Assembly (NCBI GenBank): GCA_051439505.1 | Contig: JBFRWI010000002.1 | Location: forward strand, 60,924 to 92,923 | Direction: 5' to 3' | Length of the DNA stretch: 32,000 nt | From: Hormoscilla sp. | GTDB lineage: Bacteria > Cyanobacteriota > Cyanobacteriia > Cyanobacteriales > Desertifilaceae | Part shown: positions 1-32,000 of the stretch, one piece after another | How positions within the stretch are numbered: position 1 is the stretch's first letter | Layout of the letters: each line of letters begins with the position of its first letter | Notes under the pieces: generated by a model | Seen by the model: only the letters and a program-made list of their open reading frames with translations | Databases searched by the model: none | Told to the model about the DNA's origin: nothing | Translations under genes and position numbers: made by a program

Positions 1-2
1 AA

Positions 3-1340
3 AGTTTACTCGCGGCCTTAATTGATGCCGAAGCGGGAGTTCGAGGTTATGCCATGACCGGACGACCGGATTTTCTCGCGCCCTATAGTCAGGCGATCGC
101 AGAAATTCCCCAATCCCTCACCCAATTGGGGCGGCTAATTTCCGACAACCCCCAACAAATTGCCAGACTGACAGAAATTAGACAATTAACAGAAGAAACT
201 CTCGCCATTATGGAGAAGAAATTGGCGAAGATGAATGTCTTGGTGCTACGGGGAGGCTGGAAAAAACGCGAAGGCGAACAATCCTATTATCAATCGCCAC
301 TACAAGGGCAATTTTCTCCTAGCGAACTTTATGATTGGCTAGAACAGTGTAAAACTCTTGTGGATACAACGAGAGTAAAAATTGACAGTTTTGCCGCCGA
401 AGAAGAACGCTTGTTAGCGGAACGCAAACAGCATTTAGAGTTCGATCGACTGCTAAGTTTTGGTGTTTTATTGGTTGCTATTATTCTGGGGCTGGCTGGA
501 GGTATTTTTGCTCTATATCTTTTCGGTGAGTTGGAGCGAGAATTGTCCCAGGAGAGAAAATGCTTGCGCGAAACTAATGGGAGGTTGGAGTTATCTCGAA
601 CTGAGGTAGAACTGGCCAATCAAAAACTTCAAAATGCTTACGAACAATTACAGCGCTTTACTGCTAATGCTTCCCACGAATTGCGTTCTCCTTTGGCAGC
701 TATTTTAAGTAACGCTCAGGTGGGATTATTAGCACCGGATAGCGATAATATTCAACCCCGACAGCGTTTGGAAAAAATCGTCGAACTTGCCAAGTCAATG
801 AAGACCTTGGTGGAAAATTTACTATTTTTAGCTAGGTGCGAAAGCTTGCCGGAAACTGTGGTAGAAATTGAGTTAAAATCTTTCCTGCAAAAAATTAGCG
901 ATGAATGTCAATTGCTAGCAGCAGGAAAAAACCTTAATTGGATAGTAAATTTACCGGCTACTCCAGTTATGGCTAAAGTGGAACCGAATCTCCTACAGCA
1001 AGCTGTAGTAAACTTGCTGCAAAATGCTTGCAAATATACCCCGGATGAGGGTACAGTTGAGATAAAAATGGAGACCGACGATGGTCAAATTGACATATTG
1101 GTCAGAGATACGGGAGTGGGAATTACCGAGGCAGATTTACCTCATATTTTTGAGCGCTTTTATCGGGTGGAAAGGCGATCGCGCAGCGGTTTTGGTTTGG
1201 GATTGGCGATCGCCCAGCAAATTGTCAACCTCCACGACGGTCTCCTGACAGTGGAAAGCGTCTTGGGTCAGGGGTCAACTTTTACTATCTCTCTCCCGTT
1301 GACAGCAAAAGTCAAACCCCCAAATAAGGGCCATGCGTGA
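3..1340 (+). CDS. Sensor histidine kinase with CHASE3-type sensor domain (5' end cut by window edge)
   Basis: The frame is open from base 3, upstream of the listed ATG at 54 (..[27 protein letters not shown]3-like core). TM segment [26 protein letters not shown]-box ASHELRSPL. HATPase_c boxes [24 protein letters not shown]. Confidence 0.85.
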
Positions 1341-1352
1341 TGATTAATCGTT

Positions 1353-2030
1353 TCAAAGGATGGGGGAACCGTTGGGGCGAGTAATGGCAGAAGCATCGAA
1401 GTCGTCATCGTCAAATTCTCCCACTACATTTACTCGTTCTCCGCGCCTCAAATTGAGGGATTGATTATCGGGTAAATCCGCATCAACGCGAACACGACCA
1501 TTGCGAGTCCGCAGCAAAAACTCATCGTTATCCACCATCCGAATAACCCGACCGGAGATAGTAGTTGCCGTTCCCGGTGCATCTGTCGTCGGAACTATGG
1601 GAGAACCGTCCGGGCGAGTAACGGCAGAAGCATCGAAGTCGCCATCGTCAAATTCTCCCACTACATTCACCCGTTCTCCGCGCCTCAAATTGAAGGATTG
1701 GTTATCGGGTAAATCCGCATCAACGAGAACTCGACCATTGCTAGTCCGCAGCAAAAACTCATCGTTATCCACCATCCGGATAACCTGACCGGAGATAGTA
1801 TTTGCCGGTGCCGGTGTATCTGTGGAAATTATGGGGGAACCGTCCGGGCGAGTAATGGCAGAAGCATCGAAGTCGCCATCGTCAAATTCTCCCACTACAT
1901 TCACCCGTTCTCCTGGTTGCAGGTTGAGAGATTGGGAATCTGGTAAATCCGCATCCACCAGAATGGGACCATTATTGGTCTGAAGCAAAAACTCATCGTT
2001 ATTCACTATCCGGATAACCTGACCGGAGAT
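1353..2030. repeat. In-frame tandem DNA repeat, three units of 234-237 bp
   Basis: The anchor string gggcgagtaa(t/c)ggcagaagcatcgaagtcg(t/c)catcgtcaaattctcccactacatt recurs at 1375, 1612 and 1846. Units are near-identical at DNA level. Confidence 0.9.
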
Positions 2031-2384
2031 GGTGCTTGTGGAAAAAGTCCTGTTTCCTGGAGAAGTTAAAGGATCGCTTGTCCGATAGATCTCGCCGGTT
2101 AGACTCTCCCCTGTCACCGGATCTAAAATCATCGAACCGTCCGGTCTCGCGATCGATCGGGTATCGATTTCCCCTTTGTCAAATTCATCTACCAACACGC
2201 TGACAGATTCGCCGACTGTTAAATCCAACCCTGAAGCACGAATAGGTGAAGGATCTACAATGGCACTGCCGCCACCAAAATTGAGGACAAAATCCTCTCC
2301 ATCCTCCGTGAAACCACCGACGATTCCTGTGATGATGGCTCCTGGTTGAACTCCCACTGTGGGAAATGGATTTGGGTCAATCAT
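1353..2384 (-). CDS. Four-domain bacterial OB-fold (BOF/YgiW-like) repeat protein, no signal peptide
   Basis: 343-aa ORF with one degenerate and three near-identical ~78-aa units (ISGQVIRMVDNDEFLLRT.NGRV.VDADLPDNQS.NLRRGERVNVVGEFDDGDFDASA.TRPDGSPI). The unit pattern (x-DEFLLRD-xG-I-VD ... V-V-GE-D-D-FD) resembles the YgiW/YdeI OB-fold family. Antisense ORFs are translations of the same repeats. Confidence 0.7.
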   Translation of the reverse strand: MIDPNPFPTVGVQPGAIITGIVGGFTEDGEDFVLNFGGGSAIVDPSPIRASGLDLTVGESVSVLVDEFDKGEIDTRSIARPDGSMILDPVTGESLTGEIYRTSDPLTSPGNRTFSTSTISGQVIRIVNNDEFLLQTNNGPILVDADLPDSQSLNLQPGERVNVVGEFDDGDFDASAITRPDGSPIISTDTPAPANTISGQVIRMVDNDEFLLRTSNGRVLVDADLPDNQSFNLRRGERVNVVGEFDDGDFDASAVTRPDGSPIVPTTDAPGTATTISGRVIRMVDNDEFLLRTRNGRVRVDADLPDNQSLNLRRGERVNVVGEFDDDDFDASAITRPNGSPIL

Positions 2385-2429
2385 ATTTAAGACTCCTCGA
2401 ACGTGATGGTTTCACCATAAAAAAAGAAA

Positions 2430-2479
2430 GTGACATGAATGTGACACCATTTTTTTTCTGCTTGTCATTTTTCTGTCAC
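2430..2479. promoter_or_regulatory. Two TGTCAC/TGTCAT direct-repeat pairs (11-bp spacing) in the divergent promoter region
   Basis: GTGACA at 2430-2435 and 2441-2446 reads as TGTCAC-N5-TGTCAC on the minus strand. TGTCAT at 2463-2468 and TGTCAC at 2474-2479 lie on the plus strand. Start-to-start spacing is exactly 11 bp in both pairs. Confidence 0.5.
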
Positions 2480-2500
2480 ATTTACTTTTTATCTTCGGGA

Positions 2501-2520
2501 TAGAGTAGGCACCGCCCACC
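2501..2520. repeat. Degenerate copy of the TAGGGTGGGC-N3-GCCCACC palindromic element
   Basis: tagagtaggcaccgcccacc has two mismatches to the tagggtgggcaccgcccacc copies elsewhere in the window. Confidence 0.6.
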
Positions 2521-2667
2521 CTTGAGGCGATCGCACTATTGCTGTAACCTGATTGCTGTCATCTCTGTAATGTGTAAAATTTTCCGGACACCTCTTGTCA
2601 GTAATATTTCGGACATATTCTTTCACTTTTCACTGGCTAAAGTAGATGTCGTTCAGGAAAGCAAATC

Positions 2668-2952
2668 ATGATCCCGTTACTAATCAAGGAAAATCTAGTG
2701 CAGCCGTTCAAATACTGGAATGAAGGCATCAAAGAAGGGATGGTGAATCATCAAGGTGAATTGTATTCTTATGTGGGGTCATACCCCTTGAATAGAAGAG
2801 CGCAGGCTTATGAGTTAGGATGCGAAATGGCTGAAAAGGGAATGGATATCTGCCTAACTTACTCTCCGTTGGGTTATAAAGTATGGATGAAGCTGAAACT
2901 TTCTGAAGCTAATCAAACCGATAACCAGTTCGGTAACGTGCAAATAGCATGA
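2668..2952 (+). CDS. Hypothetical 94-aa protein
   Basis: ATG is preceded by aggaaag about 8 nt upstream. It sits between the two OB-fold genes. I recognise no motif. Confidence 0.5.
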   Translation: MIPLLIKENLVQPFKYWNEGIKEGMVNHQGELYSYVGSYPLNRRAQAYELGCEMAEKGMDICLTYSPLGYKVWMKLKLSEANQTDNQFGNVQIA

Positions 2953-2988
2953 ATAATTTTAATGAGCGATTGAAAAATCTGAGATGCA

Positions 2989-3005
2989 TGTCACTTTCTT
3001 GTCAC
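2989..3005 (+). promoter_or_regulatory. TGTCAC-N5-TGTCAC direct repeat upstream of the secreted OB-fold gene
   Basis: TGTCAC at 2989-2994 and 3000-3005 (11-bp spacing, followed by ATT as at 2474-2482), ~70-85 bp upstream of the ATG at 3076. Confidence 0.5.
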
Positions 3006-3075
3006 ATTCTGGAGTTAACGTCAGAATAGGACTACCCAAAAATAACTTTTGCCAACTAATTCAGGAACGATAATC

Positions 3076-3429
3076 ATGAACAAGACAATTGCCATAGCTT
3101 TATGTGCAGCTTCTTTTCTGTTGCCAGTTAGCGGAGTGCGAAGTCAAACCCCCATTGGAGATTTGCAGCGCCCTCATGGCGTTACTATTTCCGGCACCGT
3201 AAAGAGTGTAGTTGGTAATGAGTTTATTCTCCGCGACAGCAGTGGAGAAATTATCGTAGATGCGGGACCGCGCTGGAGGCAAGAAATTAATCTCACTCCC
3301 GGGGAACGAGTGACGGTTGTGGGTGAATACGACGACGATGATTTCGATGCTTATTCTATTTCTCGCAGTAGCGGTGAAGTCATCCAAATTCGTACCGAGG
3401 ATGATGATGATCCTTGGGAGGAACGGTAA
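3076..3429 (+). CDS. Secreted single-domain bacterial OB-fold (YgiW-like) protein
   Basis: ATG at 3076 has aggaa 8 nt upstream (the track's TTG at 3049 is less likely). Sec-type signal MNKTIAIALCAASFLLPVSG. Mature part GTVKSVVGNEFILRDSSGEIIVDAG...GERVTVVGEYDDDDFDAYSI is paralogous to the repeats in 1353-2384. Confidence 0.75.
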   Translation: MNKTIAIALCAASFLLPVSGVRSQTPIGDLQRPHGVTISGTVKSVVGNEFILRDSSGEIIVDAGPRWRQEINLTPGERVTVVGEYDDDDFDAYSISRSSGEVIQIRTEDDDDPWEER

Positions 3430-3690
3430 AAAAGACGCTTCAACTGCTGCCGGGGAAGATGCGATCGCTTTTAATATGATTCAACCTGTTGAGAATCAAC
3501 TTGAGGTTCTACGTAAGCGCCTTGCGCGCTTATCTTCCCTTGCTAGCATCAACCAGAGAGGACAGAACGCTATCTACTATCTCCTCTATATATTTGATAT
3601 CTTGTATCATTCTCAATAAGACCGATTAAGCTGGTTTGGGGGGATGGGACTGTTTCATCCCCTTCTAAATAATTTTCTAGGCGCTTTCTC

Positions 3691-3755
3691 GCCCGGAAAG
3701 CACTAAAGTGCTTACTACTAACTGCCCGGAAAGCACTAAAGTGCTTACTACTAAC
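3691..3755. repeat. Two abutting 33-bp units, each with an AAGCAC-N4-GTGCTT hairpin, just 3' of polA
   Basis: gcccggaaagcactaaagtgcttactactaac(t) at 3691-3723 and 3724-3755. The repeat starts 5 bp beyond the polA stop (3760-3762, minus strand). Confidence 0.85.
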
Positions 3756-3759
3756 GGTT

Positions 3760-6627
3760 CTACTTAGCATCCATCCAATTATCGCCTGCATGAATATCAA
3801 CCACCAGCGGCACGGTTAACTCCACAGCAGATTCCATCGCGGTCTTGATTTCCGATTGTAACACTTCCCACTCCTCTGGGGGAACTTCAAATACTAATTC
3901 ATCATGCACTTGTAATAGCAATCTCGCCTGGTACTTCTGTAACCGTTCATCCAGTTTTACCATCGCTATTTTGATGATATCCGCACTCGAACCCTGAATG
4001 GGCGCATTCGCTGCGGCCCTTAACATCCCAGCATCGTTCCTACCGAGAGCGAAATTAAATTTGTTTAAGTCGATCTCTTCGGGATCCCTTCCTTTCATCT
4101 TCTGCAAGGTTCCATTTTCAAACTCGAAGTAGCGACGCCGCCCTAATATTGTTTCCACATATCCACGGGCGATCGCCTCCTTCTTCACCCTCTCCAAATA
4201 GGCAAACACGCCTGGATAGCGTCGATAAAACCGCTGAATAAATTCTTTTCCTTCTGCGCTTGTCACTCCCGCCGATCGGGCAAATTTTTGCGCCCCCATG
4301 CCGTAAATAACGCCAAAGTTAATCGTCTTACCCACACCTCGTTCCGCTGGCGTTACTGTTTCCTTTTCAAATAGCAGTCGGGCCGTGACTGTATGAATAT
4401 CTGCATTTTGCTGGTAAGCCTCAATTAACACCGGTTCCTGACTCAGATGTGCCAAGATCCGCAACTCTATTTGGGAATAGTCTGCCGATAGCAACAACCA
4501 GTCCTGTTCCGGTAAAAACGCCTTTCTAATTTGCCGCGAAAATTCCGTTCTAATGGGAATATTCTGTAAATTAGGATTGGAAGAAGAAAGTCGTCCCGTT
4601 CCCGTCACCGTCTGATTGAAATCTGTATGCACCCGCTGGGTATCCCCACGCACCAACTGCGGTAAGGCATCCACATATGTTGATTTTAACTTGTCCAGGG
4701 TGCGATATTGCCAAATCAGATCGACCACCGGGTGATCCTCTTGCAGTTTTTCCAGGGTAGCGGCGTCAGTAGAATAACCCGTCTTAATTTTCCGAGATTT
4801 CTTGCTATCTAAACCCAGCTTCTCAAACAGCAACTCACTCACCTGTTTAGGTGAACCCAGGTTGAATTTATCTCCCGCTTCCCGATATGCTTGTTCTTCA
4901 ATCTTTGCCAACTCTTTTTGCAACTGTTGCGAGAGTTCCTCCAGGTATTTGCTATCAATCCTGATCCCGGTATATTCCAGGGCTGCTAGAATTGGTTCTA
5001 AAGGCTGTTCTACCTCTAGCAGCAGCTTCTGCAAAGCTGGTACTTGCTGGAGTTTAGCACTCAACTTCTCTACCAATTGGAAGGTTGCCTGCAGCTGCTG
5101 GCCACAGTAATATGCTACTGTCGGGATATCTACCTCCGCAATTGTTTTCCCCTTTGGCACTACTTCAGAGTAGCTTTTCATCTTCAGCACCAGATTATTC
5201 CTCATTGACAAGTCTTTGAGGTTATGAGGCTTTTCTGGATCTAGGACGTAACTTGCTAGCATGGTGTCAAAACCTACCCCTTGCAGTTCTATTCCCTGAC
5301 ATCGCAGGACTAGGCGATCGCCCTTAGCATTCTGGAACGCTTTGGGATAATCTCCACTTTCGAGAATGGGACGCAAAGCCTCTAGAACCATAGCCATATC
5401 CAAATTATCCCCCGTTACGTGATGAATGGGAATATAAGCAACATCATTGGCATCCGTTCCCCAGCAGCAACCTATTCCTACCAGTTGCGAGTTTCGCGGT
5501 TTTAACTCTGTAGTTTCCGTCTTCCAGGCTACCGGTACATCCCTGCAACCTTGCAATTGCTTTACCAATGCCGTTAGTTTAGCCTCGGTATCAATGATGG
5601 GCGGCCCTACATCTTTGTCTTTGTAGAGATCTAGTTCTAATTGCTGCTGGATGCCGCGAGGGCTTTCCTCTGTTCTCAGTTCCGTTACGGTCCCGCCCAA
5701 TATCTCTTGTAGCTTCCCAATTTTATCCAAAAACTTCTTGAGTTCTAATTTTAACAGTATCGGTTCTACCCGCCCCATGTCAAAACCTGTCAACTGGCAG
5801 TCTTCTAGGCTAATTTCTATCGGCACGTCAAGCTTCAACTGGGCCATATACTGGGAATGATAGGCGGAGTCTTTCCCCTCTGCTAGCTTTTTATTCACGG
5901 CTCCTTTAATATTGTCTAAGGCAGCATATATATTGTCGAGACTGCCGTATTCCTTAAGCAGCTTGACCGCCGTCTTTGCCCCTATCCCTCTGACTCCGGG
6001 AATGTTATCGGAACTGTCCCCGCAGAGGGCTTTATAGTCAACTACCTGTGTTGGGGGAATGCCTAATTTCTCTATCACTTCCTCTGTTCCGAACTCGGTG
6101 GCCCTACTAGATCGCTGGTTGTAACCGCCACCCATGTACAATACCGTGATGTTTTTGGCTTCGTCAACTATCCCGAATAAATCCCGATCGCCCGTCAGCA
6201 CCTTTACCCGATAACCTGCTGCACTCCCCTCTTGCGCTAATGTTGCCAAGACATCATCTGCTTCATATCCCGCACTGCTTACCAGGGGCATATTTAATGC
6301 CTGTAGCAGTTCCTGGAGATTTTCCATGTCTGGGATAAAATCTGCTGGCGTTTCCGCCCGCCCTGCCTTATAGTTAGCATCTGCCTGGTGCCGGAATGTT
6401 GGTTCCGCCCGATCGAATGCTACCGCGATCGCCTGGGGTTGGTGAGATGCGATCGCCTCTAGCATACTATTTAGAAAACCAAAGCAGACGCTAGTGGGAT
6501 TTTTTGTGGAAGTTCTCAGTCCGCCGTTCCTACTTTTAGCAAAAGCATAGTAAGAACGGAAGGCTAAGGAGTGACCATCTATTAACAGCAACAGGGGCGG
6601 ACCCTTCATCTCGGTGGAGTTTGACAT
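3760..6627 (-). CDS. polA: DNA polymerase I
   Basis: 955 aa. 5'-nuclease N-terminus (LLLIDGHSLAFRSYYAF, GDSSDNIPGVRGIGAKTA). Pol A motifs DYSQIELRILAH, RRxAKTINFG-like (GVGKTINFGVIYGM) and QVHDELVFE. Confidence 0.97.
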   Translation of the reverse strand: MSNSTEMKGPPLLLLIDGHSLAFRSYYAFAKSRNGGLRTSTKNPTSVCFGFLNSMLEAIASHQPQAIAVAFDRAEPTFRHQADANYKAGRAETPADFIPDMENLQELLQALNMPLVSSAGYEADDVLATLAQEGSAAGYRVKVLTGDRDLFGIVDEAKNITVLYMGGGYNQRSSRATEFGTEEVIEKLGIPPTQVVDYKALCGDSSDNIPGVRGIGAKTAVKLLKEYGSLDNIYAALDNIKGAVNKKLAEGKDSAYHSQYMAQLKLDVPIEISLEDCQLTGFDMGRVEPILLKLELKKFLDKIGKLQEILGGTVTELRTEESPRGIQQQLELDLYKDKDVGPPIIDTEAKLTALVKQLQGCRDVPVAWKTETTELKPRNSQLVGIGCCWGTDANDVAYIPIHHVTGDNLDMAMVLEALRPILESGDYPKAFQNAKGDRLVLRCQGIELQGVGFDTMLASYVLDPEKPHNLKDLSMRNNLVLKMKSYSEVVPKGKTIAEVDIPTVAYYCGQQLQATFQLVEKLSAKLQQVPALQKLLLEVEQPLEPILAALEYTGIRIDSKYLEELSQQLQKELAKIEEQAYREAGDKFNLGSPKQVSELLFEKLGLDSKKSRKIKTGYSTDAATLEKLQEDHPVVDLIWQYRTLDKLKSTYVDALPQLVRGDTQRVHTDFNQTVTGTGRLSSSNPNLQNIPIRTEFSRQIRKAFLPEQDWLLLSADYSQIELRILAHLSQEPVLIEAYQQNADIHTVTARLLFEKETVTPAERGVGKTINFGVIYGMGAQKFARSAGVTSAEGKEFIQRFYRRYPGVFAYLERVKKEAIARGYVETILGRRRYFEFENGTLQKMKGRDPEEIDLNKFNFALGRNDAGMLRAAANAPIQGSSADIIKIAMVKLDERLQKYQARLLLQVHDELVFEVPPEEWEVLQSEIKTAMESAVELTVPLVVDIHAGDNWMDAK

Positions 6628-6762
6628 CGTTTTCTCTGGCTGGGTTGGTTGCTTTTCCTGCCCGGTATTCTAACATGCGATCGTCATCCTGCGGCAACCT
6701 GCCGTTATCGGGGGTGTGGTCATAATTAATTGATAGTCGGGTGCATCGCCCGATACATATAT

Positions 6763-6812
6763 AGCCCGCGCAGGCGGGCTTAGTTCGAGTAGCCGGACCC
6801 TTTAGGGTTCGG
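6763..6812. repeat. Paired-hairpin dispersed repeat (hairpin - TAGTTCGAGTAGC linker - hairpin)
   Basis: agcccgc-gcag-gcgggct (6763-6780), then the linker tagttcgagtagc, then ccggaccc-ttta-gggttcgg (6793-6812). Same layout as 23860-23908. Confidence 0.6.
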
Positions 6813-6922
6813 GGCGGACGCTCTTTTCGACGATGATCTGGCTCCGATCGCAGCAGGAGTATGGCTGGGTGCATTATATAATTAACAAAGACAAGCAGAC
6901 CTTAAGAAATATTACAGAGTAG

Positions 6923-8311
<1,389 letters not shown>

Positions 8312-8340
8312 CTGATGACATTGGATGCCTGTCCGACAAG

Positions 8341-8379
8341 GGTGTGGTCAAAAAACAGTTGGTTGTTGTTGACCACACC
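8341..8379. repeat. 11-bp-stem hairpin between pds and crtB
   Basis: ggtgtggtcaa (8341-8351) is complementary to ttgaccacacc (8369-8379), with a 17-nt loop. Confidence 0.7.
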
Positions 8380-8385
8380 CGCGAA

Positions 8386-8407
8386 GGGTGGGCGGTGCCC
8401 ACCCTAC
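8386..8407. repeat. GGTGGGC-N3-GCCCACC palindromic element
   Basis: The sequence is gggtgggcggtgcccaccctac, the reverse orientation of the 9396/9441/22831 copies. Confidence 0.85.
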
Positions 8408-8427
8408 GAATGCAACTGAAGCAGTAA

Positions 8428-9345
8428 ATGAACTCACCTGGCATGAGAAAGCTGGTATCTCTAGAGGAAGCCTATGAAATCTGTCGTCAGATGACGGCCA
8501 AGTACGCGAAGACGTTTTATCTGGGTACGTTATTGATGCCAGAAGCCAAGCGTCGGGCAATTTGGGCGATCTACGCTTGGTGTCGGCGCACGGATGAACT
8601 GGTAGATGGCAGCGATGCCGTGATGACGACGCCGGAAACCCTTGATGGATGGGAAAAACAGCTGGAAGGGGTCTTTGCAGGGGAAGCGATCGATGATTGT
8701 GACCTAGCGTTGGTGGATACCCTGGAAAAATTCCCCTTGGAGATTCAGCCCTTTCGAGACATGATTGCCGGTCAGCGCATGGACCTGTACCGGAGTCGTT
8801 ACGAGACCTTTGAGGAGTTATATTTGTATTGCTATCGGGTGGCGGGTACGGTAGGCTTGATGTCTACCACTGTTATGGGTGTGGATACTTCGGGCTACGC
8901 GGCACCCTGGCAGCGCAACTCTCAACCCTATATTCCTATTAAAGAGGCGATCGCCCTCGGGATAGCAAACCAGCTGACAAATATCCTGCGAGATGTGGGG
9001 GAGGACGCCCACCGGGGCCGCATTTATCTGCCGGAAGAAGATTTAGCTCGGTTTAATTATACCGAGAAGGATTTATTGAATGGAGTCGTAGACGAGCGCT
9101 GGCGCCAGTTCATGCAGTTCCAAATCGAACGGGCCCGCGAGTTCTTCACTCAAGCAGAAACGGGTCTGCGTTTCCTGATTCCCGACGCGAAATGGCCAGT
9201 CTGGTCCGCTTTGATGCTTTATCAGCAGATTTTAGATGCGATCGAGCGCAACCAGTACGATGTCTTTAGTAAAAGAGCCTATGTTTCTACCCCCCGCAAG
9301 TTCCTGAGTTTGCCCGTTGCCTGGTTGCGGGCCCAAGCACTTTAA
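8428..9345 (+). CDS. crtB: Phytoene synthase
   Basis: SLEEAYEICRQMTAKYAKTFYLGTLLMP..RRAIWAIYAWCRRTDELVDG and the squalene/phytoene synthase signature YCYRVAGTVGLM. The start may be ATG 8428 or ATG 8443. Confidence 0.95.
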   Translation: MNSPGMRKLVSLEEAYEICRQMTAKYAKTFYLGTLLMPEAKRRAIWAIYAWCRRTDELVDGSDAVMTTPETLDGWEKQLEGVFAGEAIDDCDLALVDTLEKFPLEIQPFRDMIAGQRMDLYRSRYETFEELYLYCYRVAGTVGLMSTTVMGVDTSGYAAPWQRNSQPYIPIKEAIALGIANQLTNILRDVGEDAHRGRIYLPEEDLARFNYTEKDLLNGVVDERWRQFMQFQIERAREFFTQAETGLRFLIPDAKWPVWSALMLYQQILDAIERNQYDVFSKRAYVSTPRKFLSLPVAWLRAQAL

Positions 9346-9384
9346 TTGGCGATTGCTAATTGCTAATTGCTAATTGCTAATTGC
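9343..9384. repeat. STRR-like heptamer array (TAATTGC) x4 plus degenerate flanking units
   Basis: Perfect units lie at 9357, 9364, 9371 and 9378. The array begins at the crtB stop codon. Confidence 0.9.
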
Positions 9385-9393
9385 GAGTTGGGA

Positions 9394-9476
9394 AGTAGGG
9401 TGGGCACCGCCCACCAAATGCGCTCGGTGTTATTGATAAGTAGGGTGGGCACCGCCCACCAAGTGCGCTCGGTGTT
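9394..9476. repeat. Two 38-bp direct repeats (45-bp period), each with a GGTGGGC-ACC-GCCCACC palindrome
   Basis: agtagggtgggcaccgcccaccaa(a/g)tgcgctcggtgtt at 9394-9431 and 9439-9476. Confidence 0.9.
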
Positions 9477-9600
9477 GACGATCTGAAGCCAAGATTGTCA
9501 ATGCGATCGAACGCAAGCATTATTGTTACATTGTTATAACCATGACTTCACTATAAGTTATACGCTTTCATAAGTTATAGATCTTGGCAATTCACAATTT

Positions 9601-12051
9601 TCAATGAGCGATCGGGATTTTAATAATAAACTCCGTACCCTTTCCCGGTGACGAAATGCAGTTGAGTTTACCCCCATGTTTATCTACTATAATTTGATAG
9701 CTAATAGATAGCCCCAAACCCGTACCAGAACCTACGGGTTTGGTAGTGAAAAAGGGATCGAAGATCTTATTTAAAACATCGGTAGTCATGCCAGGACCAT
9801 TGTCGGCAATGCGCGCGATCGCCCATTTTTTGTCCCGCAGTTCCGTGCGGATCGTAATAGTAGGCGATCTGTCCTTTCGATCCCCCTGAGAATGTAAAGC
9901 ATCGATCGCATTCCCGATAATATGCATAAACACTTGATTGAGCTGACTGGGATAGCAGTTAATTTCTGGCAGTAACCCATATTCTTTAATCACTTCAATT
10001 TCAACTTTACCATCCTTGGGTTTAAGTTTATGGTGTAAAATTAGGAGAGTGTTATCGATACCTTCATGCAGATTGGCGTGCTTCATGTCTGATTCATCTA
10101 GACGCGAGAAGTTTCGCAAAGAGAGGACAATAGCCCGGATGCGATCGGCCCCCATCTGCATCGAATATAACAGTTTCGGAAAGTCTTCTTTAATATATTC
10201 TAAATCTATTGCTTCTGCTGACGCTGCTATTTCCGAGTCAGGTTCTGGATAATGTAGCTGATATAATTCCAGCAAATTCATCAAGTCAGCAGCATATTCT
10301 TTAGCAGGAGTAATGTTACCATAGATGAAGCTCGTAGGATTATTGATTTCATGGGCAATACCAGCCACCATCTGCCCCAAAGAAGCCATTTTCTCACTCT
10401 GAATTAACTGGGCCTGGGTTTGCTGCAACTTGCGCAAGGCCCCTTCCACTGTTTCCTTCGCTTTGCGCAGTTCTTCGGCCTGCTTCTGCTCCGTGACATC
10501 AATGCCGATACTGATAATATAATTAATTTCTCCCTCACTATTCTGGAGAGCCGTGTTCGACCAGGAAATTAGCCGCCGATCGCCATCTTTTGTCAGCCAG
10601 TAGTTTTCATACTCACTCCCAAAAGTGCCTACTTGTAGATCCTCAAAGACTGCCATTACCGCCTCCGTTTCTTCGGGAACTAAAAAGAAATCCCAGAAAT
10701 GCCGATCTCGAACTTCACTAAATGAGTAACCCGTGGTACGCTCACAGGTATGGTTAAAGCGGATTATTCTCCCCTGCAAGTCTAGCACCACAATTAAAGC
10801 ACCAGCGGTCTCGATCACCGCTGAGGCGAAGTTGCGCTCTTCCTTTACTTCTGCAATTAGCTGGCGTAGCTGCAATGTCATCTCATTAAAGGTGTTTGCT
10901 AGCACCCACATTTCGTTGCGCTCTTCAATCTGGACCTGGATATCTAGGTCGCCGCTGCTAATGTCGATCGCGGCGGCGGTTAAGCGCTGCAAGGGCGATA
11001 CAATTTTATAGGAGAAGAAGATGCCCAAGGCTCCAGCTACAAGGATCACGAAAACCAGGGTGAGCAGTATGATGCCGATCGCCTGACGCACTGGCCCGTA
11101 GACTTCTGTTACGGGCAACTCCACGATGACTCTCCAGTTGACCCTAGGCACGGGCGCGATCGCCCCCAGCACTTCCACTCCCCTTAACCCCTGATATTTC
11201 CTCACAGTCTGCTGGCCAGTTAGCATTCCCTTGGTTAAATCCAGAATAAACTCCCGGGCTGAGAGGTCTTGTAGCTGGGCAGTTTCCGGAGAACTTCCTT
11301 TTTGGGCAATTAACTGCAAGCGGTTATCAATGATGTAAGCATAACCCGTAGATCCCAAATCCGCTTGGGAGACCACAAACCAGAGAAATTCCAGATTAAT
11401 CCTGGCCACCAAGACCCCATCTACAAGATCGCGATCGTTGCGTACTGGCACTGCCAGATTTACCACGTGCAACCCTAAAACCGGATCTATTTCTACGGGG
11501 CTGACATAATCTTCCTGGTGCTGGAATGGTCGTAAAAACAGAGGCGAATCAGCCCCGACATTTAGGGATAAATTATCATGGGGCGAAGCTGAGGCCACCA
11601 CCTCACCCCTGGGGTTTAATAGGGCGACAATTTCATAGGCTTCGTTGTGACGAGTCATAGCTTCGAGTAACTTCTGCTGCGCTGTACCGGACAGCTCCGT
11701 CAAGCCTCGTACTAAGGCCAAATAGTTGAGTTTTCCCTGTAAGTCATCTAGGTAAACCTCTATCTCATGGGCCGCTGACTTGCTTCTTTCCTCTTGCAAG
11801 CGGATCGACTGTTGCCACTGAGTCTGGAAACTGACTCTCGTCAGCAGTCCCCCGGCGAGCAGGGAGCTGAACACTGCTAGCAACAGGAAACTGGTTCTTA
11901 ACTGGTTCGCGATTTTCAATCTTGGAAGCTCTCCGGTAGTGCAATCTGAGGGCGATACATCAATTTTGCCACTAATGATGTCTCGTGTAACTGCCTTGAG
12001 AGTAGCTTCTTGTTCTGGGTCAGATTCCAATACTTCGTAGGTTTTGCACAA
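9601..12051 (-). CDS. Multi-domain sensor histidine kinase (extracytoplasmic Cache-like domain, HAMP, PAS, HisKA, HATPase_c)
   Basis: 816-aa ORF. Two TM segments ([16 protein letters not shown]; [20 protein letters not shown]) bracket a ~250-aa sensor region. PAS region ([22 protein letters not shown]). H-box [10 protein letters not shown]-boxes DNGPGM and GTGLGLS. There is no in-frame ATG upstream of TM1, so the start is the TTG at 12051 or another alternative codon. Confidence 0.88.
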
Positions 12052-12063
12052 CGGCGTGGATAT

Positions 12064-12250
12064 TTGTCATTGCGAGGGGGGATACTCCGCGATTAACTTA
12101 TGCACCAATTGAGTTAACCCCCCCGAAGCAATCCCCCCGTCCGTATGAGATGAAGATCACTTCGGCGTCGGAGGTGAGATTGCTTCGGGGGGGGGGATAA
12201 AGGCGGAGATACCTAAATTATCGGTTTCGGTTTCCCCCCTCGCAATGACA
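12064..12250. mobile_element. MITE-like element with nested inverted repeats
   Basis: Perfect 18-bp outer inverted repeat tgtcattgcgagggggga (12064-12081) / tcccccctcgcaatgaca (12233-12250). 17-bp inner inverted repeat ccccccccgaagcaatc (12117-12133) / gattgcttcgggggggg (12178-12194). No ORF. Confidence 0.55.
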
Positions 12251-12317
12251 GCTTGTATCCCTTGAAGTATTGGGTTAGATTCCCCCGAAATTGATTTTGT
12301 GACAGCGATGGTCGCCC

Positions 12318-12350
12318 AGAAACCCGGTTTTTACAGAAAACCGGGTTTCT
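12318..12350. terminator. Perfect 14-bp-stem hairpin 20 bp downstream of rsgA (AGAAACCCGGTTT family)
   Basis: agaaacccggtttt (12318-12331), loop tacag, aaaaccgggtttct (12337-12350). No clear U-tract on the rsgA strand, so terminator function is uncertain. Confidence 0.4.
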
Positions 12351-12369
12351 TAATTCTGCTCGCTGAAAA

Positions 12370-13428
12370 TCAGCGTTTGCTGTGGTTGCGTATGGATTTA
12401 TGGATCTTCTTCCACTTTTCCTTTTCCACTAAAGCAGCGTTCTTGTCTTGGCGATCTCCCAGATGCTTCAACTCTTTTTGCAGCTTTTTATAGCTCAAAA
12501 AGCGCTTGAGTTCCAGCATTCCCTCCTGGATAGCTTCTTGGACTGCACATCCGGGTTCGCGATCGTGCTGACAATCCCGAAAACGACATGCTTGGGCCAG
12601 GGTTTCGATATCCGCAAAGGTATCTTCCAACCCAACATCTTGGGCCCAAATTTGGATTTCCCGCATTCCCGGCGTATCGATCAGCAAACCACCCGATGGT
12701 AACTTTATCAATTCCCGATGGGTTGTCGTATGGCGTCCCCGATCGTCCCCTTTTCTCACTCCTTGCACCTTTTGCAGCATTTTCCCGGTTAATTGATTGG
12801 CGATCGTGGACTTTCCGACCCCCGAAGACCCCAGCAATGCTACGGTCTGTCCCGGTTGCAGGTAAGAAAGCAGTCCATCCAATCCTTGTTGGTTAACTGC
12901 GCTTAAGGTAATTATCGGCACCAGAGGGGCGATCGCCTCTACTGCCAGTATCCGTTCGTCAACATCTGAGCACAAATCAGCCTTATTCAAAATAATGACA
13001 GGATTAGCGCCACTTTCCCAAGTTAGAATCAGATAGCGTTCGATCCTCCTGAGATTAAAATCCCCATCCAATCCCGACAGCAAAAAGACAGTGTCAATGT
13101 TCGTCGCCACAATTTGCGCTGCTGTTTTCGCACCCGCCGTTTTCCGACTAAATTTGCTTTGGCGGGGCAAAACATCATGGATGGTTGCCGTTTTTTCCTC
13201 TGGGACATTAATAACGACCCAATCTCCTACCGCTGGCAAATCCTCCTGACCGGATGCTTGGTATCGCAGTTTCCCAGTCACCTTTGCCGACAGTTCTCCA
13301 AACTCACTGTAGACAATGTAACTGTTTTTGTGTTCCCGGGCAACTCTCGCCGCCGCGTATCCTGCTTGTTGGTAGCTTTCAAAACTTGCGGCAAAAAAAC
13401 TTTTCCAACCTAATTCCTCTAGGTTCAT
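12370..13428 (-). CDS. rsgA: Ribosome small-subunit-dependent GTPase A
   Basis: Circularly permuted GTPase motifs (NKADL ... [14 protein letters not shown] ... DTPGMRE) and C-terminal zinc knuckle [17 protein letters not shown] at 13428 with gagga 8 nt upstream is preferred over the GTG at 13470. Confidence 0.93.
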
Positions 13429-13465
13429 TGAAGTTTCCTCTAGGTAATTGCTTGTAACGGCAACA

Positions 13466-13542
13466 CTCACAGAGGAAAGCGCGCTTTGCGCTTACTACAA
13501 ACGGCGCTCAAGCGCTTGCAAACCTGTTATCGCCTCTGTGAG
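13466..13542. repeat. Long hairpin (10-bp stem) enclosing smaller GC hairpins between iscB and rsgA
   Basis: ctcacagagg (13466-13475) pairs with cctctgtgag (13533-13542). The interior aaagcgcgctttgcgcttactacaaacggcgctcaagcgctt resembles the 3691-3755 units. Confidence 0.6.
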
Positions 13543-13604
13543 GTGCGCGGGTTGTTGCTTGACCATCCGAACAGCATACTAAAAAACTGGTAATTTCCGG
13601 AAAA

Positions 13605-14870
13605 TCATCCCCATTTATACGCATATCCATCTCTTCTGAAGATAGGTTTTAGGTCTATTGGCTTGACTGACTTCTGGGTTTTGTCAGGTTTGGTCAACAT
13701 AAAACTACCGCGACTTCTGGGAGTAATTCTACCTATTCCATGAACTTTATGCTTGGCAATATCGCCAGTTTGCCATCCCTTGATGGGCTTTAATGGATTG
13801 TGACGGATTGGATATCCGTACTTGTTAAGAGCAGCTTTTTGACGACCTCCACGCCCCTTGCAAGTAATGAGTAGTGGCCGAGTAGTTGCGATTTTTAACA
13901 TGGGTGTACTTCTTCCCACACAAGCTGCATCGAGCCAATGAGTTTTGGGCAATCCTTGAAGAGTTCGGTTGTATTTTGTCAAACCACCCGTGCCAGTTTC
14001 AATGGCTAATCCAGTTTCCTTAAGGCGGTTAAACAATGCCCATCGGGTAGAGTTGACTGCCGCTGCATCTTTTAGGGGGGCTTTTGCTTGCGCTAGCAAC
14101 CGCTTCAAAACTTCCGGCTTCTTTTTTAGGAATTGCTCGACAGCAGAGGCTGCTTTTTTCTGGTTGCATTTATGGCAAGCGATAGCCAGATTGCTAACTC
14201 GGTCGGAACCTCCCTTACTCTTGGGATGAATGTGTTCGATTTCTAACGGGACTTCTTTGGCACCGCAGTAGGCACACTGGTGTCGCCATTTGGTCAAGAG
14301 ATATTCCCTCAACTCGTATCCAAACAAGACTCCATGCTGGTACTCAACCCCTGATATCTCAGGGTTTTGCAGCTTTTGTGTGTCAAACCGCACTAGCTCC
14401 ATTGAGATGTCCGTTATCGGGCAATACTTCCGCAGGCGCTTGACCCAGGTCATGACAGTTTCAACTCGATGTTGCAGGCTGGGAGCTAGCCATCCAAGGG
14501 GGCGCTTCCTGTTATTGAATCTCCCAGGACGATAACGAGTCTTACGGTTACGACGATTGCGACGAACAGCGCGACGGTCTGCTAACTTTTTCTTGATCGA
14601 GTCGCCTCTGTGAGTCAATTCCGCTGCCCATACAACTGTACCAGTCTTCTCATTCACTAGCACAATACCAGTCACTTTAGCTCCTGGGTCTAACTTAATC
14701 CGATGAGGTTCTAAGCCTGGATCTTCAACAGTTCTTCTGAGGATAATCGTAAACGGATAGGTTCTGAAAACCGCAGCCTTGCCCTGCTTTAAGAGCTTTC
14801 GCGCCCTGGCAGGGTGAATAGGATTGAGCCGCTGCTTGTTGGCATCTAAAACGAAAACACAATTTTGCAT
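13605..14870 (-). CDS. iscB: IscB, OMEGA-type RNA-guided endonuclease (split RuvC with inserted HNH)
   Basis: 421 aa. PLMP-like N-terminus VFVLDANKQRLNPIHPARARKLLKQGKAAV. RuvC-I IKLDPGAKVTGIV (Asp61). Arg-rich bridge helix RRAVRRNRRNRKTRYRPGRFNNRKRPLGWLAPS. RuvC-II ISMELVRFD. HNH CAYCG..LEIEHIHPKSKGGSDRVSNLAIACHKCN. RuvC-III THWLDAACVG. Confidence 0.9.
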   Translation of the reverse strand: MQNCVFVLDANKQRLNPIHPARARKLLKQGKAAVFRTYPFTIILRRTVEDPGLEPHRIKLDPGAKVTGIVLVNEKTGTVVWAAELTHRGDSIKKKLADRRAVRRNRRNRKTRYRPGRFNNRKRPLGWLAPSLQHRVETVMTWVKRLRKYCPITDISMELVRFDTQKLQNPEISGVEYQHGVLFGYELREYLLTKWRHQCAYCGAKEVPLEIEHIHPKSKGGSDRVSNLAIACHKCNQKKAASAVEQFLKKKPEVLKRLLAQAKAPLKDAAAVNSTRWALFNRLKETGLAIETGTGGLTKYNRTLQGLPKTHWLDAACVGRSTPMLKIATTRPLLITCKGRGGRQKAALNKYGYPIRHNPLKPIKGWQTGDIAKHKVHGIGRITPRSRGSFMLTKPDKTQKSVKPIDLKPIFRRDGYAYKWG

Positions 14871-15191
14871 TTAAGCAACTCCCAAAAAAGGGGTAAAGTT
14901 TGCCTCGGTCATGTTAAGGGTGCTTTTTACATCTAACTCACGCGGTCCTACAAAATCCATTCGTTCCGTTCCTTAAAGCTAGACGACAGAGCTACGAGCT
15001 GGCGCTCACCCGTAGGTATCATGACTCCCCTAACGTAGGTCTGATCCTGGACCTGCATCTTGCATCTTCCCGAGGGAGATAATTCCAACAAAGGTCAGAA
15101 ATTACCGGATTTTATGCAAGAGCTACCGACTCAGACATATTCTTTCTCCTGTTTTTACTTCAACGCTAACGCAACGCTAAATTTTAGCTAT
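14871..15191 (-). ncRNA. Candidate IscB omega-RNA (HEARO-type) 5' leader
   Basis: No ORF of 60 aa or more on either strand across 14871-15417. It lies directly 5' of iscB, where omega-RNAs are encoded. A near-consensus promoter sits at its 5' edge. Local stems include atcttcc-cga-ggGagat at 15064-15080. The 5' boundary and the fold were not determined. Confidence 0.55.
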
Positions 15192-15197
15192 ACTTCT

Positions 15198-15226
15198 ATT
15201 ATAACATAGATTGAAGCGAAACTCAA
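15198..15226 (-). promoter_or_regulatory. Sigma70-type promoter facing iscB
   Basis: Minus strand reads TTGAGT (15226-15221), a 17-bp spacer, then TATAAT (15203-15198). Confidence 0.45.
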
Positions 15227-15240
15227 CTTGCATTGCTGCT

Positions 15241-15413
15241 GTTGGGTTTCGTACCTGATACTGTTGGCCAATTAATTGGGGGGTATGACCCATTATCAGC
15301 CTCAAATGCTGATTGGGCTTGACTTTCCCCCCCCCTCCCCCCCTCCCTCCCTCACCCCCTCAGACGCCCCCGAATTGGTAATTCGCCAACAGCATCCCGT
15401 ACCTCAACCCAAC
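15241..15413. mobile_element. MITE-like element: ~40-bp imperfect terminal inverted repeats around a C-rich/G-rich core
   Basis: Left arm gttgggtttcgtacctgatactgttggccaattaattgg (15241-15279) matches the reverse complement of 15372-15413 (gttgggttgaggtacgggatgctgttggcgaattaccaattc). The core holds the C-run tract 15327-15371. The element ends 10 bp from the sodA stop. Confidence 0.5.
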
Positions 15414-15423
15414 CTACATGAAT

Positions 15424-16149
15424 TTAGGTAGAACGCGCCTGGGCAAACCGTTTATTCACTTCATCCCAGTTCACCACATTCCACCACGCCTTCAGGTACG
15501 CACCCCGATCGTTCCTGTAGTTGAGATAATAGGCATGTTCCCAAACATCATTTCCCATGATGGGATATTTGCCCTCCATCAAGGGACTATCCTGGTTAGG
15601 GGTACTCATCACCTCCAACTTGCCATCAGCAGTATAAACTAACCAGGCCCAACCACTGCCGAAACGCTTGCTGCCAGCATCGTTGAATTGTTCTTGGAAC
15701 TTGGCAAAGCTGCCAAACGCGGCATCCATGGCAGAGGCGATCGCCCCAGTTGGCTTCCCGCCAGCATTAGGAGCCATAATTTCCCAGAACATCTTATGAT
15801 TCACATAGCCGCCGCCATTATTGCGCACCGTTGTCTGGATATCTGCGGGAATACTTTTAATATTGAGCAGCAGTTCTTCTCCGCTGGTGCCTTTCAGTTC
15901 CGGATATTTGTCTAATGCCTTATTCAAGTTCCGGGTGTAACCAGCATGATGTTTGTCATGGTGAAACTTCATCGTTTCCGCATCGATGTATGGTTCCAAG
16001 GCATCGTAGGCATAGGGGAGAGGCGGTAACTCGAAACTACCCGCGTTCTGTTCCCCTGAATTGTCCCCAGATGCCTGGCAAGCACCGAAAGTGATGGCAC
16101 CGACCCCGACTCCCAGCATATACAAGAAATTCCGACGATTTACAACCAT
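15424..16149 (-). CDS. sodA: Mn-type superoxide dismutase with twin-arginine signal and lipobox-like cysteine
   Basis: [21 protein letters not shown] (Mn-type pattern) and [10 protein letters not shown]-terminus [27 protein letters not shown] at 16149 is preferred over the upstream TTG at 16173. Confidence 0.9.
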
Positions 16150-16208
16150 AATTACATCTTTCTCAATTCTCAATTAACAATTGCTCAATTCTGGCATTGC
16201 CAAATAAA

Positions 16209-17399
16209 TTAGGCAGATCTTGACTGAGAGAGGCGTTTTACTTCTTCACCTCCTAGCAACTGATGCGCCTCTTCTAGTAAAGCAGGGATTTTGTCTCCAT
16301 GGGGACTATTCGCCAGACATTCGCGCAAGTCCATTTCCCGAACCCGCGAGGCATTATTTCCCGGAAACCAGTGACCTGCGTTACCCAGCAGATTATAGCG
16401 CCCTTTGGCATAGTCAATCATGTCGTAGGCCAGGGCGAGATTCCTCAACCACAGGATAACGGGAATATTGATGTTACCAGGCGTGTGATCGCACTCGGGT
16501 AATCCCACATGCCAGGTTTTCACCCAATCTTCCCCCAGAGTAGTAATTGCCTCCCGTTCCAACCGCCCTAAAATCGGCGGCAATATCTCTCCCGCCCGGT
16601 CTAATAGGGGCAAAACCTGCAAGTGTTCGTCAAAATCCGTCGGTCGTGCCACCCCCACACTGAGAGTATGTACCTGCTTGTGAGAAAGACAAAACAGGTC
16701 ATTAAACTGCATCGGAAGAAGGGGTTTACATAACTCTAGCAACTTGGGCGGCGGATCGTAAAGTTTCCCCCCCTTATCGGAAGGACTGATGATGAAAACA
16801 CCCAGATCGTGACGTTGCGCAGCTTCTATAGCAGGCCAGTTAACTTGATTGATGTAGTACCAGTGGAGATTCACGTAGTCAAACTGGTCGGTTTCAATAG
16901 TTTTGACAATGATGTCCGTCGGACCGTGAGTCGAGAAGCCAATAAACCGCACCTTGCCTTCCTCTTGCAGCTTCCGGGCCACCTCCAGACAGCCACCCTC
17001 TCGGATACTCTCGTGCAGCAACTCCGCCGTATTGATACCTTGCAGGGAGAGCAAATCAACATGGTCCAGCTTCAGGAAAGCCAGGGACTGCTCGAAATCA
17101 CGCCGAAACTCGACAGTGTCTGACCGGGGACTAATCTTGGTCTGGACAATTATCTGTTCGCGAGGAAACTGGGGCAAAAGCTGGCCTAGTTGCATCTCCG
17201 ATGTGCCATAGATCCTAGCCGTTTCAAAGTGATTGATGCCGACTTCTAAAGACCGACGAATATTTGCTTCCAGATTGCACTGGTTCTCCTCTGGAATCGA
17301 AGATATTAGCACATCCTCCCACTTATATTGATAGCGCATGCCACCGCAGGAGAATACTGGCATAAGTAGTTCTGTGCGCCCAAATCGTCTGTATTCCAT
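16209..17399 (-). CDS. Aldo/keto reductase family oxidoreductase (paralog 1)
   Basis: 396 aa. (Y)RRFGRT.L..PVFS.GGMR N-terminus and AKR-like core (INH.ETAR.YGTSE, VDLLSL.GIN). Highly similar to 17522-18703. Confidence 0.85.
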
Positions 17400-17476
17400 G
17401 GGTTTTAGTGGGTTGGGTATCAGTTCAATCCTATGTAGTCTGCCCGCTATAGATCGCCAATTTATCTTATAATCTT

Positions 17477-17521
17477 TTGCTCAATTAACAATTGCTCAAT
17501 TAACAATTGCTCAATTAACAA
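17477..17521. repeat. 15-bp tandem repeat x3 (ttgctcaattaacaa)
   Basis: Units at 17477, 17492 and 17507 abut the stop codon of the upstream paralog. A related caattaacaattgctcaatt string lies at ~16170-16190. Confidence 0.9.
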
Positions 17522-18703
17522 TTACGACTGAGAAAGGCGTTTTACTTCTTCACCTCCTAGCAACTGATGGGCCTCTTCTAGTAAAGCAGGGATTTTGTCC
17601 CCGTGGGGACTATTCGCCAAACATTCGCGCAAGTCCAGTTGCCTCACCCGCGAAGCCTGATTTCCCGGAAACCAGTGACCTCCGTTACCCAGCAGGTTAT
17701 AGCGCTTTTTGGCATAGTCAATCATGTCGTAGGCCAGGGCGAGATTTCTCAACCACAGGATAATGGGAATATTTATGTTATCAGGCGTCCGATCGTACTC
17801 GGGTAATCCGACATGCCAGGTTTTCACCCAATCTTCCTCCAGAGTAGTAATTGCCTCCTGTTCCAATCGCCCTAAAATCGGCGGCAATATCTCCTCCGCC
17901 CGGTCTAACAGGGGTAAAACCTCCAAATGTTCGTCAAAATCTGTGGGTCGCGCCGCCCCCAAACTGAGAGTATGTACCTGCTTGTGAGAAAGACAAAACA
18001 GGTCATTAAACTGCATCGGACTAAGGGGTTTACAGAGTTCTACCAACTTGGGCGGCGGCGCGTAAAGTTTGCCCCCCTTATCGGACGGACTGATGATAAA
18101 AACACCCATATCCTGGCGTTCCGCAGCTTCGATCGCAGGCCAGTTAACTTGATTGATGTAGTACCAGTGCAGATTCACGTAGTCAAACTGGCCAGTCTCA
18201 ATAGTTTTGACAATAATGTCTGTCGGACCGTGAGTCGAGAAACCAATAAACCGCACCTTGCCTTCGGTTTGCAGCTTGCGGGCCACATCCAGACAGCCAC
18301 CCGGTCGGATACTGTCGTGCAGCAACTCATCAGTATTGATACCGTGTAGGGACAGCAAATCGACATAGTCCAGCTTCAGGAAAGCCAGGGACTGCTCAAA
18401 CAGACGCAGAAACTCGACTGTGTCTGACTTGGGATAAACCTTGGTCTGGACAATCAGCTGTTCGCGAGGAAACTGGGGCAGAATCTTGCCCAGCTGCATC
18501 TCCGAGGTGCCATAGTCCCTAGCCGTTTCTATGTGATTGATGCCGACTTCCACAGACCGGCGAATAGTCGCTTCCAGATTGCGCTGGTTGTCCTGGGGAA
18601 TCTCCGATGCTGGCAGATCCTGCCACTTGTATTGATAGCGCATACCGCCGCAGGAGAATACTGGTATTTGCAATTGAGTGCGCCCAAATCGTCTGTATTG
18701 CAT
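17522..18703 (-). CDS. Aldo/keto reductase family oxidoreductase (paralog 2)
   Basis: 393 aa, collinear with 16209-17399 along its full length with scattered substitutions. Confidence 0.85.
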   Translation of the reverse strand: MQYRRFGRTQLQIPVFSCGGMRYQYKWQDLPASEIPQDNQRNLEATIRRSVEVGINHIETARDYGTSEMQLGKILPQFPREQLIVQTKVYPKSDTVEFLRLFEQSLAFLKLDYVDLLSLHGINTDELLHDSIRPGGCLDVARKLQTEGKVRFIGFSTHGPTDIIVKTIETGQFDYVNLHWYYINQVNWPAIEAAERQDMGVFIISPSDKGGKLYAPPPKLVELCKPLSPMQFNDLFCLSHKQVHTLSLGAARPTDFDEHLEVLPLLDRAEEILPPILGRLEQEAITTLEEDWVKTWHVGLPEYDRTPDNINIPIILWLRNLALAYDMIDYAKKRYNLLGNGGHWFPGNQASRVRQLDLRECLANSPHGDKIPALLEEAHQLLGGEEVKRLSQS

Positions 18704-18867
18704 GGGTTTGAGTGGGTTCCGAATCAGTTCAATCCTATGTAGTCTGTCCGTTAGTGCAGCAAGAAAGCGCGATAAGATCAGCTCAAGTCCCCCTCATCGA
18801 CACATCTGATGGGCCGGGTTTGGGGACTTATGACCATACCAGACCTACTGTACCTTAACTCACGTAT

Positions 18868-19914
18868 GTGCAAATGGATATTTCTGAACTAGACCACTTG
18901 GAAAGTTCCGTGCAAGATTTGCTGGCCACGGCTAAGCTAGAGCTGGAAGCAACTCGCCTAGAGCAGCAACGAGACGAACAGGTCCAAAAAGCTGTGGCCG
19001 AAATTCGCAAGCGAGTGGAACCTTTACTGGCCGAGGTAGAGCAAACCCTCGCACAGTTCGATAATATGAGTGTCAATGGTAGTGCTATTCGCAAGAAACT
19101 AGAGGACAAAGCTGCAGCTCTGCACCGACAGCTAGAGGATGCTCCCGTCTTAGCAGCTCAGATTGCCGACCGTCAGCTGATTCTCAATGAGGAACGCTTA
19201 CTAGACGAGCGACTGGCAGAGCAAACTGACCAATGGCGGCACGAACTCAAATCTGACTTACTCGATATGATTGCCGAACAACAAGATTTCTATAGCGCTA
19301 CCGATGGGGCGATCGCGATCCGGGCTTATATGGATGACCTCAAAGCCATTGGTGCTCTAGAAGAAGTCGTCGATACCTTGATTGAGCAGATCAATACCCA
19401 TTCTAAAGAGGGACCCGTTGCCCGCCTGCGGGGTACTTACGAGCAAACCCTCAGCTTTATTTACGACAGAGCGATGGAGAACCGAGCGCGGGTGGAAACA
19501 GTTCGCAGCGTGCAACCGCGCACCCGCCATCGCATATCAGAAAAACGACCCAACCCCTACATAGATCTAGAGGGTAAGGTAGTAATTTTTGGCGGACATG
19601 ACCGACTGGCTACAGCTGTGAAAACTCGTCTGCGGGATTCTAAGGTCAATCTGATCTGGTGTACGGCTCAAGATGGATTACAGCTAGCTCAACAGGCGGA
19701 AAATCACATTGCTAATGCCGATTTGGTTTTGATTGTCACTGGTTATGCTAGTCACTCCCTAACAGAAAAAGCGATTCAAGCGGCCCAACGTGCAGACATA
19801 ACTCCCGAAATGATTAACACTACAGGCATGACTAAAGTGTTGGAAGTTATTGAGTTAGGTCTGAAAACTAAACTCCTAGCTCGCCACTTAAACCAATCTT
19901 CCAGAGCAGTCTAA
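18868..19914 (+). CDS. Coiled-coil protein with C-terminal DUF2325-like domain
   Basis: The N-terminal ~220 aa are Glu/Leu/Gln-rich and helical. The C-terminus VVIFGGHDRL...ADLVLIVTGYASHSLTEKAIQAAQRA fits the GG...AD.V...T...SH...K pattern of DUF2325. The start is GTG 18868 or ATG 18874. Confidence 0.6.
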   Translation: MQMDISELDHLESSVQDLLATAKLELEATRLEQQRDEQVQKAVAEIRKRVEPLLAEVEQTLAQFDNMSVNGSAIRKKLEDKAAALHRQLEDAPVLAAQIADRQLILNEERLLDERLAEQTDQWRHELKSDLLDMIAEQQDFYSATDGAIAIRAYMDDLKAIGALEEVVDTLIEQINTHSKEGPVARLRGTYEQTLSFIYDRAMENRARVETVRSVQPRTRHRISEKRPNPYIDLEGKVVIFGGHDRLATAVKTRLRDSKVNLIWCTAQDGLQLAQQAENHIANADLVLIVTGYASHSLTEKAIQAAQRADITPEMINTTGMTKVLEVIELGLKTKLLARHLNQSSRAV

Positions 19915-20024
19915 GCTATAGCAGATTAGGAATTGGGAGCATTATTTAGCTCCCAAGACGCCGTTATTTGTTAGTTGTCAGTTGGAACGTTGTTGGTTGT
20001 TGGTTGTTGCTTCGGAGTTTAACA

Positions 20025-20046
20025 GGTGGGCGGTGCCCACCCTACG
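20025..20046. repeat. GGTGGGC-N3-GCCCACC palindromic element
   Basis: ggtgggcggtgcccaccctac lies between the convergent DUF2325-like and rpiA genes. It is preceded by TGTTGGT heptamers (19990-20010). Confidence 0.85.
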
Positions 20047-20079
20047 GGCAATAACAATTAGCGATCGACCATCAACAAA

Positions 20080-20790
20080 TCACATTTCCTTCACTACTGG
20101 GTTTCCATCTTTAACCTCGCCCACTAGGACTAGGTCGGCGACCCCGACGAATAAACCATTTTCCAAAACGCCGGGAAGGTTATTGAGGGTCTTTTCCAGT
20201 TCTGCGGGGTTATCAATAGAGTCAAACTTGACATCGATCACCATATTGCCTTGGTCGGTGACTACGGGTCCGGCTTTTTTGACGCCCATCCGCAGTTCTG
20301 CTTTACCGCCCAGTTTCTCGATCGCACGCATCACCGGTGTCATGGCCATGGGAATCACTTCTACTGGCAGCAGGAAGGTGGAACCTAGCTTGTCTACCAG
20401 TTTTCCGGCGTCTACAACGACGATAAACTGGTCTGCCAGAGAGTCCACCACCTTCTCCCGAGTGTGGGCCGCGCCGCCGCCTTTGATCAGGTTCTTTTGC
20501 GGATCTACTTCATCGGCGCCGTCAATGGCAATGTCTATGCGGTCAACGGCATCCAGGGTGGTTAAGGGGATGCCGTATTGCTTGGCCAGCACTTCCGCTT
20601 GAAAGGATGTGGGGATGCCTTGGATGTTTTTGAGGTCTCCTGATTTCAGCCTCGCGCCCAAATGCTCGATCGCGTAGGCCGTAGTCGATCCGGTACCTAA
20701 CCCCACGATCGTACCAGACTGGACGCGGGCTGCTGCTGCTTTTCCGACTTCCCGTTTCATTACTTTTACCGGGTCATTTTCCGTGCTCAT
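20080..20790 (-). CDS. rpiA: Ribose-5-phosphate isomerase A
   Basis: [16 protein letters not shown] and [28 protein letters not shown] are canonical RpiA motifs. 236 aa. Confidence 0.95.
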
Positions 20791-21001
20791 ACTTAAAACT
20801 CCCTTAAATCTCCCGATCTAACCTGTTGCCTAGGGTTATAGTTTGCTATAATTTCACCCCGTGGCAATTGTCAGTTTACTATCTCTTGTCCCTTGACAGA
20901 CATGATTTTATATTTTCTCATGCCTGTCAAGCCATGACTATATTGTAATATTGTATTACGCTAAGGGCATCCGAAAATTAACAGGCGGAGTTAGCAAAAA
21001 T

Positions 21002-22822
21002 ATGAATAAACCCGTGATCGTCTGTATCGATGATGAACCGACAGTACTGGATAGTCTCACAATAGAACTAAATAAATACATAGGAGAGCAATGTCTGATT
21101 GAAACAGCGGAAAGCGGCGACGAAGCCTTAGAGTTATTGACAGAGTTGCTAGCGGAGGAGTATGAAGTTGCTTTAGTCATGTCTGATTATATCATGCCCG
21201 AGATGAAAGGAGATGAAGTCTTAAAGCGCATCCATGAAATATCGCCGAACAGCCTGAAAATAATGCTGACAGGGCAAGCAGATATCGAAGCAGTCGGTAA
21301 TGCCATTAAGTATGCTAAGTTATATCGTTACATAGCCAAGCCTTGGCAGCCAGAAGACTTAAAATTGACGGTCAGAGAAGCGGTAAATAGCTATGTGCGG
21401 GATAAACAACTGGCTTCCCAAAATGTTCAACTTCAGCAAATGAATCAGAAACTGGAACAATTAAACCAAGAACAAGCGGCACTAATTACCAAACTACATG
21501 AAAAGGAGAGTCGGTTGAGACAGTTCTTAGAAGCGATGCCAGTGGGTGTGGGAGTGCTGGATGTTAATGGTAAACCCTACTACATCAATCAGAGGGCAAA
21601 GGAGTTATTTGGCAAAGGAGTAGTGCCAGATACAACTATGGAACAATTGTCAGAGGTATATCAAGTTTATCAAGCAGGCACAAAGGAGCAGTACCCGTCG
21701 GAAAAGTTGCCGATCGTGCGGGCTTTGCAGGGGGAAACTGTCACATCTGACGATCTGGAAATTCACCAAGGAGATAAGATTATTCCTGTAGAAATTTGGG
21801 CAACTCCTATCTATGACGAGGCGGGCAACATTGTCTATGGTATTAATGCTATTCAAGATATCACGGAACGCCAAGAAGCGGAAGCCGATCGGCAAAAGTT
21901 TATTGAAGACTTATTTGAAGTTAATTGTAATTTGGAACTGGCCCTGCAAGCGGAATCGGAGTTAACTACTGCTGCCGATCGCTTCGTCCCTGATGAGTTT
22001 ATCTCTTTTCTGGGACGTGAAAGCATTGTCGATGTCCAATTAGGCGATAATGTCCAGCAGGAGATGTCGGTACTATTTTCCGATATTCGTGACTTTACTA
22101 CCCTGAGTGAAAGCATGACACCTTCGGACAGTTTCAAATTGATCAATGCCTATCTCTCGCGCATGGAACCGGCGATTAACGAAAATAATGGATTTATCGA
22201 TAAATACATTGGCGATGCAATTATGGCATTATTTAGCGGCGGGGCAGATGATGCCGTTAAAGCCGCGATCGCCATGCTGAACATCCTGAGGGAATATAAT
22301 ACTACTAGGCAAAGGCCGGAACGACCACCGCTCTCGATCGGAATTGGCATCAATACAGGTGATTTAATGCTGGGTGTAGTGGGGGGAAAATCCCGCATGG
22401 ATAGCACGGTGATTGGTGATACTGTTAATTTAGCATCTCGTGTGGAAAGCATGACGAAAAAATATCCGGTGTCCTTGTTAATCACCCATCATACTTTCTG
22501 GGGGTTGAAAAATTCCAGCGAATATAATCTGCGGATAATAGATAAGGTCAAGGTGAAGGGGAAATCAGAATTGGTGACTATATATGAGGTGTTTGATGCG
22601 GATGCGGAAAAAATCAAAGAAGGAAAGTTAACTACAAAAACAGCATTTGAACAAGCTGTGGTGCTATATAATATGAAGGCTTTCACTGAGGCGGCCCAAT
22701 TGTTTGCAGATTGTCTGGGCCAAAACCCAGAGGATAAAGTACCTCACATCTATCTGGAACGCTGTCAACAGAAATTGAATAATAGGGATTGGGGGGGGAC
22801 TGGTGAATTCAGCAGTCAGTAG
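21002..22822 (+). CDS. Response-regulator receiver / PAS / class III adenylate (guanylate) cyclase fusion protein
   Basis: REC domain (VIVCIDDEP...VMSDYIMPEMKG...KPW), coiled coil, PAS (LEAMPVGVGVLD...IQDITERQ). Cyclase motifs FSDIRDFTTLSE, KYIGDAIMALF, GINTGDLMLGVVGG and IGDTVNLASRVES. ATG 21002 is preferred over the TTG at 20951. Confidence 0.88.
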   Translation: MNKPVIVCIDDEPTVLDSLTIELNKYIGEQCLIETAESGDEALELLTELLAEEYEVALVMSDYIMPEMKGDEVLKRIHEISPNSLKIMLTGQADIEAVGNAIKYAKLYRYIAKPWQPEDLKLTVREAVNSYVRDKQLASQNVQLQQMNQKLEQLNQEQAALITKLHEKESRLRQFLEAMPVGVGVLDVNGKPYYINQRAKELFGKGVVPDTTMEQLSEVYQVYQAGTKEQYPSEKLPIVRALQGETVTSDDLEIHQGDKIIPVEIWATPIYDEAGNIVYGINAIQDITERQEAEADRQKFIEDLFEVNCNLELALQAESELTTAADRFVPDEFISFLGRESIVDVQLGDNVQQEMSVLFSDIRDFTTLSESMTPSDSFKLINAYLSRMEPAINENNGFIDKYIGDAIMALFSGGADDAVKAAIAMLNILREYNTTRQRPERPPLSIGIGINTGDLMLGVVGGKSRMDSTVIGDTVNLASRVESMTKKYPVSLLITHHTFWGLKNSSEYNLRIIDKVKVKGKSELVTIYEVFDADAEKIKEGKLTTKTAFEQAVVLYNMKAFTEAAQLFADCLGQNPEDKVPHIYLERCQQKLNNRDWGGTGEFSSQ

Positions 22823-22830
22823 TCAGTTGG

Positions 22831-22850
22831 TAGGGTGGGCATTGCCCACC
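22831..22850. repeat. GGTGGGC-N3-GCCCACC palindromic element
   Basis: tagggtgggcattgcccacc, flanked by AGTCAGT heptamers (22811-22826) and an aacaattaaca array (22865-22898). Confidence 0.85.
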
Positions 22851-22898
22851 ATGTCAGTGGGTAGTGGTAAAATAACAATTAACAACTAACAATTAACA

Positions 22899-23690
22899 AT
22901 GAAAATGCCTTACCTAGCCCGAATTTTAATTTACCCGATTAAAGCTTTGGATGGAGTTGCTGTCAAGCAAGCAAAGGTAATGACTGGCGGGGCGCTAGAA
23001 CATGACCGAGAATTTGCTATGTTTGACGCTCGCAACAGGTTTGTCAATGCCAAGCGCAATGTTAAGGTTCATGAACTGAGGACTAAATTTGATGGCTCAT
23101 TTGAAAAGGTGGCAATTCAGGCAGGGGAAGCAGAACATGTTTTTCATCTGCATCGGGAACGCAGTCAGATGGAAACATGGTTGAGTGAATACTTGGGTTT
23201 GTCAGTCCATTTGCAGCAAAACTCACAGCAGGGCTTTCCAGATGATACTGAGGCTTTTGGCCCGACGGTAATTAGTACGGAGACGATCGCCCAAGTAGCA
23301 TCTTGGTTTCCGGGAGTGGGCGTCGAAGAGATGCGATCGCGCCTGCGGGCCAATATAGAAATAGAGGGGGTGCCAGCATTTTGGGAAGACCGGTTGTTTG
23401 CTGCCGACAGTAATGCTAGCATATGGTTTAAGATCTCAGATGTGTTACTCGAAGGAGTAAATCCCTGTCAGCGTTGCGTGGTACCCACAAGAAACTCTCT
23501 GACTGGGGAAGCATACCCAGATTTCCAAAAGATATTCGCGGCCAAGCGGAAAGAAACTTTGCCGGAGTGGGTTGCAGCATCTCGCTTCAAGCATTTTTAC
23601 AGAGTGAGTGTGAACACGCGCATCCCCCGATCGGAAGCGGGTAAGATTTTACAGGTAGGCGATGAAGTGCAGATACTGGAGGTGAATTGA
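22899..23690 (+). CDS. MOSC domain-containing protein (N-terminal beta-barrel + MOSC)
   Basis: LARILIYPIKALDG is the MOSC_N signature. The C-terminal region NPCQRCVVPT carries the conserved MOSC cysteine. Confidence 0.8.
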   Translation: MKMPYLARILIYPIKALDGVAVKQAKVMTGGALEHDREFAMFDARNRFVNAKRNVKVHELRTKFDGSFEKVAIQAGEAEHVFHLHRERSQMETWLSEYLGLSVHLQQNSQQGFPDDTEAFGPTVISTETIAQVASWFPGVGVEEMRSRLRANIEIEGVPAFWEDRLFAADSNASIWFKISDVLLEGVNPCQRCVVPTRNSLTGEAYPDFQKIFAAKRKETLPEWVAASRFKHFYRVSVNTRIPRSEAGKILQVGDEVQILEVN

Positions 23691-23859
23691 GAATGGTGAA
23701 TTGAGAATGGCGTATACGCAGTGCGCGTAGCGCTATGGAAAATGGAAAATTGAGAATGGAAAATTGATTGAGGTATATTCGCGGCGATTTTCCATGCGAT
23801 CTAAAAATGAAAAATGGCATGCTATCGACGATCTGCCTGATGATAGAATAATAATTGCA

Positions 23860-23946
23860 GTCGGTTTTAACCGACTTTAGCTGTTAGCCGGGGGTTTGAA
23901 CCCCCGGCGGGGTAACTACTACTACGAGGATTTGAACCCCCGGCGG
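23860..23946. repeat. Paired-hairpin dispersed repeat plus an extra half copy
   Basis: gtcgg-ttttaa-ccgac (23860-23875), linker tttagctgtta, 9-bp-stem hairpin gccgggggt-ttga-acccccggc (23887-23908). The right half tttgaacccccggcgg repeats at ~23931-23946. Confidence 0.6.
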
Positions 23947-23957
23947 GTGAGGTGATA

Positions 23958-25352
23958 ATGACAAATACGCGCAAAGAAACGGACAGCATGGGGGAAATAG
24001 AAGTCCCCGCCGATCGCTATTGGGGGGCCCAAACCCAGCGATCGCTAAAATATTTCTCGATCGGGCAAGACAAGATCCCGGCAGAAGTAATTGCGGCCTT
24101 CGGGATTCTGAAAAAAGCGGCAGCCCTCAGCAATGCAGAATTGGGTAAACTACCAGAAGAGAAAGCTAAACTGATCGTGCAGGCGGCATCGGAAGTAATT
24201 GATGGTAAGCTGGATGGTAACTTCCCGTTGCATGTCTGGATGACGGGTAGCGGCACCCAATGTAACATGAATGTGAATGAAGTGATCTCGAATCGGGCGA
24301 TCGAACTGGCGGGGGGAGTAATGGGAAGTAAGAACCCCATTCATCCCAACGATCACGTGAATATGTCTCAATCTTCCAACGATACTTTCCCAACGGCGAT
24401 GCATATTGCTGTCGCAGTGGCATGCGATCGGCGATTGATTCCGAAGGTGAAAAAGATGCGGGACGCCCTGCAACAAAAGTCGGAAGAATTTGCCGAGATT
24501 GTCAAGATCGGTCGCACCCATCTCCAGGATGCCGTACCTCTGACTTTGGGACAGGAATTCTCCGGTTATGTAGCCCAACTGGATGCTGCTTTGCTGCGGA
24601 TCGATCGGGTATTGCCGGAACTCTACGAACTGGCGATCGGGGGAACGGCGGTGGGCACGGGATTGAATGCGACCAAGGGGTTCGCTGCCACTGCTGTCAA
24701 GCACATTAGCAATATTACCGGATTACCCTTTACCGAAGCCCCCAATAAGTTTGCTGCGATCGCGGCCCATGATGCGATCGTGATGGCCAGCGGATCCTTG
24801 CGGACTCTCGCTGGTGCTTTAATGAAAATTGCCTCCGACATTCGCTTTTTAGCAAGTGGTCCTCGTTGCGGTTTAGGTGAACTGATCTTACCAGAAAACG
24901 AACCCGGTTCTTCGATCATGCCGGGCAAAGTAAACCCCACCCAATGCGAAGCGATGACAATGGTAGCAGCACAAATCATGGGCTATGATACCGCAGTGGC
25001 GATCGCGGGTTCGTCAGGACATTTCGAGTTAAACACCTATAAACCCATGATGGTGTTTAACGTCATTCAATCCATCAATCTGATCGCGGACAGCTGCAAC
25101 AACTTCACGGATTTTCTGCTAGCGGGACTAAAGCCGAATCGGAAGAAAATCGAGTATTATTTAGAACAGTCATTGATGCTAGTGACGGCATTAAGTCCGA
25201 CCATTGGCTATGACAAAGCTGCCCAAGTGGCGCACTTCGCCCTGGAAAAAGACATGACCTTAAAGCAAGCTTGTCTGGAATTGGGGTATGTTTCGGAAAC
25301 GGAGTTCGATCGGATTGTCGTGCCTAGCAAAATGGCCCATCCAGAAATGTAA
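23958..25352 (+). CDS. fumC: Class II fumarate hydratase
   Basis: [16 protein letters not shown] signature, [14 protein letters not shown] and [16 protein letters not shown] at 23958 (the track's GTG at 23952 is also possible). Confidence 0.96.
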
Positions 25353-25412
25353 ATGGAGAATGGAGAATGGAGAATAGAGAATTGTGCGATTTTCCATTCT
25401 CCATTCTCAATT
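25353..25412. terminator. Inverted heptamer arrays forming a long hairpin between convergent genes
   Basis: atggaga x3 + atagaga (25353-25380), spacer attgtgcgatt, then the complementary ttccat tctccat tctcaat (to ~25412). Lies between the fumC stop (25352) and the stop of 25436-25912. Confidence 0.5.
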
Positions 25413-25435
25413 AACTATTCACAATTAGTCCGGTG

Positions 25436-25912
25436 TCATTCTTGCAATTGAAAAGTGAATATTTCCTCGATCGTCATCGAATCAAACCAAGGTTGGCGGA
25501 CGCGGATAAAGTCTCCACCTTCGGGATCGAAAGACTGGATAAATTGCTTGGTTCCTGCCAGTCCGAGAGCCTTCCGAAGGGCCTCAATTCCCATTTGCCG
25601 AATCTGGGCCTGAGTCAGCTTGCTAGTATCGAGAGCCGTCTCCAACCGGTGATGTGCTAAATCCTTTTGCTTTTTGCGATCCACCTGTTCCTCTTGCTGC
25701 TCTTGCTCTTTGGCTAATTCCACAATTTCCGCCAGGGTAATATCTCCGAGCAGTTGATCCCTATCTCGGGTATAATCGCCACTGCCGTTGGAAAATTGAT
25801 GGATAAATCGCACCATACCCACCGACCCCAGAGCTTGACTTAGAGCTTCTCTTCCCGCTTCCATAATATCTTCGTGAGTTACCGGGCTAACTTCTATCAT
25901 TGCTTCTATCAT
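25436..25912 (-). CDS. Putative PIN-partner (antitoxin-like) protein with two internal repeats
   Basis: 158 aa. Repeat 1 IMEAGREALSQALGSVGMVRFIHQFSNGSGDYTRDRDQLLGDITLAEIVELAKE. Repeat 2 IRQMGIEALRKALGLAGTKQFIQSFDPEGGDFIRVRQPWFDSMTIEEIFTF. An acidic/basic linker joins them. The start (ATG 25912 or 25900) overlaps the PIN gene's 3' end. Confidence 0.6.
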   Translation of the reverse strand: MIEAMIEVSPVTHEDIMEAGREALSQALGSVGMVRFIHQFSNGSGDYTRDRDQLLGDITLAEIVELAKEQEQQEEQVDRKKQKDLAHHRLETALDTSKLTQAQIRQMGIEALRKALGLAGTKQFIQSFDPEGGDFIRVRQPWFDSMTIEEIFTFQLQE

Positions 25913-26354
25913 TGATAACCTCCTCGCTCCACCGAGCCGGGTTCTCTACTCTAACTTTTAGCATAGCGCTAGACCGAACTGCCAAACGCAACATTCTGTC
26001 ATCGGTTGTCAGCAATACGTCGGCATTGCCATTTTCGGCACAGGCGATATGTAGAGCATCAAAATATTTAAATCCTAGGCCAGCCAATTCCTGCGTTCGG
26101 GTGATTATATCATCGCTTAAGGTAACTTTATTTTTCGCTAAACCCGCCCAGAGCATCATTTGCTGTTTTCTTTCGACCGTAGGGGTCCGAGCTAACTCTA
26201 TATCAATCGCCGTGCTACCCAACAAGTGCCACTGAGCATTTCGACAACGGTCTATTATGAGTTCTACCGCCTGCGCTTCCAGACTCACCCGTTCTTGGCT
26301 CAGATCGTCAAAAGGCCGATTCAGGCAACAAATATCTAAATAGATTAAAAACAT
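25887..26354 (-). CDS. PIN-domain ribonuclease (VapC-like toxin)
   Basis: MFLIYLDICCLNRPFDD supplies the first acidic residue. FDALHIACAENGNADVLLTTDDRMLR is the typical C-terminal PIN motif. 155 aa. Confidence 0.75.
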   Translation of the reverse strand: MFLIYLDICCLNRPFDDLSQERVSLEAQAVELIIDRCRNAQWHLLGSTAIDIELARTPTVERKQQMMLWAGLAKNKVTLSDDIITRTQELAGLGFKYFDALHIACAENGNADVLLTTDDRMLRLAVRSSAMLKVRVENPARWSEEVINDRSNDRS

Positions 26355-26539
26355 AATTTTTCCTCCTTAATTGATCTTTTCATGATAACATTTTTGAGGT
26401 GGCATCGCAGATAGATAAACAATTATTTTCGCTCTCAGGGTATTTATACCCATATTTTTTGATCCTGAATGCTATAACTTGTGGCTTCACAGAAAGGTAT
26501 TGATGTTATACTAGAAATAAACCCCTAATTTTTGCACTC

Positions 26540-27118
26540 ATGGTATATTTACAATCGCCTCTGGAATTAGAACTGCAACTCACGGACGAGCAATTTTTTG
26601 AGCTTTGTCAAAAGCATCGTAATTTGAAATTTGAGCGCAATGCAACTGGAGATTTAATCATTATGTCACCAACTGGAGGAATAACTAGCGATCGCAACTC
26701 GGATATTAATTTTCAACTCAGGGCCTGGAATCGCGATCGAAAGCTGGGAAAAGTTTTTGAATCATCCGGCGGATTTAAGTTACCCAATGGGGCCGATCGC
26801 TCTCTCGATGCTTCTTGGGTGAAACTGCAACGCTGGAATGCTTTAACATTAGAACAGCAGGCCAAATTAGTACCCTTATGCCCTGATTTTGTGGTGGAAT
26901 TGCGCTCTCCTTCCGATGCCTTAAGTAAGGTGCAGCAAAAGATGAATGAATACATAGAAAATGGGGCAGAATTGGGATGGTTGATAGACCCCAAACGGCA
27001 AGTCGTGGAGGTTTATAGGCCCTCACAGGATGCGGAAGTGTTGCAGTCGCCCAAGACTGTATCGGGAGAAGCGGTACTACCGGGCTTTGTTTTGGACTTG
27101 ACGGAAATTTTCTCTTAG
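26540..27118 (+). CDS. Uma2 family (DUF820) restriction-endonuclease-fold protein
   Basis: KFERNATGDLIIMSPTGG, DASWV and CPDFVVELRSPSD match the Uma2 pattern. 192 aa. Confidence 0.8.
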   Translation: MVYLQSPLELELQLTDEQFFELCQKHRNLKFERNATGDLIIMSPTGGITSDRNSDINFQLRAWNRDRKLGKVFESSGGFKLPNGADRSLDASWVKLQRWNALTLEQQAKLVPLCPDFVVELRSPSDALSKVQQKMNEYIENGAELGWLIDPKRQVVEVYRPSQDAEVLQSPKTVSGEAVLPGFVLDLTEIFS

Positions 27119-27222
27119 GCGATCTGAAGAAAGTTGCCCGGTTTTCGAGATATATTTATCTCCCGATCGAGCGGAGAACGATAGTTTGAATTCTGTTATT
27201 GCTTTGCTTTCCAATCTGGCAA

Positions 27223-27449
27223 GGGGTCTTGTCTGGACCCCTACTTGTTCCCAACCACAACGGCATGTTATGCTAAGATTAGCAGCTAAGCCATGTTCAT
27301 GTTTGCGCGACTTATATCAACAAGTTATTCTATAATTACAAGAAATTAAGGCATCGGAACCAAACGGAACCGGTGCCGAGGAGACAAACTGTACAGTACC
27401 GGTGATACCTGTATAATTCACTTACCCTTGACAAGCAATGAAGATAAAT
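27223..27449 (+). repeat. Direct repeat copy A (~227 bp) flanking the ATPase/protease cassette
   Basis: Aligns with 31447-31681 with about 8 substitutions and one 8-bp indel. It ends in ATGAAGATAAA followed by a 12-codon dead-end ORF (MKINMMLMNKSS*). Confidence 0.95.
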
Positions 27450-27512
27450 ATGATGTTGATGAATAAATCAAGTTAAAATAGTATTGTACTCTCGCATTGC
27501 TGTCCAGGAACT

Positions 27513-28580
27513 ATGAAAGCAGAGCTTGTTAAGAGGTTGTTTAGGGCGATCGCTAGTGGAGACCAAGAGGCGATCGACAAACTCACGTACATAGTAATTT
27601 CAGAAGAGCGTAAGAAGGGACACACATTGTTAGCCGATCAGTTAGAAAATATTACTAAGCACCAGTCAAAGTCAAATGGTTCCCAAAGGGTACCACAGAC
27701 AGAGCGATCGCTGCGGGAAAAATCGGATAAAAGCGCCTGTAGCACGACTAAACCTGCGATGGAAGAACAGGCGTTCCCGCCTATTCTACAGGATCTAAGC
27801 ACCCTGCCAACAAATAAGCGATTTGATTTTCCTCTAATTACGATCGTACCTCCAGAGAAATTACGGCATCATATGGTGCTGCCGGAGAAAATTGAGAAAC
27901 GTTTCCGGCGAATTGAACGGGAGTATGCTGCCAGAGATAGGTTAGCTCATTATGGCTTGCGCTACAGACAAAAAATTCTTTTGTACGGTCCTCCGGGCTG
28001 TGGTAAAACCTTAGGAGCTGAACGTTTAGCTTGGCACACCGGTTTACCGATGGTCAAGGTGCGATTTGATGCCATAGTGTCGTCTTTTTTGGGGGAGACG
28101 GCAAGTAATTTGAGCGTCGTGTTTGAAAAAGTGGACAAGATGGACTGCTTGTTGTTTCTGGATGAATGTGACTCCCTGGCTAAGTCACGGTCAGACCCCC
28201 AGGAAGTTGGTGAAATTAAGCGTGTGGTGAATACTTTTCTGCAACTACTTGACGATTACTCCCCATCTTCTGGTATGATAGTGGCAGCCACTAACCTCAA
28301 CGAGTCCCTCGATCGGGCTCTGTGGAGGCGATTTGATGATTTAATTGAAGTGCCACTACCGGGAGAGCAAGAACTGCGGTTGATTTTGTCAGAAAAATTC
28401 TCGACAGTGGAAGTAGGTGCGATCGACTGGTCGCGGATAATTGCGCAAATGAGTGGCTTCTCTGCTGCTCAAGCAGAAAAAGTAGCTCAAGATGCCGCGA
28501 AACGCGCTATTCTAGATCGAGAAGAACTCGTAATTCAGCCACATCTAGAAGAGGCGATCGCCGAAATCAAGGTTGTTTAG
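27513..28580 (+). CDS. AAA+ ATPase (IetA-like)
   Basis: Walker A LLYGPPGCGKT, Walker B LLFLDECD, sensor-1 VAATN, arginine region LDRALWRRFD. The ~150-aa N-terminal region has no motif I recognise. Confidence 0.85.
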   Translation: MKAELVKRLFRAIASGDQEAIDKLTYIVISEERKKGHTLLADQLENITKHQSKSNGSQRVPQTERSLREKSDKSACSTTKPAMEEQAFPPILQDLSTLPTNKRFDFPLITIVPPEKLRHHMVLPEKIEKRFRRIEREYAARDRLAHYGLRYRQKILLYGPPGCGKTLGAERLAWHTGLPMVKVRFDAIVSSFLGETASNLSVVFEKVDKMDCLLFLDECDSLAKSRSDPQEVGEIKRVVNTFLQLLDDYSPSSGMIVAATNLNESLDRALWRRFDDLIEVPLPGEQELRLILSEKFSTVEVGAIDWSRIIAQMSGFSAAQAEKVAQDAAKRAILDREELVIQPHLEEAIAEIKVV

Positions 28581-28601
28581 GAAAATTCCGAGGAGAATAA
28601 A

Positions 28602-31187
28602 ATGGTTGAACGTTATGAAATGTTTCCACATATTCAGCTTAGGCAGACAGCCGAGGGCACTGCTGTATCGACCGGAGGATCGAGAAGGAAAAATTCTCGC
28701 ACAGAGTGGAATAAGAGTAACCGAGGGGAACATGGCAGTAGGCTGAAGGGTGTCGCTGACTCTATAGTTGCTGACTGGGAAAATGTCCAAGATCAACGGC
28801 AAGAAGAAGGAAAACCCCTACTTGAAGCTAGGCGTCTTACCTTACTGACAGATCCTGAATCTTTCGATCCAGATAAGCTAAAAGCTTATGGCATTGAGGT
28901 AATTTTAGAATTAGAAAATGGGTATATAATCGGAGCGTCAGCAGATTTAGAACTGACTAAGTTGCAAGAAAAGATCGAGAAATTCATCAATGATGAGCGA
29001 GGAGGAGGTAATGTTGCTGAAGTTTGGGAGCTAATTGATGGAATTAAAAGCCCGGAGTTTATTCTGTCTCCTGAATTATGGGAGCATTGGGATAAAGTTA
29101 ATGACGAACAGATATACAATATTGATGTAGGAATTGCCTGTTTAGGACTTCAATCTAAGCTTTCCGACCCTCCAGTTAGAGAACCAGATGAAAGTGATGA
29201 TAAATACGCAAAAAGACTTAAAACATGGAGCGATAAACGCGATCTACAATATCAAGAGTGGGATGAACTAGCTATGGCAAGAGAAAATGAATTGGAAGAG
29301 TTGATCTCTAATTATAACGGAAATTTACTTAGTTTAGAGGAAGATCGGATTCCAGAGTCTGCCAAGTTACCAGATAGTTTTTCCTGTCGCATACAAATTT
29401 CAGGTAAGGGGTTAAAAGACTTAGTTTATAACTTTCCCTATATTTTTGATGTCAGCAAACCCGATCAGTTTGCCGAACTCGTGCAACCGCAAGGTTTATC
29501 TGATGGTGAAGACCCCTCTTTTCAGCTAGAACCACCTGGCCCAAATGCTCCCAAGGTCTGTGTTATTGATAGTGGGATTCAGGAAAGACATCCTCTTCTG
29601 AAAGCAGCAATTGATTCAGAGAACTCACGATCTTGGTTGCCTGGAAATCAACAAACTGCTGATTATGTTGAAAATGGTGGACATGGAACCAGGGTCGCTG
29701 GGGCGGTACTTTATCCTCGGACTATACCTCGGAGTGGGAAGCAACCAGCTATTTGCTGGATTCAAAATGCGAGAGTCCTTAATGATAACTGCAAACTACC
29801 TGAAAATCTATTTCCCCCTAATATGTTGGGGGAGATTGTAGAGTTATATAAAGGAACGAGAATATTTAATCATTCTATTACCGGAGCGCTTCCATGTCGC
29901 ACCCAATACATGAGTGCTTGGGCAGCGGCGATCGATCAACTGACGTGGCAAAAGGATATTCTCTTGATTGTGGCGGCTGGTAACTTGCCTTTATACAGTA
30001 GAATTGGTCCAACCCGATTATCTATTCCAGAACATCTGGCAGCAAATCGACCTTATCCAGATTATCTTTTAAAGGCAGGGTGCCGAATTGCGAACCCGGC
30101 ACAAAGTTTCCAAGCTTTAACGGTGGGATCGATTGCTCATAATTCTTATTATGCCCGGCCTTATTCTTCAATAGCGCAGAAAGATATGCCTTCAGCCTTC
30201 TCCTGCTCGGGATTGGGAATTTGGGATACGATCAAGCCAGAAGTTGTTGAATATGGGGGCGATCTGGTAAAGGATGAGAGTGTACCACCTAACCTTACTT
30301 ACCATGAAAGCATTTGTCCTGAATTAGTGCGATCGACATTAAACGGTGGTCATGCAATTGCCTCGGACCAAGTAGGAACCTCATTTGCAGCGCCAAAAGT
30401 CAGCCATATTGCAGCTCGTCTCGCCTCTGAGTTACCTGATGAAAGTTGTCTTTTGTACCGCGCCTTAATAGTTCAGTCAGCACGCTGGCCAGAATGGACA
30501 ATGGCAGATAATGTGGATCAACTGCATGTATTGCGTCAAATAGGTTATGGTATTCCCAATATTGAACGCTGTTTAGCCAATTATTCCAATCGGATCACGA
30601 TGATTACTACAGGAGAACGCCGAATTAAAGCTCGACAAGCTCAGATTTACGAAGTAAAACTACCTAATTCATTGCGTTCTCAAGGAGATGAGTTAGAGAT
30701 TTTAGTGGAAGTTACCCTGTCATACAAAGCTCAACCCCGTCGAACCAGACGACATCGACGCAAATATCTTTCAACTTGGCTTGACTGGGATTGTAGCAAG
30801 AGAGGAGAAGACCCCGAAAGCTTTCTTTCCCGACTTTTGCAAGAACATGACGCCCCAGAAAATGCGGATCCAGGAGAAAGTATTTTCAAGTGGACCCTGG
30901 GAAAGCAAAAGAATTACGGAATAATTAAAGATGTTTCTCGGGGTGCAGGAACTATTCAGAAGGATTGGACTGTTGTCAAGTCATTTGAACTGCGAGAATC
31001 TTTCTGCATTGCAGTGGTTGGACATCAAGGTTGGAACAACGATCCGGATGCTAGCGTTCCCTATTCTCTAGTTGTTAGCTTTGAAGCGATCCAAGCTAAT
31101 GTACCAATTTATCAGGAAATATCCTCAGCTCAAGTACAGATGGAAGTTGTCGATCGGGTAGAAATTAAATCCACAGGGAGGATATGA
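28602..31187 (+). CDS. Cytoplasmic S8 (subtilisin-like) serine peptidase, 861 aa (IetS-like)
   Basis: aggaga RBS at 28591-28596. Catalytic triad in D-H-S order: VCVIDSGI, GGHGTRVAG, GTSFAAPKVSH. No signal peptide. Large uncharacterised N-terminal (~310 aa) and C-terminal (~200 aa) regions. Confidence 0.85.
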   Translation: MVERYEMFPHIQLRQTAEGTAVSTGGSRRKNSRTEWNKSNRGEHGSRLKGVADSIVADWENVQDQRQEEGKPLLEARRLTLLTDPESFDPDKLKAYGIEVILELENGYIIGASADLELTKLQEKIEKFINDERGGGNVAEVWELIDGIKSPEFILSPELWEHWDKVNDEQIYNIDVGIACLGLQSKLSDPPVREPDESDDKYAKRLKTWSDKRDLQYQEWDELAMARENELEELISNYNGNLLSLEEDRIPESAKLPDSFSCRIQISGKGLKDLVYNFPYIFDVSKPDQFAELVQPQGLSDGEDPSFQLEPPGPNAPKVCVIDSGIQERHPLLKAAIDSENSRSWLPGNQQTADYVENGGHGTRVAGAVLYPRTIPRSGKQPAICWIQNARVLNDNCKLPENLFPPNMLGEIVELYKGTRIFNHSITGALPCRTQYMSAWAAAIDQLTWQKDILLIVAAGNLPLYSRIGPTRLSIPEHLAANRPYPDYLLKAGCRIANPAQSFQALTVGSIAHNSYYARPYSSIAQKDMPSAFSCSGLGIWDTIKPEVVEYGGDLVKDESVPPNLTYHESICPELVRSTLNGGHAIASDQVGTSFAAPKVSHIAARLASELPDESCLLYRALIVQSARWPEWTMADNVDQLHVLRQIGYGIPNIERCLANYSNRITMITTGERRIKARQAQIYEVKLPNSLRSQGDELEILVEVTLSYKAQPRRTRRHRRKYLSTWLDWDCSKRGEDPESFLSRLLQEHDAPENADPGESIFKWTLGKQKNYGIIKDVSRGAGTIQKDWTVVKSFELRESFCIAVVGHQGWNNDPDASVPYSLVVSFEAIQANVPIYQEISSAQVQMEVVDRVEIKSTGRI

Positions 31188-31292
31188 GGCGATCGCGCGC
31201 TCCGGTGCTGACTTAAGGCGCGAACTTGCATGACAGTTATAAACAGCGCTCAAAAACGGGCGATCGCTTCTAGATCATCGGTCAAGTAGAAT

Positions 31293-31359
31293 AGAAACCG
31301 GGTTTCTCGTGATAGCAGCAACGAGAAATCAATGATTTTACCAGAGAAACCCGGTTTCT
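31293..31359. repeat. Hairpin cluster built from AGAAACC(G/C)GGTTTCT palindromes
   Basis: agaaaccgggtttct (31293-31307) and agaaacccggtttct (31345-31359) are mutual reverse complements. The inner stem is tttctcgt (31303-31310) / acgagaaa (31321-31328). Same motif as 12318-12350. Confidence 0.7.
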
Positions 31360-31446
31360 TGACCGACGTTCTCGCCATTGCCAGTTTTTCGACCTGCTCG
31401 CAATTTCAATATTGGATATTCTAGCATGAAAGCTGGGCCAGCGATC

Positions 31447-31681
31447 GGGGTCTTGCCTGGACCCAGACTTGCCCCCAACCACAACGGCATGTTATGCTAA
31501 GATTAGCAGCTAAGCCATGTTCATGTTTGCGCGACTTCTATCAACAAGTTATTCTATAATTACAAGAAATTAAGGCATCGGAACCAAACGGAACCGGTGC
31601 CGAGGAGATAAACTGTACAGTACCGGTGTCTACCTCATACCTGCATAATTCACTTACCCTTGACAAGCAATGAAGATAAAA
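31447..31681 (+). repeat. Direct repeat copy B (~235 bp), continuous with the downstream gene start
   Basis: See copy A. It contains TTGACA at 31660-31665 and the ATG at 31670. Confidence 0.95.
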
Positions 31682-32000
31682 TTTGAATTTTTTGATATGG
31701 ATTCTCTCAAATTTATTCGCATCCGGCAAAATTGCAGTCAACCTGAGTTAACAGATATTCCCGATGCCATTAAAACGGGAATTCAACAGTTAGCCCCGGG
31801 AAAATTCATTCAACCAGGACAAACAGTCGCGATCGCAGTTGGCAGTCGAGGGATTGCCAATTTAGCCCAAATTGTTCAGACCATTGGACATGAATTGATC
31901 GCTTTGGGGGCACATCCTTTTATTGTCCCAGCAATGGGGTCTCATGGAGGGGGAACAGCGGCAGGACAAGCGGCAGTTTTGGCGAGTTATGGCATTACAG
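31670..32000 (+). CDS. LarA-like / lactate racemase N-terminal domain (DUF2088) protein, 3' end beyond the window
   Basis: Open frame to the window end: MKIKFEFFDMDSLKFIRIRQ...GQTVAIAVGSRGIANL...PFIVPAMGSHGGGTAAGQ. The start is ATG 31670 or the in-frame ATG 31697. Family assignment is from motif memory only. Confidence 0.6.
   Translation, partial: MKIKFEFFDMDSLKFIRIRQNCSQPELTDIPDAIKTGIQQLAPGKFIQPGQTVAIAVGSRGIANLAQIVQTIGHELIALGAHPFIVPAMGSHGGGTAAGQAAVLASYGIT

Follow-up and report, generated by a model that had tools for sequence, protein, structure and literature searches.

IscB proteins, their HEARO/omegaRNAs, the usual lack of a TnpA transposase and the abundance of iscB in cyanobacteria are all known from published work. 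For ISC transposons the target motifs GT|GG, GT|RA, TT|GG, TT|GA, N|ATGA, CC|CG and AA|GG have been listed, the last one with a question mark (Kapitonov et al. 2016). The reference for the HEARO RNA and HEARO ORF (RF02033) of Arthrospira/Limnospira is ‘Ama-1-1’ (Goltsman et al. 2022). Only about 1.5% of iscB genes have a tnpA nearby, and absence of TnpA as well as co-orientation with the upstream host gene are general traits of mobile IscB elements, in which the guide is located outside the transposon end (Meers et al. 2023).

Here we analyzed an iscB locus of Hormoscilla, a sponge-associated cyanobacterium, within a stretch of 32 kb (in the following “the window”). An identical Hormoscilla protein is already named “RNA-guided endonuclease IscB” at NCBI. 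The locus is very probably a recent insertion of a 1.55-kb non-autonomous ISC/IscB-type element of the IS200/IS605 superfamily into the intergenic region between sodA and rsgA, carrying IscB together with its HEARO/omegaRNA.

The IscB protein and its catalytic residues

The coding sequence and the last part of its product are:
13605–14870, minus strand: iscB coding sequence, 421 aa, ATG start
C-terminal 80 aa of the protein: beta-rich, presumed TAM-interacting domain

The 421-aa ORF is a genuine IscB in which all RuvC and HNH residues are intact. The first-pass annotation of this DNA had read it as an IscB with complete domain order and intact catalytic residues, and profiles, the alignment with OgeuIscB, 20 homologs and Foldseek all agree. 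The profile HMM search it had proposed returned the equivalog guided_IscB (NCBIfam NF040563) with 478.5 bits over residues 5–319 (cut-off 175), Pfam RRXRR with an E-value of 8.5e-74 (247.6 bits, cut-off 25) and HNH Pfam domains. In the PDB the best sequence matches are solved IscB-omegaRNA complexes, with TbaIscB at 1.6e-44 and OgeuIscB at 1e-28. Across Pfam, NCBIfam and PDB the E-values range from 1e-29 to 1e-144, far beyond chance.

The domains follow each other in the order PLMP-like region, RuvC-I, bridge helix (residues 116–131 read GRFNNRKRPLGWLAPS), RuvC-II, HNH and RuvC-III, with the HNH (residues 199–250) inserted between RuvC-II and RuvC-III. All motifs quoted in the first-pass annotation are present: LDPG holds Asp61, SMELVRFD holds E158, THWLDAACVG holds H311 and D314, and CAYCG...HKCN belongs to the HNH motif CAYCG...EIEHIHP...N...CHKCN. 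The RuvC residues are thus D61/E158/H311/D314; those of the HNH are H213/N227/N236 with the zinc cysteines C199/C202/C232/C235. D61/E158/H311/D314 align with D61/E193/H340/D343 of OgeuIscB and H213 with its H247, residues whose roles we take to be those given in published structures. In the alignment of 20 homologs the catalytic residues of both domains are invariant. Residues 5–45 align with the PLMP region of TbaIscB and OgeuIscB, where the motif reads RLNP. A REC lobe would not fit into a protein of 421 aa.

In a Foldseek search all top nine matches were IscB or IsrB complexes (E 2e-24 to 6e-17, probability 1.00), the best one being 8csz (E 2.4e-24), and the fold is nearer to IscB than to Cas9. 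The TM values are low (0.36–0.44) because the AlphaFold model, of moderate quality (pLDDT 67), is RNA-free and places the domains differently.

Many homologs carry the JGI label ‘5-methylcytosine-specific restriction endonuclease McrA’, and this name as well as the HNH Pfam domains would fit a plain HNH/McrA-type restriction endonuclease with neither a RuvC fold nor an RNA guide. We consider this extremely improbable: the RRXRR/RuvC region far outscores the HNH, the RuvC D-E-H-D residues align to OgeuIscB, the structure search gave IscB, IsrB and Cas9 and not McrA, and a HEARO RNA is located upstream. The RRXRR match, the OgeuIscB alignment, the fold search and the guided_IscB model already refute it. 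For the IscB identified here, the intact residues suggest nuclease activity.

Ends of the element and the insertion site

The element lies upstream of rsgA (PF03193, 1.2e-51) and in the same orientation; its other neighbor is sodA, a Tat-signal Fe/Mn superoxide dismutase (PF00081/PF02777). Pfam matches of the neighbors and empty sites in related genomes confirmed the earlier reading of an insertion between these two genes, and the suggested comparison with rsgA-sodA loci devoid of the insert (L049, L051, L054) defined the ends:
13575–15122, minus strand: whole non-autonomous IS200/IS605-type (ISC) element, 1548 bp, from copies and empty sites
13575–13604, minus strand: iscB-distal end (left end in the TnpA convention), with palindrome and core
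13572–13574, minus strand: CTG (plus strand CAG), predicted to be both TAM and TnpA target; in the empty or donor-joint site it adjoins the 3’ side of the protospacer
13495–13574, minus strand: 3’ fragment of a host small ORF, the 5’ 16 nt of which are at 15123–15138

We mapped the ends using 7 Hormoscilla copies and several Arthrospira-type copies at unrelated loci. Homology among the copies begins at CTYTTGCATAAAATCC and stops at TTTTTTAGTATG(CTG), sharply so across unrelated loci. The three independent empty sites, which belong to the locus series L049–L054, read ...GTCGGTAG-CTG-TTCGGATGG...; the element has neither terminal inverted repeats nor a target-site duplication beyond an ambiguity of 2 nt, which arises because the dinucleotide CT is found at both junctions. 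CTG is present once per empty site and follows 10 out of 10 independent distal junctions (background frequency of CTG 1.8%), which suggests that it serves as the TAM. After excision the donor joint may read ...GGTAG|CTGTTCGG.

The host ORF split by the insertion is conserved and located upstream of rsgA. Its intact orthologs comprise 24 codons with AGGAG ahead, whereas in the window it now reads MSESVALA followed by a stop, entering the element. We rejected a known structured RNA as the insertion target: the empty site L049 gave no Rfam match better than E 6.7.

The distal end contains the imperfect palindrome TTTCCGGAAA at 13594–13603 and the core GGAAATTACC, which recurs as GGTAATT in the other end. 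Imperfect palindromes are located at both ends around a common GGTAATT/AATTACC core and are candidate TnpA hairpins. Two hairpins after the iscB stop had been proposed as candidates for the right end of the element. One of them, tttccggaaa (13594–13603), is indeed part of the terminal 30 nt. The other, formed by the 10-bp inverted repeat CTCACAGAGG/CCTCTGTGAG at 13533–13542 and 13466–13475, is host DNA that is also found in loci lacking the insert, and the whole 13466–13542 structure was therefore discarded as an element end. Furthermore, in the TnpA convention (Meers et al. 2023) the end following the iscB stop is the left and not the right one. A larger extent of the element, considered because of promoter-like similarity upstream of copy L001, was also rejected: the loci with empty sites keep the promoter seen in the window, and the other copies have unrelated flanks. 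An exact scan of metagenomes for the Hormoscilla-type distal end returned 0 contigs. Scanning with the omegaRNA core gave 6 stretches from 5 contigs; five of these stretches contain proximal junctions and none of the 6 contains the distal end.

Three other Hormoscilla MAGs (GUM202, GM7CHS1pb and SP12CHS1) contain sister copies with 87–93% identity, all of them at unrelated loci. With dN/dS values of 0.11–0.22 between copies, the family diverges under purifying selection.

The first-pass annotation had noted that no TnpA is encoded nearby, and this held: an IS200 TnpA probe, validated with 131 bits to PF01797, found no match by tblastn in the 32-kb window, and a Pfam scan of the remaining unassigned window ORFs detected no Y1_Tnp. 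Extending the tblastn search for Y1 TnpA to 55 loci, including 47 related IscB loci with +/-3 kb around them, gave only noise with E > 1.

The same annotation had left open whether the element is non-autonomous or domesticated. The former applies. Domestication would mean that the host has fixed an immobile copy and uses its nuclease or RNA, e.g. to control rsgA or the small leader ORF. The intact ORF and the lack of a TnpA in cis could be read in this way, as could the position: housekeeping genes flank the copy, a host promoter precedes it, and rsgA follows in the same orientation. However, none of the three closest sodA-rsgA loci available, with 88–95% identity in rsgA, contains the insert, so that its presence is polymorphic at the species level. 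In addition, the sister copies share identical ends at their unrelated loci, and missing TnpA as well as co-orientation with a host gene are typical of mobile IscB elements (Meers et al. 2023). Domestication is therefore very unlikely, and we continue with the reading of a mobile, non-autonomous element.

OmegaRNA, predicted guide and proposed mechanism

On the RNA side we located the following features:
14880–15122, minus strand: omegaRNA (HEARO) scaffold, 3’ limit ~14880 approximate
15123–15138, minus strand: predicted guide ATGTCTGAGTCGGTAG, host DNA directly 5’ of the scaffold, 16 nt assumed
15198–15226, minus strand: host sigma-70-like promoter TTGAGT-17-TATAAT with extended TG, from a promoter scan

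The HEARO scaffold is found in the 252 nt upstream of iscB. At the gathering threshold Rfam gave no match in the whole 32-kb window; HEARO was detected by an E-value threshold only, with RF02033 matching 14893–15063 on the minus strand (74.7 bits, E 1.2e-14, gathering score 83). The score falls below gathering because the divergent 5’ domain, 52 model positions, stays unaligned. The 5’ 59 nt of the scaffold (15064–15122) form a clade-specific P1 stem and a hairpin, both left unaligned by the Rfam model. In 15 of the 20 homologous loci searched HEARO scores above gathering at the same position. The consensus fold of the clade comprises 75 pairs, of which 3 show compensatory changes, and the 3’ end of the omegaRNA merges into the ribosome-binding site GGGAG of iscB. 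The upstream RNA which the first-pass annotation mentioned and did not name is this HEARO/omegaRNA scaffold (14893–15122).

The guide was placed from the element boundary, as given by copies and empty sites, and from the rule that it lies outside the transposon (Meers et al. 2023). ATGTCTGAGTCGGTAG equals the opening 16 nt of the host small ORF that the insertion disrupted, and its match in the window is unique; the length of 16 nt is presumed. The promoter-like site precedes the element by 76 nt and has the same orientation. It is kept in the empty-site loci and is therefore host sequence and not part of the element. This site probably drives transcription of both omegaRNA and iscB.

From these features we propose the following mechanism. 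Transcription from the host promoter (15226–15198) would read through into the element and yield an omegaRNA with the neighboring host sequence ATGTCTGAGTCGGTAG as its 5’ guide. The IscB-omegaRNA complex would then recognize the empty site or donor joint, in which the same 16 nt are followed by CTG in place of the element, and its RuvC and HNH sites would cut both strands. Recombination with the sister chromosome could subsequently restore the element. For spread to further CTG-adjacent sites a Y1 TnpA would be required in trans, and we infer that one is encoded elsewhere in the genome.

Alternatively the locus might be an inactive relic, i.e. a stranded element whose ORF and RNA are intact owing to youth and not to function. 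The missing cis TnpA could be explained in this way, and unprocessed omegaRNA would start with some 50 nt of additional host leader at its 5’ end. Furthermore, codon 65 of the sister copy L005 is a premature stop, which shows that some copies are decaying, and L008, L046 and P0015 are fragments. Still, all catalytic and zinc-binding residues are intact, the dN/dS values indicate that the protein was selected during the spread of the family, the scaffold is conserved with compensatory changes, and both the ribosome-binding site and the promoter context are good. A relic is thus unlikely, and the reading as a recently inserted element with a probably functional nuclease and RNA is preferred.

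A 3-nt CTG abutting the protospacer is shorter than characterized IscB TAMs such as NWRRNA. The occupied and the empty site differ by one base (CTC versus CTG), which means that a longer or a degenerate motif may be the real TAM. It is possible, though rather doubtful, that the Hormoscilla/Arthrospira IscB clade uses CTG as a minimal TAM directly abutting the protospacer and tells empty from occupied sites by this single base (CTG versus CTC/CTT). The proteins of this clade comprise 418–430 aa and are about 15% smaller than OgeuIscB. If true, such a TAM would be unusually permissive for an RNA-guided nuclease of this small size, and CTG would be a target motif absent from those listed for ISC elements.

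The locus is a clean worked example, with ends defined to within 2 nt, a matching empty site, a predicted guide, a short candidate TAM and a promoter-like site 76 nt upstream. As such it illustrates a view put forward in the literature, namely that IscB elements are maintained at places where transcription by the host can make the guide RNA, and it could be used as a ready design for testing a compact 421-aa IscB.

Comparison with described IscB systems

The Arthrospira/Limnospira HEARO encodes a protein 77–79% identical to the window IscB and has the same gene order and RNA scaffold. The ends are also in common, CTCTTGCATAAAATCCGGTAATT... on the RNA side and ...GGTAATTACCAG...CTG on the distal side. 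Differences concern the scaffold, in its 5’ stem-loop, and the final ~20 nt at the distal end, which read TTTTTTAGTATG in the window and GTTATAGATATA in Arthrospira/Limnospira. An Arthrospira copy (L009) passes Rfam gathering with 84.2, whereas the window RNA remains just under it.

OgeuIscB-omegaRNA (PDB 7xht, 8csz, 7utn) shares domain order and catalytic residues and is the best fold match. Its bridge-helix sequence RFNNRKRPxGWLxP is nearly identical in the window IscB, and the OgeuIscB segment cited in the first-pass annotation, ARFNNRKRPVGWLTPT, does exist and can be aligned with this part. Over the whole length identity is only about 20–30%, and the protein encoded in the window has 421 aa versus 496, i.e. 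75 aa fewer, with a shorter N-terminal third and C-terminal domain. In addition it has RLNP instead of PLMP, an Asn (as in Cas9) instead of His as second HNH metal ligand, and a predicted TAM of CTG instead of NWRRNA.

ISC1_CC (Coleofasciculus), ISC2_GS (Geitlerinema) and ISC1_MA (Microcystis) are likewise IscB-only, non-autonomous elements of filamentous cyanobacteria (Kapitonov et al. 2016). Like the element described here, ISC transposons have no terminal inverted repeats or target duplication, contain subterminal imperfect palindromes and use short specific target sites defined by empty-site comparison. The motifs listed for them do not include the target of the window element, N|CTG (or CT|G, owing to the 2-nt ambiguity).

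For GstIscB of Geobacillus stearothermophilus (Meers et al. 2023) a trans-acting TnpA has been demonstrated and the TAM is the 5-nt AT-rich TTCAT, whereas the window motif CAG (left-end orientation) is a prediction from sequence. The architecture is the same, with a scaffold derived from the right end and a guide outside the boundary. The locus also fits the GstIscB model, in which the host provides transcription, the TnpA target beside the left end doubles as the TAM and the nuclease is directed at the donor joint.

Identity and conservation of the inserted ORF

The insertion and its neighboring genes are located as follows:
13605–14870, minus strand: iscB ORF, 421 aa
15424–16173, same orientation as iscB: sodA, Tat-signal Fe/Mn superoxide dismutase
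12370–13428/13470, same orientation as iscB: rsgA, GTPase RsgA

All motifs which the first-pass annotation had quoted for the 421-aa ORF were found where it had placed them, and profile searches confirmed that the protein belongs to the IscB family. In Pfam, RRXRR (IscB N-terminal region) matched residues 5–180 (8.5e-74) and HNH, HNH_5 and HNH_4 matched residues 199–250, while the NCBIfam equivalog model guided_IscB scored 478.5 bits (cut-off 175). Among solved structures TbaIscB was the top sequence match (1.6e-44), followed by several IscBs including OgeuIscB (1e-28); IsrB and small Cas9s ranked below. When aligned to OgeuIscB, its D61/E193/H340/D343 correspond to D61/E158/H311/D314 and its H247 to H213, and the OgeuIscB segment named in the first-pass annotation, ARFNNRKRPVGWLTPT, pairs with GRFNNRKRPLGWLAPS. 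Across an alignment of 20 homologs (60–91% identity) D61, E158, H213, H311, D314, the zinc cysteines C199/C202/C232/C235 and N227 are invariant, and N236 is kept in at least 90%. An AlphaFold model based on this alignment was of moderate quality (pLDDT 67). Foldseek against the PDB listed IscB-omegaRNA complexes first (8csz with E 2.4e-24, 9liq, 9nvu, 7xht, 7utn), then IsrB, then Cas9, with TM-scores of only ~0.4 because the RNA-free model places the domains differently. A plain HNH protein is thus excluded by RRXRR, guided_IscB, the OgeuIscB alignment and Foldseek alike.

NCBI holds a 100%-identical protein titled “MAG: RNA-guided endonuclease IscB [Hormoscilla sp.]”. Scoring of the 8,000 best candidates gave at least 7,999 homologs at E ≤ 1e-20; filamentous cyanobacteria, e.g. 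Moorena, Limnospira, Coleofasciculus and Microcoleus, account for most of the top 120 listed. HEARO ORFs of Arthrospira/Limnospira, the source of the reference HEARO effector Ama-1-1 (Goltsman et al. 2022), share 77–79% protein identity with the window IscB. Compared with three full-length sister copies, dN/dS was 0.11–0.22 at a dS of 0.30–0.41, therefore IscB was under purifying selection during spread of the family. In the window copy, ORF, scaffold and ribosome-binding site (GGGAG, 8 nt ahead of the ATG) are all intact. A few other copies are fragments, and the sister copy L005 in Hormoscilla GM7CHS1pb (3001–3198) is decaying, with a premature stop at codon 65.

Element ends, scaffold and transposase search

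The first-pass annotation had proposed to define the ends from relatives with rsgA next to sodA, and such empty sites were found. The contigs of the three closest RsgA orthologs (95, 89 and 88% identity) show the gene order of the window (DUF2325, aldo-keto reductase, sodA, rsgA) with a sodA-rsgA spacer of 263–353 bp that does not contain iscB. The junctions compare as follows (slashes mark the element boundaries):

Empty: ...AGGAGAAAGAAATATGTCTGAKTCGGTAG CTG TTCGGATGGTCAAG...
Occupied (window): ...ATGTCTGAGTCGGTAG / CTCTTGCAT...AGTATG / CTG TTCGGATGG...

From this comparison the element spans 13575–15122 (1548 bp) and is inserted directly 5’ of CTG in iscB orientation. Target duplication is absent, and the sole ambiguity is a CT dinucleotide at both junctions. 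A GM7CHS1pb paralog (89% identity) sits at an unrelated locus with unrelated flanks, and its DNA is alignable only from CTYTTGCATAAAATCC (15122) to ...TTTTTTAGTATGCTG (13572). Further copies identified by genome scan in Hormoscilla GUM202, GM7CHS1pb and SP12CHS1 and in Arthrospira platensis have identical sharp boundaries. Metagenome copies added five proximal junctions starting with CTNTTGCAT, in one copy CTCTTGTAT, and at 10/10 independent distal junctions CTG is followed by unrelated sequence. Of the hairpins considered earlier as element ends, the palindrome after the iscB stop (13594–13603) and the 10-bp inverted repeat (13466–13475/13533–13542) are both real; the hairpin at 13466–13542 is however host sequence, since it is present in all empty sites. 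In Arthrospira (L009) the IscB element is followed, 1.6 kb further downstream, by a group II intron domain (5473–5550).

At gathering thresholds Rfam gave no match anywhere in the window. The sole match in an E-value search of 13300–15600 was HEARO (RF02033; 14893–15063, minus strand, 74.7 bits, E 1.2e-14), the RNA today named IscB omegaRNA (Goltsman et al. 2022; Meers et al. 2023). It scores slightly below the gathering score of 83 because the first 52 model positions are unaligned. In this clade the 5’ 59 nt of the scaffold (15064–15122) carry a hairpin GGTAATTTC.../...GGAATTATC closed by a P1 stem TCTTGCAT/ATGCAAGA; the hairpin shows compensatory changes between copies (e.g. U-G to A-U). 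Of the 20 homologous loci searched, 15 have iscB preceded by HEARO in the corresponding position, with a score above gathering.

The reported absence of a nearby TnpA held in the window by both tblastn and Pfam. As tblastn probe we used an IS200 TnpA sequence, checked first (131 bits to PF01797); it gave no match better than E 1.8 against the window and 55 loci, among them 47 loci of related IscBs together with ±3 kb of flank. When the window ORFs still unassigned were scanned with Pfam, PIN, Uma2, RpiA, MOSC, phytoene synthase, fumarase and AAA domains were detected, but no Y1_Tnp. Among these, a weak PIN-domain ORF (25887–26354; 23.7 bits, at threshold) and a Uma2 putative restriction endonuclease (26540–27118; 5.5e-42) lie ~11 kb from the element and are unrelated to it. 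As tnpA is located near only ~1.5% of iscB genes (Meers et al. 2023), its lack in cis is the norm.

The putative host leader upstream of rsgA

A conserved 24-codon ORF with a strong ribosome-binding site (AGGAG), encoding MSDSVAVRMVKQNPAHLTEAKIGL* and variants, is interrupted by the insertion after codon 5:
15123–15138 and 13495–13574: split host ORF; intact in the empty sites L049 (4840–4914), L051 and L054

This ORF sits between a conserved promoter-like site and rsgA, and part of it falls within the 5’ arm of the hairpin 13466–13542 (10-bp stem), which is conserved too. Judged by sequence, ORF and hairpin resemble a leader-peptide or attenuator arrangement; the intact leader had no Rfam match. 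The window version reads MSESVALA*, and the old stop codon TAA is changed to CAA. The element now lies between that site and rsgA, which is presumably transcribed by read-through. On the minus strand, no terminator was predicted from iscB to rsgA.

Within the hairpin loop (window 13476–13532, L051 4860–4950) lies a small variable tandem repeat. Its ~24-nt unit GTTTGTAGTAAGCGCTTTAGCGCC includes a GCGC hairpin; L054 has one unit, L051 about two, and the window and L049 have an intermediate form. Upstream of sodA lie two tandem, highly similar aldo-keto reductase paralogs (16209–17399 and 17522–18703; 396 and 393 aa); L049 has two, L051 and L054 one each. Furthermore, a ~160-bp MITE-like insertion (15259–15416, minus-strand reading), missing in L049, L051 and L054, lies inside the sodA terminator hairpin, which is intact in L054 (GTAGGTTGGGTTGAGGTACGAAATCCAACCTAC). 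It is flanked on both sides by AGGTACG and has imperfect terminal inverted repeats (GATGCTGTTGGCGAATTACCAATTCGGGGG versus GATACTGTTGGCCAATTAATTGGGGGG). Its long G-run GGGGGTGAGGGAGGGAGGGGGGGAGGGGGGGGG might fold into a G-quadruplex.

Predicted guide and target, and comparison with known elements

The omegaRNA scaffold originates from the transposon right end and the guide sits just beyond it; transcription has to begin in host DNA, and the TnpA target site beside the left end is the TAM (Meers et al. 2023). By these rules the window plus strand would be the TnpA top strand, with the left end beginning at 13575 after CAG (13572–13574) and the right end stopping at 15122. The predicted guide is ATGTCTGAGTCGGTAG (15138–15123), which occurs once in the window; its length of 16 nt is likewise a prediction. 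Excision would place this protospacer beside CTG at the donor joint and thereby remake the IscB target, whereas CTC follows it in the occupied state. CTG is a candidate TAM, and the window IscB a putative nuclease.

A promoter scan revealed a TG-extended sigma-70-like site (TTGAGT-17-TATAAT, 15226–15198). It is also conserved in the empty sites and thus belongs to the host; this promoter-like site precedes the element by 76 nt and may drive both omegaRNA and iscB. Such a position would fit the published bias toward co-oriented, transcribed insertion sites (Meers et al. 2023). In a Poribacteria MAG (L020, 1263–1456 and 1606–1845) a cobalamin riboswitch (114.5 bits) precedes a HEARO/IscB element by 150 bp, another transcribed-leader insertion in line with host-driven omegaRNA expression.

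Overall, the observation of a solo IscB is confirmed and its core interpretation holds. The alternative of a domesticated element is not supported. The window element is ordinary: it belongs to the HEARO/IscB (ISC) elements, which are well described, and its protein already carries an IscB annotation. Mildly new are only the CTG target and putative TAM and the base-level picture of what would be host-promoter capture. ISC elements are non-autonomous, lack terminal inverted repeats and target duplication, and have short, specific targets derived from empty sites (Kapitonov et al. 2016). The CTG target of the window element is missing from the list in that paper. The element agrees with them in non-autonomy, absence of terminal inverted repeats, duplication-free insertion and a short target.

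Follow-up and report, generated by a model that had tools for sequence, protein, structure and literature searches.

A sodB-like gene ends with its stop at position 15424 and an iscB gene starts with its ATG at 14870, both on the minus strand of the window (the whole stretch of Hormoscilla sp. DNA that we analyzed, 32,000 nucleotides long), and the 553 bp between them contain only mechanical ORFs of less than 52 aa. The question raised by this locus is what such a gap encodes. A preliminary description made from the sequence alone had noted the absence of ORFs, had called the gap far larger than most in the window, and had proposed that it encodes an ω-RNA (HEARO RNA; the two are equivalent according to the literature), lying 5' of iscB on the same strand with a guide at its 5' end. 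The gap is indeed the second largest between ORFs of at least 120 aa, but it is composite, comprising the ω-RNA, 104 nt of host promoter and leader, a 142-nt MITE (15397-15256), and sodB-proximal sequence. The proposal itself holds: the gap encodes the ω-RNA of a small IscB transposon, as seen from a significant covariance-model match and from the conservation of the leader among paralogues. The best explanation of the locus as a whole, in which we place high confidence, is that the RNA belongs to a 1548-bp non-autonomous IS200/IS605-type IscB element in the leader of rsgA and takes its guide from the host flank. The rest of the window resembles a cyanobacterial chromosome, with polA, the genes for phytoene desaturase and synthase, a fumarase gene, and rsgA.

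The gene next to the gap is the following.

13605-14870, minus strand: iscB ORF, 421 aa, intact.

The encoded protein matches the Pfam families RRXRR (8.5e-74) and HNH (2e-12), and is homologous to IscB proteins of known structure (TbaIscB, 1.6e-44; OgeuIscB, about 1e-28). Its N-terminus carries the PLMP/RRXRR region and its RuvC domain is split, with an HNH domain inserted, and alignment to OgeuIscB and other solved IscB proteins shows that the RuvC and HNH catalytic motifs LDPG (D61), MELVRF, EIEHIHP/SNLAIAC, and THWLDA are kept, with the catalytic residues intact. None of the window ORFs scanned resembles TnpA; according to published figures, tnpA lies near only about 1.5% of iscB genes.

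The RNA is missed by a standard search, as no Rfam family reaches its gathering threshold anywhere in the window. The covariance-model search for HEARO proposed in the preliminary description succeeds in E-value mode only, where the full-length model (RF02033, positions 1-211) matches 14893-15063 on the minus strand, the strand of iscB, with 74.7 bits (E 4e-15); the match stops 22 nt before the iscB ATG. The gathering score of HEARO is 83 bits, which is an annotation threshold and not a biological feature, and the window RNA falls 8 bits short of it because its 5' domain has diverged, such that model positions 1-52 are effectively unaligned and 8 unaligned bases stand in their place. Default Rfam annotation therefore misses this RNA. 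Relatives found through the IscB protein score 84-153 bits against HEARO at the equivalent place upstream of their own iscB genes, with the Arthrospira copies, whose RNA is 78-80% identical to that of the window, only just over the gathering score (84-89 bits). None of the five intact-length Hormoscilla paralogues scanned (L001-L005) has a gathering-level HEARO match, and the window RNA is 94.5% identical to the RNA of the intact paralogues; the gathering threshold is thus shown to miss this Hormoscilla subfamily. A model of our own (R1), built from the subfamily alignment of the ω-RNA, assigns 268.8 bits to the window RNA and finds 30 further copies among the fetched loci, all just upstream of iscB. 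In the window itself there is exactly one copy, with no extra or stand-alone ω-RNA elsewhere. The scaffold can be delimited as follows, the published mean for IscB ω-RNA scaffolds being 242 nt.

14871-15122, minus strand: ω-RNA (HEARO) scaffold, from the transposon end to the iscB start codon, about 252 nt, with its 3' end at or beyond 14893.

The upstream limit of this interval comes from the alignment to paralogous IscB loci, which had been suggested as a way to find the guide boundary and places it at 15122. Here identity rises from background to 78-100%, and it drops again at 13572, with unrelated flanks on either side. Altogether, 13 independent insertions, from genomes and metagenomes of Hormoscilla and Arthrospira and all differing in their flanks, share a conserved block that starts CTN-TTGCATAAAATCC, and the end downstream of iscB always reads ...TA(T/C)(G/A)CTG before giving way to unrelated sequence. 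Among the relatives, the closest occur as multi-copy elements, in Hormoscilla genome bins with 87-93% protein identity and in Arthrospira platensis with about 78%. Five of the members were gained by scanning metagenomes with a boundary 20-mer, which gave ten matches; four of the ten (L048, L049, L051, and L056) were rejected as unrelated chance matches.

The same boundaries emerge from sites that lack the element. Contigs reached through RsgA homologues with 95, 89, and 88% identity, from three related lineages, have rsgA directly after sodB and lack iscB. Their empty sites (L058, L059, L060, and L063) read GTCGGTAG-CTG-TTCGG, with a single CTG between the flanks, and the sister intergenic sequence aligns with both flanks of the window element (...ATATGT(A/C)TGA(G/T)TCGGTAG-CTG-TTCGGATGG...). 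The occupied site in the window reads ...GTCGGTAG-[CTCTTGCAT...AGTATG]-CTG-TTCGG..., with the element in square brackets. Comparison of the empty and occupied sites therefore shows that the insertion took place without target duplication and that the element is 1548 bp long, with the junction ambiguous by up to 2 nt, since CT is common to both ends. The exact empty-site pattern has no match in the metagenomes searched, and the sister strains are one base off in the guide.

13575-15122, minus strand: whole IscB mobile element, 1548 bp, non-autonomous IS200/IS605-type, delimited by paralogue boundaries and empty sites.
13575-13604, minus strand: element end downstream of iscB, with the subterminal palindrome CCGGAAATTACCAG (13600-13587).

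In place of terminal inverted repeats, both ends carry imperfect subterminal palindromes, CCGGTAATTTCTGA (from 15108) and CCGGAAATTACCAG. The assignment to the IS200/IS605 type rests on the existence of several copies that agree in their ends but not in their flanks, on the lack of target duplication, and on a short conserved motif adjoining the element. The element sits in the 5' leader of rsgA, downstream of sodB and in the same orientation as both genes, and its presence in some and absence from other close strains points to recent mobility.

Various other states of the element, and of its surroundings, were encountered among the fetched loci. One decayed paralogue in a Hormoscilla bin (L007:2925-3054) retains only the first ~76 nt of the ω-RNA, fused to about codon 129 of iscB, and in another (L004:3001-4259) iscB is disrupted, the longest ORF starting about 270 nt into the gene. 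A 347-bp miniature derivative (L054:6278-6624) has both ends and the full ω-RNA without iscB; it is a stand-alone ω-RNA element resembling a palindrome-associated transposable element (PATE). Rfam matches at the gathering threshold include group II intron domains near two IscB copies (L002:1565-1641 and L008:5473-5550) and a cobalamin riboswitch upstream of a Poribacteria IscB copy (L019:1263-1456).

With the boundary at 15122, the guide and the opposite flank are defined.

15123-15138, minus strand: guide segment ATGTCTGAGTCGGTAG, host flank just outside the element, 16 nt assumed, up to about 24 nt (15146).
13572-13574, minus strand: CTG (CAG on the plus strand), host-derived candidate target-adjacent motif, adjoining the element end downstream of iscB.

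No two of the 13 copies have the same sequence directly 5' of the conserved boundary, and that of the window is identical to, or one mismatch from, the empty-site sequence of the sister strains. The empty site therefore identifies the guide as the host flank 15138-15123. Its length is assumed, as usable IscB spacers range from 16 to 24 nt in the literature. The guide is unique in the window, where no other target was found with up to 3 mismatches. On the opposite side, CTG follows all 12 of the element ends downstream of iscB, whereas the other end of the element starts CTC, CTT, or CTA, but never CTG, in the 13 copies. The position of the CTG, 3' of the protospacer on the iscB strand, is where IscB needs a 3' target-adjacent motif, and from the sequence comparison we infer that CTG is this motif. 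However, it comprises only 3 nt, and the true motif may be longer or different, given that the flank positions beside CTG vary among copies and that its length is not fixed by the comparison.

A guide located outside the element means that transcription must begin in host DNA, and a candidate start lies nearby.

15198-15226, minus strand: host promoter-like site TTGAGT-17-TGnTATAAT, with 10/12 matches and an extended -10 TG.
15139-15191, minus strand: host leader from the predicted transcription start to the guide, with a tandem TTAGCGTTG repeat (15180-15161) and the Shine-Dalgarno sequence AGGAG (15150-15146).

The preliminary description had recognized this promoter (TTGAGT-17-TATAAT at 15226-15198) and the tandem repeat, and had derived from them a transcript of ~320 nt starting near 15191. 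Both sequences are present, the repeat as two occurrences of TTAGCGTTG 11 nt apart, the first unit being preceded by T and not by G as had been written, but both are host sequence from the rsgA leader. The arithmetic is also right, with 321 nt from the predicted start to the ATG, but the ω-RNA proper is shorter, as the scaffold starts only at 15122 and measures about 252 nt, to which the guide adds roughly 16-24 nt. A generic promoter scan of 2.4 kb on both strands gives no excess over chance, with 2 sites versus 2.6 expected from shuffles; a site as good as this one, sought on the correct strand of the upstream flank (301 nt), is nonetheless uncommon in dinucleotide shuffles, with P = 0.024 for at least 10/12 matches and P = 0.0016 when the TG is included. 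The insertion-free L058, L060, and L063 keep the block that extends from the -35 to the guide sequence and includes the tandem repeat and the Shine-Dalgarno sequence; they retain a -10 TATGAT with its TG and have TTGGGT or CTGAGC as the -35; the sequence from sodB to this block is unrelated in each insertion-free strain. No paralogue of the element has the promoter or the tandem repeat. Eight of the other 11 copies lack any promoter-like site within 300 nt upstream, and a site with at least 10/12 matches occurs in L055 alone (11/12, 202 nt upstream). The promoter is conserved in insertion-free strains and is therefore host sequence that predates the insertion. On the same two grounds, absence from paralogues and presence in insertion-free strains, we rejected the promoter as part of the element and the tandem repeat as part of the guide or scaffold. 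More generally, a near-consensus promoter in such a leader can be host sequence, and is not to be annotated as part of the element.

The site at 15226-15198 probably served the rsgA leader as its native promoter and is now placed to transcribe the guide and scaffold. A host-owned promoter fits the published model, in which IscB guide RNAs need a transcription start outside the element and IscB elements favor transcribed sites, in the orientation of the upstream gene (bioRxiv 10.1101/2023.03.14.532601). A transcript from about 15191 would begin 53 nt ahead of the 16-nt guide, and trimming therefore has to be assumed. The guide also overlaps the Shine-Dalgarno sequence and start codon of a mini-ORF, MSESVALA*, which runs into stem P1 of the scaffold and has its stop at 15114-15112, and ribosomes on this mini-ORF could compete with RNA folding.

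The guide-carrying transcript might instead arise mainly by read-through from sodB, which would leave the RNA real but relieve the promoter of its role. We regard this as a minority possibility, though a credible one: sodB is on the same strand 301 nt upstream of the element, the literature stresses an orientation bias toward upstream genes, and no intrinsic terminator was detected on the minus strand between 15423 and 15122. Against it, an insertion right after the sodB stop folds to a hairpin stable enough that it could block or process such a transcript.

15256-15397: MITE-like insertion, 142 nt, directly after the sodB stop, with the terminal inverted repeats GATGCTGTTGGC and GCCAACAGTATC.

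Its predicted hairpin has a free energy of -79 kcal/mol (z = -5.8). In the sister strains, moreover, sodB is followed by GC-rich hairpins, one of them with a T-run (L060), and then by the conserved promoter-like block, which implies a separate transcription unit. The promoter at 15226-15198 thus remains the likelier source. As for the insertion itself, it is bordered by the target duplication GGTACG (15398-15403 and 15250-15255), its core is G-rich with runs of 7-9 G at about 15330-15375, and it is absent from the sister strain L063, where GAGGTACGAAA is uninterrupted; no second copy was found in the window or the fetched loci. We had considered the inverted repeat at 15251-15402 as part of the ω-RNA leader, and rejected it in view of the GGTACG duplication and its absence from L063, which identify it as a MITE.

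The structure of the RNA was predicted by RNAalifold and minimum-free-energy folding, and differs from the Rfam consensus mainly in sequence at the 5' end.

15058-15121, minus strand: scaffold 5' domain, stem P1 enclosing two hairpins (about 15106-15078 and 15080-15064).

In P1, TCTTGCAT (15121-15114) is paired with ATGCAAGA (15065-15058). The domain replaces HEARO model positions 1-52 and also serves as the subterminal palindrome of the transposon end. When the Rfam consensus is aligned to L017 and L008, its first 52 positions likewise form a stem around two hairpins, so that the window RNA has a like architecture with a different sequence. The two local stems pointed out beforehand, at 15064-15080 and 15038-15053, are both present and predicted on folding, as ATCTCCC-TCG-GGAAGAT (15080-15064) and GGTC-CAGGATCA-GACC (15053-15038). 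The predicted layout of the ω-RNA is thus P1 with its two enclosed hairpins, followed by the HEARO core.

We tested the structure obtained by projecting the Rfam consensus on the window RNA and adding P1, with 55 pairs in total, of which 49 are canonical in the window RNA. In the subfamily alignment (10 sequences with little variation), 87% are paired, compared with 31-41% when the partners are slid, and 5 pairs show double changes. Family-wide, with 28 distinct sequences aligned, pairing reaches 89% of cells, compared with 30-39% for slid partners, and 45 of the 55 pairs, including all 8 pairs of P1, show compensatory changes on both sides; these figures are generous, as the alignment was fitted to the structure of the model, which inflates the pair counts. 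Thermodynamic stability was rejected as evidence for the RNA, because the minimum free energy of the 252-nt sequence is unremarkable and uninformative (z = -0.98).

Just past the HEARO match, CCCC (14893-14890)-TTTTTT-GGGAG (14883-14879) could form a small hairpin overlapping the Shine-Dalgarno sequence of iscB, and a similar CCC...GGG pairing is possible in the Arthrospira copies. Such a hairpin at 14879-14893 may link RNA folding to iscB translation. Taken further, the conserved leader could be only a cis-acting 5' UTR that controls iscB translation and not a trans-acting guide, a reading in keeping with an RNA that reaches the iscB ribosome-binding site and with the overlap between the CCC...GGG hairpin (14892-14881) and GGGAG. 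We nevertheless consider it very improbable. Homologous RNAs have been established by experiment and structure as IscB-bound guide RNAs (PDB entries; literature), a variable flank that gives way abruptly to conserved scaffold at the transposon end is characteristic of a guide-scaffold junction, and a cis role could in any case coexist with the guide role that we favor.

The insertion also splits a conserved stretch of host sequence. RsgA is a 30S ribosome-biogenesis GTPase, and its leader, represented in the window by 15150-15123 joined to 13574-13429, is intact in six other loci (L058:4837-5003, L060, L063, L065:1290-1503, L067, and L068). The intact leader has a strong Shine-Dalgarno sequence and a short upstream ORF beginning ATGTCTGAGTCGGTAGC (ATGTCTGAG(T/A)(C/T)(G/T)GTAGC). 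This ORF, MSESVAV..., has 24-37 codons, of which only MSE[S/I]VA is conserved, and its first 17 nt are nearly unchanged ahead of rsgA in Hormoscilla-like strains, a TARA contig, Kamptonema, and another filamentous cyanobacterium. In the 3'-terminal part of the ORF, an SD-like CACAGAGG can pair with the conserved CCTCTGTG, which could alternatively pair with the rsgA Shine-Dalgarno sequence AGAGGAAA. The IscB insertion lies in codon 6 of the upstream ORF, cutting the window version to MSESVALA*. A search of the leader against Rfam gave no family matches. We tentatively suggest that this undescribed leader is a translation-sensing switch that tunes RsgA to the ribosome supply, and that the IscB element captured its promoter while splitting the switch, although we would rate this idea as rather doubtful. 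If it is true, the guide lies inside a translated 8-codon mini-ORF, and rsgA has been parted from the 5' half of its control region.

For the element as a whole, we propose the following course of events. The element would have inserted next to CTG in the rsgA 5' leader, without target duplication. Transcription of the guide and scaffold would most likely start near 15191, from the host promoter at 15226-15198, giving a precursor with about 53 extra 5' nt to be trimmed, and the intact 421-aa IscB would bind the resulting ω-RNA, by analogy with characterized IscB systems. TnpA supplied in trans would excise the element, upon which IscB would cut the resealed empty site, where the protospacer ATGTCTGAGTCGGTAG is followed by CTG. 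Repair of the break from a sister chromosome still carrying the element would then restore it. The occupied site would be spared, as the element end there reads CTC, not CTG.

Such a cycle presupposes that the copy is active, and it could instead be an inactive relic, with a HEARO homologue that no longer works as a guide RNA because it is unexpressed, unprocessed, or left without a partner transposase. The lack of TnpA in the window would agree with this, as would the decay of sister copies (a disrupted ORF in L004, an internal deletion in L007, and loss of iscB in L054), the 53 extra nt of a precursor from 15191, and the mini-ORF that overlaps the guide. Still, we think it unlikely, considering that the iscB ORF has kept its full length and its catalytic motifs, that the scaffold keeps its near-identity to the RNA of intact paralogues and most of its canonical pairs, and that the variable presence of the insertion among close strains points to recent mobility. 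We therefore describe the locus as an ordinary and probably functional IscB element with its ω-RNA, in which nothing departs from the published mechanism.

As such, the locus offers little new biology, and confirms the published IscB model in a cyanobacterial sponge-symbiont lineage, the closest genomes being those of Hormoscilla. Its value lies in an unusually well delimited natural pair of occupied and empty sites, which fixes the guide, the boundaries, and the candidate CTG motif for a compact IscB of 421 aa. Two further observations concern the surrounding DNA. Upstream of sodB are tandem paralogous aldo/keto reductase genes (16209-17399 and 17522-18703), of which there are two in L058 and one each in L060 and L063. 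The largest stretch of the window without a recognizable gene is 2385-3759; it has no Rfam match, and its sole ORF of at least 120 aa (3049-3429) matches nothing in Pfam.

Among known systems, the closest parallel at the RNA level is HEARO itself (RF02033), with which the window RNA shares its position and strand relative to an RRXRR/HNH ORF, the core helices, a P1 stem around two hairpins, and the strings CUACGUUA, GCUCUG, and UAACA..CGAGGC.AAC.UUAC, while its 5' domain has diverged in sequence. The organization of the element is that of the ISGst IscB element from Geobacillus stearothermophilus (Meers et al., bioRxiv 10.1101/2023.03.14.532601). Both belong to the non-autonomous elements of the IS200/IS605 type, with a scaffold bounded by the transposon end upstream of iscB and a guide taken from the host flank. 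Both have an external transcription start, a predicted one in the window, and share the orientation of the upstream gene, and both have a short motif abutting the opposite end, with a similar but distinct motif inside the element. They differ in that the candidate adjacent motif is CAG/CTG here and TTCAT in Geobacillus, in the cyanobacterial host, and in the lack here of a TnpA-like partner among the ORFs scanned. The OgeuIscB-ω-RNA complex (PDB 7XHT, 7UTN, and 8CSZ) is an RNA-guided nuclease with a 5' guide, and the homology of the proteins (E about 1e-28), with their catalytic motifs aligned, suggests by analogy that the window system may act likewise; the window protein is shorter (421 versus 496 aa), mainly at the C-terminus, and its scaffold, about 252 nt long, differs in the 5' domain. 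Finally, the TnpB ω-RNA (reRNA) of IS200/IS605 and IS607 elements follows the same logic of a transposon-encoded scaffold, a guide read from the flank, and the empty site as target, but there the RNA occupies the 3' end of the gene, the guide is 3' and the adjacent motif 5', and the nuclease has RuvC only.

Follow-up and report, generated by a model that had tools for sequence, protein, structure and literature searches.

An IetAS defence module of Hormoscilla is bracketed by direct repeats that join a nifU pseudogene fragment to the ietA leader: an ordinary rearrangement scar

The DNA studied is a 32-kb stretch, referred to here as the window, from a metagenome-assembled genome of Hormoscilla, a sponge-symbiont cyanobacterium. 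Near its right end, two direct repeats of about 227 and 235 bp (copy A and copy B) enclose only two long ORFs, which encode an ATPase and an S8 peptidase (Table 1). The PADLOC IetA match covers residues 9-349 of the 355 in the ATPase, and this protein has a Walker A (GPPGCGKT) and a Walker B (LLFLDECD) motif. The peptidase shows the D/H/S motifs of subtilases (VIDSGI, HGTRVAG and GTSFAAP) and is full length, with 100% coverage against homologues of 860-870 aa. The peptidase gene lies directly downstream of the ATPase gene on the same strand, after a gap of 21 nt. The co-oriented order of ATPase and subtilase, the strong PADLOC matches and the intact motifs are those of known IetAS modules, and the cassette is predicted to be an intact IetAS system, a known toxin-antitoxin and anti-phage module. 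IetAS has been described as a plasmid-stabilisation toxin-antitoxin pair, with the protease as the toxin and the ATPase as the antitoxin, and it also acts against phages by a mechanism that is unknown (PMC13069673). There is nothing unusual in the genes themselves. The module described here differs in being chromosomal, in a cyanobacterial symbiont, and in its conserved leader, which contains a mini-ORF of 12 codons and follows a pseudogene fragment of nifU. As an earlier note on this DNA had stated, no integrase or transposase was found between the repeats, either among the ORFs or by Pfam. A search for the defined ends of a site-specific element or transposon found no inverted ends, and the repeat is direct.

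Table 1. Coordinates of the features in the right part of the window
Feature	Position	Strand	Remarks
Uma2-family gene, left neighbour	26540..27118	+	Pfam Uma2 E=5.5e-42
Repeat copy A, upstream region of ietAS	27223..27448	+	right side ancestral; left edge is a rearrangement breakpoint
nifU 5' pseudogene fragment	27229..27385 (copy A); 31453-31609 (copy B)	+	nifU upstream region and codons 6-32
ietA leader, left end of strain-conserved block	27380..27512	+	block start 27380/27387 in L002, L003, L004
ietA, AAA+ ATPase, 355 aa	27513..28580	+	PADLOC IetA E=3.5e-77, Pfam AAA E=2e-30
ietS, S8 subtilase, 861 aa	28602..31187	+	PADLOC IetS E=1.9e-60, Pfam Peptidase_S8 E=8.6e-33
Tail of conserved block, tail-to-head junction	31188..31271	+	ends in HIP1 site GCGATCGC at 31260-31267
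98-bp insertion with inverted-repeat arms (GAAACCGGGTTTCTC...)	31272..31369	.	not in otherwise collinear L004
Head of second block copy	31370..31446	+	two L003-matching pieces
Repeat copy B	31447..31680	+	left side ancestral; on the right, a new junction with the larA-like gene
larA-like gene (putative lactate-racemase N-terminal domain)	31682..32000, cut by window end	+	homologue alignments

The Uma2-family gene is syntenic with related loci, with BLAST matches to L003 1450-2163 and L002 7140-7176; in L003 it lies 5.7 kb from the repeat element, and in L002 it is a 37-nt remnant. On the other side of the module, the conserved block ends at 31257/31271 in L001, L003 and L004. The 98-bp insertion that follows has its arms at 31293-31308 and 31344-31359, and no second copy of it was found in the window or the related loci. 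Of the two pieces beyond it, 31370-31410 matches L003 6047-6087, where the HEC-01B ORF call has its 3' end, and 31400-31446 matches the L003 flank ahead of the repeat element. Between these pieces a deletion of about 1.7 kb, at a CAATTTC/CAATATTC microhomology, has removed the HEC-01 genes (HEC-01A/B). The junction designated tail-D, at GGGCGATCGCC, is common to the window and to L004, its closest relative, which was assembled independently.

The limits of the two repeats were determined by repeat search, MAFFT and global alignment. Copies A and B start 4,224 bp apart and differ by 8 substitutions over 226 aligned positions and by one 8-bp indel (TCTACCTC, at 31629-31636, in copy B only), so the alignment confirmed the pair of near-identical segments that had been reported. 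Their likeness is far beyond chance, as the BLAST match between them has an E value of ~1e-100. The first bases after the repeats, 27449 and 31681, are already T and A, and the repeat therefore ends exactly at ATGAAGATAAA. No third copy was found within the window. Three derived features are common to A and B and not found in other strains, namely a 39-nt deletion, a deletion of about 45 nt and an extra C in ACTGTACAG, which makes the two copies each other's closest relatives. Copy B has the ancestral state at six of the eight substitutions and at the 8-bp indel, and the states are distributed along the repeat as a mosaic in which A is derived at sites 1-5 and 8-9 and B at sites 6-7.

Each repeat is a composite, in which a frameshifted 5' pseudogene fragment of nifU is joined to ~65 nt from the start of the ietA leader. 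When the NifU protein of L003 was used in tblastn, residues 6-32 were matched in two frames in both copies: LRDLYQQVIL at 27303-27332 in frame +3 (10/10 identities), and YKKLRHRNQTEPVPR against NifU 17-32 in frame +1 (11/16 identities). The core of the repeat is homologous to the NifU N-terminus (NifU_N / IscU-type scaffold gene) and to nifU upstream DNA, with 80-87% DNA identity to intact nifU 5' regions, but it is a fragment only, frameshifted and with a 39-nt stretch that includes the start codon deleted. The right-hand part of both repeats is leader. In copy A, ATGAAGATAAA opens a 12-codon mini-ORF, MKINMMLMNKSS followed by a stop codon (27438-27476), and ietA starts 64 nt past the end of the repeat, an arrangement that the earlier note had described correctly. 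A mini-ORF of the same 12 codons in length is found upstream of ietA in L002, L003 and L004. The nifU-derived part may supply transcription signals to ietAS and, by now, to larA. The one promoter-like consensus site of copy A, TGTACA-16-TATAAT, is located at 27390-27417 and is missing from copy B; the promoter-like matches in the region, 7 against 8.2 expected from shuffles, are not above expectation. A hairpin at the left end was considered as a terminator improved in copy A, and was rejected because both copies have equal energy.

The larA-like ORF is entered in frame from copy B (MKIKFEFFDMDSLKF...), through the junction sequence AAGCAATGAAGATAAAATTTGAATTTTTTGATATGG. This continuation had been noticed before and holds, but the ATG at 31670 comes from the ietA leader and is fused in frame to larA, adding 9 codons. 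Homologues of LarA start at, or align only from, residue ~10-17, and the native start is most likely M10, with its ATG at 31697. That ATGAAGATAAA is not the native start of LarA follows from its place in the mini-ORF upstream of ietA in L002, L003 and L004, where the DNA fetched contains no larA. Judged from the position of the mini-ORF in the relatives together with the alignment limits of the LarA homologues, the 12-codon ORF, previously regarded as a dead end, is the ancestral state and the LarA fusion the derived one. The proposal that the repeat duplicates the promoter and first codons of the LarA-like gene consequently had to be abandoned in favour of a nifU 5' pseudogene fragment and the start of the ietA leader. 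The 110 visible LarA residues gave no Pfam match at E<=0.001 and share 52-59% identity, the best values found, with proteins that contain PF09861 or have the lactate-racemase domain in their names, none of them cyanobacterial; the window ends within the gene. The protein has no match among the annotated proteins of the source, where all its neighbours are present. The DNA fetched of the related loci showed no larA, and a tblastx comparison of L001 and L002 with the flanks of the window revealed no hidden larA or toxin-antitoxin genes. With no larA in the related loci fetched, no cyanobacterial homologue and homologues that begin at M10, larA looks like a newcomer at the locus and IetAS like the older resident.

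IetAS is located in the fumC-nifU island of Hormoscilla, which is hyper-variable and highly rearranged. The comparison comprised 10 related loci in six arrangements, including L001-L004, L085, L088 and L090-L092, with few close relatives. The segment 27380/87-31257/71 of the window is one conserved block that shows 92-94% identity in L002, L003 and L004, mini-ORF included; in L001 the block begins at 27498. The order in L003, L090 and L092 is D - HEC-01 - flank - R - leader - ietAS - tail - nifU, where R is the repeat element, and the order in the window is R - leader - ietAS - tail - D - flank - R. The 4,224-bp period is a circular permutation of the relatives' block order, in which the tail meets the head at a HIP1 site. 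Direct repeats that end in AGGTCGAGGGGCGATCGCC flank the block in L003; in L085 this position has one HIP1 site and the block is missing. The only relative that could be called empty lacks the whole block (fumC ... nifU), and the empty site predicted by the earlier note, Uma2 - one repeat - LarA, did not turn up in any of the 10 loci. Two observations suggest that the locus is prone to tandem duplication: L001 has a partial tandem copy of ietA, and both L001 and L002 have a 310-bp nifU 5' duplication around a 1.1-kb insert that is missing (empty site) in L003 and L085. The two 310-bp copies of L002 are 100% identical and have a period of 1,445 bp. In the L003-type arrangement, ietAS lies between an intact nifU and an orphan nifU 5' fragment consisting of the upstream region and codons 1-31, in frame; the orphan fragment and the nifU 5' region are direct repeats with 85% identity. 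The distant IetAS loci of Microcoleus and Scytonema are beside groEL or transketolase and have no nifU, which makes the association with nifU specific to Hormoscilla.

The flanks of the two copies have opposite polarity. The right side of copy A is ancestral because it continues into the ietA leader as in L002, L003 and L004; so is the left side of copy B, since it adjoins the same flank that lies ahead of the element in the relatives. Positions 7817-8191 of L003 align to window 31400-31681, and the flank string TTCAATATTGGATATT(C/T)TAGCATGAAAGCTGGGCCAGCGATCGG has one differing position between the window and L003 and is in the same register. To the left of copy A, the Uma2-side homology to L003 ends at 27217. 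The Uma2-A and B-larA junctions are unique to this contig, and the R-leader, tail-D and flank-R junctions were each confirmed in independent assemblies.

On balance, we lean towards the interpretation that the repeats are the scar of a defence block that was duplicated in tandem, or that re-entered its own copy as a circle, and was later trimmed. What was observed is what the repeats are made of, how their flanks are polarised, the common tail-to-head junction and the lack of larA in the DNA fetched from the relatives; the order of events and the mechanism are proposed as follows. Copy A would be the module's own upstream region and copy B a remnant of a second, tandem copy of the block. The block (flank - psi-nifU - leader - ietAS - tail) would have been duplicated head-to-tail, either by unequal exchange between short flanking repeats containing HIP1 or by recombination of a circular copy into the resident one, both routes giving the same product. 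One deletion would then have brought the left edge of copy A up against the Uma2 side, and another, at the microhomology, would have removed the HEC-01 genes ahead of copy B. Finally, the second copy may have been cut after the third codon of the leader mini-ORF and its end joined to the larA-like gene 16 nt upstream of larA's own start codon. The need for three or four separate events counts against this history, as does the fact that the Uma2-A and B-larA junctions occur in this contig only. In addition, copies A and B are more alike than copy A and the L004 leader, despite the tail-D junction that the window has in common with L004, which implies either later gene conversion or a tail-D adjacency older than the duplication. 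A model in which copy B is a nifU 5' region converted by copy A was rejected: in L003 nifU is preceded by the ietS tail, and copy B is preceded by the orphan-element flank instead.

A tentative alternative, which we consider rather unlikely, is that ietAS was re-acquired as a unit, when one crossover brought a circle of 4.2 kb (flank - R - leader - ietAS - tail - D) into a single-copy Uma2 - R - larA site already in residence. Such an event would yield exactly the order observed, in which copy A has the resident left flank and copy B a left flank derived from the circle. A circularised L003-type block would carry the tail-D junction, and an exchange inside the repeat would fit the mosaic of ancestral and derived states. 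However, the resident R would already hold 65 nt of ietA leader, so the resident site must itself descend from an ietAS locus, which adds events. Moreover, a Uma2-R-larA locus was found in none of the relatives compared, and the derived characters that A and B have in common would place the donor of the circle in the same lineage. The footprint of Campbell-type integration or duplication proposed in the earlier note is borne out as that of a duplication, and the interval formally fits either process; its insertion into a larA promoter is not, as the repeat is not native to larA. The locus resembles both processes in having one unit enclosed by direct repeats, in the circular permutation of that unit relative to the order in the relatives and in a join at a short repeated sequence. 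It differs from them in that the repeat edges were set by two later breakpoints, Uma2-A and B-larA, and not by the original event, and in that no vector, integrase or circle is in evidence.

A broader possibility, which we regard as unlikely, is that the fumC-nifU island is remodelled by an integrase-free, homology-driven traffic of cassettes, in which the IetAS block, with or without HEC-01, exits as a circle via HIP1-containing repeats and re-enters at a HIP1 site or via the nifU segment it carries. If so, this would explain why the strains show circularly permuted orders, orphan 5' fragments of nifU and an empty site, and the nifU fragment would be a portable homology arm and a promoter for whatever lands behind it, here the larA-like gene. 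More doubtful still is an artefact of metagenome assembly, in which a loop (a circular or tandem ietAS unit, or the haplotype of a second strain) was threaded through a common repeat of a chromosome that really has one. The source of the DNA is a MAG, the identical runs of 64 and 70 nt could bridge k-mer graphs, and the two junctions found in this contig only would agree with such an error. Yet the copies differ at 8 sites and an indel, which means that both variants were present in the reads, the internal junctions recur in independent assemblies, and graph switching would not create the novel boundaries Uma2-A and B-larA.

It is very improbable that the repeat is a mobile or regulatory element of the dispersed kind (MITE, sRNA gene or riboswitch) present here twice by chance: a 75-nt core does recur in related loci at ~80% identity, but its extra copies are all at the nifU 5' end or beside ietAS, and the idea was dropped once this core proved to be NifU codons 6-32. 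The condition that the earlier note had named as speaking against its reading, a common dispersed element, is thus half borne out: further copies related to the core do exist, but all at this one locus and owing to their origin in the adjacent nifU, not as an element spread through the genome. A search of Rfam with the repeat returned nothing at the gathering score and, at a permissive threshold, only a chance snoRNA match (E=7.9), and its single-strand fold was no better than those of shuffles (z = -1.9 on the + strand and -1.0 on the - strand). The 371-nt query 27150-27520, which spans copy A, had no BLAST match in plasmid and phage collections. Window-specific oligomers, a 28-mer in the viral collection and a 21-mer in the genome and metagenome collections, had no exact match there. 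A leader-conserved 24-mer had no exact match in the metagenome collection either, a weak result since the JGI contig of L003 holds it and yet went unrecovered.

Some genomic islands, such as the dusA-targeting integrative elements, insert into the 5' end of a gene, carry a replacement 5' end and leave an orphan fragment. The L003-type loci, with ietAS between an orphan nifU 5' fragment and intact nifU, resemble them, and the 310-bp duplication of L001 and L002 would be a second such event. The present case differs in the lack of an integrase, in truncation points that vary between events (codon ~32 versus ~69) and in the right-hand copy of the window, which is a copy of the orphan fragment and leader and not nifU. 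The L003 block boundaries, the L085 empty site and the tail-to-head junction of the window and L004 are all at HIP1. Cyanobacteria are extremely rich in this motif (PMC5861425), and homology-dependent transformation is improved by it (bioRxiv 10.1101/2024.09.10.611283). With 28 sites in 32 kb, a coincidence of junctions with HIP1 is not improbable, and the role of HIP1 as an exchange site is that of a candidate.

The whole is an ordinary rearrangement scar and opens no new class of system. Its value is mainly local: it illustrates the shuffling, duplication and decay of a known defence and addiction module at a single hot spot in the genome of a sponge symbiont. It also corrects a tempting misreading, in which the leader of a defence operon and a dead nifU fragment pass for the duplicated promoter and first codons of the downstream gene. 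The strains make up a series with an empty site, one block, a block that is permuted or duplicated, and copies that have become pseudogenes. This series is a compact example from nature of how a defence island turns over when no recombinase can be recognised, and could be used to test whether HIP1 sites or carried gene fragments guide the exchanges.

The suggestion that the cassette could be gained or lost as a unit fits these results, since the repeats bracket a discrete defence module whose surroundings vary from strain to strain. With their identical runs of 70 and 64 nt, copies A and B are long and similar enough for recombinational loss. Recombination between them could delete ietAS, an outcome that the toxin-antitoxin behaviour of the module may oppose.

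The two direct repeats around the ATPase/protease cassette are real as the earlier note had described them. The starts of copies A and B are 4,224 bp apart, and an alignment of the two shows 8 substitutions plus an 8-bp indel (TCTACCTC, present in copy B only). The longest identical runs between them are 70 and 64 nt, and they match with a BLAST E value of ~1e-100. Both copies have ATGAAGATAAA as their right terminus; beyond it, copy A continues into the short ORF MKINMMLMNKSS and its stop, and copy B enters the ORF of a larA-like gene in frame. No third copy was found within the 32-kb window. The analyses described below indicated a scar of duplication whose components have different origins, and they bear out the interpretation in the earlier note in part.

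Coordinates of the repeat copies and of genes near them in the window
Feature	Position	Strand	Basis or remark
Repeat copy A	27223-27448		Alignment
Repeat copy B	31447-31680		Alignment
ietA, AAA+ ATPase	27513-28580		PADLOC IetA, E=3.5e-77
ietS, S8 subtilase	28602-31187		PADLOC IetS, E=1.9e-60
PIN-domain gene	25887-26354	minus	Overlaps the 158-aa gene
158-aa gene, family unknown	25436-25912	minus	Overlaps the PIN-domain gene

The portion of copy A at 27229-27385 and its counterpart in copy B are derived from the 5′ end of nifU. In tblastn comparisons, the NifU protein of the related Hormoscilla locus L003 matched both copies at LRDLYQQVIL (10/10, in one frame), and its residues 17-32 matched YKKLRHRNQTEPVPR in another frame, again in both. 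The repeat DNA is 80-87% identical to the intact nifU 5′ regions of L001, L002, L003 and L085. A 39-nt piece including the nifU start codon is absent from copies A and B and the reading frame is broken, while the same element in L003 has an open frame from the nifU ATG to codon 31. The rest of each copy, ~65 nt (from 27380/87), is the start of the ietA leader and opens a block that is conserved up to 31257/71 with 92-94% identity in L002, L003 and L004; the match of L001 to this block begins only at 27498. Since the block in L002-L004 includes a 12-codon mini-ORF beginning with ATGAAGATAAA, the shared ATG is part of the ietA leader and not of LarA, and the earlier proposal that the repeat duplicates the first codons of the LarA-like gene is not supported. 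Readings of the repeat as a dispersed element or a structured RNA were rejected: its core is nifU-derived, the window has no third copy, Rfam gave no credible hit, and the repeat folds no better than shuffled sequences. In addition, a 371-nt query spanning copy A matched nothing in plasmid and phage collections, and exact scans with a 28-mer (viral) and a 21-mer (genome and metagenome) were negative, the metagenome negative being weak.

The mini-ORF (window 27438-27476; L002 ~8821-8859; L003 ~8179-8217; L004 ~1786-1824) has 12 codons in the four strains, with the peptides MKINMMLMNKSS, MKIKMMLMNKSS and MKIKIILMNKLS, and its stop lies 36 nt before ietA. Either a leader peptide or plain conservation of an AT-rich leader could account for this. 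The nifU-derived part plausibly places nifU upstream signals before ietAS and, now, also before larA. A TGTACA-16-TATAAT site (27390-27417) has arisen in copy A alone, through the 8-bp deletion together with a C-to-T change; it is taken as a lead only because the region has no more promoter-like matches than expected by chance.

IetS of the window is 100% identical to a protein from a Hormoscilla sp. metagenome-assembled genome, and the neighboring window proteins belong to the same record. The loci used for comparison were L001 (strain GUM202), L002 (a 6.88-Mb genome), L085, L088, L004, which is the closest relative (94-95% identity), and L003, L090, L091 and L092, which represent one arrangement from three samples, L003 and L091 being a single JGI contig. 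The order in L003, L090 and L092 is Uma2 ... D–HEC-01B/A–flank–R–leader–ietAS–tail–nifU, where R is the repeat element and D, flank, leader and tail are sub-segments of the defense block. The window reads Uma2–R–leader–ietAS–tail–(98-bp insert)–D–flank–R, followed by larA. The join between tail and D is at GGGCGATCGCC, a site of the cyanobacterial octamer HIP1, and an identical join is found in L004, an independent assembly from another strain. Between D and flank, ~1.7 kb containing the HEC-01 genes are missing from the window, and the join shows CAATTTC/CAATATTC microhomology. The L003 block (~6 kb) is bounded by direct repeats that end in AGGTCGAGGGGCGATCGCC. At the block position L085 has a single HIP1 site, both ietAS and the repeat element are absent, and a DUF7689 remnant runs straight into nifU.

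In L003-type strains the HEC-01A/HEC-01B candidate defense pair (PADLOC E=1e-141 and 1.5e-46; L003 5972-7800, minus strand) adjoins IetAS, and its region has left a trace of only ~40 nt in the window (31370-31410). HIP1 (GCGATCGC) is found at both ends of the 6.2-kb L003 block (5844-12034), at the L085 empty site (reverse complement, ~11256-11262) and at the tail-to-head join of the window and L004 (window 31260-31267). The presence of HIP1 at these junctions may be a coincidence because the window holds 28 such sites in 32 kb. The 98-bp insertion (31272-31369), which interrupts the ietS tail just past the HIP1 site and is missing in the otherwise collinear L004, resembles a miniature inverted-repeat element with arms GAAACCGGGTTTCTC and GAGAAACCCGGTTTC; neither the window nor the fetched loci yielded a second copy.

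The relatives also permit the two copies to be polarized. Copy A is followed by the leader and ietA, the same as in the relatives; on its left side, homology to the L003 Uma2 region ends at 27217, just short of the repeat, and therefore this edge is a breakpoint. The 45-50 nt preceding copy B agree at all but one position with the flank of the same element in L003, and L001 and L002 have a recognizable version of this flank; on the right side of copy B there is a novel junction to larA. As far as the relatives permit polarization, the ancestral state is found in copy B at six of the 8 substitutions and at the indel, and five of the copy A changes are clustered in the 18 nt next to its left breakpoint. 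Derived deletions and an additional C are common to both copies and missing in the other strains, indicating that A and B are mutually closest relatives.

A tail-to-head join together with slightly more than one unit is what tandem duplication of the block leaves behind; recombination of a circular copy into a resident one leaves an equal signature because the products are identical. We propose that the defense block was duplicated by one of these two routes, that a later deletion would have joined the Uma2 side to R, setting the present left edge of the repeat, and that at a later junction the second copy would have been replaced, from mini-ORF codon 4 onward, by larA, joined 16 nt ahead of its own ATG. 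The Campbell-type integration proposed earlier is structurally compatible with these observations only if a circle derived from the block re-integrated at a resident Uma2–R–larA site. This alternative is less economical: R contains the ietA leader, so the resident site must itself descend from an ietAS locus. A Uma2–single repeat–larA empty site was looked for in the related loci and not found. Loop-threading during assembly may, with low probability, underlie the two junctions that only this metagenome-assembled genome shows, although every internal junction is seen in independent assemblies and copies A and B are distinct in sequence.

Other duplications at the locus are a partial tandem ietA in L001 and a nifU 5′ duplication in L001 and L002, with L003 and L085 having empty sites for the 1.1-kb insert of the latter. 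The duplicated 310 bp (102 bp upstream plus codons 1-69) surround this insert, for which the calls are RusA (L001) and AHJR-like (L002), in orthologous regions (L001 12700-14300; L002 20101-21900; 92.8%). Between the L002 copies, which have a 1,445-bp period, identity is 100% across 355 bp.

Between copies A and B there are only two long ORFs, ietA and ietS, whose translations show Walker motifs and Asp/His/Ser motifs, respectively. IetAS is a known two-gene system, a plasmid-stabilizing toxin-antitoxin pair with a protease toxin and an ATPase antitoxin, for which anti-phage activity of unknown mechanism has been summarized (PMC13069673). The system in the window is a known one, and the cyanobacterial island that holds it is plastic. 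Its copy in the window is intact and those in relatives are decayed, with ietS split in L003 and truncated in L002. The repeats could drive RecA-dependent loss of ietAS, which may be counter-selected if IetAS acts as a toxin-antitoxin pair (PMC13069673). The two L001 ietA copies (7216-8080 and 9078-9950) both lack 199 bp corresponding to window 27666-27864; because this deletion is frameshifting, IetA of GUM202, where no ietA gene is called, is probably a pseudogene.

Homologues of the larA-like product begin at, or can be aligned from, residue ~10-17 of its ORF in the window, and M10 (ATG 31697) coincides with their start codons. The best identities (52-59%) were to Latescibacterota, Anaerolineales and Planctomycetota; searches of 5.8 billion proteins and 185,579 species genomes gave no homologue from cyanobacteria, and the gene is absent from all related loci within the DNA fetched. 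The protein collection has no matching source protein although all neighbors are present (MGK7899916-22), and therefore the ORF is probably annotated as a pseudogene in the source record. A HIP1 site inside the first 170 nt (31829-31836) and a genome-typical G+C of 0.474 hint that the gene has long resided in a cyanobacterial genome rather than being recently imported.

Elsewhere in the window, the overlapping PIN-domain and 158-aa genes probably form a toxin-antitoxin pair. Both are kept next to fumC in L085 and L088, and everything past them is strain-variable. Runs of the heptamer GAGAATG / GGAGAAT are located on both sides of fumC (23685-23782 and 25345-25426), the downstream run forming an imperfect palindrome with its complement. 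Three tandem ~230-nt units (1360-2057; 92% and 78% identical) in ORF 1353-2384 (minus) suggest a repeat-domain protein. A 300-nt direct repeat with 92% identity (16222-16521 and 17526-17825) is at the 3′ ends of the adjacent minus-strand ORFs 16209-17399 and 17522-18703, which are probably tandem paralogues. A 44-nt element that contains the hairpin GGGTGGGCACCGCCCACC, found as a tandem pair at 9388-9476 and a third time 13 kb away at 22823-22866, is in every case directly past a gene end and is probably a repeated terminator-like palindrome.

Follow-up and report, generated by a model that had tools for sequence, protein, structure and literature searches.

An intact cyanobacterial copy of the IetAS gene pair on the chromosome of Hormoscilla sp.

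Sequence comparison identified two adjacent genes of Hormoscilla sp., ietA and ietS, as an intact copy, in a cyanobacterium, of the IetAS module, which has been described before, belongs to a large known family and represents no new type of system. The analysis showed that both proteins belong to the family and that their catalytic and motor motifs are intact, and it established the operon structure and domain layout as well as the conserved pairing of the genes. We consider it probable (approximately 75%) that it is an IetAS-family operon functioning as a two-component toxin-antitoxin (TA) and abortive-infection module on the Hormoscilla chromosome. Hormoscilla is a sponge symbiont. The window analysed here is a 32,000-nt stretch of contig JBFRWI010000002.1 (positions 60,924 to 92,923), and the features discussed below are collected in Table 1.

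Table 1. Features in and around the ietAS locus of Hormoscilla sp. (positions within the window)
Feature	Position	Strand	Remarks
158-aa ORF and overlapping PIN-like ORF (TA-like)	within 25436..27118	-	context, outside IetAS
Uma2 (PD-(D/E)XK-type) gene	26540..27118	+	context, outside IetAS
Left direct repeat copy, ~230 nt	27223..27448	+	96-98% identical to right copy, one 8-nt indel
Promoter-like TGTACA-16 nt-TATAAT	27390..27417	+	inside left repeat, ~95 nt upstream of ietA
ietA	27513..28580	+	355 aa, ATG start; classical-clade AAA+ ATPase
Intergenic gap	28581..28601	+	21 nt; GAGGAG Shine-Dalgarno 8 nt before ietS ATG
ietS	28602..31187	+	861 aa, ATG start; cytoplasmic S8 (subtilisin-like) serine protease
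IetS N-terminal alpha/beta region, residues 1-300	28602..29501	+	most variable part of IetS
IetS S8 catalytic domain, residues 316-650	29547..30551	+	D323, H361, N461, S594
IetS C-terminal beta-rich domain, residues 651-861	30552..31184	+	IetS profiles reach position 787 of 795
Motif TLSY..PRRTRRxRRxYLSTWLDW, residues 705-729	30714..30788	+	most conserved non-catalytic IetS segment
Palindrome 3' of ietS	31293..31359	+	perfect 16-bp inverted repeat, 35-nt loop
Right direct repeat copy, ~230 nt	31447..31680	+	ends ~17 nt before likely LarA-like start
LarA-like nickel-pincer isomerase gene	start likely 31697 (M10)		NCBIfam NF052515 aligns from residue 14 of the ORF starting at 31670

A preliminary description, made from the sequence alone, had read the pair as having IetAS architecture and had proposed a PADLOC search. 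In that search, the Iet profiles matched both genes and outscored the generic ones. IetA matched PDLC02196 with E=3.5e-77 over residues 9-349 (best non-Iet family, TRIP13, 1.7e-14), and IetS matched PDLC02198 with E=1.9e-60 over residues 308-853, corresponding to profile positions 245-787 of 795 (generic subtilase model, 1.2e-11). Moreover, the founder proteins from pTiC58 could be aligned with both products. The top NCBIfam matches were IteA_antiphage (NF042959) for IetA and IteS_antiphage (NF042956) for IetS, with scores below the equivalog cut-offs (221.8 vs 510 bits and 118.2 vs 900 bits, respectively), indicating a divergent clade of ~860-aa IetS proteins whose function is extrapolated from relatives at 25-35% identity. 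This clade is common in filamentous cyanobacteria and occurs in hundreds of genomes. Pfam located the AAA domain at IetA residues 155-282 (E=2e-30) and Peptidase_S8 at IetS residues 316-650 (E=8.6e-33), and no IetA or IetS structure was detectable in a PDB sequence search. The ietS product was identical to the database protein 'S8 family peptidase [Hormoscilla sp.]'.

The ORF list confirmed that the two genes lie on the same strand 21 bp apart, and the short gap together with the GAGGAG ribosome-binding site is consistent with an operon. In homologous loci the gap measured 24-28 nt, while it was 3 nt in pTiC58 and replaced by an 8-nt overlap in pSYLC. The inverted repeat after ietS, which has no T-run, may act as a terminator or an operator. 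The promoter-like site within the left repeat provides weak evidence because it is a consensus match only, and the regional count of such matches was no higher than in shuffled controls.

All IetA motifs listed in the preliminary description were recovered, namely GPPGCGKT (residues 159-166), LLFLDECD (213-220), AATN (258-261) and RRFD (272-275). Walker A K165 and Walker B D217/E218 were present and invariant. Additionally, we found a pore-loop-1 sequence, S-S-F-L-G-E, at residues 190-195, which had been missed earlier; the pattern S-S-[F/Y]-L-G-E was invariant in 53 homologues. In the AF2 model (pLDDT 70), IetA started with a three-helix bundle (residues 3-54), followed by a disordered, variable linker (~53-90), 16-52 aa long in those homologues, and an AAA+ module (~110-355). 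The N-terminus had been called unique, which did not hold: the 120 matches listed all cover 98-100% of the protein, the PDLC02196 alignment begins at residue 9, and IetA of pTiC58 aligns with it as well.

IetS proved to be an 861-aa protease with an intact triad, D323 (VIDSG), H361 (HGT) and S594 (GTSFAAP), and with the oxyanion residue N461 (AAGN). None of these four residues varied among 54 close homologues, and conservation reached at least 95% across 71 diverse representatives. In agreement with the preliminary description, the protein has no signal peptide, its first 40 residues being hydrophilic, and with a peak 19-residue Kyte-Doolittle value of 1.14 it has no membrane segment either. 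The same description could not assign the two ends of the protein, and indeed isolated residues 1-313 and 660-861 had no Pfam match (E<=1), and PDB profile searches with the N-terminal and C-terminal alignments returned nothing meaningful. However, both ends are conserved domains of the family and are not peculiar to the Hormoscilla copy.

The N-terminal ~300 aa were conserved over their full length in ~90 protein clusters, with an identity to homologues of 47-68%, compared with 76% for the S8 domain. The module was internally duplicated in ~1075-aa and 1140-aa homologues, and close homologues carried Pfam PF27160 (Y4kK_N) at a weak level. AF2 gave a pLDDT of ~70-85 over residues 10-290. This part of IetS is a candidate regulatory or sensor region, and a phage-sensing domain might reside there. 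The C-terminal domain may tentatively be modelled as jelly-roll or P-domain-like. Foldseek matches for IetS, to pro-Tk-SP (3afg, E=7e-6), Kex2 (E=1.5e-3), furin and jelly-roll capsid proteins, were weak (TM <0.4, model pLDDT 55). The AF2 model of the whole protein was poor, with a pLDDT of 55 and <50 in the catalytic core, which makes the folds assigned to the flanking domains tentative. Within the C-terminal domain, the segment at residues 705-729 showed 93.5% identity among close homologues; PRRTR, Y722 and W729 were conserved in the 71 representatives at 35-55% identity, and part of the motif was kept in IetS of pTiC58 (TLSY..TRRH.Y). Judging from these alignments, conservation of the PRRTR…YLSTWLDW motif across the family is a new observation.

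In each of the eight further cyanobacterial loci inspected, the S8 gene was immediately preceded by an AAA gene. These loci came from Hormoscilla sp. GUM202 (where the ietA copies are disrupted), Gloeothece, Scytonema, Microcoleus, Nostoc, Trichocoleus, Calothrix and the Synechocystis plasmid pSYLC; pTiC58 has the same order. The neighbouring genes varied. Restriction-modification (RM), TA, STAND or CHAT genes were found near five of the eight loci, and the surroundings of the remaining three were plainly housekeeping, which weighs against a defence role. Among these loci, no constant housekeeping or peptide-maturation partner was found, and no transporter or precursor genes occurred in any inspected context. 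Together with the matching Iet profiles, these contexts agree with the conflict-system role that the preliminary description had favoured over a housekeeping pathway. The phage collection yielded only nine distant partial matches, giving no sign of a phage-borne clade.

In Hormoscilla, the pair is bracketed by direct repeats of ~230 nt, related copies of which were detected only in Hormoscilla genomes; this bracketing by a Hormoscilla-only repeat is a new observation. It supports one half of the earlier view that the pair sits in a mobile-looking cassette. On the other hand, the position is shared among Hormoscilla genomes, ietAS being present at the fumC-linked locus in two further genomes and beside the ~230-nt repeat in two more, which argues against recent arrival. 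Every Hormoscilla locus retrieved carried ietAS, and since no empty site was found in these related genomes, recent insertion is not demonstrable. We also considered the repeat as a structured RNA or a tRNA-type attachment site and rejected both, as Rfam and tRNA/tmRNA scans of the window and the repeat returned nothing and the RNA fold was not significant (z=-1.9). Among the upstream neighbours, the Uma2 assignment was strong (E=5.5e-42), with a weak match to the PADLOC candidate family PDC-S03 (2.4e-10). The PIN-like ORF scored right at the Pfam cut-off (PIN, E=8e-5), and neither it nor its partner ORF matched PADLOC. A PIN gene also lies upstream of the Gloeothece locus; the order of the genes and the partner are different there, and PIN genes abound in cyanobacteria, so we put this linkage to ietAS down to chance.

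In characterised homologues, the catalytic serine of IetS is needed for phage defence. IetS is the toxin and IetA the antitoxin, and defence depends on the protease (PMC13069673; PMC5006074); neutralisation of a toxic IetS by IetA is known only from the pTiC58, SGI1 and ietHAS homologues (PMC13069673; PMC5006074). In Bacillus cereus, ietAS works through abortive infection, with yosG of SPbeta as its trigger (bioRxiv 10.1101/2022.08.27.505566). The preliminary description had called both trigger and substrate unknown; a trigger has thus been published for one homologue, whereas as late as 2026 the substrate and the mechanism of activation were described as unknown (PMC13069673). Our literature search found no experiment on any cyanobacterial member, and it is by analogy with these homologues that toxin and antitoxin roles, an abortive-infection phenotype and triggering by a phage protein would apply to the Hormoscilla pair. 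Most likely, a hexamer of IetA would spend ATP on keeping IetS inactive, either by holding it or by remodelling it; its probable points of action would be the variable N-terminal alpha/beta modules or the PRRTR loop, which is basic and invariant. This control would be upset by a phage protein or when the locus is lost, and the freed IetS would cleave essential cellular proteins, leading to growth arrest and an aborted infection. We infer both this restraint of IetS by IetA and activity of the pair in the Hormoscilla host. Because IetS would be released on locus loss, ietAS would be addictive and would resist deletion via recombination of the 230-nt repeats.

Alternatively, the pair could mainly be an addiction (post-segregational killing) module stabilising a genomic island, with no real role against phages in its host. 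IetAS entered the literature as a TA system that stabilises the plasmid pTiC58, and its homologue SgiTA stabilises Salmonella Genomic Island 1 (SGI1) (PMC13069673; PMC5006074). In addition, IetS-like genes were found on 493 plasmids, 325 of them conjugative, and the pair was retained in all five Hormoscilla genomes seen, even though the direct repeats could delete it. However, addiction and defence are compatible roles, homologues protect Escherichia coli and Bacillus subtilis against phage (PMC13069673; bioRxiv 10.1101/2022.08.27.505566), and cyanobacterial copies adjoin RM and other defence genes, so that a purely stabilising function appears unlikely. Decay into a non-functional remnant in a host-restricted symbiont genome is less likely still. 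Within Hormoscilla, ietS evolved with a dN/dS of 0.48 (0.58 in the N-terminal region), compared with 0.11 for fumC; in GUM202, ietA is duplicated and each copy carries a 199-nt frameshifting deletion, and the best IetS match from the complete chromosome OZ001293.3 is only 719 aa long. These data make relaxed selection in the symbiont lineage possible. On the other hand, both ORFs of the present copy are full length with all catalytic, motor and family-wide conserved residues, and ietA is under purifying selection (dN/dS 0.10-0.19). The faster evolution of IetS than of IetA is a new observation, and an arms-race gene would likewise show a faster-evolving toxin or sensor.

A housekeeping ATP-dependent protease, in which IetA would unfold substrates and feed them to IetS for quality control in the manner of PAN-proteasome or FtsH, is the reading to which we give the least credence. 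Protease-coupled unfoldases are indeed the nearest structural and sequence relatives of IetA, which keeps a canonical pore loop. Nevertheless, the pair is patchy, variably placed and plasmid-borne, and Foldseek on the AF2 model detected no compartment-forming (self-compartmentalising) protease fold in IetS. Moreover, IetS of tested homologues is toxic without IetA (PMC13069673; PMC5006074), the opposite of an obligate unfoldase-dependent protease.

The Hormoscilla copy in itself adds little, since standard tools would label it. Its interest comes from IetAS being an experimentally validated defence and addiction system with a large, well-conserved clade in filamentous cyanobacteria, which offers comparative handles on the mechanism: the variable, sometimes duplicated IetS N-terminus, the invariant basic C-terminal loop and, in the 'antitoxin', a translocating pore loop that is conserved. 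For Hormoscilla, it means that a locus for defence or addiction has been retained downstream of fumC, at a site that is variable. Taken together, the observations allow a more speculative and, as a whole, rather improbable proposal that this clade could show how IetAS works. The fast-evolving, duplication-prone N-terminal modules of IetS could be uncleaved, pro-domain-like autoinhibitory and phage-sensing modules, and IetA could be a Vps4-like unfoldase that keeps IetS off via the PRRTR loop or these modules; phage interference with this grip could release the protease. As a separate matter, the Hormoscilla-specific 230-nt repeats, which lie between the ietAS, RusA and downstream cassettes, might mark a hotspot where cassettes are exchanged in a site-specific manner.

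Compared with known proteases, IetS resembles Tk-SP, Kex2 and furin in layout, with an alpha/beta region before the S8 core and a beta-rich domain after it, although the structural matches to these three were weak (TM <0.3 on a low-confidence model). They are secreted or secretory-pathway enzymes with a cleaved propeptide of ~80 aa, whereas IetS is cytoplasmic with an N-terminal region of ~300 aa. Unlike secreted and peptide-maturation subtilases, it has no signal peptide, and no precursor peptide or exporter lies nearby. IetA shares Walker A and B, sensor-1 N261, R272/R273 and an aromatic-hydrophobic-Gly pore loop with classical-clade AAA+ unfoldases, to which phmmer matches reached E=1e-49; Foldseek matched its model to FtsH, p97-D2, Rpt and PAN at E~1e-14. 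Its modelled layout, a small helical N-domain followed by a flexible linker, appears similar to that of Vps4. Compared with FtsH, p97/Cdc48, PAN/Rpt and Vps4, IetA has one AAA+ module and no fused protease, and in contrast to protease-coupled unfoldases, it is genetically the antitoxin to a separate protease and not its activator.

The closest counterpart is the Agrobacterium founder on pTiC58 (PADLOC ietAS, DefenseFinder Gao_Iet), in which the same two genes likewise occur with ietA first and both on one strand. Its IetA aligned over the full length at 34% identity, an alignment that takes in the N-terminal helical domain as well as the K/S-F/Y-hydrophobic-G-E pore loop, and its IetS aligned at 26% identity across the S8 and C-terminal domains, up to residue 842. 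The N-terminal regions of the two IetS proteins are of similar length and show no significant likeness (hhalign probability 0.45%, E=0.13). In contrast to the pTiC58 pair, the Hormoscilla copy is chromosomal and its host is a cyanobacterium. A parallel to this chromosomal copy with its flanking repeats is SgiTA (S026/S025), an IetAS homologue that stabilises the chromosomally integrated SGI1 (PMC5006074); SGI1 is a defined integrative mobilisable element, whereas no integrase or mobilisation genes accompany the Hormoscilla pair. The IetA/IetS core is also common to ietHAS (Liu-DS4), an IetAS variant with a SNF2 helicase in which the protease is essential (PMC13069673). That system requires the third gene ietH; the Hormoscilla pair is instead flanked by Uma2 upstream and the LarA-like isomerase downstream, and with no SNF2-family ietH adjoining, it represents the canonical two-gene form.

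The two genes lie on one strand, 21 nt apart and with a GAGGAG ribosome-binding site before the ietS start codon, exactly where the preliminary description had placed them. All four ATPase motifs that it listed were found (GPPGCGKT, residues 159-166; LLFLDECD, 213-220; AATN, 258-261; RRFD, 272-275), and the catalytic triad reported for the protease is intact (D323, H361 and S594, with N461 in the oxyanion hole). The protease N-terminus is hydrophilic and contains neither a membrane segment nor a signal peptide, the latter as previously noted. Pfam matches were limited to AAA (ATPase residues 155-282) and Peptidase_S8 (protease residues 316-650), and none fell in the first ~310 or the last ~200 residues of the protease.

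When searched against PADLOC, whose Iet models the preliminary description had pointed to, the ATPase matched four IetA models (best E=3.5e-77, covering residues 9-349) and the protease eight IetS models (best E=1.9e-60, residues 308-853 aligning with profile positions 245-787 of 795). The generic models TRIP13 (1.7e-14, ATPase) and 'subtilase' (1.2e-11, protease) were much weaker. The best NCBIfam matches were 'anti-phage ATPase IteA' and 'anti-phage peptidase IteS', both far under their equivalog cut-offs (222 versus 510 bits and 118 versus 900 bits, respectively). Based on these scores and on alignments with the founding pair of the Agrobacterium plasmid pTiC58, sequence comparison identifies the window pair as a genuine yet divergent member of the IetAS family, in agreement with the IetAS-like identity proposed earlier. 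PADLOC-type annotation would supply the ietAS label automatically; an identical protease is present in GenBank, labelled merely 'S8 family peptidase [Hormoscilla sp.]'.

Coordinates of the ietAS genes, protein regions, repeats and other features
Feature	Where	Position	Strand	Remark
ietA ORF	window	27513..28580	+	355 aa
ietS ORF	window	28602..31187	+	861 aa
Three-helix bundle	IetA	residues 3-54		AF2 model
Disordered linker	IetA	residues about 53-90		AF2 model
AAA+ module	IetA			one copy, AF2 model
~230-nt direct repeat	window	27223-27448, 31447-31680
Repeat-related copies	GUM202 (L001)	6949-7147, 12741-12912, 14269-14356
Repeat-related copies	Hormoscilla L008	4904-5178
Repeat-related copies	Hormoscilla L013	672-767, 2117-2212
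ietA copies	GUM202 (L001)	7216-8115, 9078-9961
Inverted-repeat arms	window	31293-31308, 31344-31359
IscB gene	window	13605-14870	-
HEARO/omega-RNA	window	14893-15063	-
Tandem ~227-nt units	window	1360-2057		in ORF 1353..2384 (-)
Aldo/keto-reductase-like genes	window	16209-17399, 17522-18703	-
Heptamer-like runs	window	23685-23782, 25345-25426
Stem-loop elements	window	9388-9476, 22823-22866		intergenic
Cyclase gene	window	20951-22822	+

More than 100 full-length IetS homologues with 65-71% identity were found in Microcoleus, Nostoc, Scytonema, Calothrix, Gloeothece and other genera. Of the clusters in a 50%-identity library, 369 matched IetS (E<=1e-30), and ~90 of these align across residues ~6-855 at 35-55% identity. 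All 120 IetA matches listed (330-376 aa) cover 98-100% of the protein, so its N-terminus is not unique, contrary to what had been supposed. Judged by this full-length coverage, the ATPase N-terminus and both protease regions are conserved features of the family; the protease ends earlier called unassignable are indeed blank in Pfam, but they recur across the clade, and the N-termini of many IetS homologues carry the precomputed Pfam label PF27160 'Y4kK_N'. The protease gene has an AAA gene immediately upstream in eight of eight other cyanobacterial loci. Where ietA is intact, 24-28 nt separate the two; on the Synechocystis plasmid pSYLC they overlap by 8 nt, and the GUM202 copies of ietA are disrupted.

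Specifically, the AF2 model of IetA (pLDDT 70) comprises a helix bundle, a linker whose length in homologues ranges between 16 and 52 aa, and a AAA+ module that superposes on FtsH, p97-D2, proteasomal Rpt subunits and PAN (Foldseek E~1e-14); IetA phmmer E-values reach 1e-49. Pore loop 1 reads S-S-[F/Y]-L-G-E without exception in 53 homologues and marks IetA as a predicted polypeptide-translocating motor. In Hormoscilla sp. GUM202, ietA is duplicated and both copies lack the same 199 nt (window 27666-27864); the deletion takes out the linker, shifts the frame and severs the helix-bundle coding part from the AAA+ part, which may reflect decay or a MAG assembly artefact.

The AF2 model of IetS is weak (pLDDT 55 overall, <50 in the catalytic core) and acceptable at residues 10-290 and parts of 610-845. 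Foldseek matches in the PDB included pro-Tk-SP (E=7e-6), Kex2 and furin, many jelly-roll proteins (~180 aligned columns) and ACT-type beta-alpha-beta-beta-alpha-beta regulatory subunits (~220-260 columns). A kexin-like layout, in which ferredoxin-like modules at the N-terminus precede an S8 core and a beta-sandwich at the C-terminus, is tentatively suggested by these matches; the output gives no query residue range per match, and PDB profile searches with either flanking region found nothing. PDB sequence searches with IetA and IetS likewise detected a structure of neither protein. Close homologues are 47-68% identical to IetS across the N-terminal region, 76% across the S8 domain and 69% across the C-terminal domain. 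The non-catalytic segment with the highest conservation is TLSY..PRRTRRxRRxYLSTWLDW (window 30714-30788, IetS 705-729), with 93.5% identity in close homologues; 71 diverse representatives conserve both this segment and QKDW (786-789), and PRRTR, Y722 and W729 are retained in the clusters of 35-55% identity. In the model, the segment falls in a loop of low confidence. Moreover, longer homologues (P0004, P0005 and P0009, ~1075 aa; P0108, 1140 aa) arose when the N-terminal alpha/beta module (residues ~25-285 or ~78-245) was duplicated internally, suggesting that this region forms a modular unit.

The window is a typical piece of cyanobacterial chromosome, with polA, phytoene desaturase and synthase, sodB, rpiA, fumC and sensor kinases, and its G+C around ietAS (0.42-0.46) is a little under that of most of it. 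Three genes separate fumC from ietA: a PIN-like gene and a 158-aa gene that overlap on the minus strand in a toxin-antitoxin-like arrangement, and a Uma2 gene weakly matching the PADLOC candidate family PDC-S03. The ~230-nt direct repeat, which the preliminary description had missed, flanks ietAS in two copies with 96-98% identity and one 8-nt indel. When one genome per species was searched for the exact pattern, it was found in no organism outside Hormoscilla, and it had no Rfam match, tRNA match or significant RNA fold. Related copies in Hormoscilla occupy three sites, upstream of ietA, downstream of ietS and behind a 1.4-kb cassette containing RusA, and set the ietAS, RusA and downstream cassettes apart from one another. 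We read the repeat as a recombination-prone intergenic element and not as proof of a mobile cassette. In GUM202 and on the complete chromosome OZ001293.3, the pair is located downstream of fumC, and in GM7CHS1pb and SP12CHS1 it adjoins the repeat and RusA and NifU genes; ietAS is therefore old at this locus, and its flanks vary. The interval between fumC and ietA holds an NB-ARC STAND gene plus the extra ietA copy in GUM202, and other genes in OZ001293.3. Gene order in the window diverges from these four genomes exactly at the right-hand repeat, with a LarA-like isomerase gene in the window versus RusA and NifU genes in the others. The earlier impression of a mobile-looking cassette, based on neighbouring toxin-antitoxin and nuclease genes, thus holds in part, but the pair itself is long resident.

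Several other features were observed. A perfect 16-bp inverted repeat (AGAAACCGGGTTTCTC / GAGAAACCCGGTTTCT, 35-nt loop) follows ietS at a distance of about 100 nt; its arms are themselves nearly palindromic, and it may be a terminator or protein-binding site. Heptamer-like runs (AATGGAG / AATTGAG) stand inverted on both sides of fumC, the start of the variable region holding ietAS in Hormoscilla genomes. A short stem-loop (GGGTGGGCACCGCCCACC) occurs three times in a REP-like pattern. An IscB RNA-guided endonuclease gene (NF040563, 478.5 bits versus a cut-off of 175) and a HEARO directly upstream on the same strand (RF02033, 74.7 bits, E=3.3e-15, slightly short of the gathering score of 83) form an OMEGA-type IS200/IS605-family element. 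The ~227-nt unit is present in three tandem copies (78-92% identical) within an ORF encoding BOF/OB-fold, DUF1905 and DUF5666-like repeats, and two tandem aldo/keto-reductase-like paralogs have 300 nt at 92% identity in common at their 3' (low-coordinate) ends. Additionally, a protein with response-regulator, PAS and adenylate/guanylate-cyclase domains matched PADLOC PycC (Pycsar cyclase; up to 3.8e-22), probably through generic cyclase-domain homology, as no effector gene lies next to it.

IetAS was discovered as a toxin-antitoxin pair that stabilises plasmids, the protease being the toxin and the ATPase the antitoxin, and a homologue stabilises Salmonella Genomic Island 1 (SGI1); phage defence requires the protease, mutated-ietA constructs were unobtainable, and the anti-phage mechanism is described as one that 'remains unknown' (PMC13069673; PMC5006074). 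In B. cereus, IetAS acts by abortive infection and becomes toxic on expression of SPbeta yosG (bioRxiv 10.1101/2022.08.27.505566). Our literature search found no mechanistic paper on IetAS. Combining these reports with the anatomy of both proteins, we infer that an ATP-driven IetA ring would grip or remodel IetS and thereby restrain it, with candidate contacts in the variable modules at the N-terminus of IetS and in its invariant PRRTR loop (residues 712-720). Phage interference or locus loss would then free IetS to cleave essential proteins.

Among the alternatives, a pure addiction module is improbable. That the pair is a decaying remnant is less credible still; this reading draws support from the high dN/dS of ietS within Hormoscilla (0.48; N-terminal 0.58, S8 0.43, C-terminal 0.33) and from the duplicated GUM202 ietA copies, both with the frameshifting deletion. 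The dN/dS of ietA is 0.10-0.19 and that of fumC 0.11. A housekeeping ATP-dependent protease is very unlikely. Among nine contexts compared by eye, no constant metabolic partner appeared: some had the housekeeping neighbours tkt and prk, and others held defence or conflict genes, namely type I RM genes within a Tn7-like element, Eco57I-type RM with CHAT and Trypco2, PIN and HigBA-like genes with DUF87, or, on a plasmid, Dcm, Rpn and DUF87.

Restraint of IetS by IetA, lifted on phage interference or locus loss, is our preferred reading, and the window copy makes the questions about the family no more tractable than any other member does. Compared with pTiC58, IetA shows 34% identity across residues 9-353, with K-F-M-G-E as the counterpart of pore loop 1. 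IetS shows 26% identity across residues 312-842, corresponding to the S8 and C-terminal domains, whereas its N-terminal 300 aa have no significant similarity. The window pair is the canonical two-gene form, and the helicase-containing variant ietHAS is ruled out.
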